NCBI GenBank assembly: GCA_002269645.1
Contig: NIVC01002286.1
Coordinates: 62,001-126,000 of the forward strand
Length of the DNA: 64,000 nucleotides
Reading direction: 5' to 3'
Source: Macrostomum lignano
Taxonomy: Eukaryota
Part shown: positions 1-64,000 of the stretch, one piece after another
Numbering within the stretch: position 1 is the stretch's first letter
How the letters are laid out: each line of letters starts with the position of its first letter
Made by a program: the position numbers and the translations under genes
The notes under the pieces: model-generated
The model's input: only the letters and a program-made list of their open reading frames with translations
Database searches by the model: none
Told to the model about the DNA's origin: nothing

Positions 1-426
1 CCAACTAACAGGCATGCATATTCAAATAATTATTAATAATTCAAATTCCAGTGGTTAGGCAGGCAACAGTTACGACAAGAATTGAACATGTAATTTTGGC
101 TGCAGTGTCTGCACAGGTGACAGTGCGAACCGGCAGGGGTTTGCAATGCATAATATTTGCATATGAAATTAGTCCTGCGAAATTTCCCTCTATGGCTTGA
201 ACTGTATCGGGGGCCGCTGGCGGCTTGGATTCTCAGCGTTCGAAGTGTCATCTTTCCTTCGATGACCATCTCCCCTCCCAATCTCGTATCGAGTAACGGG
301 CAAAAGTTTTATAGAAATTCCTGGCATTGTGTAGAAATTCATTTTGACTCCAAGTTCACGCGTTGAGTGAACTGCAATTTGTACATGCTGATGTTGGAAT
401 AGAATTTCGTAGTTTGAAACAGCCTA

Positions 427-3066
427 AGTACTGAGTGCCATTACAAATTCCCGAGTGCCATGATAAACTACTGAGTGCCATTACAAACTCCCGAGTGCCA
501 TGATAAACTACTGAGTGCCATTACAAACTCCCGAGTGCCATGATAAACTACTGAGTGCCATGATAAACTACTGAGTGCCATTATAAACTACTGAGTGCCA
601 TTACAAACTACTGAGTGCCATTACAAACTACTGAGTGCCATGATAAACTACTGAGTGCCATTACAAACTACTGAGTGCCATTATAAACTACTGAGTGCCA
701 TTAAAAACTCACGAGTGCCATGATAAACTACTGAGTGCCATGATAAACTACTGAGTGCCATTTTAAACTTCTGAGTGCCATTATAAACTACTGAGTGCCA
801 TTTTAAACTACTGAGTGCCATTTTAAACTACTGAGTGCCATTTTAAACTACTGAGTGTCATTTTAAACTACTGAGTGTCATTTTAAACTACTGAGTGCCA
901 TTTTAAACTACTGAGTGTCATTTTAAACTACTGAGTGCCACTTTAAACTACTGAGTGTCATTTTAACCTACTGAGTGCCATTTTAACCTACTGAGTGCCA
1001 TTTTAACCTACTGAGTGCCATTTTAACCTACTGAGTGCCATTTTAAACTTCTGAGTGCCATTATAAACTACTGAGTGCCATTTTAACCTACTGAGTGCCA
1101 GTTTACCCACTGAGTGCCAGTTTAAACTACTGAGTGTCATTTTAAACTACTGAGTGCCATTTTAAAATACTGAGTGCCATTTTAACCTACTGAGTGCCAG
1201 TTTACCCACTGAGTGCCAGTTTAAACTACTGAGTGTCATTTTAAACTACTGAGTGCCATTTTAACCTACTGAGTGCCAGTTTACTCACTGAGTGCCAGTT
1301 TAAACTACTGAGTGTCATTTTAAACTACTGAGTGCCATTTTAAAATACTGAGTGCCATTTTAACCTACTGAGTGCCAGTTTACCCACTGAGTGCCAGTTT
1401 AAACTACTGAGTGTCATTTTAAACTACTGAGTGCCATTTTAAACTACTGAGTGCCATTTTAAAATACTGAGTGCCATTTTAACCTACTGAGTGCCAGTTT
1501 ACCCACTAAGTGCCAGTTTAAACTACTGAGTGTCATTTTAAACTACTGAGTGCCATTTTAACCTACTGAGTGCCAGTTTACCCACTGAGTGCCAGTTTAA
1601 ACTACTGAGTGTCATTTTAAACTACTGAGTGCCATTTTAAACTACTGAGTGTCATTTTAAACTACTGAGTGCCATTTTAAAATACTGAGTGCCATTTTAA
1701 CCTACTGAGTGCCAGTTTACCCACTGAGTGCCAGTTTAAACCTACTGAGTGCCATTTTAACCTACTGAGTGCCAGTTTACCCACTGAGTGCCATTTTAAA
1801 CTACTGAGTGTCATTTTAAACTACTGAGTGTCATTTTAAACTACTGAGTGCCATTTTAAACTACTGAGTGTCATTTTAAACTACTGAGTGCCACTTTAAA
1901 CTACTGAGTGTCATTTTAACCTACTGAGTGCCATTTTAACCTACTGAGTGCCATTTTAACCTACTGAGTGCCATTTTAACCTACTGAGTGCCATTTTAAC
2001 CTACTGAGTGCCATTTTAAACTTCTGAGTGCCATTATAAACTACTGAGTGCCATTTTAACCTACTGAGTGCCAGTTTACCCACTGAGTGCCAGTTTAAAC
2101 TACTGAGTGTCATTTTAAACTACTGAGTGCCATTTTAAAATACTGAGTGCCATTTTAACCTACTGAGTGCCAGTTTACCCACTGAGTGCCAGTTTAAACT
2201 ACTGAGTGTCATTTTAAACTACTGAGTGCCATTTTAAACTACTGAGTGCCATTTTAAAATACTGAGTGCCATTTTAACCTACTGAGTGCCAGTTTACCCA
2301 CTGAGTGCCAGTTTAAACTACTGAGTGTCATTTTAAACTACTGAGTGCCATTTTAACCTACTGAGTGCCAGTTTACCCACTGAGTGCCAGTTTAAACTAC
2401 TGAGTGTCATTTTAAACTACTGAGTGCCATTTTAAACTACTGAGTGTCATTTTAAACTACTGAGTGCCATTTTAAAATACTGAGTGCCATTTTAACCTAC
2501 TGAGTGCCAGTTTACCCACTGAGTGCCAGTTTAAACCTACTGAGTGCCATTTTAACCTACTGAGTGCCATTTTAAACTTCTGAGTGCCATTATAAACTAC
2601 TGAGTGCCATTTTAACCTACTGAGTGCCAGTTTACCCACTGAGTGCCAGTTTAAACTACTGAGTGTCATTTTAAACTACTGAGTGCCATTTTAACCTACT
2701 GAGTGCCAGTTTACCCACTGAGTGCCAGTTTAAACTACTGAGTGTCATTTTAAACTACTGAGTGCCATTTTAAACTACTGAGTGTCATTTTAAACTACTG
2801 AGTGCCATTTTAAAATACTGAGTGCCATTTTAACCTACTGAGTGCCAGTTTACCCACTGAGTGCCAGTTTAAACCTACTGAGTGCCATTTTAACCTACTG
2901 AGTGCCAGTTTACCCACTGAGTGCCAGTTTAAACTACTGAGTGTCATTTTAAACTACTGAGTGCCATTTTAAACTAGTGAGTGCCATTTTAAAATACTGA
3001 GTGCCATTTTAACCTACTGAGTGCCAGTTTACCCACTGAGTGCCATTTTAAACTACTGAGCACCAT
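427..3066. repeat. ~2.6-kb minisatellite, 20-bp unit CTACTGAGTGCCATTTTAAA with 19/20-bp variants
   Basis: Continuous tandem copies of (c)tactgagtgccattttaaa. Variant units (ctgagtgccagtttacccac, gtgtcatttt, ttttaaccta) recur in ordered blocks. Confidence 0.97.
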
Positions 3067-3574
3067 TTTGAAAAAAATATTTTACTTTAAAAAATCACAA
3101 ATTTTGAAAATCTTTTGAAGGCCTTGAACGCCTTGAAAGCCTATAATCTATTTGGTGCATACCAATAGAAACTTCAGAACCCAAATTTGCTGGACAGCCG
3201 AAGTTGTTAATAAAAACCCCGCCCGCGCCACCCCCATGGCCTGTGCGATGAGTCAGGGCCCAGGGCCTGCTGCAAGAGCCGAGGAGACAGCAGGTTGAGA
3301 GAGACTTTGTAAGCATTCGGCTCCATCGGATTTCACATCCGTTGTTTATCCCAGAGACTTCAGCTTCTCTGCGATAAGCGTGTGGGGTGCCAGTGTTGCA
3401 GCAGAGATATTGCTTGGAAACTTTGCTTGGCCAGTGACTAGCACAGAGATTTCTTATCTTCCATCGCTGATGGGGCCTTATAGTTTATACGGCGGCCAGG
3501 GCAGGTGAACACTTTTGGATGGGTGAAGATTGAATTGGCCACGTGCCTTCGGCCCGGGGTCGCTGCCCTCTATC

Positions 3575-4030
3575 GGTCTTTCTTTCTTTCTCTATCTCTC
3601 TCCACGGCTCCCTCTCTCCTCTCCTTCTATCTCTCCCTCTCTCTCTGCTTATCTCCCTCCTCTTACCCCTCTCTCTCCCTCCCCTTACCCCTCTCTCTCC
3701 CTCCCCTTACCCCTCTCTCTCCCTCCCCTTACCCCTCTCTCCCTCTCCCATCCCCCTCTCTCCCTCTCCAATTCCCCTCTCTCCCTCTCCAATTTCCCTC
3801 TCTCCCTCTCCCATCCCCCTAGCCCTCTCCAATTCCCCTCTCTCCCTCTCCAATTTCCCTCTCTCCCTCTCCAATTCCCCTCTCTCCCTCTCCAATTCCC
3901 CTCTCTCCCTCTCCAATCCCCCCTCTCCCCCCATTCCCCTCTCTCCCTCTCCAATTCCCCTCTCTCCCTCTCCAATTTCCCTCTCTCCCTCTCCAATTCC
4001 CCTCTCTCCCTCTCCAATTCCCCTCTCTCA
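3575..4030. repeat. CT-rich simple/low-complexity repeat (ctctccctctccaattcccct)
   Basis: Polypyrimidine tandem units of about 21 bp, visible directly. Source of the overlapping SL/LP/GE-repeat ORFs. Confidence 0.93.
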
Positions 4031-4477
4031 ATTGAATTGGCCACTAAGTATGCAGAGAATTGCATAAAATCTGTGCGTCCAACCATATTGGCTTGGCTCA
4101 TTAAAATGCCTTTATGCTACTCCGTACGAGCACTGCAGTTCGTCGGACTTCCGTTGTGTAATTTGACTGATTTGACTCCGGCCGAATTCGAAAGCTTGAC
4201 TTTTAAATTCTGGCTCTTTGTACCAAGGCCTTGGCAACAGCCAGAGCAAGTCAAAGAAAGGCTTCACGCCTGGACACCAAGCTCGCATAGATCGGGTCAG
4301 CGTGTGCGCGTGTGAACGCGGTTCCGGGTAGGAAACCTGACCCTGCTGTCAAACATGAATGGCTAAAGTTACGAGTCTTGTATTGAATGAGAGTGAGTCA
4401 ATTTATTTATAAACAAAATATTCTGTTGACAGTTTATATGTGACAGTCTACAGCATCTCAGGTTTGATAATCTGCCG

Positions 4478-4745
4478 ATCTGCAGATGTTCCAATCTACC
4501 AATGTTCAAATCTACCGATGTTTCAATCTACCAATGTTCCAATCTACCAATGTTCCAATCTTTCAATGTTCCAATCTACCGATGTTTCAATCTACCAATG
4601 TTCTAATTTACTGATGCTCCAATCTACCGATGTTCAAATCTACCAATGTTCCAATTTACTGATGTTTCAGTCTTACGTACCGATGTCCAATCTTCCAATG
4701 TTCCAATCTACCGATGTTCCAATCTACCGAGTTTTCAATATCTAC
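4478..4745. repeat. Degenerate 16-bp minisatellite (ccaatctaccgatgtt)
   Basis: Repeated caatctacc(a/g)atgtt units. Confidence 0.85.
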
Positions 4746-4860
4746 CGGTTTTACTAACTTTTTCAGTCTGCCAATCGGCCACACAATCAGTCTGTTATAA
4801 CAATCTGTGGTCAATAAATTTACCGCACTGTCAGTCTACGCTCGTACTAATCTGCCAATC

Positions 4861-5176
4861 GCGTCAATCTACACCATGACAATCTACCACTCGCGTCAAT
4901 CTACACCATGACAATCTACCACTCGCGTCAATCTACACCATGACAATCTACCACTCGCGTCAATCTACACCATGACAATCTACCACTCGCGTCAATCTAC
5001 ACCATGACAATCTACCACTCGCGTCAATCTACACCATGACAATCTACCACTCGCGTCAATCTACACCATGACAATCTACCACTCGCGTCAATCTAAACCA
5101 TGACAATCTACCACTCGCGTCAATCTACACCATGACAATCTACCACTCGCGTCAATCTACACCATGACAATCTACC
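4861..5176. repeat. 32-bp minisatellite GCGTCAATCTACACCATGACAATCTACCACTC, about 10 copies
   Basis: Period 32 (gcgtc at 4861, 4893, ...), nearly identical copies. Confidence 0.95.
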
Positions 5177-6074
5177 AGACGGGGGCAGTCAACATCATTC
5201 AACACTGGTTGAGCTTTATAATAAACGAATCTGCTCAGCATGTACATGTACTTTTATCAATCAAGATGTGTACGACAGTCACCAACCAAATAACTTACAT
5301 GCATTAATTCCAACGTGAAGCCGAGTACGGACTTACACAGAAACGATGCCATTGACTCAAAAATCCCTCGAAATCGGACAGACAGGAGCGCGAATTCTTT
5401 AAACCGGCAGAGCGACGCGGTAGTGAGATTCAGAACAGTGCAAGTCGGCCTACTTATAACAATACGTAGCTATTGGCACCTGAATCGACCGGATGATGGA
5501 GCTGACATTCCAATGCGCTAGCTTCCTGTCACCGCGCGGCCGCTGCCACCATAAGCAACGCTGCTTGATATGGTAGCATGCGCACTCGATCCAGCTTCCT
5601 GTTGTATTTGGCTATTGCCGTCATCATTTTGTGTACGGGAAAGTTAAATTCGTTTTGGATTATTGACTTCACATGCAGATTCCTTCCGTTTCGAATAGTA
5701 TGTACGCTGGCCGTACATGCTCATGTATGTGTGTACAGTACATTGTGCTAGTGATGGTTCTACAATTCGATGCCATTGTATACACAAGTGAGAATATATA
5801 TATATATGCATTGATTGATTGTTACTGCATGTATATAACGAATGACTGTTACATGTAACGAGCATGATGTGCTGTACGTTTTCACGAGCTCGTCATGTTT
5901 TGAGTAATCTTATTAACAATACAAGCTGAATACACGCAACATGTAAATATGTGCACATATTATGCATCTTTTTGTGCCTGTGCTACAGGTGTGTGGAGTT
6001 TATGCAACAGCAACAGCTGAGAGAGCCTGGCTGTGCTGAGGTTGACTCTGATCTACGAGTATAGCTTGAGCGTA

Positions 6075-6145
6075 GGGCCGGGGTCGTAGCCCAGCGGTCT
6101 AGCGCAGGCTCTGGTGTGCCAGCGACCCAGGCTCGATTCCAAGTG
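6075..6145 (+). mobile_element. tRNA-derived SINE head / Pol III type-2 promoter (possible SINE extending to about 6330)
   Basis: A-box match TAGCCCAGCGG (6087-6097) and B-box-like GGCTCGATTCC (6130-6140) at tRNA-like spacing. No proper cloverleaf or acceptor stem is evident. Confidence 0.45.
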
Positions 6146-7465
6146 CAGTTACATTAATTTGGGGCTGAATTGGAATCTCGGCTTGGCTCTCTGCTCGTGC
6201 AATTAACAGCCTTAAGAGCCAACACCCCAAGGCGCAGTGAAGTGTACATGCCTAACGATAATATAAAGTTAGGGCCGCTGTGCACTCCTGTGTGAGTCTC
6301 TCAGTCTTGGATTTAAACAATTAATAATAAAATGTCGCCAATCTATTTTTTGTGAGTAAGTTTCTAATTCAATTAGCTCGTCGCACTTTTGCAGGTTCTG
6401 GTAAATTAATTTACGAAAATTACGAGTTTATCATTAATTTTTTAAATAATAAACTTTGTATGCCTACGAAAAAGATTAAGGTTATTTGAAAAAAAATATT
6501 CTTTTGAATTTGTGAAGCTGATTTGTGGTTATGTATTTATAATCACATTATTTACAAAGTCGCATCAATCGATGTTCGCTAAATTGGCGAATTCGTGCAT
6601 GCGCTTCAGTGTCTAACAAAAAGTACGTTTTTAGCCGATCTGTTTTAATTATACATAAAATTATATTTTGAAACTAGAAATATAAATATATGAACTAGCA
6701 GCTGATCATTATTTGCACATTTGGCATTTATTTGTTATACTTTTGTCAATGAAAGTAAGTCAAAACAAATGAATTAACGATTTTAATTATATAGCTAAAT
6801 TCAATGGAATTTTTATTTATGATGAAATATTTCTAACTTAGCTACCACCGACACAGGTGGGTAGCTCTACTTCGTGTTCAAGCTTGTTATTAATGCAATT
6901 CGATGCTAAATACTTTACAAGTAATTCCTAAATTGCTATAAAAGGTGGCACTAATAAATCTATATTAGTGCTTTAGAAGAGACGCGTGCAAACTTTTAGC
7001 TAAATAAAATTAAACAAAAAACTATACTACTAATTAATTTCGATAGAAAATAATTGAACCAGGTGAGAAAAAGCACGTTTCTAAGAATGTTAAGGTTGAA
7101 AACATAGAAAAAAATTCAGTAAAGTATCAAAAAGATGGATGCTTATGTCTACTCCTCATCAATGAGAGCTTTGCTCTGTTGCTGGCCTCAATGCAGAATG
7201 GAGTCGAGGGTTTGTAGGATTTTATATTTTTCAGGTAATGGGTTACTTAGCTGATGTCCTGATGGTATTTTTGATTGAGAGTTTTCTGTCTGCCGAAGGT
7301 ATCCGATTATTCCCAAAAGGGGGTATTTATCAATATTTGTTCAGGAAAAAAACTTAGGGTAAGAAGGTGAGGCAGCAGGAAAAATCTCTGAAGTAGTGTG
7401 AGACAAACAAAATTCGGATTTTTCCGTCCGAGATGGTCAATCTGTCCGGCACAACGGCTGCTAGT

Positions 7466-8953
7466 CTAGCGCGAGCCGGCCACGGTCAGCAGGCCGCCGA
7501 GGCACATCAGCGACATCAGTTGCAGAGTCCAGCTGGCCGGGACGGCGGTTGGCCTGGCCGAGTTGCACTCCGGTTCCCGGCAGTGGCAGTATCTCACTTT
7601 AATCTTCTTGGTGCCGACGCGCTCGATGCAGCCCTGGATGTCGTCGTTCACCAGGTTGGTGCACTGGCGACTCACGTAGACCTTGTCGCCAACTGTGAAG
7701 CAAGGATTGGGGAGTGGAAGCTGTAAATGCAGGCTAATATTAGTTGCCAGGTGAATCGATAGAGTCTATGGTGGGTCTATGATGAATTCCTAATGAGTCC
7801 GTGATAAGTCGATGGTGAGTCGATAGTGAGTTGATGGTGAGTCGATAGTGAGTCGATGGTGAGTCAATAGTAAGTCGATGGTGAGTCGATAGTGAGTTGA
7901 TGGTGAGTCAATAGTGAGTTGATGGTGAGTCGATAGTGAGTTGATGGTGAGTCAATAGTGAGTTGATGGTGAGTCGATAGTGAGTTGATGGTGAGTCGAT
8001 AGTGAGTTGATGGTGAGTCAATGGTGAGTTGATGGTGAGTCAATAGGGAGTCCATGAAGAATCGAGGTGTTATCTCTGAGACCCGAGTCACCGATGCGCA
8101 CTCACCGGTCTGCACCATCTTGCGGCAGCCAATCGGCTTGGTGGGGTCAATGCGCGAGTCATTCACGCAGTCAACGCTGTGGCTGAACCGGTCCCAGGTG
8201 GCGCAGTGGTCCTGCCTGGTGTCGTCGCACACAATGCACCGGAAGCTCTTCTTCGGCGTTGTAGTCGGCGCTGGGGTCTCGTCAACGCGGACCTCGGCTT
8301 GGCCGCTGACCAAAGCTGCAGGGGGTGGTTGGAGAGAAATTTTTGTAAGGTGGAAACGCATGTGCTGCCATTGTTATACGATATCGTACCTCCTCTTTTC
8401 TATCTCATCTCACCCTCTCCCTCAGTTTTTTCTTTCTCATCTCATCCTCTCCCTCATCAGTCTTTTCTATCTCATCTCACCCTCTCCCTCATCAGTCTTT
8501 TCTATCTCATCTCACCCTCTCCCTCATCAGTCTTTTCTATCTCATCTCACCCTCTCCCTCACCAGTCTTTTCTATCTCATCTCACCCTCTCCCTCGCCAG
8601 TCTTTTCTATCTCATCTCACCCTCTCCCTCACCAGTCTTTTCTATCTCATCTCACCCTCTCCCTCGCCAGTCTATTCTCTCTCATCTCACCCTCTCCTTC
8701 AGTACTTTGCCTCTGCTCTCATCCTCTCTCTTCTTTCTTTCTCTTCTCAAATTCTCGCTCTTCTCCCGGTCTCTCAAAGCCTTTTCTCCCAAGTCTGCTC
8801 AGAGTCTCAAAGCTACGTAGTGGCAATTGAAATTGCGAATGGCTTGAGATGTGCAGCAGGCTAAATGACAATTCAAATAAGAGCCATAACAATCTCACCG
8901 CAGAGCCAGGCGGAGCAGAAGAGGGCCAGCAGGCAAGCGTATCCGGGCTGCAT
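7466..8953 (-). CDS. Ly6/uPAR three-finger protein, quiver/sleepless-like, secreted and probably GPI-anchored (163 aa)
   Basis: Exons 8953-8899, 8315-8106 and 7692-7466 with GT-AG junctions (phases 1,1), 492 nt in total. Protein: signal peptide MQPGYACLLALFCSAWLCALVSG, then FRCIVCDD..HC..VDC..GCRKMVQTVGDKVYVSRQC..GCIERVGTKKIKVRYCHCREPECNSA, then a hydrophobic C-terminal tail. Confidence 0.88.
7808..8046. repeat. Intronic 12/24-bp minisatellite (gagtcgatagtgagttgatggt)
   Basis: Tandem gagt(c/t)(g/a)at(a/g)gt units in intron 2 of the Ly6 gene. Confidence 0.9.
8393..8700. repeat. Intronic 35-bp CT-rich minisatellite (tcttttctatctcatctcaccctctccctcatcag)
   Basis: About 8 tandem copies in intron 1 of the Ly6 gene. 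Confidence 0.92.
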
Positions 8954-10042
8954 TCTTTAATTACTGCTAACTGTGAAATTCTGATCAAATCTGCTCAGTG
9001 GCAAAAGGCAAAGCAGAATTCTTCAGCTGCTTTCAGTGCTAAGAATTGGCAGTGGGGCCGATCCTGTTCTAGGCAAGAAATTTATTCTGCAATGCTTTGC
9101 GAAAGGATTCTGGACTAGGGCGGCTGAGGAGAGGGAAGACATCCCTCTAATGTACATCCCTACCCTCTCCCCTTCTTCCTTCTCCCCTTCTCTCTCTCTA
9201 GTTTTCTTCCCAGTTCACACCCCAAGCTGGGGAAGAGGGATCCCTCACAGCCATCCAGAATTTTCCTCCTATCAACTCCCCCCCCCCACACACAACCAAT
9301 TCGTCCCAGGTCAGCCGTTGTCATGCAGGAAGGATTTCAAGGGTAAGGATTGAAGTGTACACCTTACTGGATTGAAAAATCAATAAAACACAAGGCGCCT
9401 CCACCTCTCCCGCGCTCAGCTGTACAGTGTGTCTTCTCCGCCTCTTACCGTTGAACAAAAAAGTCTTCTTTACTGTTTCTAATCGGAGACTGAATAAAGT
9501 CAGTGCAAGATGCTCAATGGTGCAGAGTTGACCATATTTTTTATAAGCTATACTCATCGATTCGATTTTATATTACTGAATTATGGGCTCAGGCTGAACT
9601 TAGAAGATCGATAACCTTTCATTTCAAAACGCTTTTTAGGACACATACCTAAAATAATTACCTGTAGGCTCCATAATCGTTTGAGAATAATATATACGAC
9701 TCATAGTAAGAAATCAGTCAGTCTATTGCAATATACATAGTCATTTTTTTGTTTTCTTTTCAGATGCGCTACGAAAGAAGTTGAGCCAATTTTTTTAATA
9801 CAACCATATTGTAGTTTAAGACACGAATCCTGCCTCTCCCGTGTTCAGTACAAACCCAAAAAGACATTTGCCATCATGGAAGTTTCGTGTATTCCGGACA
9901 GGAACCAATTCTTAATGATAAAAGTTGCAATCTTGCCTATTTTTAGCGCCAGTCAAACAAGTCTGCAAGTAAAATGTTATGCTTTCTACTGTCAGTAGCT
10001 GCAGAGAATGTGGCTATAAACTGGGCTATTAAGTTGCAACAG

Positions 10043-10057
10043 AGAAAATTCTAGAAT
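10043..10057. promoter_or_regulatory. Heat-shock element (3 inverted nGAAn pentamers)
   Basis: aGAAa aTTCt aGAAt, a perfect HSF-binding array upstream of hsp70. Confidence 0.85.
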
Positions 10058-10118
10058 CGGTGCTCCAAAAATAGCACAGCGAAGCAGTGGGCCAATGTGT
10101 GACGGTGGTGAATGGGGA

Positions 10119-10138
10119 ATTCTGGAACTTTCTCGAAG
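10119..10138. promoter_or_regulatory. Proximal heat-shock element (4 perfect pentamers)
   Basis: aTTCt gGAAc tTTCt cGAAg, 14 bp upstream of the TATA box. Confidence 0.92.
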
Positions 10139-10151
10139 CTGAGCTGCAGTC

Positions 10152-10158
10152 TATAAAA
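10152..10158 (+). promoter_or_regulatory. TATA box of hsp70
   Basis: TATAAAA immediately after the HSE and 137 bp before the ATG. A CCAAT lies at 10092-10096. Confidence 0.85.
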
Positions 10159-10294
10159 GCAGGCGTTCCTGCTGGCCCAGGAGCAAGCAGTTCGGATCGC
10201 AACCAAAGCAATCCAGAAGCATCCAAAGCAAGACAAGCCTTCCTCAGTGAAGAAGCCTCTTTCTCAGTCAAGCTCAGCTCAGTGAAGAAGCATC

Positions 10295-12211
10295 ATGGGC
10301 AAGAGAAGCAACGGACCTGCAATCGGCATCGACCTGGGCACCACGTACTCGTGCGTGGGCGTGTTCCAGGCAGGCAAAGTGGAGATCATCGCCAATGACC
10401 AGGGCAACCGAACCACGCCCAGCTACGTGGCCTTCACGGGCACGGAGAGGCTGGTGGGCGACGCGGCAAAGAACCAGGTGGCGATGAACCCGGAGAACAC
10501 GGTGTTCGACGCCAAGCGACTCATCGGGAGGAAGTTCAGCGACGAGACGGTGCAGCGGGACATGAAGCTGTGGCCGTTCAAGGTGGCGAACGACGGTGGG
10601 CGGCCGAAGATTGAGGTTCAGTACATGGGCGAGAGGCGGAGCTTCTACCCGGAGGAGATCTCGGCCATGGTGCTGACCAAGATGAAGGAGACGGCGGAGG
10701 CGTACCTCGGCGAGAAGGTGACTGACGCGGTGATCACGGTGCCGGCCTACTTCAACGACAGCCAGCGGCAAGCGACGAAGGACGCTGGCGCGATCGCCGG
10801 GCTGAATGTGCTGCGGATTGTGAACGAGCCGACGGCGGCTGCCCTGGCCTACGGGCTGGACAAGAGCCTGGACGGCGAGAAGAACATTCTGATCTTCGAC
10901 CTGGGAGGCGGCACATTCGACGTGTCCATCCTGACGGTGTCGGAGGGCAGCATGTTCGAGGTGCGATCGACGGCCGGTGACACTCATTTGGGCGGCGAAG
11001 ACTTTGACAACCGGCTGGTAGAGCACCTGATCCAGGAGTTCAAGTGCAAGTACCGCAAGGACATGAGCGGCAACGCCCGAGCAGTGAGGCGGCTGCGCAC
11101 AGCGGCTGAGCGAGCGAAGCGAACTCTGAGCAGCTCAGCGCAGGCAAGCATCGAGATCGACTCGCTGTTCGAGGGCATCGACTTTTACACCAGCGTGACC
11201 AGGGCTCGGTTCGAGGAGCTGTGCGCTGACCTCTTCCGTCAGACGATGGAGCCGGTGGAGCGAGCGCTGAGGGACGCCAAGATGGACAAGAGCAGCGTCA
11301 GCGAGATTGTTCTGGTCGGCGGATCGACGAGGATCCCGAAGGTGCAGAAGCTGCTGCAGGAGTTCATGGGCGGCCGGACGCTGAACAAGTCGATCAACCC
11401 GGATGAGGCGGTCGCGTACGGAGCCGCGGTGCAGGCGGCGGTGCTGACCGGTGTGAAGGATGAGAAGATCGAAGACCTGCTGCTGCTTGACGTGGCTCCG
11501 CTGTCGCTGGGCATCGAGACTGCCGGCGGCGTGATGACCAAGATCGTGGAGAGGAACAGCCGCATCCCGACCAAGGCGACGCAGACGTTCACCACGTACT
11601 CGGACAACCAGAGCGGCGTCACGGTGCAGGTGTTTGAGGGCGAGCGGGCGCTGACCAGGGACAACCACCTGCTGGGCCGGTTCAACCTGGACGGCATCCC
11701 GCCAGCGCCGCGCGGAGTCCCGCAGATCGAGGTGACCTTCGACGTAGACGCCAACGGAATCCTGGTGGTGTCGGCGAAGGACAAGAGCACCAGCAAGGAG
11801 GAGAAGATCACAATCACGAACGACAAGGGTCGCCTGTCGAAGGACGAGATCGAGCGGATGGTGCGGGACGCGGAGAAGTTCCGCGAGGAGGACGAGCGGC
11901 ACCGCGAGCGCCTGGCGGCCCGCAACCAGCTGGAATCGCTCGCCTTCCAGTACAAGCAGGCGGCCAACGACTGCAAGGACCGGCTGGGCGAGAAGGAGGC
12001 CGGCAAGGTGACCGCCGCTTGTGACCGCGTCATCTCCTGGCTGGAGAACAACCAGACGGCCGACAAGGACGAGATCGCCGAACAGCAGCGGCAGCTGAGC
12101 AGCCTGTGCTCGCCTCTCATGGCCAAGCTGCATCAGCAGCAGCAGTCGCCTCCGCAGGGTCCGCAGCGAGCGGGACGAGCGGGCGGACCCACCGTCGAGG
12201 AGGTTGACTGA
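10295..12211 (+). CDS. hsp70: Cytosolic stress-inducible Hsp70 (638 aa, intronless)
   Basis: [57 protein letters not shown] and a C-terminal PTVEEVD. No introns; HSE plus TATA promoter; AATAAA at 12424-12429. Confidence 0.99.
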
Positions 12212-14350
12212 GCTCCTGTCGCAGACGAAAGTTTGATGATCGATTTGAGCTCTGACTCTGAATTACTCCGATCAGCGTTGTGTTCCGGAACAGTTTTATC
12301 TACTTTTGATTAATTTTTATTTTTGTATGCGTCTGTAAATGCAATCGATATTCAAGTACATGTACATGTATGGTAGCCTTGTACACATTTAGCTGAATGT
12401 ATACTTAACTTGCGTGAGATGATAATAAAAAAGGAGCTAGCTTCTCTAGCTGCCCTCCAAAGTAGCATTCTATTATTTTATATATAGAAAACTATAATAA
12501 TTTTATAAGTAGTAATTGGTTTTTGTCACATTTCTAGTCATAATTTTTTTACAAAAGATTTGTAAAACGTATGAAGTTTAAGTTTCAATACCTGAAGTCC
12601 ATGTGTTGGATTATTTCAGAGGTTGTCCACGAGTTTCAAGCTGTCTAGCTCCGGAAAGACTAGCAAGTTATAACAATTTTTTTTTCTTCTTTTGATTAGG
12701 TCCTACAATTGAGAAAAATTATTTTTTAAAGTCAATGATTAAAGCACAGTTGTGCTTTTTTTACGCATTCACGTGGTTGTCGAAAATAGTACTTTTGTTT
12801 AAAATTTAAAATTTAGACATGGGATGCTGGATCCTGGCTTCATCATGATCGATGATCACTATCACTTCAAACTAAACTAAAGTTCAGCATGGGTATTTCG
12901 TATTAGCATCCGAGGACCGAGGCTAATTAAGTGCATTGTTGTATGTATATTTTTTAGATTGTGGTAGGATCTAGGCCTATGCATATGCAGTATATGTGGT
13001 AAACTTCTGTTCTGCGTTTATGAAGTATAATAATAAAAAAAGGATTTATTGGAAGGGCTGTGTCTTACTTACAACTAAGAAGATCATCTTGGTTTATTTA
13101 TTTAATGGAATAACCAAGGGACAAGGGTGACAAAACCCGACTTTGTTAGAAATCTTTACATTGTTTATTATTGCATACTAAATGCTTAATGCTTATTTTC
13201 TTAATATTATATTTGTGCACTTATGTTTTACAAAAAATTGATGTATCCATTAAAAACTTATTTCACTTCATATGCTTAATCATGTTTTGCAACAGGCGGT
13301 AGGAAAGAATTTAGATTTTTTAAAAAATACTTGAATCACTATATTTAAAGTAGTCAATTTTTTCTAATTTTAATATTACTATTTTGGGTAGTATATTTGA
13401 ATTTTAATAGGGCCTAGCTGTCTAGCATAATAAAGGGATATCAAATCAGTCTATCATTGGCTAATACCCTAAATTTTAGGACTAGAATCTTTTTCAACTT
13501 TCATTAATCAGTAAGAGTTTTGCCATAACCAATTTTTTGTTGTATCTATATTTGTAGCCATATTTTTAATTTTTCCCATATCCTATTTGTTTTCTGTATC
13601 TATAGTTGTATCTCCAATTTTTCCTATATCCTATCTGTATCCCTATATGTATCTATAGCTAATTAGTTTCTCATAACTTTTTAAAACTTTTAATGATATT
13701 TAAGCCAATTGCAACAAATAGAAACAGTTTCACTTAACCTATTTAGTATTAATCATTACTAATTTCTAATTTCTTATTGTATAAAAACTATTATATTGTT
13801 TTGAAACAGACTTTTCAAAACTTCCAATGTGACTAAGCTTTGTTTACAAATGTCATATATTTTTAGAAAGTTATTTTATTTGTATTCATATGTGTTTTTG
13901 GAACTTTTTCCCATGCAAGTATAAATATACAACTTCCCCCTGTTTATTCAAGTTTTATTTGATATTCCTGGTGTCTAGCATGCTGCTATACTACTAGGCA
14001 GTCTAGCCACTCAGCTTGCTAGGCTATTCAGTTGGTCTATAATACAAGTGTACTACATTTTTTGTCTATTTTAAGATCCTAGTTTTCTTCCTTACTTATT
14101 TGCATAGGAATATAGCAAAACTATATATAGTTTATAATAAAACAAAAAAATTCAATTTAAGTAAAAAGGTTTTTATTTTTATAAAAATGCACAAAAAAGG
14201 AATAAAAAATATAAAACACAAAAAGACATTTATGATATACAATAGCATATATATGCAATTTAACAAAAATTATCTATATTAAACTATAATTCAAATGTTA
14301 GATTAAATTAAACCCAAATTCTGCTCAATGAATAGCAGTTTGTCAGCTGA

Positions 14351-14533
14351 CTATAGAGCTAGCCTGCTACACTGTAGTGTGACAAAACTGCTTGCTACAC
14401 TAAAGAGCCACTCAGCATTAGCACTAGATAGTAAAGTATAAAAGTACCATTGAGCAAGCAGCCTTAGCAACAGCTGGGAATTTGGCTTGGCCAATTTTTG
14501 CCCAATACTGCAATGTAGCCATAGTTTGTGCAA
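14351..14533 (-). pseudogene. Degenerate hAT transposase C-terminal dimerisation-domain remnant
   Basis: LAQWYFYTLLSSANAEWLFSVASSFVTLQCSRL resembles the hATC motif LA..YL..PASSA..ERLFS.AG..VT..R.RL. It sits in an AT-rich tract with no intact transposase. Confidence 0.55.
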
Positions 14534-14801
14534 TTATTATTAAGTTGTGTGCCAGAACTAAATTTTGTATGCAATTGAAGGAGTGACTATTTTTTATGCA
14601 TTGGTTTTTAGCTTGTTAGCTTGTGATTCAGTAAATGACTGTAGACTTTTAGACATGGAAGCCACAATTTTAGACTTTATTAGATTATGAATTTTTATAT
14701 GTGTATTACTAAATCAGGACAAGCTTGGTTGTCATAAATATATTAATATCTTTGATCAAGGCTGCCTATGTTTTATTTCAGGCCTGTACCTAGCAACGAG
14801 T

Positions 14802-17800
14802 ATGGTCATATGTAATGGTGGTGGAACCCTACAAAAACATATCATTGGGAAAAACATTTCAGCTCTGAAGCAATGCCTTATAAAAGGTAACATTTGCATT
14901 CTGTTCAAAGTTACATAATACCATGTGAAATTATTGATGTGCTTATTTGTTTACTTTTAGGCCTGCACCCGAATGCAGAAAATGAGAATGGAGAAACGGC
15001 ACTGTTTGTTGCATCCTACTATGGACATGAGGACATTGTTGACCTATTGCTATGTAGTGGAGCTAAGCCTAACCTGTAAGCTATAGTCAACTCTGAAGCT
15101 ATTATGTTTTTAAATCTGCTTGTGAAGTGAAATACAATGTCAGATGAAGTATGTTGGGATAGAAAAAGTTGAAAAAAGGATAGCAAAAGGATATTCATCA
15201 TCATCAGGTCCCTAAGCCATTATGGCCGTTGGTGCGCCCATTTCTCGACAGCGACTCCACCTCCTTCGATCCAAGACCGTCTTGCTCAGCTGCATAATCC
15301 TCTCTCCACTCTACTTGATTGCCTGTCCAGTCACCTTGTGCCTCTGCAGCGACTCCACCTCCTTCGATCCAAGACCGTCTTGCTCAGCTGCATAATCCTC
15401 TCTCCACTCTACTTGATTGCCTGTCCAGTCACCTTGTGCCTCTGCAGCGACTCCACCTCCTTCGATCCAAGACCGTCTTGCTCAGCTGCATAATCCTCTC
15501 TCCACTCTACTTGATTGCCTGTCCAGTCACCTTGTGCCTCTGCCCCTTCGTCCCTCAACATCACCTTGAACCACAGCCTTCAGCACCCCATCACTTGCAA
15601 CATTCCCGAAGAAACGGAGTCTTCTTATCCTTCCAGGAAATGCCCAGCATCCTTCTGTAGATCTTCATCTCGAAAGCTCTCGTAATTTTCATCTTTCTTC
15701 TCCATTATCCAGCTCTCTCTGGCATAGAGAAGAGTTGCCATGACTACCAATCTCATCGGCAGCATTTTACTTTCCATTTGGGTGTTTTTTGCTCTCCAGA
15801 TGTTGTCCAATTTCTCTAGCGCAATTTTAGCTCTTCCTATCCGTATCCAAATCTCCATGTTCTCCATGTTTTCAGCTAAAAGTTGAAACTGCAGCTGAGA
15901 AGTTCGCTAAAATTAAAAATGGAGCTGCTTAATAAAACCATTGGTTGTAGAGGTGGAGCTGCTGATACGAGACAGGCTGAGAGTCCAGAGCCGGCTGGAG
16001 CTGCTGATACTAGACAGGCTGAGAGATACGCTGGGCACTGTACATTGCACCCCTCTCCCCTGCAGCCAATCAGAAGCCGAGAGAGCCAACTGTGGCCAGT
16101 CAGTCAGATATTGAGCCTAAAGGCCCATGCCCATGGAAAATTTCAGGCCCCTGCAGTCAGTCAGTTAAAATCATCATTTGCGCGCTTAATCCCGTCAGTA
16201 CAAAAGCAGCTGCGCGATTGTTCCAAGTCATGGGAAAACTCGTGCGCGATTTTTCCTGTATCGATCAAAAATACTGCGCGCTTATTCCGGTCTGTGGAAA
16301 GTTAACTGCGCGCTTATTCAGGTTTTGGTCCGTTCTCCTGCGCGCTTATTCCGAACCATGTAAAATATGTGCGAAAATGCGCGCTTGTTCCTGGCGCGCT
16401 TAATCTAGCTACCCTCTAACACAGGATATCAGGGAGAATTTAATTTTTTTAACGTAATTTTTGTACATGCAATGCCTTCTAATTCAAATAATTCAAAAGT
16501 CCGAACAAGCAGGGCAACACGCCGTTGCACGCGGCAGCCAGCCGCGGCCACCACCGAGTGATGAGTCGCCTGATCTCCTCCGGCGCCGACCTCAGCCTGG
16601 TCAACTCCGACGGCAAACGGGTCGCCGATGTCGCTCGCGGCAGACGGGCGATCGATATTGTTGAAAGGAAATGGGCCACCTTCCAGCGGCTCATCAACTG
16701 CGGCCATCTGCGGCCCGGCCGCGAGCACTGGCCTCCCGGCGTGATGGACACCGGCTTCGGGCCCGTGGTCATCGCCGACGGCTCGCCGGCCCTGCTGCAC
16801 GGCCTGCCAATCGTCAATGCAGCCACCGACGAGCTGCGGGACGACCCAGCGCTGGTCCGGTCCTACAGGTGCGGGGCCTTCACTGAGATTGTCAGGTAGG
16901 TTGGCCAACTTGACACTCTGAGCTGCTTGTACCGCGTGTATCAACGGTGTGAGAGTACAGTGTTGGCTTGCATGTTCGATTGCTTTTTGTGAGGCTCACA
17001 AGTGCGTACAACTCGCTGCACATCACCTTCTCGGTGTTCACGGTCTCTTGATTGATCGCCCTGTGCCAAGTGGCACCATCGTGAATAGTGAATGCTAAGA
17101 AATAATCATTAACCGTATCCTCCAGTAAAATGTTACTGTGTCAAGAATCGCTAAAGAGTCATTGCAAACACATTTGTAGTGACTCTATCTAGTCTAATTC
17201 GGCTCTTGTGACTTTTAACAACTCAAAACGATTGTAATGCGACAGAGAGGCGACTGTTGAGTCACGAGCGCATCACGTGAGTCGTAGAATATTAAGAGTC
17301 GCAAGTCGTCCGTTGTTAAACGGGGGTGGAAAGCCAGGGGCTTACCGCGGATCAGCCCGAAAGGGGGCTCTACCGCAGGGATCTGAAAGGGCCATACTGC
17401 CAGGGGCATGTAGCCCGAGAGGCCACAATTGGGACCAGAGCTCAGGACTCTGGTGAGAGCCTAGTGAATTGGTGCTACTAGCCCAAACCTACGGTACAAG
17501 ACACCGCCAACCCAAAAAGTGGAATCAGGGACGGTGCTAGGACCGAGTCCACCCAGGCCACCACCCAGCAGACAAGTCCTTGGGAGTGCGCAGAAAAAAA
17601 TGGAATTAGCGAAAAAAGCTTGGGTTACTACTAAAAGCGGTCCGAGAGCGGGGAAACCCCGAGGTCTACGGAAATGTCTTAATTATTGGAGCGAGTCTGG
17701 AAGGCTTGTTTCCGATGGCGAGACTCCAGGCAGGAAACACAACTACCGGCTACAAACCCAAGGGTATCGCCTATCCAGCTCAATATTGGACGCCAGGCCA

Positions 17801-20800
17801 AGGGGTCGGGAAGGGGCACAATGAGCAAGAGGACCCGGACTCAGCCGGTATCCCCGAATCGGGCGAACTCATTCCCCAGGACACCAATCCACTGTCAGGA
17901 TGAGAGCCAGCGACACTTAGGCAGGGAGACAACCAGAGGAGCCAGCAGATGGACCAAGGACAGCGCAGGATGGACCGGGCAGGGAGGGCAGAGCGGAAAT
18001 CTAAGGCCTTACATTAATAAAACCAGTTCAGTAATGGGGATAAAAACAGGACGGAGGAGCACCTGAACCCTACTAGCAGGTGGAGGGACCCTGCTTCCCG
18101 GGGCTCAGCCTCAGGGCTGGCATCAACTGGGCTCTACCGTACACCTTCGTGAATGGTCATTCTTTCCTGCAGGGCGGGTACGACCGGGGGGCTCAAGTCC
18201 CGTTCTAGCCACACTGCAGTCCAGAGTACACACTCACCCCAGGTACACCCCCCTAAACCAAGGCCGAGGGCCAAATAATTGGAATGCACGAAAAAGAATG
18301 GTTGGGGTTATTTTTAGAATGGGCACAGCTCCTCCGGGGTGGACCCTTAGAAATTGGGCTAGCCGAAGCCAGGCCAATCGGATTGCGCACAACCCTTAGA
18401 CAAGCTACCAGAGAGGCAGCCAGGGTAAAAACAGTCAGAGACCGTCTTTACGGCAAAATGCAATTCTTTAGACAAATCTGTGTAGGGCTTGTCTCGAAAG
18501 TGCTTTAAAACGCAAAATTTAACGTCAAATTTAAATTATTATTTACTACTTAATTCAAAATTCAGTCAGTAGTATCAATAGATCATCAGTATTATTCCCC
18601 TTAATTGTCTATTCTTCAATCGGTAAAATTTACCATCATAACAGCATGACCTGGCGCAGCTCCGCGGTGTCCGTGCGCCAGCTCAACCGTCACTACGTTA
18701 CCAAGGCAACTGGTGCTTACGTGAAGTGTCTTGTGCTCAATCAGGCTGTCTGGGAGGTGACCGCGGCCAGCTCGCTACGGCATCCCGCCATCCTCACCAT
18801 GATGGCAGTGAGCGTCGACACACACTCTGTTCACGCTTACCCCATTATCACGCCTGTGAGTCTTTGTTCCTTTTATTTTATGGTAAACTTGGTAAGATTG
18901 TAGAGTTGTGAGACTGATAATTGTCACTTTCCATTGTCAGATAGTTCACATTTAGGCCTGTTGGCTTTGTTAGACTGTTCGCATCGTCAGACTGTTTACA
19001 TTTTCAGGCTGCTCACATTGTCGGTCTATTCACATTGTCATACTGCTCACATTGTCATACTGCTCACATTGTCATACTGCTCACATTGTCAGACTGTTCA
19101 CATTGTCAGACTATTCACATTGTCAGGCTATTCACATTGTCATACTGCTCACATTGTCAGACTGTTCACATTGTCATACTGCTCACATTTTCAGACTGTT
19201 CACATTGTCATACTGCTCACATTTTCAGACTGTTCACATTGTCATACTGCTCACATTTTCAGACTGTTCACATTGTCATACTGCTCACATTTTCAGACTA
19301 TTCACATTGTCATACTGCTCACATTGTCAGACTGTTTATACAAACTGAATGCCAATGTCAGCAACTGTCAGACACTCCTATCCCAACTCCCAATCCTGGC
19401 GCCTCAGATATTCGAGCGAGTTGGCCTGGGCTCGCTGTTCCACCACCTGCACGTGCGCCACCAGCCTCTCAACGATGCGACCCGGTACGCCTACCTGCGC
19501 CAGATTGGCGAGGCCCTCGCCTTCCTGCACTCGCGTGGCGTTGTCCACACAGCGCTCAGCTCACACGCTGTGCACCTGGTGTCGCCCAGCCTGGCCAAGC
19601 TCGGCTGCCTGGAATACGCCGTCTGCACAGCCGACACCGGGCCGAGGTGCTCCTACGCCTCGCTGAATGATTGCTACCGGGCCGTGGCCAACTGGCTGGC
19701 TCCGGAGCTGCTCAACCGGCTGCCAGCCACGGCCGCTGCCGACGTCTACGGGCTGGGCGTTGTGGCCTGGGAGATGTGGACTGCCCAGGTAAGGATTTGC
19801 TGGTGTACTAGATTAGCTTTTGAATGCTTTTGTTTCAATTTGGCAATCCTGAACTTCAAAATGGCTCTTAAAATTTCCTCCTTTGCAGGTGCCGCACGAG
19901 ACCGCCCAATCGGCAGCCGACATTCGGCGTCGTCTCAGTCAGCGCAGCTCGGACTGGCTGAGCCGCTGGCGCGATCGCCGCCTGCCGGAGTCGCTGCAGC
20001 AGCTGGTGCTGTCGGCCGTGCTGCCGGAGCCGCACAGGAGGCCCCCGTTGGACACTGTCTGCCGATTGCTGGTCTACGGCTACTGGGGAGCGCAGCGCGA
20101 CGGCGACGATCGATTTGGTGACAATCTGGCGCGTCGGGTTCGACGAAGTTCGCCAGCTGCTTGCGCTGCTGCGGCCGCTGAAGGTGAGCAATCTGGTTGC
20201 GAGTGAGGAGCCAAGTGATTTGTTATTTTGCACTGCTGCAAACCAACAGTGCCAACAGTGGACTCGAGTAGACTAAATAGAGTCGAACTGCGATTCTAAC
20301 TAACTCATTGTCGCGTCGTTTAAGAGTTCACCTGAATAGCACGATGATTTGGTAGAATCAACGATGTCTCAGTTTCGATATATTATTCATAAACGATGCT
20401 AACAGAAACGATGCACAATATATAATATTAACGCATTGGAGTGGCGGGGCATACGGGCGCGAAATGGGGTGGTGGGCACACAAGATGTACAGTCAATAAT
20501 TCAATAGTCATTTAGTTAGTCATTCAGTTACAAGTGCAGCGGCAGACTCCAGCGCTGCCTCATTCATAAAGCGACGCATGTGCACTTTAGATTCTAGACT
20601 CTACGGCCCCCGAGTCATTATAGATCGAAGCGCTCCAGGGTCACTTGCGTTGCCTCAGAGTTGCAAACAATAAAACGCCTCAAATTGACTCTTAGGCGAC
20701 TAACGACTTTTTGGCGACTTTTATCATGACTCGTCGTTTAAGGGTCGTCTAGAGTCACTTCTTTCTGATTTTACCTGTGTTACCTGCAATAACTCTGGGA

Positions 20801-23800
20801 CGCTTCTTAGCCTAGTTGCCGGTTTCATCGGTAAGCACCGACAGCTCAGAAGCAATTTTCTAATTTCCTTTTTTATGTTTCCATTTCAAAGATATTTTCA
20901 TTTGATCTAGAACAAAATCGATAGCTTTGATATTAGAATGTAGAGAAATCGCACATGGTTTCCAATTAAACTCCATCCGGACACAAAACAAAAATATACA
21001 TGCTAAACTGGATAAGAGTGCATAAGCAGTCACGTGACCTCTATTTTAAAGTAGCCGCCTTTTCACCTGACTTAAAATGATCCCTCATGACCTTTGACCT
21101 TTGCCCGATCGACCCCACCGCAGCATCAACATCGGCAGGCGCTCGCAGTCACCGACAGCGCAGTAACAGCCGGTCACAGCGGCGGCAGCAGCCTAATCGA
21201 GTCTCGCAGGACCTGACTAACGTCTCTAGCTTGGCCACCGAGATTCTGATGGCCTCCGACAATGAGGATGAACAATCTGACGAAAGCGACGGGGAAGCGG
21301 CTGGAGCAGCAGCCGCGTCGCCTCATGGCCGGCAGCGGCATCACCTTAGCCGGCGCGACTACTTGGAACTGGCGGCCGTACCGCCTCCCGACAGGCGCAG
21401 CTGGTCGCCGGGCGGGCGGTCCCGGTCTCCTAGCAACGGCAACTGGGCCGGCCGGCGCGGCTGCCGCCGGCGTCACCACAGCTGCTCCAGCGCCTCGGCT
21501 GTCGGCGACGGCGCCGGGTTCAAGCCGGCCGGCCACCGGACCAGCTTCGATCCGCCCTGTGCCGAGAGGTGCTCCGAGTCGCCGGACCTGATCCGGGCGG
21601 CCAGCAGCGGCGGCTTCTCCAGCGTTGCAGCCGACTGCAGGCGGCGACGTCAGCCCAGGGCCGCCTCCGCAGACAGCGGCCGGCCGCCGTTGCCGCCGAC
21701 TGCCAGGACCATCGTAAGTTGGAGACGTCTAAGCTTTCGATGTATTCAATTTGTGACCTGTGGTGTGCGCTAATTTCTACGGCTGCTCATAATGTACATG
21801 TAGACCGGCTGCTCACACATGTAGACCGGCTGCTCACACATGTAGACCGGCTGCTCAGTCATGTAGACCGGCTGCTCAGTCATGTAGACCGGCTGCTCAT
21901 ACATGTAGACCGGCTGCTCATACATGTAGACCGGCTGCTCACACATGTAGACCGGCTGCTCACACGTGTAGACCGGCTGCTCACACATGTAGACCGGCTG
22001 CTCAGTCATGTAGACCGGCTGCTCATACATGTAGACCGGCTGCTCATACATGTAGACCGGCTGCTCATACATGTGGACCGGCTGCTCACACATGTAGACC
22101 GGCTGCTCATACATGTAGACCGGCTGCTCAGTCATGTAGACCGGCTGCTCATACATGTAGACCGGCTGCTCATACATGTGGACCGGCTGCTCATACATGT
22201 GGACCGGCTGCTCACACATGTAGACCGGCTGCTCACACATGCAGATCAGCGGCACAAAAGACTGGCTGCTCCTCTTTCGCTGGCCTCATCTGGGGGAGAA
22301 AACAGATGGAGGCCAACCTAGCATGGACGACACGCAAACTCGGGTTGGGGAAGTATTAAAACAGGATCCAATGAGACAGCCTTAAGTAACATATAAGTCC
22401 ATGGTAACTCCAAATACATGTCAAGTAGAATATGCGTACATTATTATTCCCAACTTGAGCATTCTCTTATTTATATTCTCCCAGACGGCGCAGCGAACCC
22501 TTTGCCGCAGCAGGCCCAGCTTCTCCGCGTCGGCCTCGCCGCTCTGTCAACCGGCTTATTAACCAATTCGAGCACATCGCCGACTCCGGTCACGTCAGCG
22601 CCGCCTCCTCCGTGGCCGCCACTGCCGGAGTCTTGGACAGCACGCCGGTGAAGGCCAGGCCCGGGGACCCGGTGCCGACCACCTGCCGGGTGTTGCTGCC
22701 CAACTCGCAGTCGGCTCGGCGGGCGCTCAATCTTGGTGAGAGACTTGGCGGTAGATTGCTGTTGATTCACAGGTGTACTGCTGTTGATTGACAGGTGTAC
22801 TGCTGTTGATTCACAGGTGTACTGCTGTTGATTGACAGGTGTACTGCTGTTGATTGACAGGCATACTGCTGTTGATTGACAGGTATATTGTTGTTAATTA
22901 ACAGGTATATTGCTGTTGATTGACAGATATATTGCTGTTAATTACATATTGCTGTTGATTGACAGGTATATTGCTGTTGATTGACAGGTGTATTGCTGTT
23001 GATTGACAGGTGTATTGCTGTTGATTGAGAGGTGATCTTGCTGGTGATTGACAGGTATATTGCTGTTGATTGACAGGTATATTTTCGTTGATTAGCAGGA
23101 TATTGCTGGTAATTGACAGGTATTCTGCTGTTGAAAAGAATAGGAACACGTCTTGCTGTTGATGGACATGCAGTTTAGTTGAAGGCATCCGTATTATTCA
23201 TAAATATTTCCCCAACTTTCGCACCGCAGACGGTCGCGGCAACCGGCCAACAGCTGTTGACGCCGAGCTGGTGTCCCCCAGCGCAGACAGCCGGGGTGGC
23301 CACCAGTGGCAGCCGACTGACTCAGTTCGGGAGCAGCTCAACACCGCTTTCATAGCCAGCAGCACCAGCAGCTGCACCGGCAGCAGCAGCGAGAGTCAGC
23401 AACGGCAGCAGAGAACCGCACCGGCTATGCTTCACCCCTTGGAGAACGGCCTGTACCGCATGGTGTTTCTGCAGCCTCCGATAGAGTCCCAGCATCATCA
23501 TGAGCACCATCCTCATCACCATCATCACAGTCAGCACCAGCAGCCGCAGCGGCACGTCGCTTTTCTTCGCCAACCCCAGCCGACGTCGAACACGAAATCG
23601 CCTACTCCGCCGATTTCTCCGGTCGTCGAATCTTCGCCGATCGCATTCGGGCAGGCCAGGCGCTCCTGGCTGGCGGCGGAGACTCGCCGGGAGGCTCGCC
23701 AGGTGCAAGAACGCGAATGGGAGGCGGCCAGGTGGCGTAACAGGCGCAGCGCGCTCGGCGACAGCGGCGTCGGCCTGTCGGAGGTCGAGCCGACAATGTC

Positions 23801-25826
23801 GGAAGCTTGCGAAATGCCGATATCTCAGCAGCAGCGGCAGGCTGATTCAGTGCCCGTGCCAGTTGTCAAACGCAAAGGCTTCGGCAGCAGCGGCTCGGCG
23901 AGCAATTCAATCCAGCCGCAGGATCAGGGAAGCTGGGACTCGCATGTTGAGCAGCGTCATCAGGGATTCGGTTTCGCGACATCATCAATAGGTCGAACTG
24001 AAGACGCACCAGTTCCAGTGCAAGTTAAGCTGAAAGGATTGCTCAGCAACTCTGTTCAGGTGCAGCAGGAAGAGCAGCAGTGCGGCGGAAGCTGGGACTC
24101 GCCTGTCGAGCAGCGTCATCAAGGATTTGGCTCAGCGAGATCCTCAGCAGTTGAACAGCGGGAAGCACCTGTTCCAGTGCGCATGAAACAGAAAGGATTC
24201 TTCAGCAACTCATCGGTTCAGATGGAGCAGAATGGAGGAAGCTGGGACTCACCAGTTGAGAAGCGCCATCAGGGATTTGGATCCGCAGCCTCCTCAGCTG
24301 GTGAGCAGCAGCAGGGCTGCACCGAAGAAGTGGCAGTCCCGGTGCAAGTGAAACGAAAAGGGTTCTCCAGCAACTCGGTCCAGGTGCAGCAAGGAGAGCA
24401 GCAGCAGCAGGATGAAGAGGAGGGCCGTGGAAGCTGGGAATCGCCAGCCGAGAAGCACCTGTCCGCCTCGGCCGGTCTGCAGGTGAAGCGAAAAGGGTTC
24501 GGCAATAACATGTCGTCAGCGTCAGCTGGCAACATCGATCAGCAGCGAGATGTCGTCTGGGCGCCGGTGCCCGTGTCGCAGTCGACTGACGAAACTGCGA
24601 CAACAGTCTCCAAGCGTCGGAGATTTGGAAATTCGGGACAGCAGCGACAGCAGCAGCCGCGTCGGAAAGGCTTCGGCTTCGGCAGCAGCCAGCCGCAGAC
24701 GGTTCAACAGGAACAGGATGAGAACTGCGGCGAGCATCAGATTGATCAGCAATCCGCTGACGGTCACTCCAGCGGAGGTTGGAAGCTCCAGAGAGGCTTT
24801 GGCTTTAACAACCGATTGCCTGACGATGTAGAGATACCTGTGCAGCAGACCCAGCAAGCAGATGAAGACAACTGGGAGACACCCGAGCCGCAGAAGCAAC
24901 CAACCGCCGAATGCTGGGAGTCGGCAGTTCCCGTCACAGTGCACAGTACTGCTGACGCTCAGGTGACAGCACCAGTGAGCCAGACTGCTCAGGTGGGATT
25001 CGGAAACTCCGCTAGCAACCAGGCTCAGGTGGGATTCGGCAACTCCGCTACCACCCAGGCCCAGGTGGGATTCGGCAACTCCGCTAGCAACCAGGCTCAG
25101 GTGGGATTCGGCAGCTCCGCTAACACCCAGGCTCAGGTGGGATTCGGCAACTCAAACACTCAGGCTCAGGTGGAATTCGGCAACTCAAACACCCAGGCTC
25201 AGGTGGGATTCGGCAACTCCGCTAGCAACCAGGCTCAGGTGGGATTCGGCAACTCCGCTAGCAACCAGGCTCAGGTGGGATTCGGCAACTTAAACACCCA
25301 GGCTCAGATGGGATTCGGCAACTCTGCTAACACCCAGGCTCAGGTGGGATTCGGCAACTCAAACACCCAGGCTCAGGTGGGATTCGGCAACTCTGCTAAT
25401 ACCCAGGCTCAGGTGGGATTCGGCAACTCAAACACCCAGGCTCAGGTGGGATTCGGCAACTCAAACACCCAGGCTCAGGTGGGATTCGGCAACTCAAACA
25501 CCCAGGCTCAGGTGGGATTCGGCAACTCAAACACCCAGGCTCAGGTGGGATTCGGCAGCGATGTCGTAACCGACTGCGAGGATCCCATAGAAACGGATTC
25601 GATTAACGAAGTCTCACAGCAGCCGCAGCAGCAGCAGTTTAGCGATTGGTCCGAGCTCGAGGCCTCGCATTTCTGGCCAGACGACTCCGATGGCGACATC
25701 GCCGAATCGCCGAGTGCCGAGCGTCGCGGCTGGCTAGCCGCCTTCACTGACCGGGTGAGCGGCCTGCTCAGGAGAAGCGTCGGCTACTCAGACAGCGCCA
25801 CCTCTGCCGACTGGGTGCGAAATTGA
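14802..25826 (+). CDS. TEX14: Ankyrin-repeat plus inactive protein-kinase domain protein, TEX14-like, with a long low-complexity C-terminus
   Basis: Phase-consistent GT-AG exons: 14802-14886, 14961-15075, 16500-16895, 18645-18855, 19408-19788, 19889-20183, 21124-21713, (junction unresolved), 22485-22735, 23230-25826. Ankyrin repeats NGETALFVASYYGHEDIVDLLL and GNTPLHAAASRGHHRVMSRLISSGAD. Kinase-like segments MTWRSSAVSVRQL, LRHPAILTMMAV, IFERVGLGSLFHHLH, HTALSSHAVHLVSPSLAKLGCLEY, NWLAPE, ADVYGLG parallel the degenerate motifs I recall from vertebrate TEX14 ([35 protein letters not shown]). Orthology not tested. Confidence 0.75.
15197..15870 (-). mobile_element. 5'-truncated RTE-type non-LTR retrotransposon 3' fragment in intron 2 of the TEX14-like gene
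   Basis: Minus-strand EIWIRIGRAKIALEKLDNIWRAK..KMLPMRLVVMATLLYARESW matches the post-RT region of RTE/CR1-like LINEs. (CAT)n tail on plus at 15197-15206. A ~103-bp segment is triplicated (about 15247-15545). Confidence 0.75.
17140..17330 (+). repeat. Dispersed repeat, fragment A (shared with 27635-27750)
   Basis: agagtcattgcaaaca..gtgactct..aatgcgacagagaggcgactgttgagtcacgag(c/a)gcatcacgtgagt occurs at both loci. Confidence 0.8.
19017..19335. repeat. Intronic 17-bp minisatellite (cacattgtcatactgct / cacattgtcagactgtt)
   Basis: About 18 tandem copies; explains the SHCHTAHI-type ORFs. Confidence 0.93.
20570..20835 (+). repeat. Dispersed repeat, fragment B (shared with 27770-27990)
   Basis: ctacggcccc.gagtcat..aaaacgcctcaaattg.ctctta..cgactttt..tttacctgtgttacctgcaa..ctgggacgcttctt.gcctag occurs at both loci. 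Confidence 0.8.
21793..22243. repeat. Intronic 21-bp minisatellite (catgtagaccggctgctcaca/ta)
   Basis: About 21 copies; source of the HVDRLLT and MYEQPVY 7-residue repeat ORFs. Confidence 0.95.
22765..23135. repeat. Intronic ~22-bp minisatellite (gctgttgattgacaggtgtact)
   Basis: Tandem copies decaying toward the 3' end. Confidence 0.9.
24980..25556 (+). repeat. Coding tandem repeat (AQVGFGNS[A]NTQ, 33/36 bp) in the last exon of the TEX14-like gene
   Basis: About 17 copies of caggctcaggtgggattcggcaactc; all length variants preserve the frame. Confidence 0.9.
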
Positions 25827-26384
25827 ATTCCCAATGTTGGCTGAGTAGTCTGTTAGGATTGTTCTATCCAATTTGAGCAAAATACAGAGGGCTGAAGCAT
25901 CGAGGCGCGAGCATAGCTACGAATATATTAGTGTTGTAGTTAATGTAGCATAGCATTAAGTGAGGATTTACCATAGACAGTCTCTCGGCGGGCGTGAAAC
26001 GCGTTTCGCGACCGCCCCGCTGGCTTATTGCCTTGAATCAACGGGCTTTTGACCATAGACATTGTTAGCGGGCGCAGCATTAAAACGCATATGAAAGCTT
26101 TGCCATTCAACACATATCAATTCATATCATTCAATACATGGCATATACATACAGTATACTATATTGACATTACTAATTAATTTTCATTTATAAACATTAA
26201 TTTCAGAGTGCCTCACCTGCTAGCAGATCGAATGGGCGGATTAACATTGGAATTGGGCATCGGCACCAGTTTGACTAGCTTTTGGCTTATCGCATTGCTT
26301 ACGCGAGCGCATGAACCGTTTTAATTTGTTTGTTTTTTAGCTGCTCTGCTCATTTCGTGTTTTCGTGTTTAGTTTTGGTTTTAG

Positions 26385-27086
26385 GAGATGACAGTTCAGG
26401 AGATGTGTCAGATGTGTCAGGAGATGACAGTTCAGGAGATGTGTCAGATGTGTCAGGAGATGACAGTTCAGGAGATGTGTCAGGAGATGACAGTTCAGAA
26501 GATGTGTCAGAAGATGACAGTTCAGCAGATGACAGTTCAGGAGATGTGTCAGGAGATGACAGTTCAAGAGATGTGTCAGGAGATGACAGTTCAGGAGATG
26601 TGTCAGGAGATGACAGTTTAAGAGATGTGTCAGGTGATGACAGTTCAGGAGATGTGTCAGGAGATGACAGTTCAGGAGATGTGTCAGGAGATGTGTCAGA
26701 AGATGACAGTTCAGGAGATAACAGTTCAGGAGACGTGTCAGGAGATGACAGTTCAGGAGATGTGTCAGGAGATGACAGTTCAGGAGACGTGTCAGGAGAT
26801 GACAGTTCAGGAGAATTGTCAGGAGATGACAGTTCAGGAGATGTGTCAGGAGATGACAGTTCAGGAGATGTGTCAGGAGATGACAGTTCAGGAGATGTGT
26901 CAGGAGATGACAGTTCAGGAGATGTGTCAGGAGATGACAGTTCAGGAGATGTGTCAGGAGATGACAGTTCAGGAGATGTGTCAGGAGATGACAGTTCAGG
27001 AGATGTGTCAGGAGATGACAGTTCAGGAGATGTGTCAGGAGATAACAGTTCAGGAGATGTGTCAGGAGATGACAGTTCAGGAGATG
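26385..27086. repeat. 27-bp minisatellite GGAGATGACAGTTCAGGAGATGTGTCA
   Basis: About 25 copies with 12/15-bp subunit shuffling. Confidence 0.95.
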
Positions 27087-27634
27087 TGTGCTCAGGTACC
27101 TAGTTATTCATTCGATTGAAGTTCAGGTGATGAGGATTTATGTTTCGGGTGATGAGGATTTTTAGCTTTCAGTTTCTTTTTTGAGCGTAAACCAGCGCAT
27201 GGTGTCTCCTGCCAGCTTGTCTTGCTTTCACATTAATATGCTTTTCTTCATCATTTAGAAAGGGTCCATTCTATTACTTTCATCGTCTTCCACATTTTCC
27301 TGTCCATTTAATTTTGCTTTTATTAAAACTTTTTTACTAGGGTAATGAATCTTAGAACGCCAGCCATTTCAATGTTTATCGAGTTTGCGTCCTACAAAAA
27401 GTAGGTGAAATTCAGTCCAAATTTTGTGCCCATTTTTACCATTTTGAATTGTGCCGAAAAATTGCTTGCATTTCTTTGTCTGTTGTGCTTTTCTGTTTTT
27501 TTTTTCGTTTTTTCCCAATAAAAAGTATGTTTGTTGCGATGTGGAGGTCCAAGTTTTTCGTTTCGTTTTAATTGACTTTAAATCAGGTTTTCTGTTATTC
27601 AATTTTCAACAAACCATCGTTGAAAACGTTATCG

Positions 27635-27990
27635 CAGCAAGAATCGCTAGAGTCATTGCAAACAACTCTAGTGACTCTAATGCGACAGAGAGGCGACTGT
27701 TGAGTCACGAGAGCATCACGTGAGTTGCAGACTCGTAAGAGTCTATTCTAATTCATTAAGTGACGCAAATGCGACCCTACGGCCCCAGAGTCATGTAGAA
27801 GCGACCCAGAGTTGTTTCAGTCGCAGAAAATCAAAACGCCTCAAATTGCCTCTTAAGCAACTCTTTGACGACTTTTTAGCGACTTGTACCGTGACATCTC
27901 GTCGTTTTAAAATCGTCTAGTCACTTTCCTATTTACCTGTGTTACCTGCAACCAATCTGGGACGCTTCTTGGCCTAGGTATCGTTTTCAT
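27635..27990 (+). mobile_element. Longer copy of the dispersed non-coding repeat seen in pieces at 17.1 kb and 20.6 kb
   Basis: Contains fragment A followed by fragment B in a single stretch. Confidence 0.7.
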
Positions 27991-28223
27991 CGTGGTCTGA
28001 TCGCCTACTGATAAGTATTGCCAGAGAAGAATGTAAAGTGAATCTCTTTAAGTTACTCCACGCAAAGTGAACGACCTCTCCTTTAACGTTCGCTGTCAAG
28101 CATATACACTCAGCAACATTTAAAACGCAACACTCTAACTAGTGAATGAAGACGCTGTCGTCTTCAAAGGTGGGACGATGGTTTATATATTGTGTTTTTA
28201 TCCTTTTATGGCTATGACATATG

Positions 28224-29865
28224 CCCCTGGCATTAGTTAGTCTAGTGGTCTAGTGGGGGCTGGCCGCCCCCACGCCCCTGGCATTAGTTAGTCTAGTGGT
28301 ATAGTGGGGGGCTGGCCGCCCCCACGCCCCTGGCATTAGTTAGTCTAGTGGTATAGTGGGGGCTCGCCGCCCCCCACGCCCCTGGCATTAGTTAGTCTAG
28401 TGGTATAGTGGGGGGCTGGCCGCCCCCCACGCCCCTGGCATTAGTTAGTCTAGTGGTATAGTGGGGGGCTGGCCGCCCCCCACGCCCCTGGCATTAGTTA
28501 GTCTAGTGGTATAGTGGGGGCTGGCCGCCCCCACGCCCCTGGCATTAGTTAGTCTAGTGGTATAGTGGGGGCTGGCCGCCCCCCACGCCCCTGGCATTAG
28601 TTAGTCTAGTGGTGTAGTGGGGGCTGGCCGCCCCCACGCCCCTGGCATTAGTTAGTCTAGTGGTATAGTGGGGGGCTGGCCGCCCCCCACGCCCCTGGCA
28701 TTAGTTAGTCTAGTGGTATAGTGGGGGGCTGGCCGCCCCCCACGCCCCTGGCATTAGTTAGTCTAGTGGTATAGTGGGGGGCTGGCCGCCCCCCACGCCC
28801 CTGGCATTAGTTAGTCTAGTGGTATAGTGGGGGGCTGGCCGCCCCCACGCCCCTGGCATTAGTTAGTCTAGTGGTATAGTGGGGGCTGGCCGCCCCCACG
28901 CCCCTGGCATTAGTTAGTCTAGTGGTATAGTGGGGGGCTGGCCGCCCCCCACGCTCCTGGCATTAGTTAGTCTAGTGGTATAGTGGGGGGCTGGCCGCCC
29001 CCACGCCCCTGGCATTAGTTAGTCTAGTGGTATAGTGGGGGGCTGGCCGCCCCCCACGCCCCTGGCATTAGTTAGTCTAGTGGTATAGTGGGGGCTGGCC
29101 GCCCCCACGCCCCTGGCATTAGTTAGTCTAGTGGTATAGTGGGGGGCTAGCCGCCCCCCACGCCCCTGGCATTAGTTCTTCTAGTGGTACGCTCGTATAG
29201 TGGGGGGGCTTGCCGCCCCCCACGCCCCTGGCATTAGTTAGTCTAGTGGTATAGTGGGGGGCTGGCCGCCCCCACGCCCCTGGCATTAGTTAGTCTAGTG
29301 GTGTAGTGGGGGCTGGCCGCCCCCCACGCCCCTGGCATTAGTTAGTCTAGTGGTATAGTGGGGGGCTGGCCGCCCCCTACGCCCCTGGCATTAGTTAGTC
29401 TAGTGGTATAGTGGGGGCTGGCCGCCCCCACGCCCCTGGCATTAGTTAGTCTAGTGGTACGCTCGTATAGTGGGGGGCTGGCCGCCCCCCACGCCCCTGG
29501 CATTAGTTAGTCTAGTGGTATAGTGGGGGGCTGGCCGCCCCCCACGCCCCTGGCATTAGTTAGTCTAGTGGTATAGTGGGGGGCTGGCCGCCCCCCACGC
29601 CCCTGGCATTAGTTAGTCTTGTGGTATAGTAGGGGGCTAGCCGCCCCCCACGCCCCTGGCATTAGTTTTTCTAGTGGTATAGTGGGGGCTGGCCGCCCCC
29701 ACGCCCCTGGCATTAGTTAGTCTAGTGGTATAGTGGTATAGTGGGGGCTAGCCGCCCCCACGCCCCTGGCATTAGTTAGTCTAGTGGTATAGTGGGGGGC
29801 TGGCCGCCCCCCACGCCCCTGGCATTAGTTTTTCTAGTGGTATAGTGGGGGGCTGGCCGCCCCCA
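28224..29865. repeat. 51-53 bp hairpin satellite inside unit 1
   Basis: About 30 copies of ctggcattagttagtctagtggtatagtggggggctggccgccccccacgccc; each has a GTGGGGGGC/GCCCCCCAC stem. Confidence 0.95.
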
Positions 29866-30263
29866 CACCCCCGCTCCCCCACCCCTCCCGCGCGTTGTTG
29901 TTGGGAGGGTGGTTGTTGTTGTGGGGTTTGCGTAACGTGGGGGCTGCCGCCCCCACACCCCGCTCCCCCACCCCACCCCTCCGCAACTCTTCTCACCTCT
30001 AACACATCTTTTTAGCATGCTAAAACTGCTTGTAAGCCTTTGGCGACCGCGCAACACATGATACTTGCCGATATGTATCGTAATATTTTTTCTGCACTAA
30101 CAAATCATCTGTGCCGCACTTTCAGCTTCACTCTTACTCTTTAATAAGGTATAGAAGGAAATGAAAATTAAACAATCAATATTAAATTATATTCAAGTGA
30201 AAGAGAATTGAAAATACTAATAAATCCGTTCCTGCTAAAAAAATTAAATTTAAAAAAAAAACT

Positions 30264-30336
30264 TGGCCCACTTGGGATTCGAACCCGTGTTTAGGCCATT
30301 TACAAAGCAACTGCCTTCGGCCCCGATCCATCTCTT
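30264..30336 (-). ncRNA. tRNA-like pseudogene module inside unit 1 (also about 34266-34337, 37590-37662, 40511-40582, 44788-44858)
   Basis: B-box GGGTTCGAATCCC on the minus strand. Unit 3 has A-box TGGCTTAGTGG. No convincing full cloverleaf. Confidence 0.55.
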
Positions 30337-31807
30337 GCTTAAGCGAAGCTCTACAGTGCACGCCCTTTATATCGAATATTCCCTATGGTAGCCACTTTTA
30401 CGATTTTTGCTGCTTTTTCATACATTTCTGCTCGCTGCATCGCAGCGCCTTCATCTAAAAATGCGAGTTGCATGTCGTTACAGAGATAACATCAAGGCGC
30501 ATTCATCTAATGCATTTTTAAAGTATGTCAACAAATTTTACGCCTCCTAGGCGCCAAATTGTGCATTTTCACCTGTTCTGACAGGTATTCAAACAGGTAT
30601 TAAGACCTATTAACTTAAGAATCAGTTTTCAAAACTAATTTAGTTGCACAGTGCATCCATAGTGCTGTTTTTAGACACCAAAATTGAGTCTCTAGGCCTT
30701 GCCAATGCAGAGTTATTAGCAAAAGTATGCTCAAAATTTGCCCAAAAATAGCCTTCTAAAAATTCGGAGCCAATTTTCTCAAAAATACGAATTTTCCAGC
30801 CATATTGGCGTATGACCGGTGTAACTTTAGCTATTCGACTAAACAATATTGAAAATGCAGAAAAATCGGTGCGCAAAAATTCTTATTTTTCGACTTCAAA
30901 GTTTGTACCCCGAATGGGCCGTTTTTCACTTAACAGGTAAAAAGTACCTGTTAACAGAGGTTTTTTCAGGAGTGTTTTATGTCATTCAAAAGGGCATCCG
31001 ATAGGCTACAATTTGACGCCATACTCGAAAAACTTTGCCCCATTTTAAAAAAATTTCCTTAACAACGTCTGATTTTCTGCAGTGCCCCCCGGCCTCTTTT
31101 TTCCCTGGTTTCCGGGTCACTGCTCAGCACAGGTAGGTCCAAATGCTTAGAAAATTTAGGAAAACAAATTTCCATATGTTTGACACGTCGTGTTAAAGTC
31201 TCAACACTGTAGCATAAAACACTTTTTCAAGTTTGAGGACTACTTTTTTAAAACGTGACCCAATTTTTCGAAAATGTCGTTTTTAGGCACTCTTTGGCAC
31301 CTGGGCAGGTTATTGATGGCCCAATCGGCCAAATCTCGATGTTTCCGATTAAAAGACATCCATTTGAGTTATTTGGTATACAAAACAGCAAAAATAAAGT
31401 TTTCCATCTCGACGCCATAGGCCTCACAAAAGTGCACTAAAAATTTGTACTTTTAAACAGCAGATAGGCAGCCATGTGAAAAGTACATTTTAGCCCTAAA
31501 AACTATAGCGCATCAAACAGCCCCAGGTGTTATTGACGCTATGAGGCAGCTCAAAGGCCGCGCTGTCGCGCGTCCTTTTCGCTGCGGTGAGGCAAAGTTG
31601 AAAAAAATGCCGATTTTTCGACCTCAGAAAACACGTTTTTTGCACTTTTACCCTAAAAGTTAAAGTACAATCAAAAAATCCATTTCTGATCATTGTAGCG
31701 TTTGAATGCCCGCGTTTACTGAGCCCACTCGCTAAGCGCTGCCATATTCTCAATCCTTATTTTTTGAGATCAAAGTTTTTGACAAAGTCGAAAAAACGCA
31801 GTTTTTG

Positions 31808-31843
31808 GTTGCCATGGCAACCAAAACGCGTTGCCATAGCAAC
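31808..31843. promoter_or_regulatory. Paired RFX X-box-like motifs carried by the element (present in all five units)
   Basis: GTTGCCATGGCAAC (31808-31821) and GTTGCCATAGCAAC (31830-31843). Function in this context is untested. Confidence 0.5.
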
Positions 31844-32163
31844 CAACTATTGTGCATCCGATAGCGCTAGGTCTTTGACACATTTTGGCAAAAACTGTTT
31901 GTAAATCGGTTGTACCGTTTTTTATTGGCAGCGTTTAAAAGTTGAAAAACGTCATTTTTAGTGTGTGCAACCACGTTACATCTTATCAGGGACGATTTCG
32001 CAAAAGTAAGCAGTATAGAAAAAAATTCTCGCTTCGCTCGCATTTTTTTCTATACTACTTACTGGCTCATCGTCCCACAACTAGTGAATGAAGACGCTGT
32101 CGTCTTCAAAGGTGGGACGATGGGTATATATTGTGTTTTTATCCTTTTATGGCTATGACATAT

Positions 32164-33775
32164 GCCCCTGGCATTAGTTAGTCTAGTGGTCTAGTGGGGG
32201 GCTGGCCGCCCCCACGCCCCTGGCATTAGTTAGTCTAGTGGTATAGTGGGGGCTGGCCGCCCCCCACGCCCCTGGCATTAGTTAGTCTAGTGGTATAGTG
32301 GGGGCTGGCCGCCCCCCACGCTCCTGGCATTAGTTAGTCTAGTGGTATAGTGGGGGGCTGGCCGCCACCCACGCCCCTGGCATTAGTTAGTCTAGTGGTA
32401 TAGTGGGGGGCTTGCCGCCCCCCACGCCCCTGGCATTAGTTAGTCTAGTGGTATAGTGGGGGGCTGGCCGCCCCCCACGCCCCTGGCATTAGTTTTTCTA
32501 GTGGTACGCTAGTATAGTGGGGGGCTTGCCGCCCCCCACGCCCCTGGCATTAGTTAGTCTAGTGGTATAGTGGGGGGGGGGGCTGGCCGCCCCCCACGCC
32601 CCTGGCATTAGTTAGTCTAGTGGTATAGTGGGGGGCTAGCCGCCCCCCACGCCCCCGGGCATTAGTTAGTCTAGTGGTATAGTGGGGGGCTGGCCGCCCC
32701 CCACGCCCCTGGCATTAGTTAGTCTAGTGGTATAGTGGGGGGCTTGCCGCCCCCCACGCCCCTGGCATTAGTTAGTCTAGTGGTATAGTGGGGGGCTGGC
32801 CGCCCCCCACGCCCCTGGCATTAGTTAGTCTAGTGGTATAGTGGGGGGCTAGCCGCCCCCACGCCCCTGGCATTAGTTCTTCTAGTGGTACGCTCGTATA
32901 GTGGGGGGGCTTGCCGCCCCCCACGCCCCTGGCATTAGTTAGTCTAGTGGTATAGTGGGGGCTGGCCGCCCCCCACGCCCCTGGCATTAGTTAGTCTAGT
33001 GGTGTAGTGGGGGCTGGCCAACCCCCACGCCCCTGGCATTAGTTAGTCTAGTGGTAGCGTGGGGGGCTTGCCGCCCCCCACGCCCCTGGCATTAGTTAGT
33101 CTAGTGGTATAGTGGGGGGCTGGCCGCCCCCCACGCCCCTGGCATTAGTTAGTCTAGTGGTATAGTGGGGGGCTGGCCGCCCCCCACGCCCCTGGCATTA
33201 GTTAGTCTAGTGGTATAGTGGGGGCTTGCTGCCCCCACGCCCCTGGCATTAGTTAGTCTAGTGGTATAGTGGGGGCTTGCCGCCCCCCACGCCCCTGGCA
33301 TTAGTTAGTCTAGTGGTATAGTGGGGGGCTGGCCGCCCCCCACGCCCCTGGCATTAGTTTTTCTAGTGGTACGCTCGTATAGTAGGGGGCTGGCCGCCCC
33401 CCACGCCCCTGGCATTAGTTTTTCTAGTGGTACACTCGTATAGTGGGGGGCTTGCCGCCCCCCACGCCCCTGGCATTAGTTAGTCTAGTGGTATAGTGGG
33501 GGCTGGCCGCCCCCACGCCCCTGGCATTAGTTAGTCTAGTGGTATAGTGGGGGGCTAGCCGCCCCCACGCCCCTGGCATTAGTTAGTCTAGTGGTATAGT
33601 GGGGGGCTGGCCGCCCCCCACGCCCCTGGCATTAGTTAGTCTAGTGGTATAGTGGGGGGCTGGCCGCCCCCACACCCCTGGCATTAGTTTGTCTAGTGGT
33701 ATAGTGGGGAGTTGGCCGCCCCCACGCCCCTGGCATTAGTTTGTCTAGTGGTATAGTGGAAGGCTGGCCGCCCCC
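32164..33775. repeat. 51-53 bp hairpin satellite inside unit 2
   Basis: Same unit as 28224-29865, about 30 copies. Confidence 0.95.
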
Positions 33776-36700
33776 ACACCCCCGCTCCCCCACCCCTCCC
33801 GCGCGTTGTTGTTGTGGAGGGTGGTTGTTGTTGTGGGGTTTGCGTAACGTGGGGGCTGCCGCCCCCACACCCCCGCTCCCCCACCCCTCCCGCGCGTTGT
33901 TGTTGGGGAGGGTGGTTGTTGTTGTGGGGTTTGCGTAACGTGGGGACTGCCGCCCCCACACCCCCGCTCCCCCACCCCACCCCTCCGCAACTTTTCCCAC
34001 CTCTAACACATCTTTTTAGCATGCTAAAACTGCTTGTAAGCCTTTGGCGACCGCGCAACACATGATACTTGCCGATATGTATCGTAATATTCTTTCTGCA
34101 CTAACAAATCATCTGTGCCGCACTTTCAGCTTCACTCTTACTCTTTAATAAGGTATAGAAGGAAAGGAAAATTAAACAATCAATATTAAATTATATTCAA
34201 GTGAAAGAGAATTGAAAATACTAATAAATCCGTTCCTGCTAAAAAAATTAAATATAAAAAAAACTTGGCCCACTTGGGATTCGAACCCGTGTTTAGGCCA
34301 TTTACAAAGCAACTGCCTTCGGCCCCGATCCATCTCTTACTTAAGCAGAGCTCTACAGTGCACGCCGTTTATATCGAATATTCCCTATGGTAGCCACTTT
34401 TACGATTTTTGCTGCTTTTTCATACATTTCTGCTCGCTGCATCGCAGCGCCTTCATCTAAAAATGCGAGTCGCATGTCGTTACAGAGATAACATCAAGGC
34501 GCATTCATCTAATGCATTTTTAAAGTATGTCAACAAATTTTACGCCTCCTAGGCGCCAAATTGTGCATTTTCACCTGTTCTGACAGGTATTCAAACAGGT
34601 ATTAAGACCTGTTAACTTAAGAATCAGTTTTCAAAACTAATTTAGTTGCACAGTGCATCCATAGTGCTGTTTTTAGACACCAAAATTGAGTCTCTAGGCC
34701 TTGCCAATGCAGAGTTATTAGCAAAAGTATGCTCAAAATTTGCCCAAAAATAGCCTTCTCAAAATTCGGAGCCAATTTTCTCAAAAATACGAATTTTCCA
34801 GCCATGTTGGCGTATGACCGGTGAAACTTTAGCTATTCGACTAAACAATATTGAAAATGCAGAAAAATCGGTGCGCAAAATTTCTTATTTTTCGACTTCA
34901 AAGTTTGTACCCCCAAATGGGCCGTTTTTCACTTAACAGGTAAAAAGTACCTGTTAACAGGGGTTTTTTCATGAGTGTCTTATGTCATTCAAAAGGGCAT
35001 CCAATGGGCTACAATTTGACGCCATACTCGAAAAACTTTGCCCCATTTTAAAAAAATTTCCTTAACAACGTCTGATTTTCTGCAGTGCCCCCCGGCCTCT
35101 TTTTTCCCTGGTTTTCGGGTCACTGCTCAGCACAGGTAGGTCCAAATGCTTAGAAAATTTAGGAAAACAAATTTCCATATGTTTGACACGTCGTGTTAAA
35201 GTCTCAACACCGTAGCATAAAACACTTTTTCAAGTTTGAAGACTACTTTTTTAAAACGTGACCCAATTTTTTGAAAATGTCGTTTTTAGGCACTCTTTGG
35301 CACCTGGGCAGGTTATTGATGGCCCAATCAGCCAAATCTCGATGTTTCCGAATAGAAGACATCCATTTGAGTAATTTGGTGTAGAAATATTAAAAAATAA
35401 ACTTTTCCATCTCGACGAGATAGGCCTCACAAAAGTGCACTAAAAATTTGTACTTTTAAAGTGCAGATAGGCAGCCATGTGAAAAGTACATTTTAGCCCT
35501 AAAAACTATAGCGCATCAAACAGCCCCAGGTGTTATTGACACTATGAGGCAGCTCAAAGGCCGCGCTATCGCGCGTCCTTTTCGCTGCGGTGAGGCAAAG
35601 TTGGAAAAAATGCCAATTTTTCGACCTCAAAAAACACGTTTTTTGTACTTTTACCTGTGAAGTGAAAGTACAATCAAAAAATCCATTTCTGATCATTGTA
35701 GCGTTTGAATGCCCGCGTTTACTGAGCCCACTCGCTAAGCGCTGCCATATTCTCAATCCTTATTTTTTGAGATCAAAGTTTTTGACAAAGTCGAAAAAAC
35801 GCAGTTTTTGGTTGCCATGGCAACCAAAACGCGTTGCCATAGCAACCAACTATTGTGCATCCGATAGCGCTAGGTCTTTGACACATTTTGGCAAAAACAG
35901 TTTGTAAATCGGTCGTACCGTTTTTTCTGCGCAGCGTTTCAAAGTTGAAAAACGTCATTTTTAGTGTGTGCAACCACGTTACATCTTATCAGGGACGATT
36001 TCGCAAAAGTAAGCAGCATAGAAAAAAATTCTCGCTTCGCTCGCCTTTTTTTCTATACTACTTACTGGCTCATCGTCCCACAACTAGTAACTAGATTATA
36101 ATCTTGTCTAAATCAAAATTTTGATGGCAGCAAAAGAATATCTAAAAGAGACAAAATATATACTAGAGTATTTTTGCTTAACTATTTGTTTTAAAGATTG
36201 AAGGTCCAACTGAAGAGACTCGCTAGACTAGTGAATGAAGACGCTGTCGTCTTCAAAGGTGGGACGATGGTTTATATATTGTTTGTAACTTTTATGGCCT
36301 AATTTTAATTTTAAAAAAAAAAACTAAGAAGCTTAGTTGATTATAATTTAATTTAAACAAGTTTAAGCATAACTGTTTAAAAAATTAATAAAAATACTTG
36401 TGATGATTTATTACGTCCATTATTGTTTATGGCTATGACCTATTTATTTAACCCAAATTAAGAACTAATTAAAACGCTATATTGTGTTTTTATATTTTAC
36501 GGCTATGACGTATGAAGAACTAAGAAGCTTAATGGGCTACATTTTCAATTTGATTTAAACAAAGTTTATACATAACTGTTTGAATATAATAATAAAAAAT
36601 ATTTATAAAGCAAACATAAATTGCAGGTATACATTTACTGCTAAAATACATCTTAGTGACCAATATTTCTAAATCCTAAATACCTTACGCCAAATATCCA

Positions 36701-36884
36701 AAATAAATAGTGCACAATTCAGTCTCGACGAGACTGTCTCGTGCAGCAGGCTATCCCACCAAGTACCACTAGAGTATTTATAGGACGTAAAACTCAAACA
36801 TGGTGTGAAATTATTGAGGGCTAATTAGCCACTTGTCGAAGAGCATCCGCGTCCTTGTGCGGAGTTTCCACTTTGGTTGTTGTG

Positions 36885-37295
36885 TAGTAAGGGTTGTTAA
36901 GGGCGTTGTTGTTGTTGTTGGGGTTGTTGTTGTTGTTCTTGGGGTTGTTGTTGTTGTTGTTGGGTTGTTGTTGATGGGGTTGCTGTTGTTGTTGGGGTTG
37001 TTGTGTTGTTGTTGGGTTGTTGTTGTTGTTGTTGGGGTTGTTGTTGTTGATGGGGTTGTTGTTGTTGTTGGGGTTGTTTTTGTTGTTGGGTAGGGGTTGC
37101 GTAATGTGGGGGGCCGCTGCCCCCCACACCCCCCGCTCCCCCACCCCTCCCCGCGTGTTGTTGGGTAGGGGTTGCGTAATGTGGGGGGCCGCTGCCCCCC
37201 ACACCCCCCGCTCCCCACCCCTCCCCGCGTGTTGTTGGGTAGGGGTTGCGTAATGTGGGGGCTGCTGCCCCCCACACCCCCGCTCCCCCCCTTCC
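36885..37295. repeat. (GTT)n/G-run microsatellite plus ~65-bp GC hairpin repeats inside unit 3
   Basis: gttgttgttgggg tract followed by 3 copies of ggttgcgtaatgtgggggg(cc)gctgcccccacacccccgctcccc. Confidence 0.9.
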
Positions 37296-39809
37296 ACAAC
37301 TTTTCCCACATCTAAACACATCTTTGTAATATTTTACATCTACATTCCAGCCTTCAGACGACCAGACACCAAATTACTTGCTTGCCGATATGTATCGTAA
37401 TATACTTTTTGCACTAACAATCATACGTGCCGCACTAAAACATTTACTCTTACTCTTTAAATACGTGTAAAAACAATAATTAATTCTAATTAATGAAATT
37501 TTATTGTATAAAAAACATAAGAATTAGAAAAGTAAAGGAAACTAAAAATCGGTTTGCTCTAAAAAAACTTTTAACTAAAAAAGTTATCAGACCACATGGG
37601 AATCGAACCCATGCAACACTAAATTATCAGGCAACTAACGATGCCACTAAGCCACCAGATGCTTACCATTTGATACTACAGTACACGCACTTTAAATCAA
37701 ATATTGCCAATAGCAGCCATTTCTACCATTTTTGCTGCTTTTTCATACATTTCTGCTCGCTGCATCGCAATGCCTTGACCTAAAAAATGTGAGTCGCATG
37801 TCGTTGCAGAGATAACATCAAGGCGCATCTATCTAATGCATTTTCAAAGTATGTCAACAAATTTTTACGGCTGCTAGGCGCCAAAATATGAATTTTTACC
37901 TGTTCTGACAGGTATTCAAACAGGTATTAAGACCTGTTAACTTAAGGATCAGTTTTCAAAACTTATTTAGTTGCATAGTGCATCCATAATGCTGTTTTTA
38001 GACACCAAACTTGAGTCTCTAGGTTTCTCCAATGCAGAGTTATTGGCAAAAATGTGCTCAAAATTTGCCTAAAAATGGCCTACTCAAAATTCGGAGTCAA
38101 TTTTCTCAAAAATACGAATTTTCCAGCTATATTGGCGTATGACCTATTAAACTTCAGCTATTCGGCTAAACAATATTGAAAATGCAGAAAAATCGGTGCG
38201 CAAAATTTCTTATTTTTCCACTCCAAAGTTTGTACCCCCAAATGGGCCGTTTTTCACTTAACAGGTAAAAAGTACCTGTTAACAGGGGTTTTTTCAGGAG
38301 TGTCTTATGTCATTCAAAAGGGCATCCGATGGGCTACAATTTGACACTACACTCGAAAAAATTCGCCCCATTTTAAAAAATTTTTCTTAACAACGTCTGA
38401 TTTTCTGCAGAGCCCCCGGCCTCTTTTTTCCCCGGTTTCCGGGTCACTGCTCCGCACAGGTAGGTCCAAATGCTTAGAAAATTCAGGAAAACAAATTTCC
38501 ATATGTTTGACACGTTGTGTTAAAGTCTCAACACCGTAGCATAAAACACTTTCTTATTTTTTGGGACTACTTTTAAAAACGTGACCCAATTTTTCGAAAA
38601 TGTCGTTTTTAGGCACTCTTTGGCACCTGGGCAGGTTATTGATGGCCCAATCGGCCAAATCTCGATGTTTCCGATTAAAAGACATCTATTTGAGTTATTT
38701 GGTATGCAAAACAGCAAAAATAAAGTTTTCCATCTCGACGCCATAGGCCTCACAAAAGTGCACTAAAAATTTGTACTTTTAAAGTGCAGATAGGCAGCCA
38801 TGTGAAAAGTACATTTTAGCCCTAAAAACTATAGCGCATCAAACAGCCCCAGGTGTTATTGACGCTATGAGGCAGCTCAAAGGCCGCGCTATCGCGCGTC
38901 CTTTTCGCTGCGGTAAGGCAAAGTTGGAAAAAATGCCAATTTTTCGACCTCAAAAAACACGTTTTTTGTACTTTTAGCCTAGACGTTAAAGTACAATCAA
39001 AAAATCCATTTCGGATCATTGTAGCGTTTGAATGCCCGCGCTTACTGAGCCCACTCGCTAAGCGCTGCCATAATTTCCTGCCGCTGTAATTAAGATCAAA
39101 GTTTTTGAAAAAGTTGAAAAAACGCAGTTTTTGGTTGCCATGGCAACCAAAACGCGTCGCTATGGCAACCAAACACTGCGGCTCTGGTAGCCCCAAGTCT
39201 TTGACGCATTTTGGCAAAAACCGTTTGTAAATTGGTCGTACCGTTTTTTATTGGCAGCGTTTAAAAGTTGAAAAACGTCATTTTAGTGTATGACATATGG
39301 CCCACATCTTATCAGGGACGATTTCGCAAAAGTAAGCAGTATAGAAAAAAATTCTCGCTTCGCTCGCATTTTTTTCTATACTACTTACTGGCTCATCGTC
39401 CCACAACTAGTGAATGAAGACGCTGTCGTCTTCAAAGGTGGGACGATGGTTTATATATTGTTCGTAACTTTTATGGCCTAATTTTAAATTTAAAAAAAAA
39501 ACTAAGAAGCTTAGTTGATTATAATTTAATTTAAACAAAGTTTAAGCATAACTATTTAAAAAAATTAATAAAAATACTTATGATGGTTTATTATGTCCAT
39601 TATTGTTTATGGCTATGACCTATTTATTTAACCCAAATTAAGAACTAATTAAAACGCTATATCGTGTTTTTATATTTTACGGCTATACTGCATTTTCAAT
39701 TTGATTTAAACAAAGTTTATACATAACTGTGGAAATATAATAATAAAAAATATTTTATTAGATTACAAGAATATCCACTCTGCTGTTGTGTAGAAAGGGT
39801 TGTTAAGGC

Positions 39810-40230
39810 GGTTGTTGTTGTTTGTTGGTTGTAAAAGGGGTTGTTGTTGTTGGGGTTTTTGTTGTTGTTGGGGTTGTTGTTGTTGTTGTTGGGGGTGGTT
39901 GTTGTTGGGGGTTTGCGTAACGTGGGGGCTGCCGCCCCACACCCCGCTCCCCCACCCCTCCCGCGCGTTGTTGTTGGGGAGGGTGGTTGTTGTTGGGGGT
40001 TTGCGTAACGTGGGGGCTGCCGCCCCCACACCCCCGCTCCCCCACCCCTCCCGCGCGTTGTTGTTGGGGAGGGTGGTTGTTGTTGGGGGTTTGCGTAACG
40101 TGGGGGCTGCCGCCCCCACACCCCGCTCCCCCACCCCTCCCGCGCGTTGTTGTTGGGGAGGGTGGTTGTTGTTGGGGTTTGCGTATTGTGGGGGCTGCCG
40201 CCCCCACACCCCCGCTCCCCCACCTAACCC
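39810..40230. repeat. (GTT)n plus ~85-90 bp GC hairpin repeats inside unit 4
   Basis: About 4 copies of tttgcgtaacgtgggggctgccgcccccacacccccgctcccccacccctcccgcgcgttgttgttggggagggtggttgttgttg. Confidence 0.92.
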
Positions 40231-43200
40231 CTCCGCAAATTTTCGCACCTCTAACACATCTTTTTAGCACGCTAAAACTGCTTGTAAGCCTTCTGGCGAC
40301 CACGCAACACATACTTGCCGATATGTATCGTAATATTCTTTCTGCACTAACAAATCATCTGTGCCGCACTTTCAGCTTCACTCTTACTCGTTAATAAGGT
40401 ATACAAGGAAAGGAAAATTAAACAATTAATATTAAATTATATTCAAGTGAAAGAGAATTAAAAATACTAATAAATCCGTTCCTGCTAAAAAAATTAAATA
40501 TTAAAAAACCTGGCCCACTTGGGATTCGAACCCGGGTACATGCAGTTTGCAAAGCAACTGCCTTCGGCCCCGATCCATCTCTCGCTTAAGCGAAGCTCTA
40601 CAGTGCACGCGCTTTATATCGAATATTCCGTATGTATGGTAGCCACTTATACGATTTTTGCTGCTTTTTCATACATTTCTGCTCACTGCATCGCAACGCT
40701 TCTACCTAAAAATACGAGTCGCATGTCGTTACAATCAAAACATCAAGGCGCATTCATCTAATGCATTTTCAAACTATGTCAACAAATTTTTTCGGCTGCT
40801 AGGCGCCAAATTATGAATTTTTACCTGTTCTGACAGGTATTCAAACAGGTATTTAGACCTGTTAACCTAAGAATCAGTTTTCAAAACTTATTTAGTTGCA
40901 TAGTGCATCCATAATGCTGTTTTTAGACACCAAACTTGAGTCTCTAGGTCTCGCCAATGCAGAGTTATTAGCAAAAGTATGCTCAAAATTTGCCCAAAAA
41001 TGGCCTACTCAAAATTCGGAGCCAATTTTCTCAAAAATACGAATTTTCCAGCCATATTGGCGTATGACCGGTGAAACTTCAGCTATTCGACTAAACAATA
41101 TTGAAAATGCAGAAAAATTGGTGCGCAAAATTTCTTATTTTTCGACTTCAAAGTTTGTACCCCAAATGGGCCGTTTTTCACTTAACAGGTAAAAAGTACC
41201 TGTTAACAGGTATTTTTTCCAGAGTGTCTTGCGCCATTCGAACGGGCATCCGATGGGCTACAATTTGACACTACACTCGAAAAAATTCGCCCAGTAATAA
41301 AAATTTTTCTTTAACAACATATGCTTTTTTGGTCGAGTCCCCCGGCCTCTTTTTTCCCCGGTTTCCGGGTCACTGCTCCGCACAGGTAGGTCCAAATGCT
41401 TAGAAAATTTAGGAAAACAAATTTCCATATGTTTGACACGTTTTGTTAAAATCTCAACACCGTAGCTTAAAACACTTTCTTATTTTTGGAGACTACTTTT
41501 TGAAAACGTGACCCAAATTTTCAAAAACACTGTTTTTGACCCTTGTAGCCATATAGAGCAGCAATGAATGGCCCAATCAAGCAGATCTCAGCATTTCCGA
41601 ATAAAAGACATCCATTTAAGTGATTTGGGTTGAAAAATTGAAAAAATCAAGATTTGCATCTGTATAGGATAAGCCTCTTTAAAGTGCACAAACGGTTTGT
41701 ACTTTTAAAGTGCAGATAGGCAGCCATGTCAAAAGTACATTTTAGCCCAAAATATTATAGCGCATCTAAAAGCCCCAGGTGTTGTTGACATTAGGCAGCA
41801 GCTCAAAAGCCGCGCTATTGCGCGTCCTTTTCGCTGCAGTACGGGCAAGGTTGAAAAACATGTACAAAAAATTGGCCGAAAAATTGCATTTTTAATAATC
41901 AGATGCAGTTTGCTCAAAAATACGAATTTTCCAGCCATATTGGCGTATGACCGGTGAAACTTTAGCTATTCGACTAAACAATATTGAAAATGCAGAAAAA
42001 TCGGTGCGCAAAATTTCTTATTTTTCGACTTCAAAGTTTGTACCCCCAAATGGGCCGTTTTTCACTTAACAGGTAAAAAGTACCTGTTAACAGGGGTTTT
42101 TTCCAGAGTGTCTTATGTCATTCAAAAGGGCATCCGATGGGCTACAATTTGACACTACACTCGAAAAAATTCGCTCCATTTTAAAAAAATTTCCTTAACA
42201 ACGTTTGATTTTCTGCAGAGCCCCCGGCCTCTTTTTTCCCTGGTTTCCGGGTCACTGCTCAGCACAGGTAGGTCCAAATGCTTAGAAAATTTAGGAAAAC
42301 AAATTTCCAAATGTTTGACACGTTGTGTTAAAGTCTCAACACCGTAGCATAAAACACTTTCTTATTTTTTGGGACTACTTTTTAAAAACGTGACCCAATT
42401 TTTCGAAAATGTCGTTTTTAGGCACTCTTTGGCACCTGGGCAGGTTATTGATGGCCCAATCGGCCAGATCTCAATGTTTCCGAATAGAAGACATCCATTT
42501 GAGTAATTTGGTGTAGAAATATTAAAAAATAAAGTTTTCCATCTCGACGCCATAGGCCTCACAAAAGTGCACTAAAAATTTGTACTTTTAAACAGCAGAT
42601 AGGCAGCCATGTGAAAAGTACATTTTAGCCCTAAAAACTATAGCGCATCAAACAGCCCCAGGTGTTATTGACGCTATGAGGCAGCTCAAAGGCCGCGCTA
42701 TCGCGCGTCCTTTTCGCTGCGGTGAGGCAAAGTTGAAAAAAATGCCGATTTTTCGACCTCAAAAAACACGTTTTTTGTACTTTTACCCTAAAAGTTAAAG
42801 TACAATCAAAAAATCCATTTCTGGTCATTGTAGCGTTCGAATGCCCGCGTTTACTGAGCCAGCCCGCTAAGCGCTGCCATATTCTCAATCCTTATTTTTT
42901 TAGATCAAATTTTTTGACAATGTCGAAAAAACGCAGTTTTTGGTTGCCATGGCAACCAAAACGCATTGCCATGGCAACCAACTATTGTGCATCCGATAGT
43001 GCTAGGTCTTTGACACATTTTGGCAAAAACTGTTTGTAAATCGGTCGCACCGTTTTTTATTGGCAGCGTTTAAAAGTTGAAAAACGTCATTTTTAGTGTG
43101 TGCAACGGCGTTACATCTTATCAGGGACGATTTCGCAAAAGTAAGCAGCATAGAAAAAAATTCTCGCTTCGCTCGCCTTTTTTTCTATACTACTTACTGG

Positions 43201-43644
43201 CTCATCGTCCCACAACTAGTGAATGAAGACGCTGTCGTCTTCAAAGGTGGGACGATGGTTTATATTGGCTTATTATCTTTTATGGCTTAAATTAAATTAA
43301 AAAACAACTAAGAAGCTTCAAGTTGATTATAATTTAATTTAAACAAACTTTAAGCAAAACTGTTTAAAAAAATTAATAAAAATACTTATGATGGTTTATT
43401 ATGTCCATTATTGTTTATGGCTATGACCTATTTATTTAACCCAAATTAAGAACTAATTAAAACGCTATATCGTGTTTTTATATTTTACGGCTATGACGTA
43501 TGAAGTACTAAGAAGCTTAATGGGCTACATTTTCAATTTGATTTAAACAAAGTTTATACATAACTGTAGAAATATAATAATAAAAAATATTTTATTAGAT
43601 TAAAAGAATATCCACTCTGCTGTTGTGTAGAAAGGGTTGTTAAG

Positions 43645-44525
43645 GCGGTTGTTGTTGTTTGTTGGTTGTAAAAGGGGTTGTTGTTGTTGGGGTTTTTGTT
43701 GTTGTTGGGGTTGTTGTTGTTGTTGTTGGGGGTGGTTGTTGTTGTGGGGTTTGCGTAACGTGGGGGCTGCCGCCCCCACACCCCCGCTCCCCCACCCCTC
43801 CCGCGCGTTGTTGTTGGGGGGTGGTTGTTGTTGTGGGGTTTGCGTAACGTGGGGGCTCCCGCCCCCACACCCCGCTCCCCCACCCCTCCGCGCGTTGTTG
43901 TTGGGGAGGGTGGTTGTTGTTGTGGGGTTTGCGTATCGTGGGGGCTGCCGCCCCACACCCCCGCTCCCCCACCCCTCCCGCGCGTTGTTGTTGGGGAGGG
44001 TGGTTGTTGTTGTGGGGTTTGCGTAACGTGGGGGCTGCCGCCCCCACACCCCCGCTCCCCCACCCCTCCGCGCGTTGTTGTTGGGGGGTGGTTGTTTTTG
44101 TGGGGTTTGCGTAACGTGGGGGCTCCCGCCCCCACACCCCCGCTCCCCCACCCCTCCCGCGCGTTGTTGTTGGGGAGGGTGGTTGTTGTTGTGGGGTTTG
44201 CGTATCGTGGGGGCTGCCGCCCCCACACCCCCGCTCCCCCACCCCTCCCGCGCGCTGTTGTTGGGAGGGTGGTTGTTGTTGGGGGGTTTGCGTAACGTGG
44301 GGGCTGCCGCCCCCACACCCCCGCTCCCCCACCCCTCCCGCGCGTTGTTGTTGGGGAGGGTGGTTGTTGTTGTGGGGTTTGCGTAACGTGGGGGCTGCCG
44401 CCCCCACACCCCCGCTCCCCCACCCCTCCCGCGCATTGTTGTTGGGGTGGGTGGTTGTTGTTGTGGGGTTTGCGTAACGTGGGGGCTGCCGCCCCCACAC
44501 CCCCGCTCCCCACCCCACCCCTCCG
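43645..44525. repeat. (GTT)n plus ~90 bp GC hairpin repeats inside unit 5
   Basis: About 9 copies of the same ~90-bp unit as in unit 4. Confidence 0.93.
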
Positions 44526-46766
44526 CAACTTTTCCCACCTCTAACACATCTTTTTAGCATGCTAAAACTGCTTGTAAGCCTTTGGCGACCGCGCAACACA
44601 TCATACTTGCCGATATGTATCGTAATATCCTTTCTGCACTAACAAATCATCTGTGCCGCACTTTCAGCTTCACTCTTACTCTTTAATAAGGTATACAAGG
44701 AAAGGAAAATTAAACAATCAATATTAAATTATATTGAAAATACTAATAAATCCGTTCCTGCTAAAAAAATTAAATATAGAAAAAACCTGGTCCACTTGGG
44801 ATTCGAACCCGGGTACATGTATTTTACAGAGCAACTGCCTTCGCCCCGATCCATCTCTCGCTTAAGCAAAGCTCTACAGTGCACGCCGTTTATATCGAAT
44901 ATTCCCTATGGTAGCCACTTTTACGATTTTTGCTGCTTCTTCATACATTTCTGCTCACTGCATCGCAACGCCTTTACCTAAAAATACGAGTCGCATGTCG
45001 TTGCAGAGATAACATCAAGGCGCACTCATCCAATGCAATTTCAAACTATGTCAACAAATTTTTACGGCTGCTAGGCGCCACAATATGAATTTTCACCTGT
45101 TCTGACAGGTATTCAAACACGTATTACCACCTTTTAACCAGCGAATCAGTTTTCAAAACTAATTTAGTTGCATAGTGCATCCATAGTGCTGTTTTTAGAC
45201 ACCAAACTTGAGTCTCTAGGCCTTGCCAATGCAGAGTTATTACCAAAATTATGCTTAAAATTTGCCCAAAAATGGCCTTCTCAAAATTCGGAGGCAATTT
45301 TCTCGAAAATACGAATTTTCCAGCCATATTGGCGTATGACCGGTGAAACTTCAGCTATTCGACTGAACAATATTGAAAATGCAGAAAAATCGGTGCGCAA
45401 AAATTCTTATTTTTCGACTTCAAAGTTTGTACCCCCAAATGGGCCGTTTTTCACATAACAGGTAAAAAGTACCTGTTAACAGGGATTTTTTCAGGAGTGT
45501 CTTATGTCATTCAAAAGGGCATCCGATGGGTTACAATTTGACCCTACACTCGAAAAAGTTCGCCCCATTTTAAAAAAATTTCCTTAACAACGTCTGTTTT
45601 TTTGCAGTCCCCCCGGCCCCTTTTTTCCCTGGTTTCCGGGTCACTGCTCAGCACAGGTAGGTCCAAATGCTTAGAAAATTCAGGAAAACAAATTTCCATA
45701 TGTTTGACACGTCGTGTTAAAGTCTCAACACCGTAGCATAAAACACTTTTTCAAGTTTGAGGACTGCTTTTTTAAAACGTGACCCAATTTTTCGAAAACG
45801 ACGTTTTTAGGCACTCTTTGGCACCTGGGCAGGTTATTGATGGCCCAATCGGCCAAATGTCGATGTTTCTGATTAAAAGACATCCATTTGAGTTATTTGG
45901 TATACAAAACAGCAAAAATAAAGTTTTCCATCTCGACGCCATAGGCCTCACAAAAGTGCACTAAAAATTTGTACTTTTAAACAGCAGATAGGCAGCCATG
46001 TGAAAAGTACATTTTAGCCCTAAAAACTATAGCGCATCAAACAGCCCCAGGTGTTATTGACGCTATGAGGCAGCTCAAAGGCCGCGCTATCGCGCGTCCT
46101 TTTCGCTGCGGTGAGGCAAAGTTGAAAAAAATGCCGATTTTTCGACCTCAGAAAACACGTTTTTTGCACTTTTACCCTAAAAGTTAAAGTACAATCAAAA
46201 AATCCATTTCTGATCATTGTAGCGTTTGAATGCCCGCGTTTACTGAGCCCACTCGCTAAGCGCTGCCATATTCTCAATCCTTATTTTTTGAGATCAAAGT
46301 TTTTGACAAAGTCGAAAAAACGCAGTTTTTGGTTGCCATGGCAACCAAAACGCGTTGCCATAGCAACCAACTATTGTGCATCCGATAGCGCTAGGTCTTT
46401 GACACATTTTGGCAAAAACTGTTTGTAAATCGGTTGTACCGTTTTTTATTGGCAGCGTTTAAAAGTTGAAAAACGTCATTTTTAGTGTGTGCAACGGCGT
46501 TACATCTTATCAGGGACGATTTCGCAAAAGTAAGCAGTATAGAAAAAAATTCTCGCTTCGCTCGCATTTTTTTCTATACTACTTACTGGCTCATCGTCCC
46601 ACAACTAGAAGAAAAATCAACTCACTCAGAAGAGTCAAAGCGCATAGTCTATGGTTCAAATCGAAGTTCAGAAACGCGTGTAGCTTCCTCTCGCAAGTAA
46701 CAGGGCGATGAATATGGACTGTTTTCAGATAGAGTGATCCAGCTGAGAGAATGGTTCAACAGATGA

Positions 46767-47090
46767 CAGACGCGGAAAGATGGCGAGCAGGACGATAATG
46801 CACCGGCGCACCGGGCAGCAGCTGTCAGCGAACTCAAGGACCAGCTGCACCTGCGTACTCTTCGGTGGCCTTCAAGATCCCCTGATATGAACCCAATTGA
46901 ACATGTCTGGGACTTTATCAAGCGGAGTGTTCAACGGCAGAATCCGCCGCAGACAGTCGCTGAACTGCGAAACGCTGTTGCTAACGCGTGGCAGGAAATT
47001 CCCCAGGACTTTTTTCGACGCCTTGTTCTGGGAATGCCACGTCGAGTCAACGCCCTGTTACTTGCGAGAGGAGGCTACACGCGTTTCTGA
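46767..47090 (+). pseudogene. Tc1-family transposase C-terminal fragment (DD34E)
   Basis: Open frame QDDNAPAHRAAAVSELKDQLHLRTLRWPSRSPDMNPIEHVW...LLARGGYTRF*, with 34 residues between D (46794) and E. An in-frame stop lies at 46764; the N-terminal domain and first D are absent. Confidence 0.92.
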
Positions 47091-47641
47091 AGCTCGATTT
47101 GAACCATAGACTATGCGCTTTGACTCTTCTGAGTGAGTTGATTTTTCTTCTAGTTAGAGTGTTGCGTTTTAAATGTTGCTGAGTGTATAAACTACGATTG
47201 CTTATTTAATCGTTAAAAATTGTACTATTCTGAGTCGGGAATGTGTGGTCTATGGTAATTTTTGGTGAGATAATTTGACAAAAACTAGGATATCATATAA
47301 TCTCCTCGAAATCAGGAGCATTATGTATATAATCTTTGTTCTTTTGGTTCCTATGGCAGAGAAAGGCCGAGGACGCTGTTCTCAGGCCGAGGCCTTAGAA
47401 TTGCGTCCGAGGTCTTTCTGCCATAGACACCAAAAGAACAGACAAAGATCGTACTTAATCTACAGATATTGGAAGCGACTGGGAGTGGGAGAGAGGTATT
47501 CGTCAAAAGCGGGGGTGTGGGGGGCGCAGCCCCCCACATTTAACCATAGACAAAAATTAAAGTAAAAGATTCGATGCTTAAATTAAAAGCGAGAAAGGAA
47601 AGGTTTGGGCAGCTAGAGGAAATCAGAGAGAACTGAGAATC

Positions 47642-48234
47642 ATGGAACACGACTTGGAACTCGCTTTCGACTGGTTGAATGACATTGAATTGAGAGAAAA
47701 CGAGGCTTCTAGATTTGCTTTACTGTCCGATAACGAGGTTGCTGAAAGGATTGACGCTGCTGTGCCGGAATCGACACGCCGGAAGGAACGATGGGCACTA
47801 AAGCTATTTGACGACTGGTTTCAGGAGAGGCAAACCAAACTGCTTCATGGAGACGCCTGCAGTCTATCTGTGTCTACCTATCGGCCGGCATACTCTCGAC
47901 TCCAATTGTGGCGAATATCACCAAACCCGTGTCTACGGATGGTAAATTCTCAAACCAGTCTCTAAGGAAGACTTGTGTCAGCAGGTTGCATCGGGCTGGA
48001 CTGGCTAGGGACGATATAGCCCGCGTCACTGGACATTCGTCCAACGCAATAGAGAGGTACATACGGCTAGACGTCCAGGATCATTCGCGTATGACCTATG
48101 CTCTACACGCCGGAGGAGCCGTGGAGTCCAATGGGCCGACCAATGAGCAAGATGTCGTGTCTGAGGGTACTACCAAGAAGATGCGCATGACTGTCCACGG
48201 CGACACCAACAGCGTAGAAATCATGTTCGAGTAA
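47642..48234 (+). pseudogene. Internally deleted Crypton-type tyrosine recombinase (DUF3504/ZMYM-related), copy 1
   Basis: N-terminal SRFALLSDNEVAERIDAAVPESTRRKERWALKLFDDW. After a deletion and frame change: KFSNQSLRKTCVSRLHRAGLARDDIARVTGHSSNAIERY, i.e. the YR [H]xxR..GH..Y box with H replaced by Q. Confidence 0.8.
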
Positions 48235-48590
48235 ATCGGCAAGAATGAATCGGTCTTTACTGCTGTTGATAGTTTATACTTCTAATGGACTAACTGACAA
48301 ATTATAGTCGTTCTAAAATATTCTCAGGCCTTGTTCTTAGGCCTGTTAACCGGTTAACAGGCCTCGTTTTGAGTTCTCAGGCTTAGTTTTTTAGTGAGGT
48401 TTGGCCATAGACTATCGTTCCACTAGAAAAGAAGGAGCCTAGGAATTTAGTGTGAACCGTCATATCTGTAGGTTAAGTATCAGATTAAACATGCCTTTTG
48501 AGGGAGTTATTTGTATAAATCACGAGGGCCTGAGGCCCGAGGGATTTATGAAAATAACTCCCGAAAAAGGCATGTGTAATCTCGTATAAA

Positions 48591-49025
48591 CCATAGACAT
48601 AAAGACTTTACGGGATATTATTGAATATTACCAATTGTACCATGACCTTTGTGCCCGCTGGGCACTTATTCTTGCCTTTTAATGCCATAAACTACATTTA
48701 AGCCCGCTTGCAGGAGTCACACTTACTTTAATGCAAATTAGCGGGCAGTTAATGACTTTTAACGCCCGATTGTCTATTTCAAACATACTCTAATGCAAAT
48801 TAGCGGGCAGTTAATATCATTAACTGCCCGCTAATTTTGTCCCACTTTGTCAAGGGCACAAATGTCTATGGCACAATAATAGTAACCCATGCTTTGCGGG
48901 CGTTAATGAGAAATCCTTGGGTGCCCTCTGATTTTCCCATTAACGCCCTTAAAGCATGGGTATTAATGTACTATTAAAATCCCGGCGAACGCAAATATTG
49001 TCACGGAAAGTCTTTATTTCTATGG
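48591..49025. mobile_element. MITE-like foldback element bounded by CCATAG...CTATGG inverted repeats
   Basis: ccatagacataaagactttacgggatatt (48591-) is the inverse of aatattgtcacggaaagtctttatttctatgg (-49025). Nested internal IRs, for example cccatgcttt..gggcgttaatg / cattaacgccc..aaagcatggg. Confidence 0.7.
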
Positions 49026-49249
49026 ATTATGTGGTTAGAATGTCCGAGGCTGAATTTAATGGTCCCGAGGTGAGCGAACCCATCTGATTGATAGACATAT
49101 AGGCTTAGACCATTTGATTCCGATCATAGACAAATAAATATATTTCTCACAAAGATACAGTCACAAAGCAGCCAGTCAGTCAGTGTTGGCAAAACGTAAA
49201 AGCCTAATTCAAAGTCGCTTTTTCTTCGAACTAGAATCAATAGTACAAT

Positions 49250-49716
49250 ATGGAAGGCTTAAAAGACTTCAATTTTGACGCTTTCTTTGCTGCTTTCGGA
49301 GTTGAGTCGACAACTCGAGTTTCTGCTGAGTCCCTGGAGGAAGCTGCTTTAACAAAAGAATCGACGAAAGTTTGCCTGCCGCTACCAGAACGAAGGAAAA
49401 ATGGACAATGAAGTTATTCAATCTATGGAAAGAGATGCGCGTCAATCGTCAATTGACAGGCAAAGAGTCCGGACTCATGGTTCTCAAGCCAACCGAGGAT
49501 CTCACGAAATCCGACCTGAATCATTTGCTCCAGTATTTTGTGTTCGAAGTTCGTAAAGAGAACGGAGAAAAGTTTCCACCTGGCACCCTCAAAGATCTTC
49601 ATGATCCAACACCACTTTGTTTACGGACTTAAACGGACTCTTTCCATCTGGACTGACGCCGAGTTCGCTGAAACGCGACGTGCGCTAGATGCTGCCATGC
49701 GAGAGATCATACAAGT
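49250..49716 (+). pseudogene. Frameshifted Crypton-type tyrosine recombinase fragment, copy 2 (N-terminal half)
   Basis: PAATRTKEKWTMKLFNLW..GLMVLKPTEDLTKSDLNHLLQYFVFEVRKENGEKFPPGTLKDL, then in another frame IWTDAEFAETRRALDAAMREI. These match Crypton/DUF3504 F..EVRK.DG..YPP.TL and F...R..LDA.M motifs. Confidence 0.78.
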
Positions 49717-50076
49717 TGAGTATGCTAAGTTTTGTTATTTCAGTTGTGTTTTTTGCTAAATATACTGTTGACTTGTTCACTTCAATGTTCCATTTAATCC
49801 CCGGCATGGCCCAGCCAATAGTCTATGGCCGTCATTTAACTGGCCGGGCTAAGAAAAAAGTCCTTCGACCGGGCCATTAAACGGCCTTTGGAAAATTTCA
49901 AATTAAGGATAAGTATAACTTAATATATATTGGTTTACGAGTTATTATCGAATAACGCAAAACATACTGAACTGTTTTTAATAAACATGGCAAACAACAA
50001 GACCTCAACAGCTGGCAGATACACTCGTACCTCACAAGAATTGTTACATGAAACTCTCAAGTCTACACGATATCCA

Positions 50077-50597
50077 TTAGTCGAAATAGACCACTACCTT
50101 GTTGTTGACTCCGTCAGCTTCTATTCTCATTCTCTTGCTTTTCGGTTCCGGAACAGAAATTCCAACCTTCTCTAGCGCGACGACAGCCATTTCCTTGGCG
50201 TCAGGAGCCACCAGAGGCGTCTCTGGACCGTCCGCAACCAGAGCCACAGCCAGAGCCGTTTCCTTGGCCTCGGGAGCCACCAAATACAAAAAACTTGAGC
50301 AGGTAGTTCAGATCGCCTTTGCTCATTTCTTCGCAACTCTTAATTACCATCAGGCCAGTTGTAGTTCAATCAGCCCAAGCAGTCTTCTTAGCCTCGTGCC
50401 ATGCAGTAAAGACGCTCATAGCCCAATCGGCCTTTTCCTCGTTGACGCAGGTGCACTTGCCAACAGCTCTCTTTCAATGTCTTCATTTGTGATCATCTTG
50501 AAGCGTTGGACTCCTCCGTTCTTCTCTTCGTAGAAGTCGAGCAGCACCTCAGAAATAAAAAAAACTCCGACGGGTTTTGAGAAGCTCTATTTTCCAT
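50077..50597 (-). pseudogene. Frameshifted, internally deleted Crypton-type recombinase, copy 3
   Basis: Minus strand: RFKMITNEDIERELLASAPASTRK / ADWAMSVFTAW / GLMVIKSCEEMSKGDLNYLLKFFVF (homologous to copy 2), fused to a tail KRMRIEADGVNNKVVVYFD* (homologous to the copy 1 tail). Confidence 0.72.
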
Positions 50598-51689
50598 GTC
50601 AATTGATTCAGTTTATTAATTGATTGATTTAGCCTCGCAGAATATCTTCACGGCCATATACACATTTTTGGGGAGTCTCAGGCTGGGCTATGCCCAAGAT
50701 TAAATACGATACTACCCCCCAAAAACGTTGTCTACATGTATGGCCATGAAGTTGGCTGAGGACTCGTTTCTTGGCCGAGGCGTTTTTGGGGGGTATTATC
50801 TTGTACAGAATGTGAATTAAACGGCGTTTATTTACTTAAAGAAATCTCCCTTTTTTATTTCCAAAGATGCAGATTTAGTTTGAACCATAGACTAAATTTC
50901 TGATTTTAATAGGGACTAGAGACTTTACAGACAAGTCAGAAATACTTTTTTAAATTCATCCAATAATAACAGCGAACGATTCCACCCTAGAAAGAATTGG
51001 CAGGTATTGGCCATTCATACGCAATTTTTCCGAATTTCGTGTGCGAACTCACAGACAGCCCCATTGGCGTGACTACAGTTCGTCGCTCTATTAAAAGTAT
51101 TACCGAGAAAGGGATTGGTGGATTTTTGAAAGTAATAGAAAGTTAAAAATCTTCCATATATGGCAGTTCCAATGTTGCGTCAGGCTTAAACGATCCTGCT
51201 CTTCTCTCTGATTGAATTCCTATATAGTCTCATGTTTGATCAGTGCAACACAGCTGGCGACACGCGGGGGGAAACAGTTCTCCGCACCGTGGGTGGTTGA
51301 GTCCTTTTTTACGTTTTTAAGTGCGGAGTCCCAAGGTATTGGGGGGGGGGGCAAGCAGGCACGAGACACACCAACAAGAGACAGAGTGACAGAGTATTAG
51401 AAGTGCGCGATCGATTTCCTATACGTTCGTACAGTGTACTGCTGTAGTCCAATCTGCTCGGGGGGCGACTGATTTTGATCGAGCCACGCCTAATATTAAC
51501 TATTAACTGCCATCGGTTTAACTAGTTCGTGTTAGCTTTCTTGGTGTTGGACTTCCAATAGTATGCATAATATTTATTTGCTAGTGCATCATTGTGATTT
51601 GTGCACTTGAGGATTGCCTTCGCTCTGAACAGCTGTTTTGTCTCACTCACTGTGTACACCGCCTTTCTCCCCTTCCTTATGATCTATGA

Positions 51690-53930
51690 TCCCTCTTCCC
51701 TCCTCTCCGTGTTTGATCTATTCTATCCCCTCCTCTCTGTGTTTGATCTATTCTATCCCCTCCTCTCTCTGTGTGATCTATTCTATCCCCTCCTCTCTGT
51801 GTGTGATCTATTCTATCCCCTCCTCTCTGTGTTTGATCTATTCTATCCCCTCCCTTCACTGTGCTTGATCTATTATATCCCCTCCTCCCTGTGTTTGATC
51901 TATTCTATCCCCTCCTCACTGTGTTTGATCTATTCTATCCCCTCCTCTCTGTGTTTGATCTATTCTATCCCCTCCTCTCTGTGCTTGATCTATTCTATCC
52001 CCTCCTCTCTGTGTTTGATCTATTCTATCCCCTCCTCTCTGTGTTTGATCTATTCTATCCCCTCCTCTCTGTGTTTGATCTATTCTATCCCCTCCTCTCT
52101 GTGTTTGATCTATTCTATCCCCTCCTCTCTGTGTTTGATCTATTCTATCCCCTCCTCTCTCTGTGTGATCTATTCTATCCCCTCCTCTCTGTGTGTGATC
52201 TATTCTATCCCCTCCTCTCTGTGTTTGATCTATTCTATCCCCTCCTCTCTGTGTTTGATCAATTCTATCCCCTCCTCTCTCTGTGTGATCTATTCTATCC
52301 CCTCCTCTCTGTGTGTGATCTATTCTATCCCCTCCTCTCTGTGTGTGATCTATTCTATCCCCTCCTCTCTGTGTTTGATCTATTCTATCCCCTCCTCTCT
52401 GTGTTTGATCAATTCTATCCCCTCCTCTCTGTGTGTGATCTATTCTATCCCCTCCTCTCTGTGTTTGATCTATTCTATCCCCTCCTCTCTGTGTTTGATC
52501 TATTCTATCCCCTCCTCTCCGTATGTTTGATCTATTCTATCCCTCCTCTCTGTGTTTGATCTATTCTATCCCCTCCTCTCTGTGTTTGATCTATTCTATC
52601 CCCTCCTGTCCGTATGTTTGATCTATTCTATCCCCTGCTCTCTGTGTTTGATCTATTCTATCCCCTCCTCTCTGTGTTTGATCTTTTCTATCCCCTCCCT
52701 TCACTGTGTTTGATCTATTCTATCCCCTCCTCTCTGTGTTTGATCTATTCTATCCCCTCCTCTCTGTGTGTGATCTATTCTATCCCCTCCTCTCTGTGTG
52801 TGATCTATTCTATCCCCTCCTCTCTGTGTTTGATCTATTCTATCCCCTCCTCTCTGTGTTTGATCTATTCTATCCCCTCCTCTCTGTGTTTGATCTATTC
52901 TATCCCCTCCTCTCTGTGTTTGATCTATTCTATCCCCTCCTCTCTGTGTTTGATCTATTCTATCCCCTCCTCTCTCTGTGTGATCTATTCTATCCCCTCC
53001 TCTCTGTGTGTGATCTATTCTATCCCCTCCTCTCTGTGTTTGATCTATTCTATCCCCTCCTCTCTGTGTTTGATCAATTCTATCCCCTCCTCTCTGTGTG
53101 TGATCTATTCTATCCCCTCCTCTCTGTGTTTGATCTATTCTATCCCCTCCTCTCTGTGTTTGATCTATTCTATCCCCTCCTCTCTGTGTTTGATCTATTC
53201 TATCCCCTCCTCTCTCTGTGTGATCTATTCTATCCCCTCCTCTCTGTGTGTGATCTATTCTATCCCCTCCTCTCTGTGTTTGATCTATTCTATCCCCTCC
53301 TCTCTGTGTTTGATCAATTCTATCCCCTCCTCTCTCTGTGTGATCTATTCTATCCCCTCCTCTCTGTGTGTGATCTATTCTATCCCCTCCTCTCTGTGTG
53401 TGATCTATTCTATCCCCTCCTCTCTGTGTTTGATCTATTCTATCCCCTCCTCTCTGTGTTTGATCAATTCTATCCCCTCCTCTCTGTGTGTGATCTATTC
53501 TATCCCCTCCTCTCTGTGTTTGATCTATTCTATCCCCTCCTCTCTGTGTTTGATCTATTCTATCCCCTCCTCTCTGTGTTTGATCTATTCTATCCCCTCC
53601 TCTCTGTGTTTGATCTATTCTATCCCCTCCTCTCTCTGTGTGATCTATTCTATCCCCTCCTCTCTGTGTGTGATCTATTCTATCCCCTCCTCTCTGTGTT
53701 TGATCTATTCTATCCCCTCCTCTCTGTGTTTGATCAATTCTATCCCCTCCTCTCTCTGTGTGATCTATTCTATCCCCTCCTCTCTGTGTTTGATCAATTC
53801 TATCCCCTCCTCTCTGTGTGTGATCTATTCTATCCCCTCCTCTCTGTGTTTGATCTATTCTATCCCCTCCTCTCTGTGTTTGATCTATTCTATCCCCTCC
53901 TCTCTGTGTTTGATCTATTCTATCCCGTCC
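51690..53930. repeat. ~2.2-kb 30-bp minisatellite (tgtgtttgatctattctatcccctcctctc)
   Basis: About 74 tandem copies; explains the long FDLFYPLLSV / GGDRIDQTQR ORFs. Confidence 0.97.
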
Positions 53931-54820
53931 TCTCTTCACAGTATTTGCTAAATCCTCTCCTCTCATATATTTATTTTTCAGCTCACTTTGCAAGGAATTT
54001 CAAATGCAATTTCCTTTCCTACTGCGATTTCCCACTATTGTCTGTTGCGCTTCTGTCTCCCTGCCCCTCTCTTTCTGCTTTTTTATTATTTCTTTCTCAT
54101 TCTTTGCGCCGCATTCCGATCGTTTCCCTCTCTGATTTGCTTTTTTTCAATTCTGTCCTCCCAAGCAAGCAAACAATTGCTTGGCTGTGTCTGGATTTGC
54201 ATGGTTGCTGCTTGAACGGAAGCATTTGCATATAGCAGTATGCTGCGGCCCTGCTGGCCATTTCTCGGTTTTCGTCCGACTGCAGGCTGCAGCTCTGCTT
54301 TACCCCGCAACCCCGCCTGTGTTGGGGGATCGGAGGTTGGGGCTGGGTGGCTCCCGGTGAGGTGGCGGCGCAGCCAGAAATCAGAGAGAATAATCAATAG
54401 GGCTCAAAACCGCCTCCGCCCCTTCTCCCTCCTTGTTCTACTGTTTTTGCCCGACTCGCACGCGCTCCGCTCTCTTCTCTGTCTACCTTTCTCTTGCTTT
54501 ACTTTACATTTTCTTTTCTCGAACGATTTTGCGCTTCCATGTACGTTGTTGATAAGCCTGGGGGGGCATACTTCCTTGGCCCACTGATTGGCCTGGTCAG
54601 CGTGCAAGTCTCGCCTGCACTTCAATATTTGATATCTTTCTCTCCCAGGCTAGAAAATTTATGCAACAAAAGCGGTGCAAAAACACTTGCCTGTTGTCTA
54701 CCTTTTTAGGTAGCGAATCAATTGACAGTTTATAGTCAACTGCTTTCACTTGCGTGCAAGCAAAATGAACTGTAAGATATGAATGGTTAACCCACTGGGC
54801 CAGCGAACTGACGGATCGAC

Positions 54821-57800
54821 ATGCAGAAATCTGGCGGAGAGAACGGCAACAGCAGCAGTTTCTGGAGCTTCTTCAAGCCGAGCCAGGAGGCGGTTGCAGC
54901 GGCGAAGCCGTCAGCAGCTCTGGCTGAGGCAGAAGAGATCACTCTGGTGCCCAAGGCTGCTAAAGTGCACGTGAGTTACTGTAGTAAGGACACGGGCTAA
55001 TGAGCGTCGGGGGGGTCGGGGGGGCGTTGGCTGCCATCGGAGGACACGGGAGGGGGCGGTGGCTGCTATCGGAGGACACGGGAGGGGCGGTGGCTGCCAT
55101 CGGAGGACACGGGAGGGGGCGGTGGCTGCCATCGGAGGACACGGGAGGGGGCGGTGGCTGCCATCGGAGGACACGGGAGGGGGCGGTGGCTGCCATCGGA
55201 GGACACGGGAGGGGGCGGTGGCTGCCATCGGAGGACACGGGAGGGGGCGGTGGCTGCCATCGGAGGACACGGGAGGGGGCGGTGGCTGCCATCGGAGGAC
55301 ACGGGAGGGGGCGATGGCTGGCTGCCATCAAAGAAAGGATCAGAACGTGTATTGGGAGCCATCAAAAGAACTGGAAGTGGTTGCCATGGAAAGTAAACAA
55401 TATTCATAATCATAAATTTAACCAGGGCGGCGATCCAGTTTTAATTCTGCTGCCGGACGGAGGCAGGTCGGTGAGTGCCGACTGCCGCTACTGCCTGGTG
55501 TACGAGGGGACCAACAGGCGGCACCTGGCCTCGTGCGAGCTGGCGCCAGACCGCCGAGCGCTGTTCTCCCGGGTGCCAGGTGAGCAGGTGTTTTAAGATA
55601 AGAGTACAGTTTTATTTTCCTTGATGCTCTATAGCGTCTGACATTATGTATGATGAGGCAGGACTTATTAGAATGAAGTAATAAAAAATGTCTATTATCC
55701 ATAAAAATGTTCTTTGGAACGCGCAAAGAATAGCTAGCACTTGTTAATGTACAGCGCAATTTTACACGCATGGAATGAAAAGAAAAGGGAAAATGATGCC
55801 CAAAGCTACTCAAATTCTACTCTACAAGTCACGTAATTCACTGGCGTTTTCAAGTTGCAATGAAAGGGAGCCAAAGTTGTTAGAATGATAGTATATTATA
55901 GAATAGCAATCAGAATATTACAATGTCTCAATTAAATATTAACGTCTTGCTACAAAACAGCTCCAGGTTAGCGCAAGGCTGACATTGTGAGGAGTTGCAA
56001 ATCTCAACTTCTGAACTTCCTTTTGTTGCCGTTGCTTGGAGCTTCAGAGCTGCACTCGATCCCAGCCTGCATTAAGGGAATAGGGGTGTACTAACCGCTG
56101 GCGACTTTGCTTAACTTTTCCGACGCTCTTTACTAGCCAGAACAGCAATGGCTCTACCGAATCCTTAAAAAAACTCGCAGAGCACGACGCCCCAGAGACG
56201 GTGCGCCTCAGCCTGCACCGCCTGGCGCCAACGCCATCCAGCTCTGCTCAGCCGCTGCTCAGCAACCTGGAGTTCAGCTTCGTCCCGGATCCCATGACAG
56301 CCGTGGCCGCCGCCATCGCAGCCGCCTTCCCCTCGGTGCCGTCGGAGCTCGCCGAGCTGTCCGCCTGCGCCTCCGCTTCCGCCGCCGCCGACTGCGACCG
56401 TCAGCTGAGCGACGCGCTGAGCCGCCTTGGTGACGAGAATTTCAACAGAGTGGAGAATTTTGCCGGTCTGCAGTCGTCGGCCACCGCCCTCTACTGGCTG
56501 GCCGAGCGGGGCTGGCTGGACAGCTTCGCCGACCTGGCCACTCGGCGCCGGGACGGACAGTCAATGCTGGACACCTGGCTGTCCGCCGGCGAGGACGGCG
56601 GCGAGCGGCTTCGCCAGGCGTTGCTAAGCGACAGCCGGTGCCCGCGGGCGGCGCTCGGCTCGCCGGATCGGCTGCGTCTTTGGCTGCGCGCCGTGGCCTC
56701 TGCCTGCAGTCGGCGGCGACGTCGACGCCGGCCGCCCGGCCCTGAAGATGCCGTCGTCCGCGTGGCCAGCTGGGTGACGCCGACAGCCGCACCGTTAGTT
56801 GTCATGACAACTAATTTGGCCAAATCGTCGACGGCCTCGTTGGAGCAGGACCTGGCTCTGTTTCCTGGGCTGGAGGCCAGCCACGCTCGAGGTGGGTCCC
56901 AGATGTCTAGGAGTAGGAGCAGCTGGTATGGCATTGAATGCCGGTTCTCTACATTTTGTATCATTTTCGATTATTGCAGAGCATTTTCATCGTTACGGCT
57001 CAGATTCCGACTACGATGAGGTAAGACTACGAGCGTCGCAACGTGTGTTTTAGTAACCCCAGTCCTTGGATCTGCCTCTCCGCTCTCCCTCGGCCTCAAG
57101 TTCTTGAATCTGTCTCTCCGCTCTCCCAGTCAGTGTCTCTACGCAACATTTGCAGGATGCCCCTCGAGAGACCGCTTGCGTGCAAACTGAAACCGGCAAG
57201 TCAATGGAGGACTTGCAGCTGCCACAGAAACGGCCCTTCGATGAGGCAAAGGAGGCTGCATCGAATCCCGAGACTCCCCTCCATGGTTCGCGCTCACCAG
57301 CATGCAATAACTACCCTTCGTCTCCGCTGACCTCACCTTCGCCCTTGCCGTCGCCGTCGCCGTCACCGGCCCCAGCCGTTTGCGTTGATACCGTCGATTC
57401 GGCTACGTCGAAGTCGGTCAAGTCGGCAACGTCAGCGCTCGCCCTGTCGGCCAGCGCTCGATCGATCAGCACGCCGTCGCTTTTCGGAGATTTGAATTCG
57501 TGAGATTTTTGTTGTACTCCTATTCTATTTAAATTTGCAATTTTTCCTACTATCTTACTGATACGCCCTTGGACAGTAGGCTAGTAAGAAAAAGTAGCGT
57601 AACCAAACCAAACTGCAACTAACTATCGGCACTACTGCTTTTTTGAGTGCAGGCCTCAGCTGACTAACCGTGGTCCCCAAGCATCACTCAGTCGCTAGCT
57701 GTATGGCACCGTTTTTGGGACAAGTGGCGCGCAGTTTCCCTCATCTAAACATATCCTGGTGCTTAGCGCTAGTGGGACGAAAGATAGTAAAAAATTTTAA

Positions 57801-60800
57801 GGTCTTCCCTATTTTTTAACAAGCTTCTCCCCGGATGTTCGATTTCATAGGGCAAAAAGTTTCTCTCAGGGAGAATTAGTCACCCCGCCCGCCACTTAAA
57901 CTTGTCTCCTGCCTTTAAGCTTTGCTTCTTCTCTTTTATAGCGAGCAGCAGCAAGGCCGAAAGAAGAGACGCAGCTTCCTGTCTAGGCTTGGCAGCAGCT
58001 ACCGGATGAAGCACAAGCAGCAACAGCATCAGCAGCAGCACCTGGCTGTGCCGCAGACTCCTGGAGACCACGACTGGGTGCTCGTCAGCTCGGGACGGTG
58101 CGCTGTGTGCGAGGCTAAGGATGGAGCTGGGTGCCGGCTCAGGTGCCGGGGTGAGGACCTGGTTCTGACTTTCCAGTTGTCTGACTGACCCTGACTCTCT
58201 GATTGGCTGTCTGACTCTCTCACTCATATGGTTCCCTGTCTCCCTGTCTCTCCGAGTCTGACTCTGACTGTCCCCATTGCCAACCAGTCGCCAACTACTG
58301 CTAGCAACATGTCGCACACTCGCAGTCACAACTTCATCTCTCCGTGCCCCCCGCCTCAACAGTCTGCCAGCTTACTGTGCACAGCGCTGATCAGTGCCGC
58401 GGCCGCGTGGTCGCCTGCCTGCCGGCCATCGCTGAGACCCCGCAGCAGGGCGCTTCGGCCGCTGCCCCAGCCGCTGCTACAGCCGCGGTGAAGCCGGAGG
58501 TCGCCCTAGCGGTGGAGCTGTTCAAGAAGAAGAAGGTTTGTTTGTGTATTTGTAGCAACATAGAGAGAGATGTTAAGGCTTAGTGTGTAGAGAATTGAAG
58601 AGGCTGGTAGACAGGTAGACACAATAGTATGGCAAAGAATAAATAATAGAAAGACAGAGGGGGCAAGAAGGAAGGGAGTCGATTTCCGATGTTGTAGCAA
58701 AAATAGCGAGTGAACTTTAGAGCCAAAAGCCAATTTAAAGCCAAATCCCTTAAAGCATTGGCGTCGCACACGTATAGAGAATCTAGTGAGTCTAGCGACG
58801 TAAACAAAGCAAAGATCGAAAAAGACGCCACACGCCAGCCAACATTAGGCCCATTAAAACTGGCACTTCCTGTTCGTTGTCTATGCTTGCAGTTGAAATG
58901 CAAGGAGCTGAACTACCAGAGTGTTGGTTGACTAGTCCATTAACCCGGTTGCTTTACTGCACCACTGATTTTTCCTTTCTCTTATCGGGTCTTAACTGCA
59001 CCAACACCAGTAAGGCATTGAAATTTAATCCACTACTGTGTAGGAGTCTCTAAAATTGCATTTGTTGACGCAATAACGGGGTATCAGTCACAGAATATCA
59101 GCTTTAAAAAGACTGTTTTGGTTCGGGTTGGGACTCGGATTTCCTGGCTGCTTCCTTCTACGGGTAGCTCGTATAAGGAGAAGGGCTGGGTTAAATGCGG
59201 TTTTGCAAGAAGTCAGAGCGCCGCTGTGGCTTATCTTTGTTATTGATTTTTCCTACTTTCTGTTCAGTTTAGAAAATCTGCGGCTAATTTTCGACAGACT
59301 GTTATCAAAAGTGAAGATCGAGGGTCCAGAAAATCACGTGATACTTTACTATCAGGGGTACAGAGAGTAATGTACATTCGACTTAGCAAGCGTGGCTAAT
59401 AATGTACATGTAGGCTGGCTTAACTGCCGGGGGGCCCGAGGCGGGGCAATAAAATGGGGGGGGGTAGAAAAGTAACGCTGGGGTCTTTATGTTTTGTATT
59501 AGTTTAATTTTAGTTAATTCGATTTAATAGCCCAAACAAATTAGCTAAGGTCAAAGGATCTCTTTGTGCTCCAATTGATGTGGAATTTCTTGGACGACAC
59601 AATACTACTACTGAATTGAGGAGAAAAATAAGTAGCTTAATAGCATTATGCTAAACTAGTCAGCTACCTAAATTTGACGTATTGGGTATCTGTCTGTACT
59701 GTACTATCAGTTGTTTCGAGTTCTAATATCAAATAGGAATTTTTAGAACTAGTGTATAAAGCAGTCAGTCTACTGTATAGAGCAAAGAGAATCAATATTT
59801 TCTGTTCCTTTTGTTATTTCCATCTACTAAAAATTTTATACTATACGAAAACACAAAACAGCTTACTGATTTATCAGTCTCAGTTTCATTTCGGCTCTCT
59901 ATTGGCATCTTCAAATCAAAACAGAACACAGCCCCATCTGTCCTCAGTAATTTAATACGGTTTAGGCAGGCAAGCGTGGGGATTTCAAGATTTCGAGGCC
60001 TGGGATTCGATCCGAGATTATTGCGGAGAAATTTGGTCGGCTTAAGATGGAAATTCGAGATTGGATTCGTTCACCTCCACTTGAATTGTTTACGGCTTTG
60101 GGGGAAAAAGTGCTCGCATCTGACCCCGTATAGCAATTGAGCGGCTGATGCTCCTAATTAATAATTGCGTTGGAGTTTGTCTGTAAACTGTAGCTGTCTT
60201 ATTATTTGTCGATGTCTGAATGCCTCTAAAAGAGGATATTTAGATGCTTCTAAGTGTTTGTTATTAAGTAACTGTCAAGCGGGTGTTGTCTGTATTCGCC
60301 TGTAAAGCGGCTGTCAAGCCTGCTGTTGTCTGTATTCGCCTGTAAGTATCTGTCAAGCTTCGTGTTGTCTGTATTTGCCTGTAAGTATCTGTCAAACCGG
60401 GTGTTGTCTGTATTTGCCTGTAAGTATCTGTCAAACCGGCTGTTGTCTGTATTCGCCTGTAAGTATCTGTCAAACCAGCTGTTGTCTGTATTCGCCTGTA
60501 AGTATCTGTCAAACCAGCTGTTGTCTGTATTCGCCTGTAAGTATCTGTCAAACCGGGTGTTGTCTGTAATTTGCCTGTAAGTATCTGTCAAACCGGCTGT
60601 TGTCTGTATTCGCCTGTAAGTATCTGTCAAGCTTCGTGTTGTCTGTATTCGCCTGTAAGTATCTGTCAAACCGGCTGTTGTCTGTATTCGCCTGTAAGTA
60701 TCTGTCAAGCTTCGTGTTGTCTGTATTTGCCTGTAAGTATCTGTCAAACCGGCTGTTGTCTGTATTCGCCTGTAAGTATCTGTCAAACCGGATGTTGTCT

Positions 60801-62850
60801 GTATTTGCCTGTAAGTATCTGTCAAACCGGGTGTTGTCTGTATTTGCCTGTAAGTATCTGTCAAACCGGCTGTTGTCTGTATTCGCCTGTAAGTATCTGT
60901 CAAACCAGCTGTTGTCTGTATTCGCCTGTAAGTATCTGTCAAACCAGCTGTTGTCTGTATTCGCCTGTAAGTATCTGTCAAACCAGCTGTTGTCTGTATT
61001 CGCCTGTAAGTATCTGTCAAACCAGCTGTTGTCTGTATTCGCCTGTAAGTATCTGTCAAACCAGCTGTTGTCTGTATTCGCCTGTAAGTATCTGTCAAAC
61101 CAGCTGTTGTCTGTATTCGCCTGTAAGTATCTGTCAAACCGGGTGTTGTCTGTAATTTGCCTGTAAGTATCTGTCAAACCGGCTGTTGTCTGTATTCGCC
61201 TGTAAGTATCTGTCAAGCTTCGTGTTGTCTGTATTCGCCTGTAAGTATCTGTCAAACCGGCTGTTGTCTGTATTCGCCTGTAAGTATCTGTCAAGCTTCG
61301 TGTTGTCTGTATTTGCCTGTAAGTATCTGTCAAACCGGCTGTTGTCTGTATTCGCCTGTAAGTATCTGTCAAACCGGATGTTGTCTGTATTTGCCTGTAA
61401 GTATCTGTCAAACCGACTGTTGTCTGTATTTGCCTGTACGCGTGACTATCTAGTCTGTTGTTTGTAAATGTCTGTAGCTGGTCTGCAATAAGAAACGTCT
61501 TCGCATGTAGTTATACACTCGCTATTAATTTTTGTAGACGATCGTTCTACATTTCTATGAATATTGGCGCATTCTCGAATCTGCACAGTTTGGCGTCATC
61601 CCGTCCGCGATCAGCCCAACGATTGTCAAAATTTTTCCTCCTTTTTCGACACTCTGTACCCAATTAACCAGCATTCAACCCTACCTGCAAAGCAGAATAA
61701 GCCCCGCAGTCAGCTTCCTTGATGTAATAAAAACCGTGCTAGAAAAAAGTCACTCTTTCAATGTGCTGCTTGTCCCTCTCAATAATCTCGATACTGCAGG
61801 GACTATTACACGCAATTTCGAGCTGTTTTTTTCTGGGCAATGGGAACATCTTGAATCGACAGAATGAAGGCAACCCCACTGATGACTGCTGCTGGCTCTG
61901 CCTTGGTCAAGGACCACTAAACAGAGAATACTCGCTTTTCGTCTGCTGCTCAAAAGAGATTACATGTATCACTGCAGGTAATCATCACTGCAGGTAATTA
62001 TCCCTGCAGGTAATTATCATTGCAGGTAATTATCACTGCAGGTAATTATCACTGCAGGTAATTATCACTGCAGGTAATTATCACTGCAGGTAATTATCAC
62101 TGCAGGTAATTATCACTGCAGGTAATTATCACTGCAGGTAATTATCACTGCAGGTAATTATCACTGCAGGTAATTATCACTGCAGGTAATTATCACTGCA
62201 GGTAATTATCACTGCAGGTAATTATCACTGCAGGTAATTATCACTGCAGGTAATTATCACTGCAGGTAATTATCACTGCAGGTAATTATCACTGCAGGTA
62301 ATTATCACTGCAGGTAATTATCACTGCAGGTAATTATCACTGCAGGTAATTATCACTGCAGGTAATTATCACTGCAGGTAATTATCACTGCAGGTAATTA
62401 TCGCGCAACCGCTTACTTGAGGGCAAATTTACTAGCCTAAATGTTTTGGGTAAAGGGCGAAAACCGGCTGAGCCTTCCGCCCCAAATACTCTTTCTAGAA
62501 CCCCCTGTCCCAGCTTGCATCCAATTGGCTGGCTCCCGTTGATCGTATAAAACTGTTCATAGAGTCGGGCAGAAACAAAAGAGGGGCTTTGAAAAAAGAG
62601 AAAAAAGCTGTTTATTGGAAATAACAGAAGACACAAATTAGCAAAGCAGAAGACAGATGGATAGAGCGATGCAGGAGCAGCGGCACAAGCAGCATCAGCA
62701 GCAGCGCCGGTCTCAGACTCAGGCCCTGCCTCCAAAACCCCCGCCAAAGACTTACCTGATTGCATTGCAGCACCGCACGGCTGCCACCAGCCCGACGCCG
62801 CAGTCACAGCCGCCTTTGTCGCCGCAGTCTTCGGCAGCAGCAACACTTGG
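54821..62850 (+). CDS. 5' part of an AKAP13/ARHGEF28 (Lbc-family RhoGEF)-like gene: N-terminal domain, Ser/Pro-rich linker and C1 zinc finger; continues beyond the window
   Basis: Phase-consistent exons 54821-54970, 55426-55579, 56181-56891, 56980-57020, 57156-57499, 57942-58150, 58363-58535 and probably 62657-62850. DCRYCLVYEGTNRRHL..LFSRVPEHDAPETVRLSL..LEFSFVPD parallels the AKAP13/RGNEF N-terminus (FY..Y.GS..RH..PGH...ETV.V). The C1 domain HDWVLVSSGRCAVC..CRLRCRVCQLTVHSADQC..VVAC is split by an intron. DH-PH domains are not in the window. Confidence 0.72.
55025..55320. repeat. Intronic G-rich 32-bp minisatellite (atcggaggacacgggagggggcggtggctgcc)
   Basis: About 9 near-identical copies in intron 1 of the RhoGEF-like gene. 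Confidence 0.95.
60285..61436. repeat. Intronic 39-bp minisatellite (tgttgtctgtattcgcctgtaagtatctgtcaaaccggc)
   Basis: About 29 copies, with occasional 40-bp units (tgtaatttgcc) and block-level duplication. Confidence 0.96.
61972..62401. repeat. Homogeneous 16-bp minisatellite (TCACTGCAGGTAATTA)
   Basis: About 26 copies, essentially invariant after the first few. Confidence 0.97.
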
Positions 62851-63394
62851 GTGAGTCTGTCGAAACGGAATGTTTTGCTAAATGAAATAATCAAATCATC
62901 ATATTTCTAAATTTAGTTATTTTGATGTGCTTCCCTTGTCTCTGCGCCTGTCGAGCTCCGAGCCCCAACAGACGCCCTGTCTGTAGTGGAATTAGTAATT
63001 ACTGGCTCAGACACCGCATGCAGATGTTCGTTTGAATCAGCTGCAAGCTGGAATAATGAATATTCATTAATCCTACAGGTTGGTAGCTAAGGTTCTGTGC
63101 TACAATTCTGCACTATTAGTATAAGACACTACTGTGCAGTCAATGAAAAAATGACTGGCGCTGTGAGATGCGAGTGACTTGGTCTTGCGCTTGCACTGTG
63201 TAAGTAAGGCCCTGGGATCTGTCCATACAGATCCAAACAGGACTCCATACTGGCTGTCTTGCGATACATTTGCGATAACTAATGGGATATTGGGGAATGG
63301 GAGACAGTCAAAACAGGGATGCATTGTGACTGTAAGACTGGGATGCGGTGAGACAAGAAATTACTGAGTGAGGATGGGAGACTGAGAGAGGAGA

Positions 63395-64000
63395 GGGAGA
63401 CAGAGAGAGGAGAGGGAGACAAGAGAGGAGAGGGAGACAAGAGAGGAGAGGGAGACAAGAGAGGAGAGGGAGACAAGAGAGGAGAGGGAGACAAGAGAGG
63501 AGAGGGAGACAAGAGAGGAGAGGGAGTCCAGAGAGGAGAGGGAGACAAGAGAGGTGAGGGATCCAGAGAGAGGAGAGGGCGACAAGAGAGGAGAGGGAGC
63601 CAGAGAGAGGAGAGGGAACCAGAGAGAGGAGGGAGACAAGAGAGGAGAGGGAGACAAGAGAGGAGAGGGTGACAAGAGAGGAGAGGGAGACAAGAGAGGA
63701 GAGGGAGACAAGAGAGGTGAGGGATCCAGAGAGAGGAGAGGGAGCCAGAGAGAGGTGAGGGATCCAGAGAGAGGAGAGGGAGCCAGAGAGAGGAGAGGGA
63801 GCCAGAGAGAGGAGAGGGAGTCCAGAGAGGAGAGGGAGTCCAGAGAGGAGAGGGAGACAAGAGAGGAGAGGGAGACAAGAGAGGAGAGGGAGACAAGAGA
63901 GGAGAGGGAGACAAGAGAGGTGAGGGATCCAGAGAGAGGAGAGGGAGCCAGAGAGAGGAGAGGGAGTCCAGAGAGGAGAGGGAGTCCAGAGAGGGAGGGA
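63395..64000. repeat. GA-rich 18-bp minisatellite (gagaggagagggagacaa), running off the window end
   Basis: Tandem purine-rich units with tcca/cca/gtga variants. Confidence 0.95.

Follow-up and report, generated by a model that had tools for sequence, protein, structure and literature searches.

The window analysed, a 64-kb stretch with 100% identity to Macrostomum lignano contig NIVC01002286.1, contains on its forward (+) strand a gene whose first six exons (14802–20183) have AG...GT borders throughout and join to an open frame of 494 codons, the N-terminal part of the protein. Exon 1 (14802–14886) brings the ATG and the beginning of ankyrin repeat 1, exon 2 (14961–15075) ankyrin repeat 2, and exon 3 (16500–16895) ankyrin repeat 3, a capping helix, a linker and a degenerate glycine loop (G-loop). 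The N-lobe of a pseudokinase is encoded in exon 4 (18645–18855), its hinge (FERVGLGSLF) together with the segments HTALSSHAV, GCLEYA and NWLAPE in exon 5 (19408–19788), and the end of its C-lobe, followed by the first part of a low-complexity tail, in exon 6 (19889–20183). This spliced model is matched at 100% by the NCBI protein BOX15_Mlig007134g1 (Mlig007134.g1), annotated as a hypothetical protein. The NCBI CDS is 5′-partial and begins at 14799, in the frame of exon 1; a polypyrimidine/AG acceptor at 14781, 20 nt 5′ of exon 1, could either receive a spliced leader or close an intron that begins farther upstream. The gene is longer than the interval 14802–20183 given in an earlier note on this DNA: the annotated CDS runs on through 21124–21713 and 22485–22562, and the gene may reach 25826. 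No Rfam match occurs anywhere in the window.

The locus is read here, with a probability of about 90%, as the M. lignano member (pro-orthologue) of the TEX14/NKF5 pseudokinase family, in which an ankyrin block, a conserved linker, a catalytically incapable kinase fold and a long low-complexity tail would form a non-enzymatic germ-cell scaffold.

Ankyrin repeats, linker and degenerate kinase fold

The protein opens with three to four ankyrin repeats, followed by the linker and the kinase fold. The ankyrin region spans approximately residues 8–125; the best PDB stretches cover residues 16–122, and the AF2 model (pLDDT 82) combines an ankyrin stack, with paired helices at residues 9–111, and a kinase fold. 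The linker motif GFGPVV...LPIV lies at 16753–16770 in exon 3. The pre-kinase linker, GFGPVVIADGSPALLHGLPIVNAATDEL, aligns with GFGxVY...IPx[VI]xE..L of molluscs, a hemichordate and vertebrates, and its residues G152 and G154 are near-invariant across the TEX14/NKF5 family.

The earlier description of ankyrin repeats joined to a degenerate kinase holds at each of the motifs concerned. The β3 motif VAIK is replaced by VSVR (residues 207–210, 18667–18678, exon 4), with Lys changed to Arg. HTA (residues 316–318, 19546–19554, exon 5) stands in place of HRD, as part of HTALSSHAV (19546–19572) where HRDLKxxN is expected, and CLE (residues 336–338, 19606–19614, exon 5) takes the place of DFG within GCLEYA (19603–19620); NWLAPE lies at 19693–19707. 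The G-loop, YRCGAFTEIV (residues 189–198, 16864–16893, exon 3), keeps a single Gly. Judged from these residues, the fold is unable to catalyse phosphotransfer, since it has lost the glycine loop, carries Arg for the β3 Lys and has other residues in place of the catalytic Asp, the catalytic Asn and the DFG Asp. Structural residues are retained, namely the family-invariant αC Glu in VWEVTAA (18748–18768, exon 4), the APE motif and the C-lobe core. Dead-kinase motifs are common to the entire TEX14/NKF5 family, and its inactivating pattern is fully present in the M. lignano protein (AKLGCLEY, HTALSSHAV, NWLAPE and FERVGLGSLF). The resemblance to mammalian TEX14 that had been pointed out earlier is borne out by HxxLSSHAV, AKLxx[LF]E and the one-Gly loop, which vertebrate TEX14 and the flatworm protein have in common.

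Placement among ankyrin-linked kinases

An exhaustive HMMER search of 1.84 billion proteins with the kinase part alone gave a mollusc relative as best match (E = 3.6e-32), and TEX14-family proteins scored 95–128 bits. The top single-domain matches are proteins of 1000–1700 aa with the domain at approximately aa 230–480 and 32–40% identity. They come from molluscs, a nemertean, an annelid, crustaceans, a centipede, a tick, a hemichordate, lamprey, shark and gar, and include proteins of Gigantopelta, Haliotis, Liolophura, Mytilus, Pomacea, Tubulanus, Capitella and Strigamia as well as lamprey, shark and gar TEX14. Many already bear automatic TEX14 names: ‘TEX14’ in Armadillidium and Amphibalanus, ‘TEX14-like’ in Palaemon, Artemia, Ornithodoros and Glandiceps. 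About 70 fetched proteins (top matches and cluster members) carry the family kinase motif in a regex scan. In the reverse direction, a vertebrate-only TEX14 HMM scores the flatworm protein at 157 bits (positions 9–296 of 325) and non-family kinases at 81 bits or less, so that the reciprocal comparison proposed in the earlier note leads to TEX14 and TEX14-like proteins one way and to the flatworm protein the other.

Neighbour-joining (NJ) trees recover the family, flatworm protein included, as monophyletic in 100/100 and 40/40 bootstraps, with M. lignano on a long, basal branch within the clade; the outgroups were the best non-family matches of the global search, not named ILK, RIPK4, ANKK1 or TNNI3K proteins. 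Against these outgroups, the phylogeny suggested earlier upholds the grouping with TEX14. Foldseek with the AF2 model matched only generic TK/TKL kinases and so did not tell the families apart. With all 494 aa as query, a word-indexed search was dominated by ankyrin proteins, and one with the kinase part alone gave mainly GC-biased bacterial kinases; with the family alignment, at least two relatives were among the matches listed. The relative P0045 is 42% identical and retains the HTA and GCLE motifs; the contig that carries it (L002) has the kinase C-lobe alone in common with the locus and none of the tail.

ILK likewise consists of N-terminal ankyrin repeats followed by a catalytically dead pseudokinase, and in RIPK4 and ANKK1 an active kinase precedes the ankyrin repeats. 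The locus might accordingly belong to one of these families, to TNNI3K or to a lineage-specific decayed TKL kinase, and resemble TEX14 through convergent decay. This is very improbable. Apart from the layout of ILK, it can draw on the best PDB sequence matches being TKL kinases (BRAF, CTR1) and on P0002, an ENA protein with ANK repeats and an active kinase that is 25% identical across 91% of the query. However, the PDB matches reach only 47 bits against the 95–128 bits of TEX14-family proteins and the 157 bits of the vertebrate profile, ILK and RIPK are missing from the 60 best of them, no ILK occurs among the 50 best fold matches, and P0002 is placed outside the family clade in the NJ trees. 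The order of RIPK4 and ANKK1 is reversed relative to the M. lignano protein, whose ankyrin repeats precede a degenerate kinase. Finally, HxxLSSHAV, AKLGx[LF]E, NWxAPE, FERVxLGSLY and the pre-kinase linker agree position by position with the family, whereas ILK and RIPK4/ANKK1, which also combine ankyrin repeats and a kinase fold, have neither the family motifs nor the linker motif. Independent decay would not recreate these features, which disfavours convergence.

Collectively, the grouping of the flatworm and other invertebrate members by profile, search and trees indicates that the TEX14 family predates vertebrates. The comparisons show that the family and its predicted dead-kinase state are at least as old as the bilaterian ancestor, with the ankyrin–linker–pseudokinase module as its apparent conserved core. 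Such a spread contradicts the view of a 2026 review (PMC13216642), in which TEX14 is traced to vertebrates only. The older origin advanced in the earlier note therefore stands, but not as a novelty, being already contained in databases and kinome papers: schistosome Smp_131630 is known both as NKF5/Tex14 and as the germline gene akkn, and many invertebrate proteins carry the NCBI names TEX14 or TEX14-like. What is new is the M. lignano member of this known family, an incremental gain, as schistosomes had already provided a published flatworm TEX14/NKF5 gene that acts in the germline.

Tail and 3′ end of the gene

Exon 7 (21124–21713, +), within the annotated CDS, encodes a Ser/Arg/Ala-rich low-complexity tail, and in exon 8 (22485–22735, +) the annotated frame closes at a TAA (22560–22562). 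The resulting protein of 716 aa is shorter than most relatives, the family length being ∼1000–1700 aa. Coding potential in exon 8 favours the frame beginning at 22486. This frame lacks a Met and runs without a stop up to a GTGAGA donor behind 22735, in a phase that fits a candidate exon 9 (23230–25826, +). The latter is an open frame of ∼865 aa that ends at a TGA (25824–25826) and holds KRKGFG-type repeats, with 16.6 copies of the 11-aa unit AQVGFGNSxNTQ at 24987–25557. It is probably the C-terminal tail of the TEX14-family gene; a separate trans-spliced gene is unlikely here, given the compatible, coding-like and Met-less frame of the preceding exon. An alternative open frame of 1591 aa requires a weak donor at 21568 or a 1-nt correction. 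Another M. lignano model, P0084 (1532 aa, not on record as a gene), takes in candidate exon 9 and is not trusted, as it reads through intronic minisatellites and omits β4–β5.

Four C-terminal motifs of protostome members ([VI]KPASH, WFGGKGSVxNL, EEFYFDD and HTxTDL) have no match better than E 0.1 in the six frames of the window, by regex and block-HMM, and the tail is thus either strongly diverged or mis-modelled. Their absence would also fit a true family member whose genomic copy is truncated or decaying, the exon 7/8 frameshift ending the protein at 716 aa and the ancestral tail being lost. The TAA met by the annotated frame at 22560 points the same way, as do the Met-less coding frame of exon 8, which can be joined to exon 7 only after a +1 shift, and the many duplicated genes of M. 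lignano (66,777 transcriptional units, reduced to 33,715 once redundancy is removed). Decay is nevertheless unlikely: no damage shows in the first 494 aa, which keep canonical splice sites and every family-invariant residue, and the HTA and GCLE motifs shared with P0045 fit an N-terminal module under purifying selection. The clash of frames may equally come from an assembly error of 1 nt in a GC-rich region, or from splicing at the weak donor that opens the 1591-aa frame, and P0084 also shows frame differences in this region.

Germ-cell bridges and comparison with known TEX14 proteins

In mouse, TEX14 is a non-enzymatic scaffold at midbodies and germ-cell intercellular bridges, and in mammals abscission is blocked by its GPPX3Y motif, which occupies CEP55 by binding its EABR. 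The absence of GPPxxxY from the predicted exons, remarked on previously, extends to the whole window, where no GPP...Y occurs in six frames; the looser [AG]PPx2-3Y is absent from the + strand between 12 and 40 kb. The strict motif is confined to some of the vertebrate members (the gar sequence reads GPPSHY and that of lamprey APPRHY), and the inspected invertebrate members are without it, limiting CEP55 docking through GPPX3Y to part of the vertebrates. As the motif is absent, the mammalian way of blocking CEP55 cannot work here in that form.

By analogy with mouse TEX14 and schistosome akkn, the M. lignano protein may act as a non-enzymatic germ-cell scaffold and would bind partners through its ANK–pseudokinase module and disordered tail. 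Any bridge-stabilising role would rely on contacts other than GPPX3Y–CEP55. The literature, including supplements of the transcriptome and genome papers, yielded nothing on expression, localisation or knock-down of this gene.

A competing reading, tentative but deserving serious weight, is that the protein is a family member with a non-bridge role, perhaps as a scaffold in mitosis or at the kinetochore or in the control of germ-cell differentiation, and that CEP55-blocking bridge function is a vertebrate innovation. It is favoured by the lack of GPPX3Y here and in all invertebrate members inspected, with only [GA]PPxxY in gar and lamprey, by a kinetochore role reported for human TEX14, by the description of the akkn RNAi phenotype as blocked differentiation, and by the tracing of CEP55 to vertebrates only in the 2026 review. 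Yet the same review reports germ-cell bridges in Platyhelminthes and most animal phyla, with which the phyletic spread of the TEX14 family runs parallel, and a bridge role through other contacts is compatible with all data.

A bolder proposal is that invertebrate TEX14, the flatworm protein included, keeps germ-cell bridges open without CEP55 docking, GPPX3Y being a late vertebrate add-on, possibly remodelled from protostome [VI]KPASH. M. lignano would then stand at the extreme, KPASH being gone as well, with bridge targeting by the ANK–pseudokinase module or the GFG-repeat tail. This is doubtful. The two motifs follow the pseudokinase at comparable distances (AVGPPSHY in gar and AVAPPRHY in lamprey versus VKPASH), but MAFFT does not co-align protostome KPASH and vertebrate GPP (columns 1316 and 1430), and their homology is speculative.

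Macrostomum lignano is a transparent, free-living flatworm in which RNAi and transgenesis work. Its gene offers a tractable model for the TEX14 family, in which it can be tested whether bridge stabilisation was the original function of these proteins or arose in vertebrates.

Taking the gene as a TEX14/NKF5 member, the order of its parts is that of vertebrate TEX14 (inactive serine/threonine-protein kinase TEX14): three ankyrin repeats, linker, pseudokinase and a tail that may likewise be long and disordered. The two are 28–31% identical across 325 aa, are alike in their inactivating substitutions, and both have the αC Glu, APE and GFGxV...IPxV. Differences reside in the β3 Arg, which recurs in lamprey and some crustaceans, in two small N-lobe inserts, and in a tail that is unrelated in sequence and holds GFG-type repeats. 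In the tree, the M. lignano gene branches ahead of the vertebrate duplication that gave a second paralogue group and is, because of this later duplication, strictly a pro-orthologue. The best overall matches are TEX14-like proteins of protostomes and a hemichordate, among them Gigantopelta XP_041364567 and those of Haliotis, Tubulanus, Palaemon and Glandiceps, with at most 39–40% identity and E values of 1e-32 to 1e-20. Their N-terminal architecture is that of the M. lignano protein, whereas most of them carry the four C-terminal motifs, all absent from the window.

The closest functional data come from schistosomes, which belong to the same phylum as M. lignano. Schistosoma haematobium Sh_Smp_131630.1 is classed as Other/NKF5 (PANTHER PTHR23060), is called Tex14 and shows male-specific transcription. 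The S. mansoni gene akkn (Smp_131630), for an ankyrin-repeat protein kinase, is expressed in testis and is among the listed germline-specific genes; its RNAi blocks germ-cell differentiation in juveniles, a phenotype absent in adults. What is described is a differentiation block, not a demonstrated loss of bridges. Sh_Smp_131630.1 matches the TEX14 family profile with 99.6% probability (hhalign, E 1e-23); its BLASTP match to the M. lignano protein has an E of 7e-15, and the two genes are, on these alignments, members of the same TEX14/NKF5 family. The schistosome core reads VHCGVTPHAI...KLGNFEY, with ∼27% identity to M. lignano in the alignable core, and differs from the M. lignano protein by long inserts in the activation segment.

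The ankyrin-pseudokinase gene and its surroundings

Reading of positions 14000-21000 and translation of the GC-rich blocks gave a gene model of six exons on the forward strand (14802-14886, 14961-15075, 16500-16895, 18645-18855, 19408-19788 and 19889-20183). All six are bounded by an AG acceptor and a GT donor, and together they splice into a continuous open frame of 494 codons. The product matches at 100% the NCBI entry 'hypothetical protein BOX15_Mlig007134g1, partial [Macrostomum lignano]', and the window itself shows 100% identity to contig NIVC01002286.1 (assembly GCA_002269645.1). Beyond 20183, the NCBI annotation continues the CDS on the same strand through 21124-21713 and 22485-22562 up to a TAA codon; this annotated CDS, rebuilt exactly from the window, encodes 716 aa.

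Its product is an ANK-linker-pseudokinase protein that belongs to the TEX14/NKF5 family. Ankyrin repeats are matched at residues ~8-125 and a protein kinase fold occupies residues 186-469, which confirms the architecture claimed in the earlier note. The AlphaFold model (pLDDT 82.4, pTM 0.68) predicts three to four helix-pair ankyrin repeats. All the degenerate motifs noted before could be located in the spliced protein: a one-glycine loop (YRCGAFTEIV), with VSVR replacing VAIK, HTALSSHAV replacing HRDLKxxN and GCLE replacing DFG. The protein still has WLAPE and the alphaC Glu, as well as the pre-kinase motif GFGxVY...IPxVxE..L, conserved in the family alignment.

An intronless Hsp70 gene (10295-12211, +; 638 aa, DnaK family at E 1e-238) precedes the ankyrin-pseudokinase gene by 2.6 kb and is missing among the called genes in the NCBI record for this interval. 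Further upstream, NCBI annotates a 163-aa gene (~7466-8953, -) that matches the Pfam entry QVR (quiver/sleepless, Ly6-like). In intron 2 (region 15249-15867), a 98-bp unit occurs in three perfect copies, adjoined by an 80-aa ORF (15625-15867, -) that resembles a retroelement remnant and has no NCBIfam match. Minisatellites occur in introns 4 (18932-19336, 17/34 bp, 24 copies), 7 (21795-22245, 21 bp, 21.5 copies) and 8 (22750-23134, 22 bp, 17.7 copies). The alternative 1532-aa ab initio model, P0084, was rejected, as it wrongly translates one intronic minisatellite. Downstream, satellite arrays extend over 26410-27089, 28223-29892, 32164-33891 and 51698-53935. They include a 27-bp unit in 25 copies directly 3' of the gene, a GC-rich 53-bp unit in 31 copies plus a second array, and a 30-bp unit in 74 copies that accounts for the extreme skew between the strands at 52-54 kb. 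The 53-bp satellite alternates with a ~2.2-kb repeat, either dispersed or tandem, with at least five recurrences at 87-97% identity (29848-32085, 33851-36088, 37231-39461, 40102-43287 and 44390-46608).

Kinship with TEX14

Word-indexed searches returned mostly ankyrin proteins or GC-biased bacterial kinases. An exhaustive HMMER search, with the kinase part alone as query and 1.84 billion representative proteins as library, gave best single-domain matches below the self-hits at E 1e-32 to 1e-16 and 32-40% identity, the domain lying at ~residues 230-480 of 1000-1700-aa proteins. Higher-ranked multi-stretch matches (e.g. one Mastigamoeba protein) are multi-kinase proteins, the totals of which sum several domains. 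Identified by cluster names, the single-domain matches come from molluscs (Gigantopelta, Haliotis, Liolophura, Mytilus and Pomacea), the nemertean Tubulanus, the annelid Capitella, crustaceans (Palaemon 'TEX14-like', Armadillidium 'TEX14', Amphibalanus 'TEX14', Artemia 'TEX14-like', Pollicipes, Lepeophtheirus and Notodromas), the centipede Strigamia, the tick Ornithodoros ('TEX14-like'), the hemichordate Glandiceps ('TEX14-like') and TEX14 of hagfish, lamprey, shark and gar. The motifs HxxLSSHAV, AKLGx[LF]E[YF], NWxAPE and FERVxLGSLY are common to ~70 fetched proteins (top hits and cluster members). Catalytic residues of the family were gone before the bilaterian divergence.

A further relative, P0045, is encoded on an 8-kb contig (ENA ERZ21788738, ctg40706l) that probably derives from another macrostomid-like flatworm. 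Its kinase C-lobe (contig positions 66-638) is 42% identical and carries the HTA and GCLE substitutions of M. lignano; the ORFs downstream of this C-lobe do not resemble the M. lignano tail.

Kinship with TEX14 is supported by two further tests. Against a vertebrate-only TEX14 profile (gar, shark and two lamprey sequences), the flatworm protein scores 157 bits across positions 9-296 of the 325 in the profile, versus at most 81 bits for non-family kinases, taken as the strongest other hits of the global search. In neighbour-joining trees of ~250 columns, with the best non-family hits of the global search as outgroups in place of named ILK, RIPK or ANKK1 sequences, a TEX14 family including M. 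lignano is recovered in 100/100 and 40/40 bootstraps, with the flatworm on a long branch, basal within the clade. Affiliation with ILK or RIPK is not favoured; the fold matches are generic TK/TKL kinases, and the best solved structures by sequence, BRAF and CTR1, reach only 47 bits. A second vertebrate group (P0105, P0107, P0113, P0118, P0143, P0197 and P0209), made of shorter TEX14-like proteins with LYNWLPPE and different C-termini, falls within the vertebrates as the sister group of gnathostome TEX14, which points to a probable duplication specific to vertebrates. With respect to TEX14 and that paralogue, the flatworm gene is therefore a pro-orthologue.

Tail motifs and the 3' end of the gene

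In vertebrate members, A[VI][GA]PPxx(x)Y lies ~250-450 residues past the kinase, with the strict CEP55-binding form GPPX3Y in a subset of them only (gar has GPPSHY and lamprey APPRHY). At a similar distance past the pseudokinase (250-450 residues), protostome members (P0090, P0091, P0099, P0100, P0106, P0121, P0125 and P0163 among them) instead have [VI]KPASH, after which come WFGGKGSVxNL, EEFYFDD and, C-terminally, an HTxTDL box. No description of these tail motifs was found in the literature searched. MAFFT does not co-align KPASH and the GPP motif, so that a shared origin of the two is speculative. GPPxxxY and the protostome motifs occur in no frame of the whole 64-kb window, and the looser [AG]PPx2-3Y is absent from the forward strand at 12-40 kb; the earlier remark that GPPxxxY is absent from the predicted exons holds well beyond them. 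A CEP55-docking abscission block of the mammalian form is not supported for the flatworm protein.

The 3' end of the gene is in conflict over 21592-22735, where exon 7 (phase 0 at 21713) disagrees with the coding-like frame of exon 8. Codon-usage scoring prefers, for exon 8, the frame from 22486 over the annotated one, which stops at TAA 22560. The preferred frame lacks a Met, is open up to a GTGAGA donor after 22735 and fits in phase an acceptor at 23229, from which an open frame of ~865 aa runs to 25826. Linking exon 8 in this frame to exon 7 requires a +1 shift or a weak donor at 21568, and the latter yields an open protein of 1591 aa, of family-typical size. The conflict may stem from a 1-nt indel in the assembly, from splicing at the weak donor or from a genuine truncation. 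As the Mlig_3_7 annotation is genome-guided, an assembly indel would be inherited by the annotated CDS. The candidate tail is of low complexity, with ~8 looser '(A)PVPVxVKRKGFG' repeats (KRKGFG type) upstream of a coding 33-bp tandem repeat (24987-25557, 16.6 copies, 90% matches) encoding AQVGFGNSxNTQ units. Its composition is reminiscent of FG repeats.

Schistosome relatives and the age of the family

The older origin of TEX14 proposed earlier is real, with members across bilaterians, but it is not new and was largely known. The S. haematobium kinome paper already lists Sh_Smp_131630.1 as Other/NKF5 (PANTHER PTHR23060), names it Tex14 and reports male-specific transcription. Its sequence, taken from the supplement of that paper, matches the family profile with 99.6% probability (E 1e-23) and the M. 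lignano protein at E 7e-15. A 2026 review on male germline bridges (PMC13216642) traces TEX14 and CEP55 to vertebrates only. The old origin is thus present in databases and kinome papers and absent from the bridge field. In S. mansoni the orthologue is akkn, a germline-specific 'ankyrin repeat-containing protein kinase', the knock-down of which blocks germ-cell differentiation in juvenile testes, not in adults. From the parallel with mouse TEX14 and schistosome akkn, the M. lignano protein is inferred to serve as a germ-cell scaffold.
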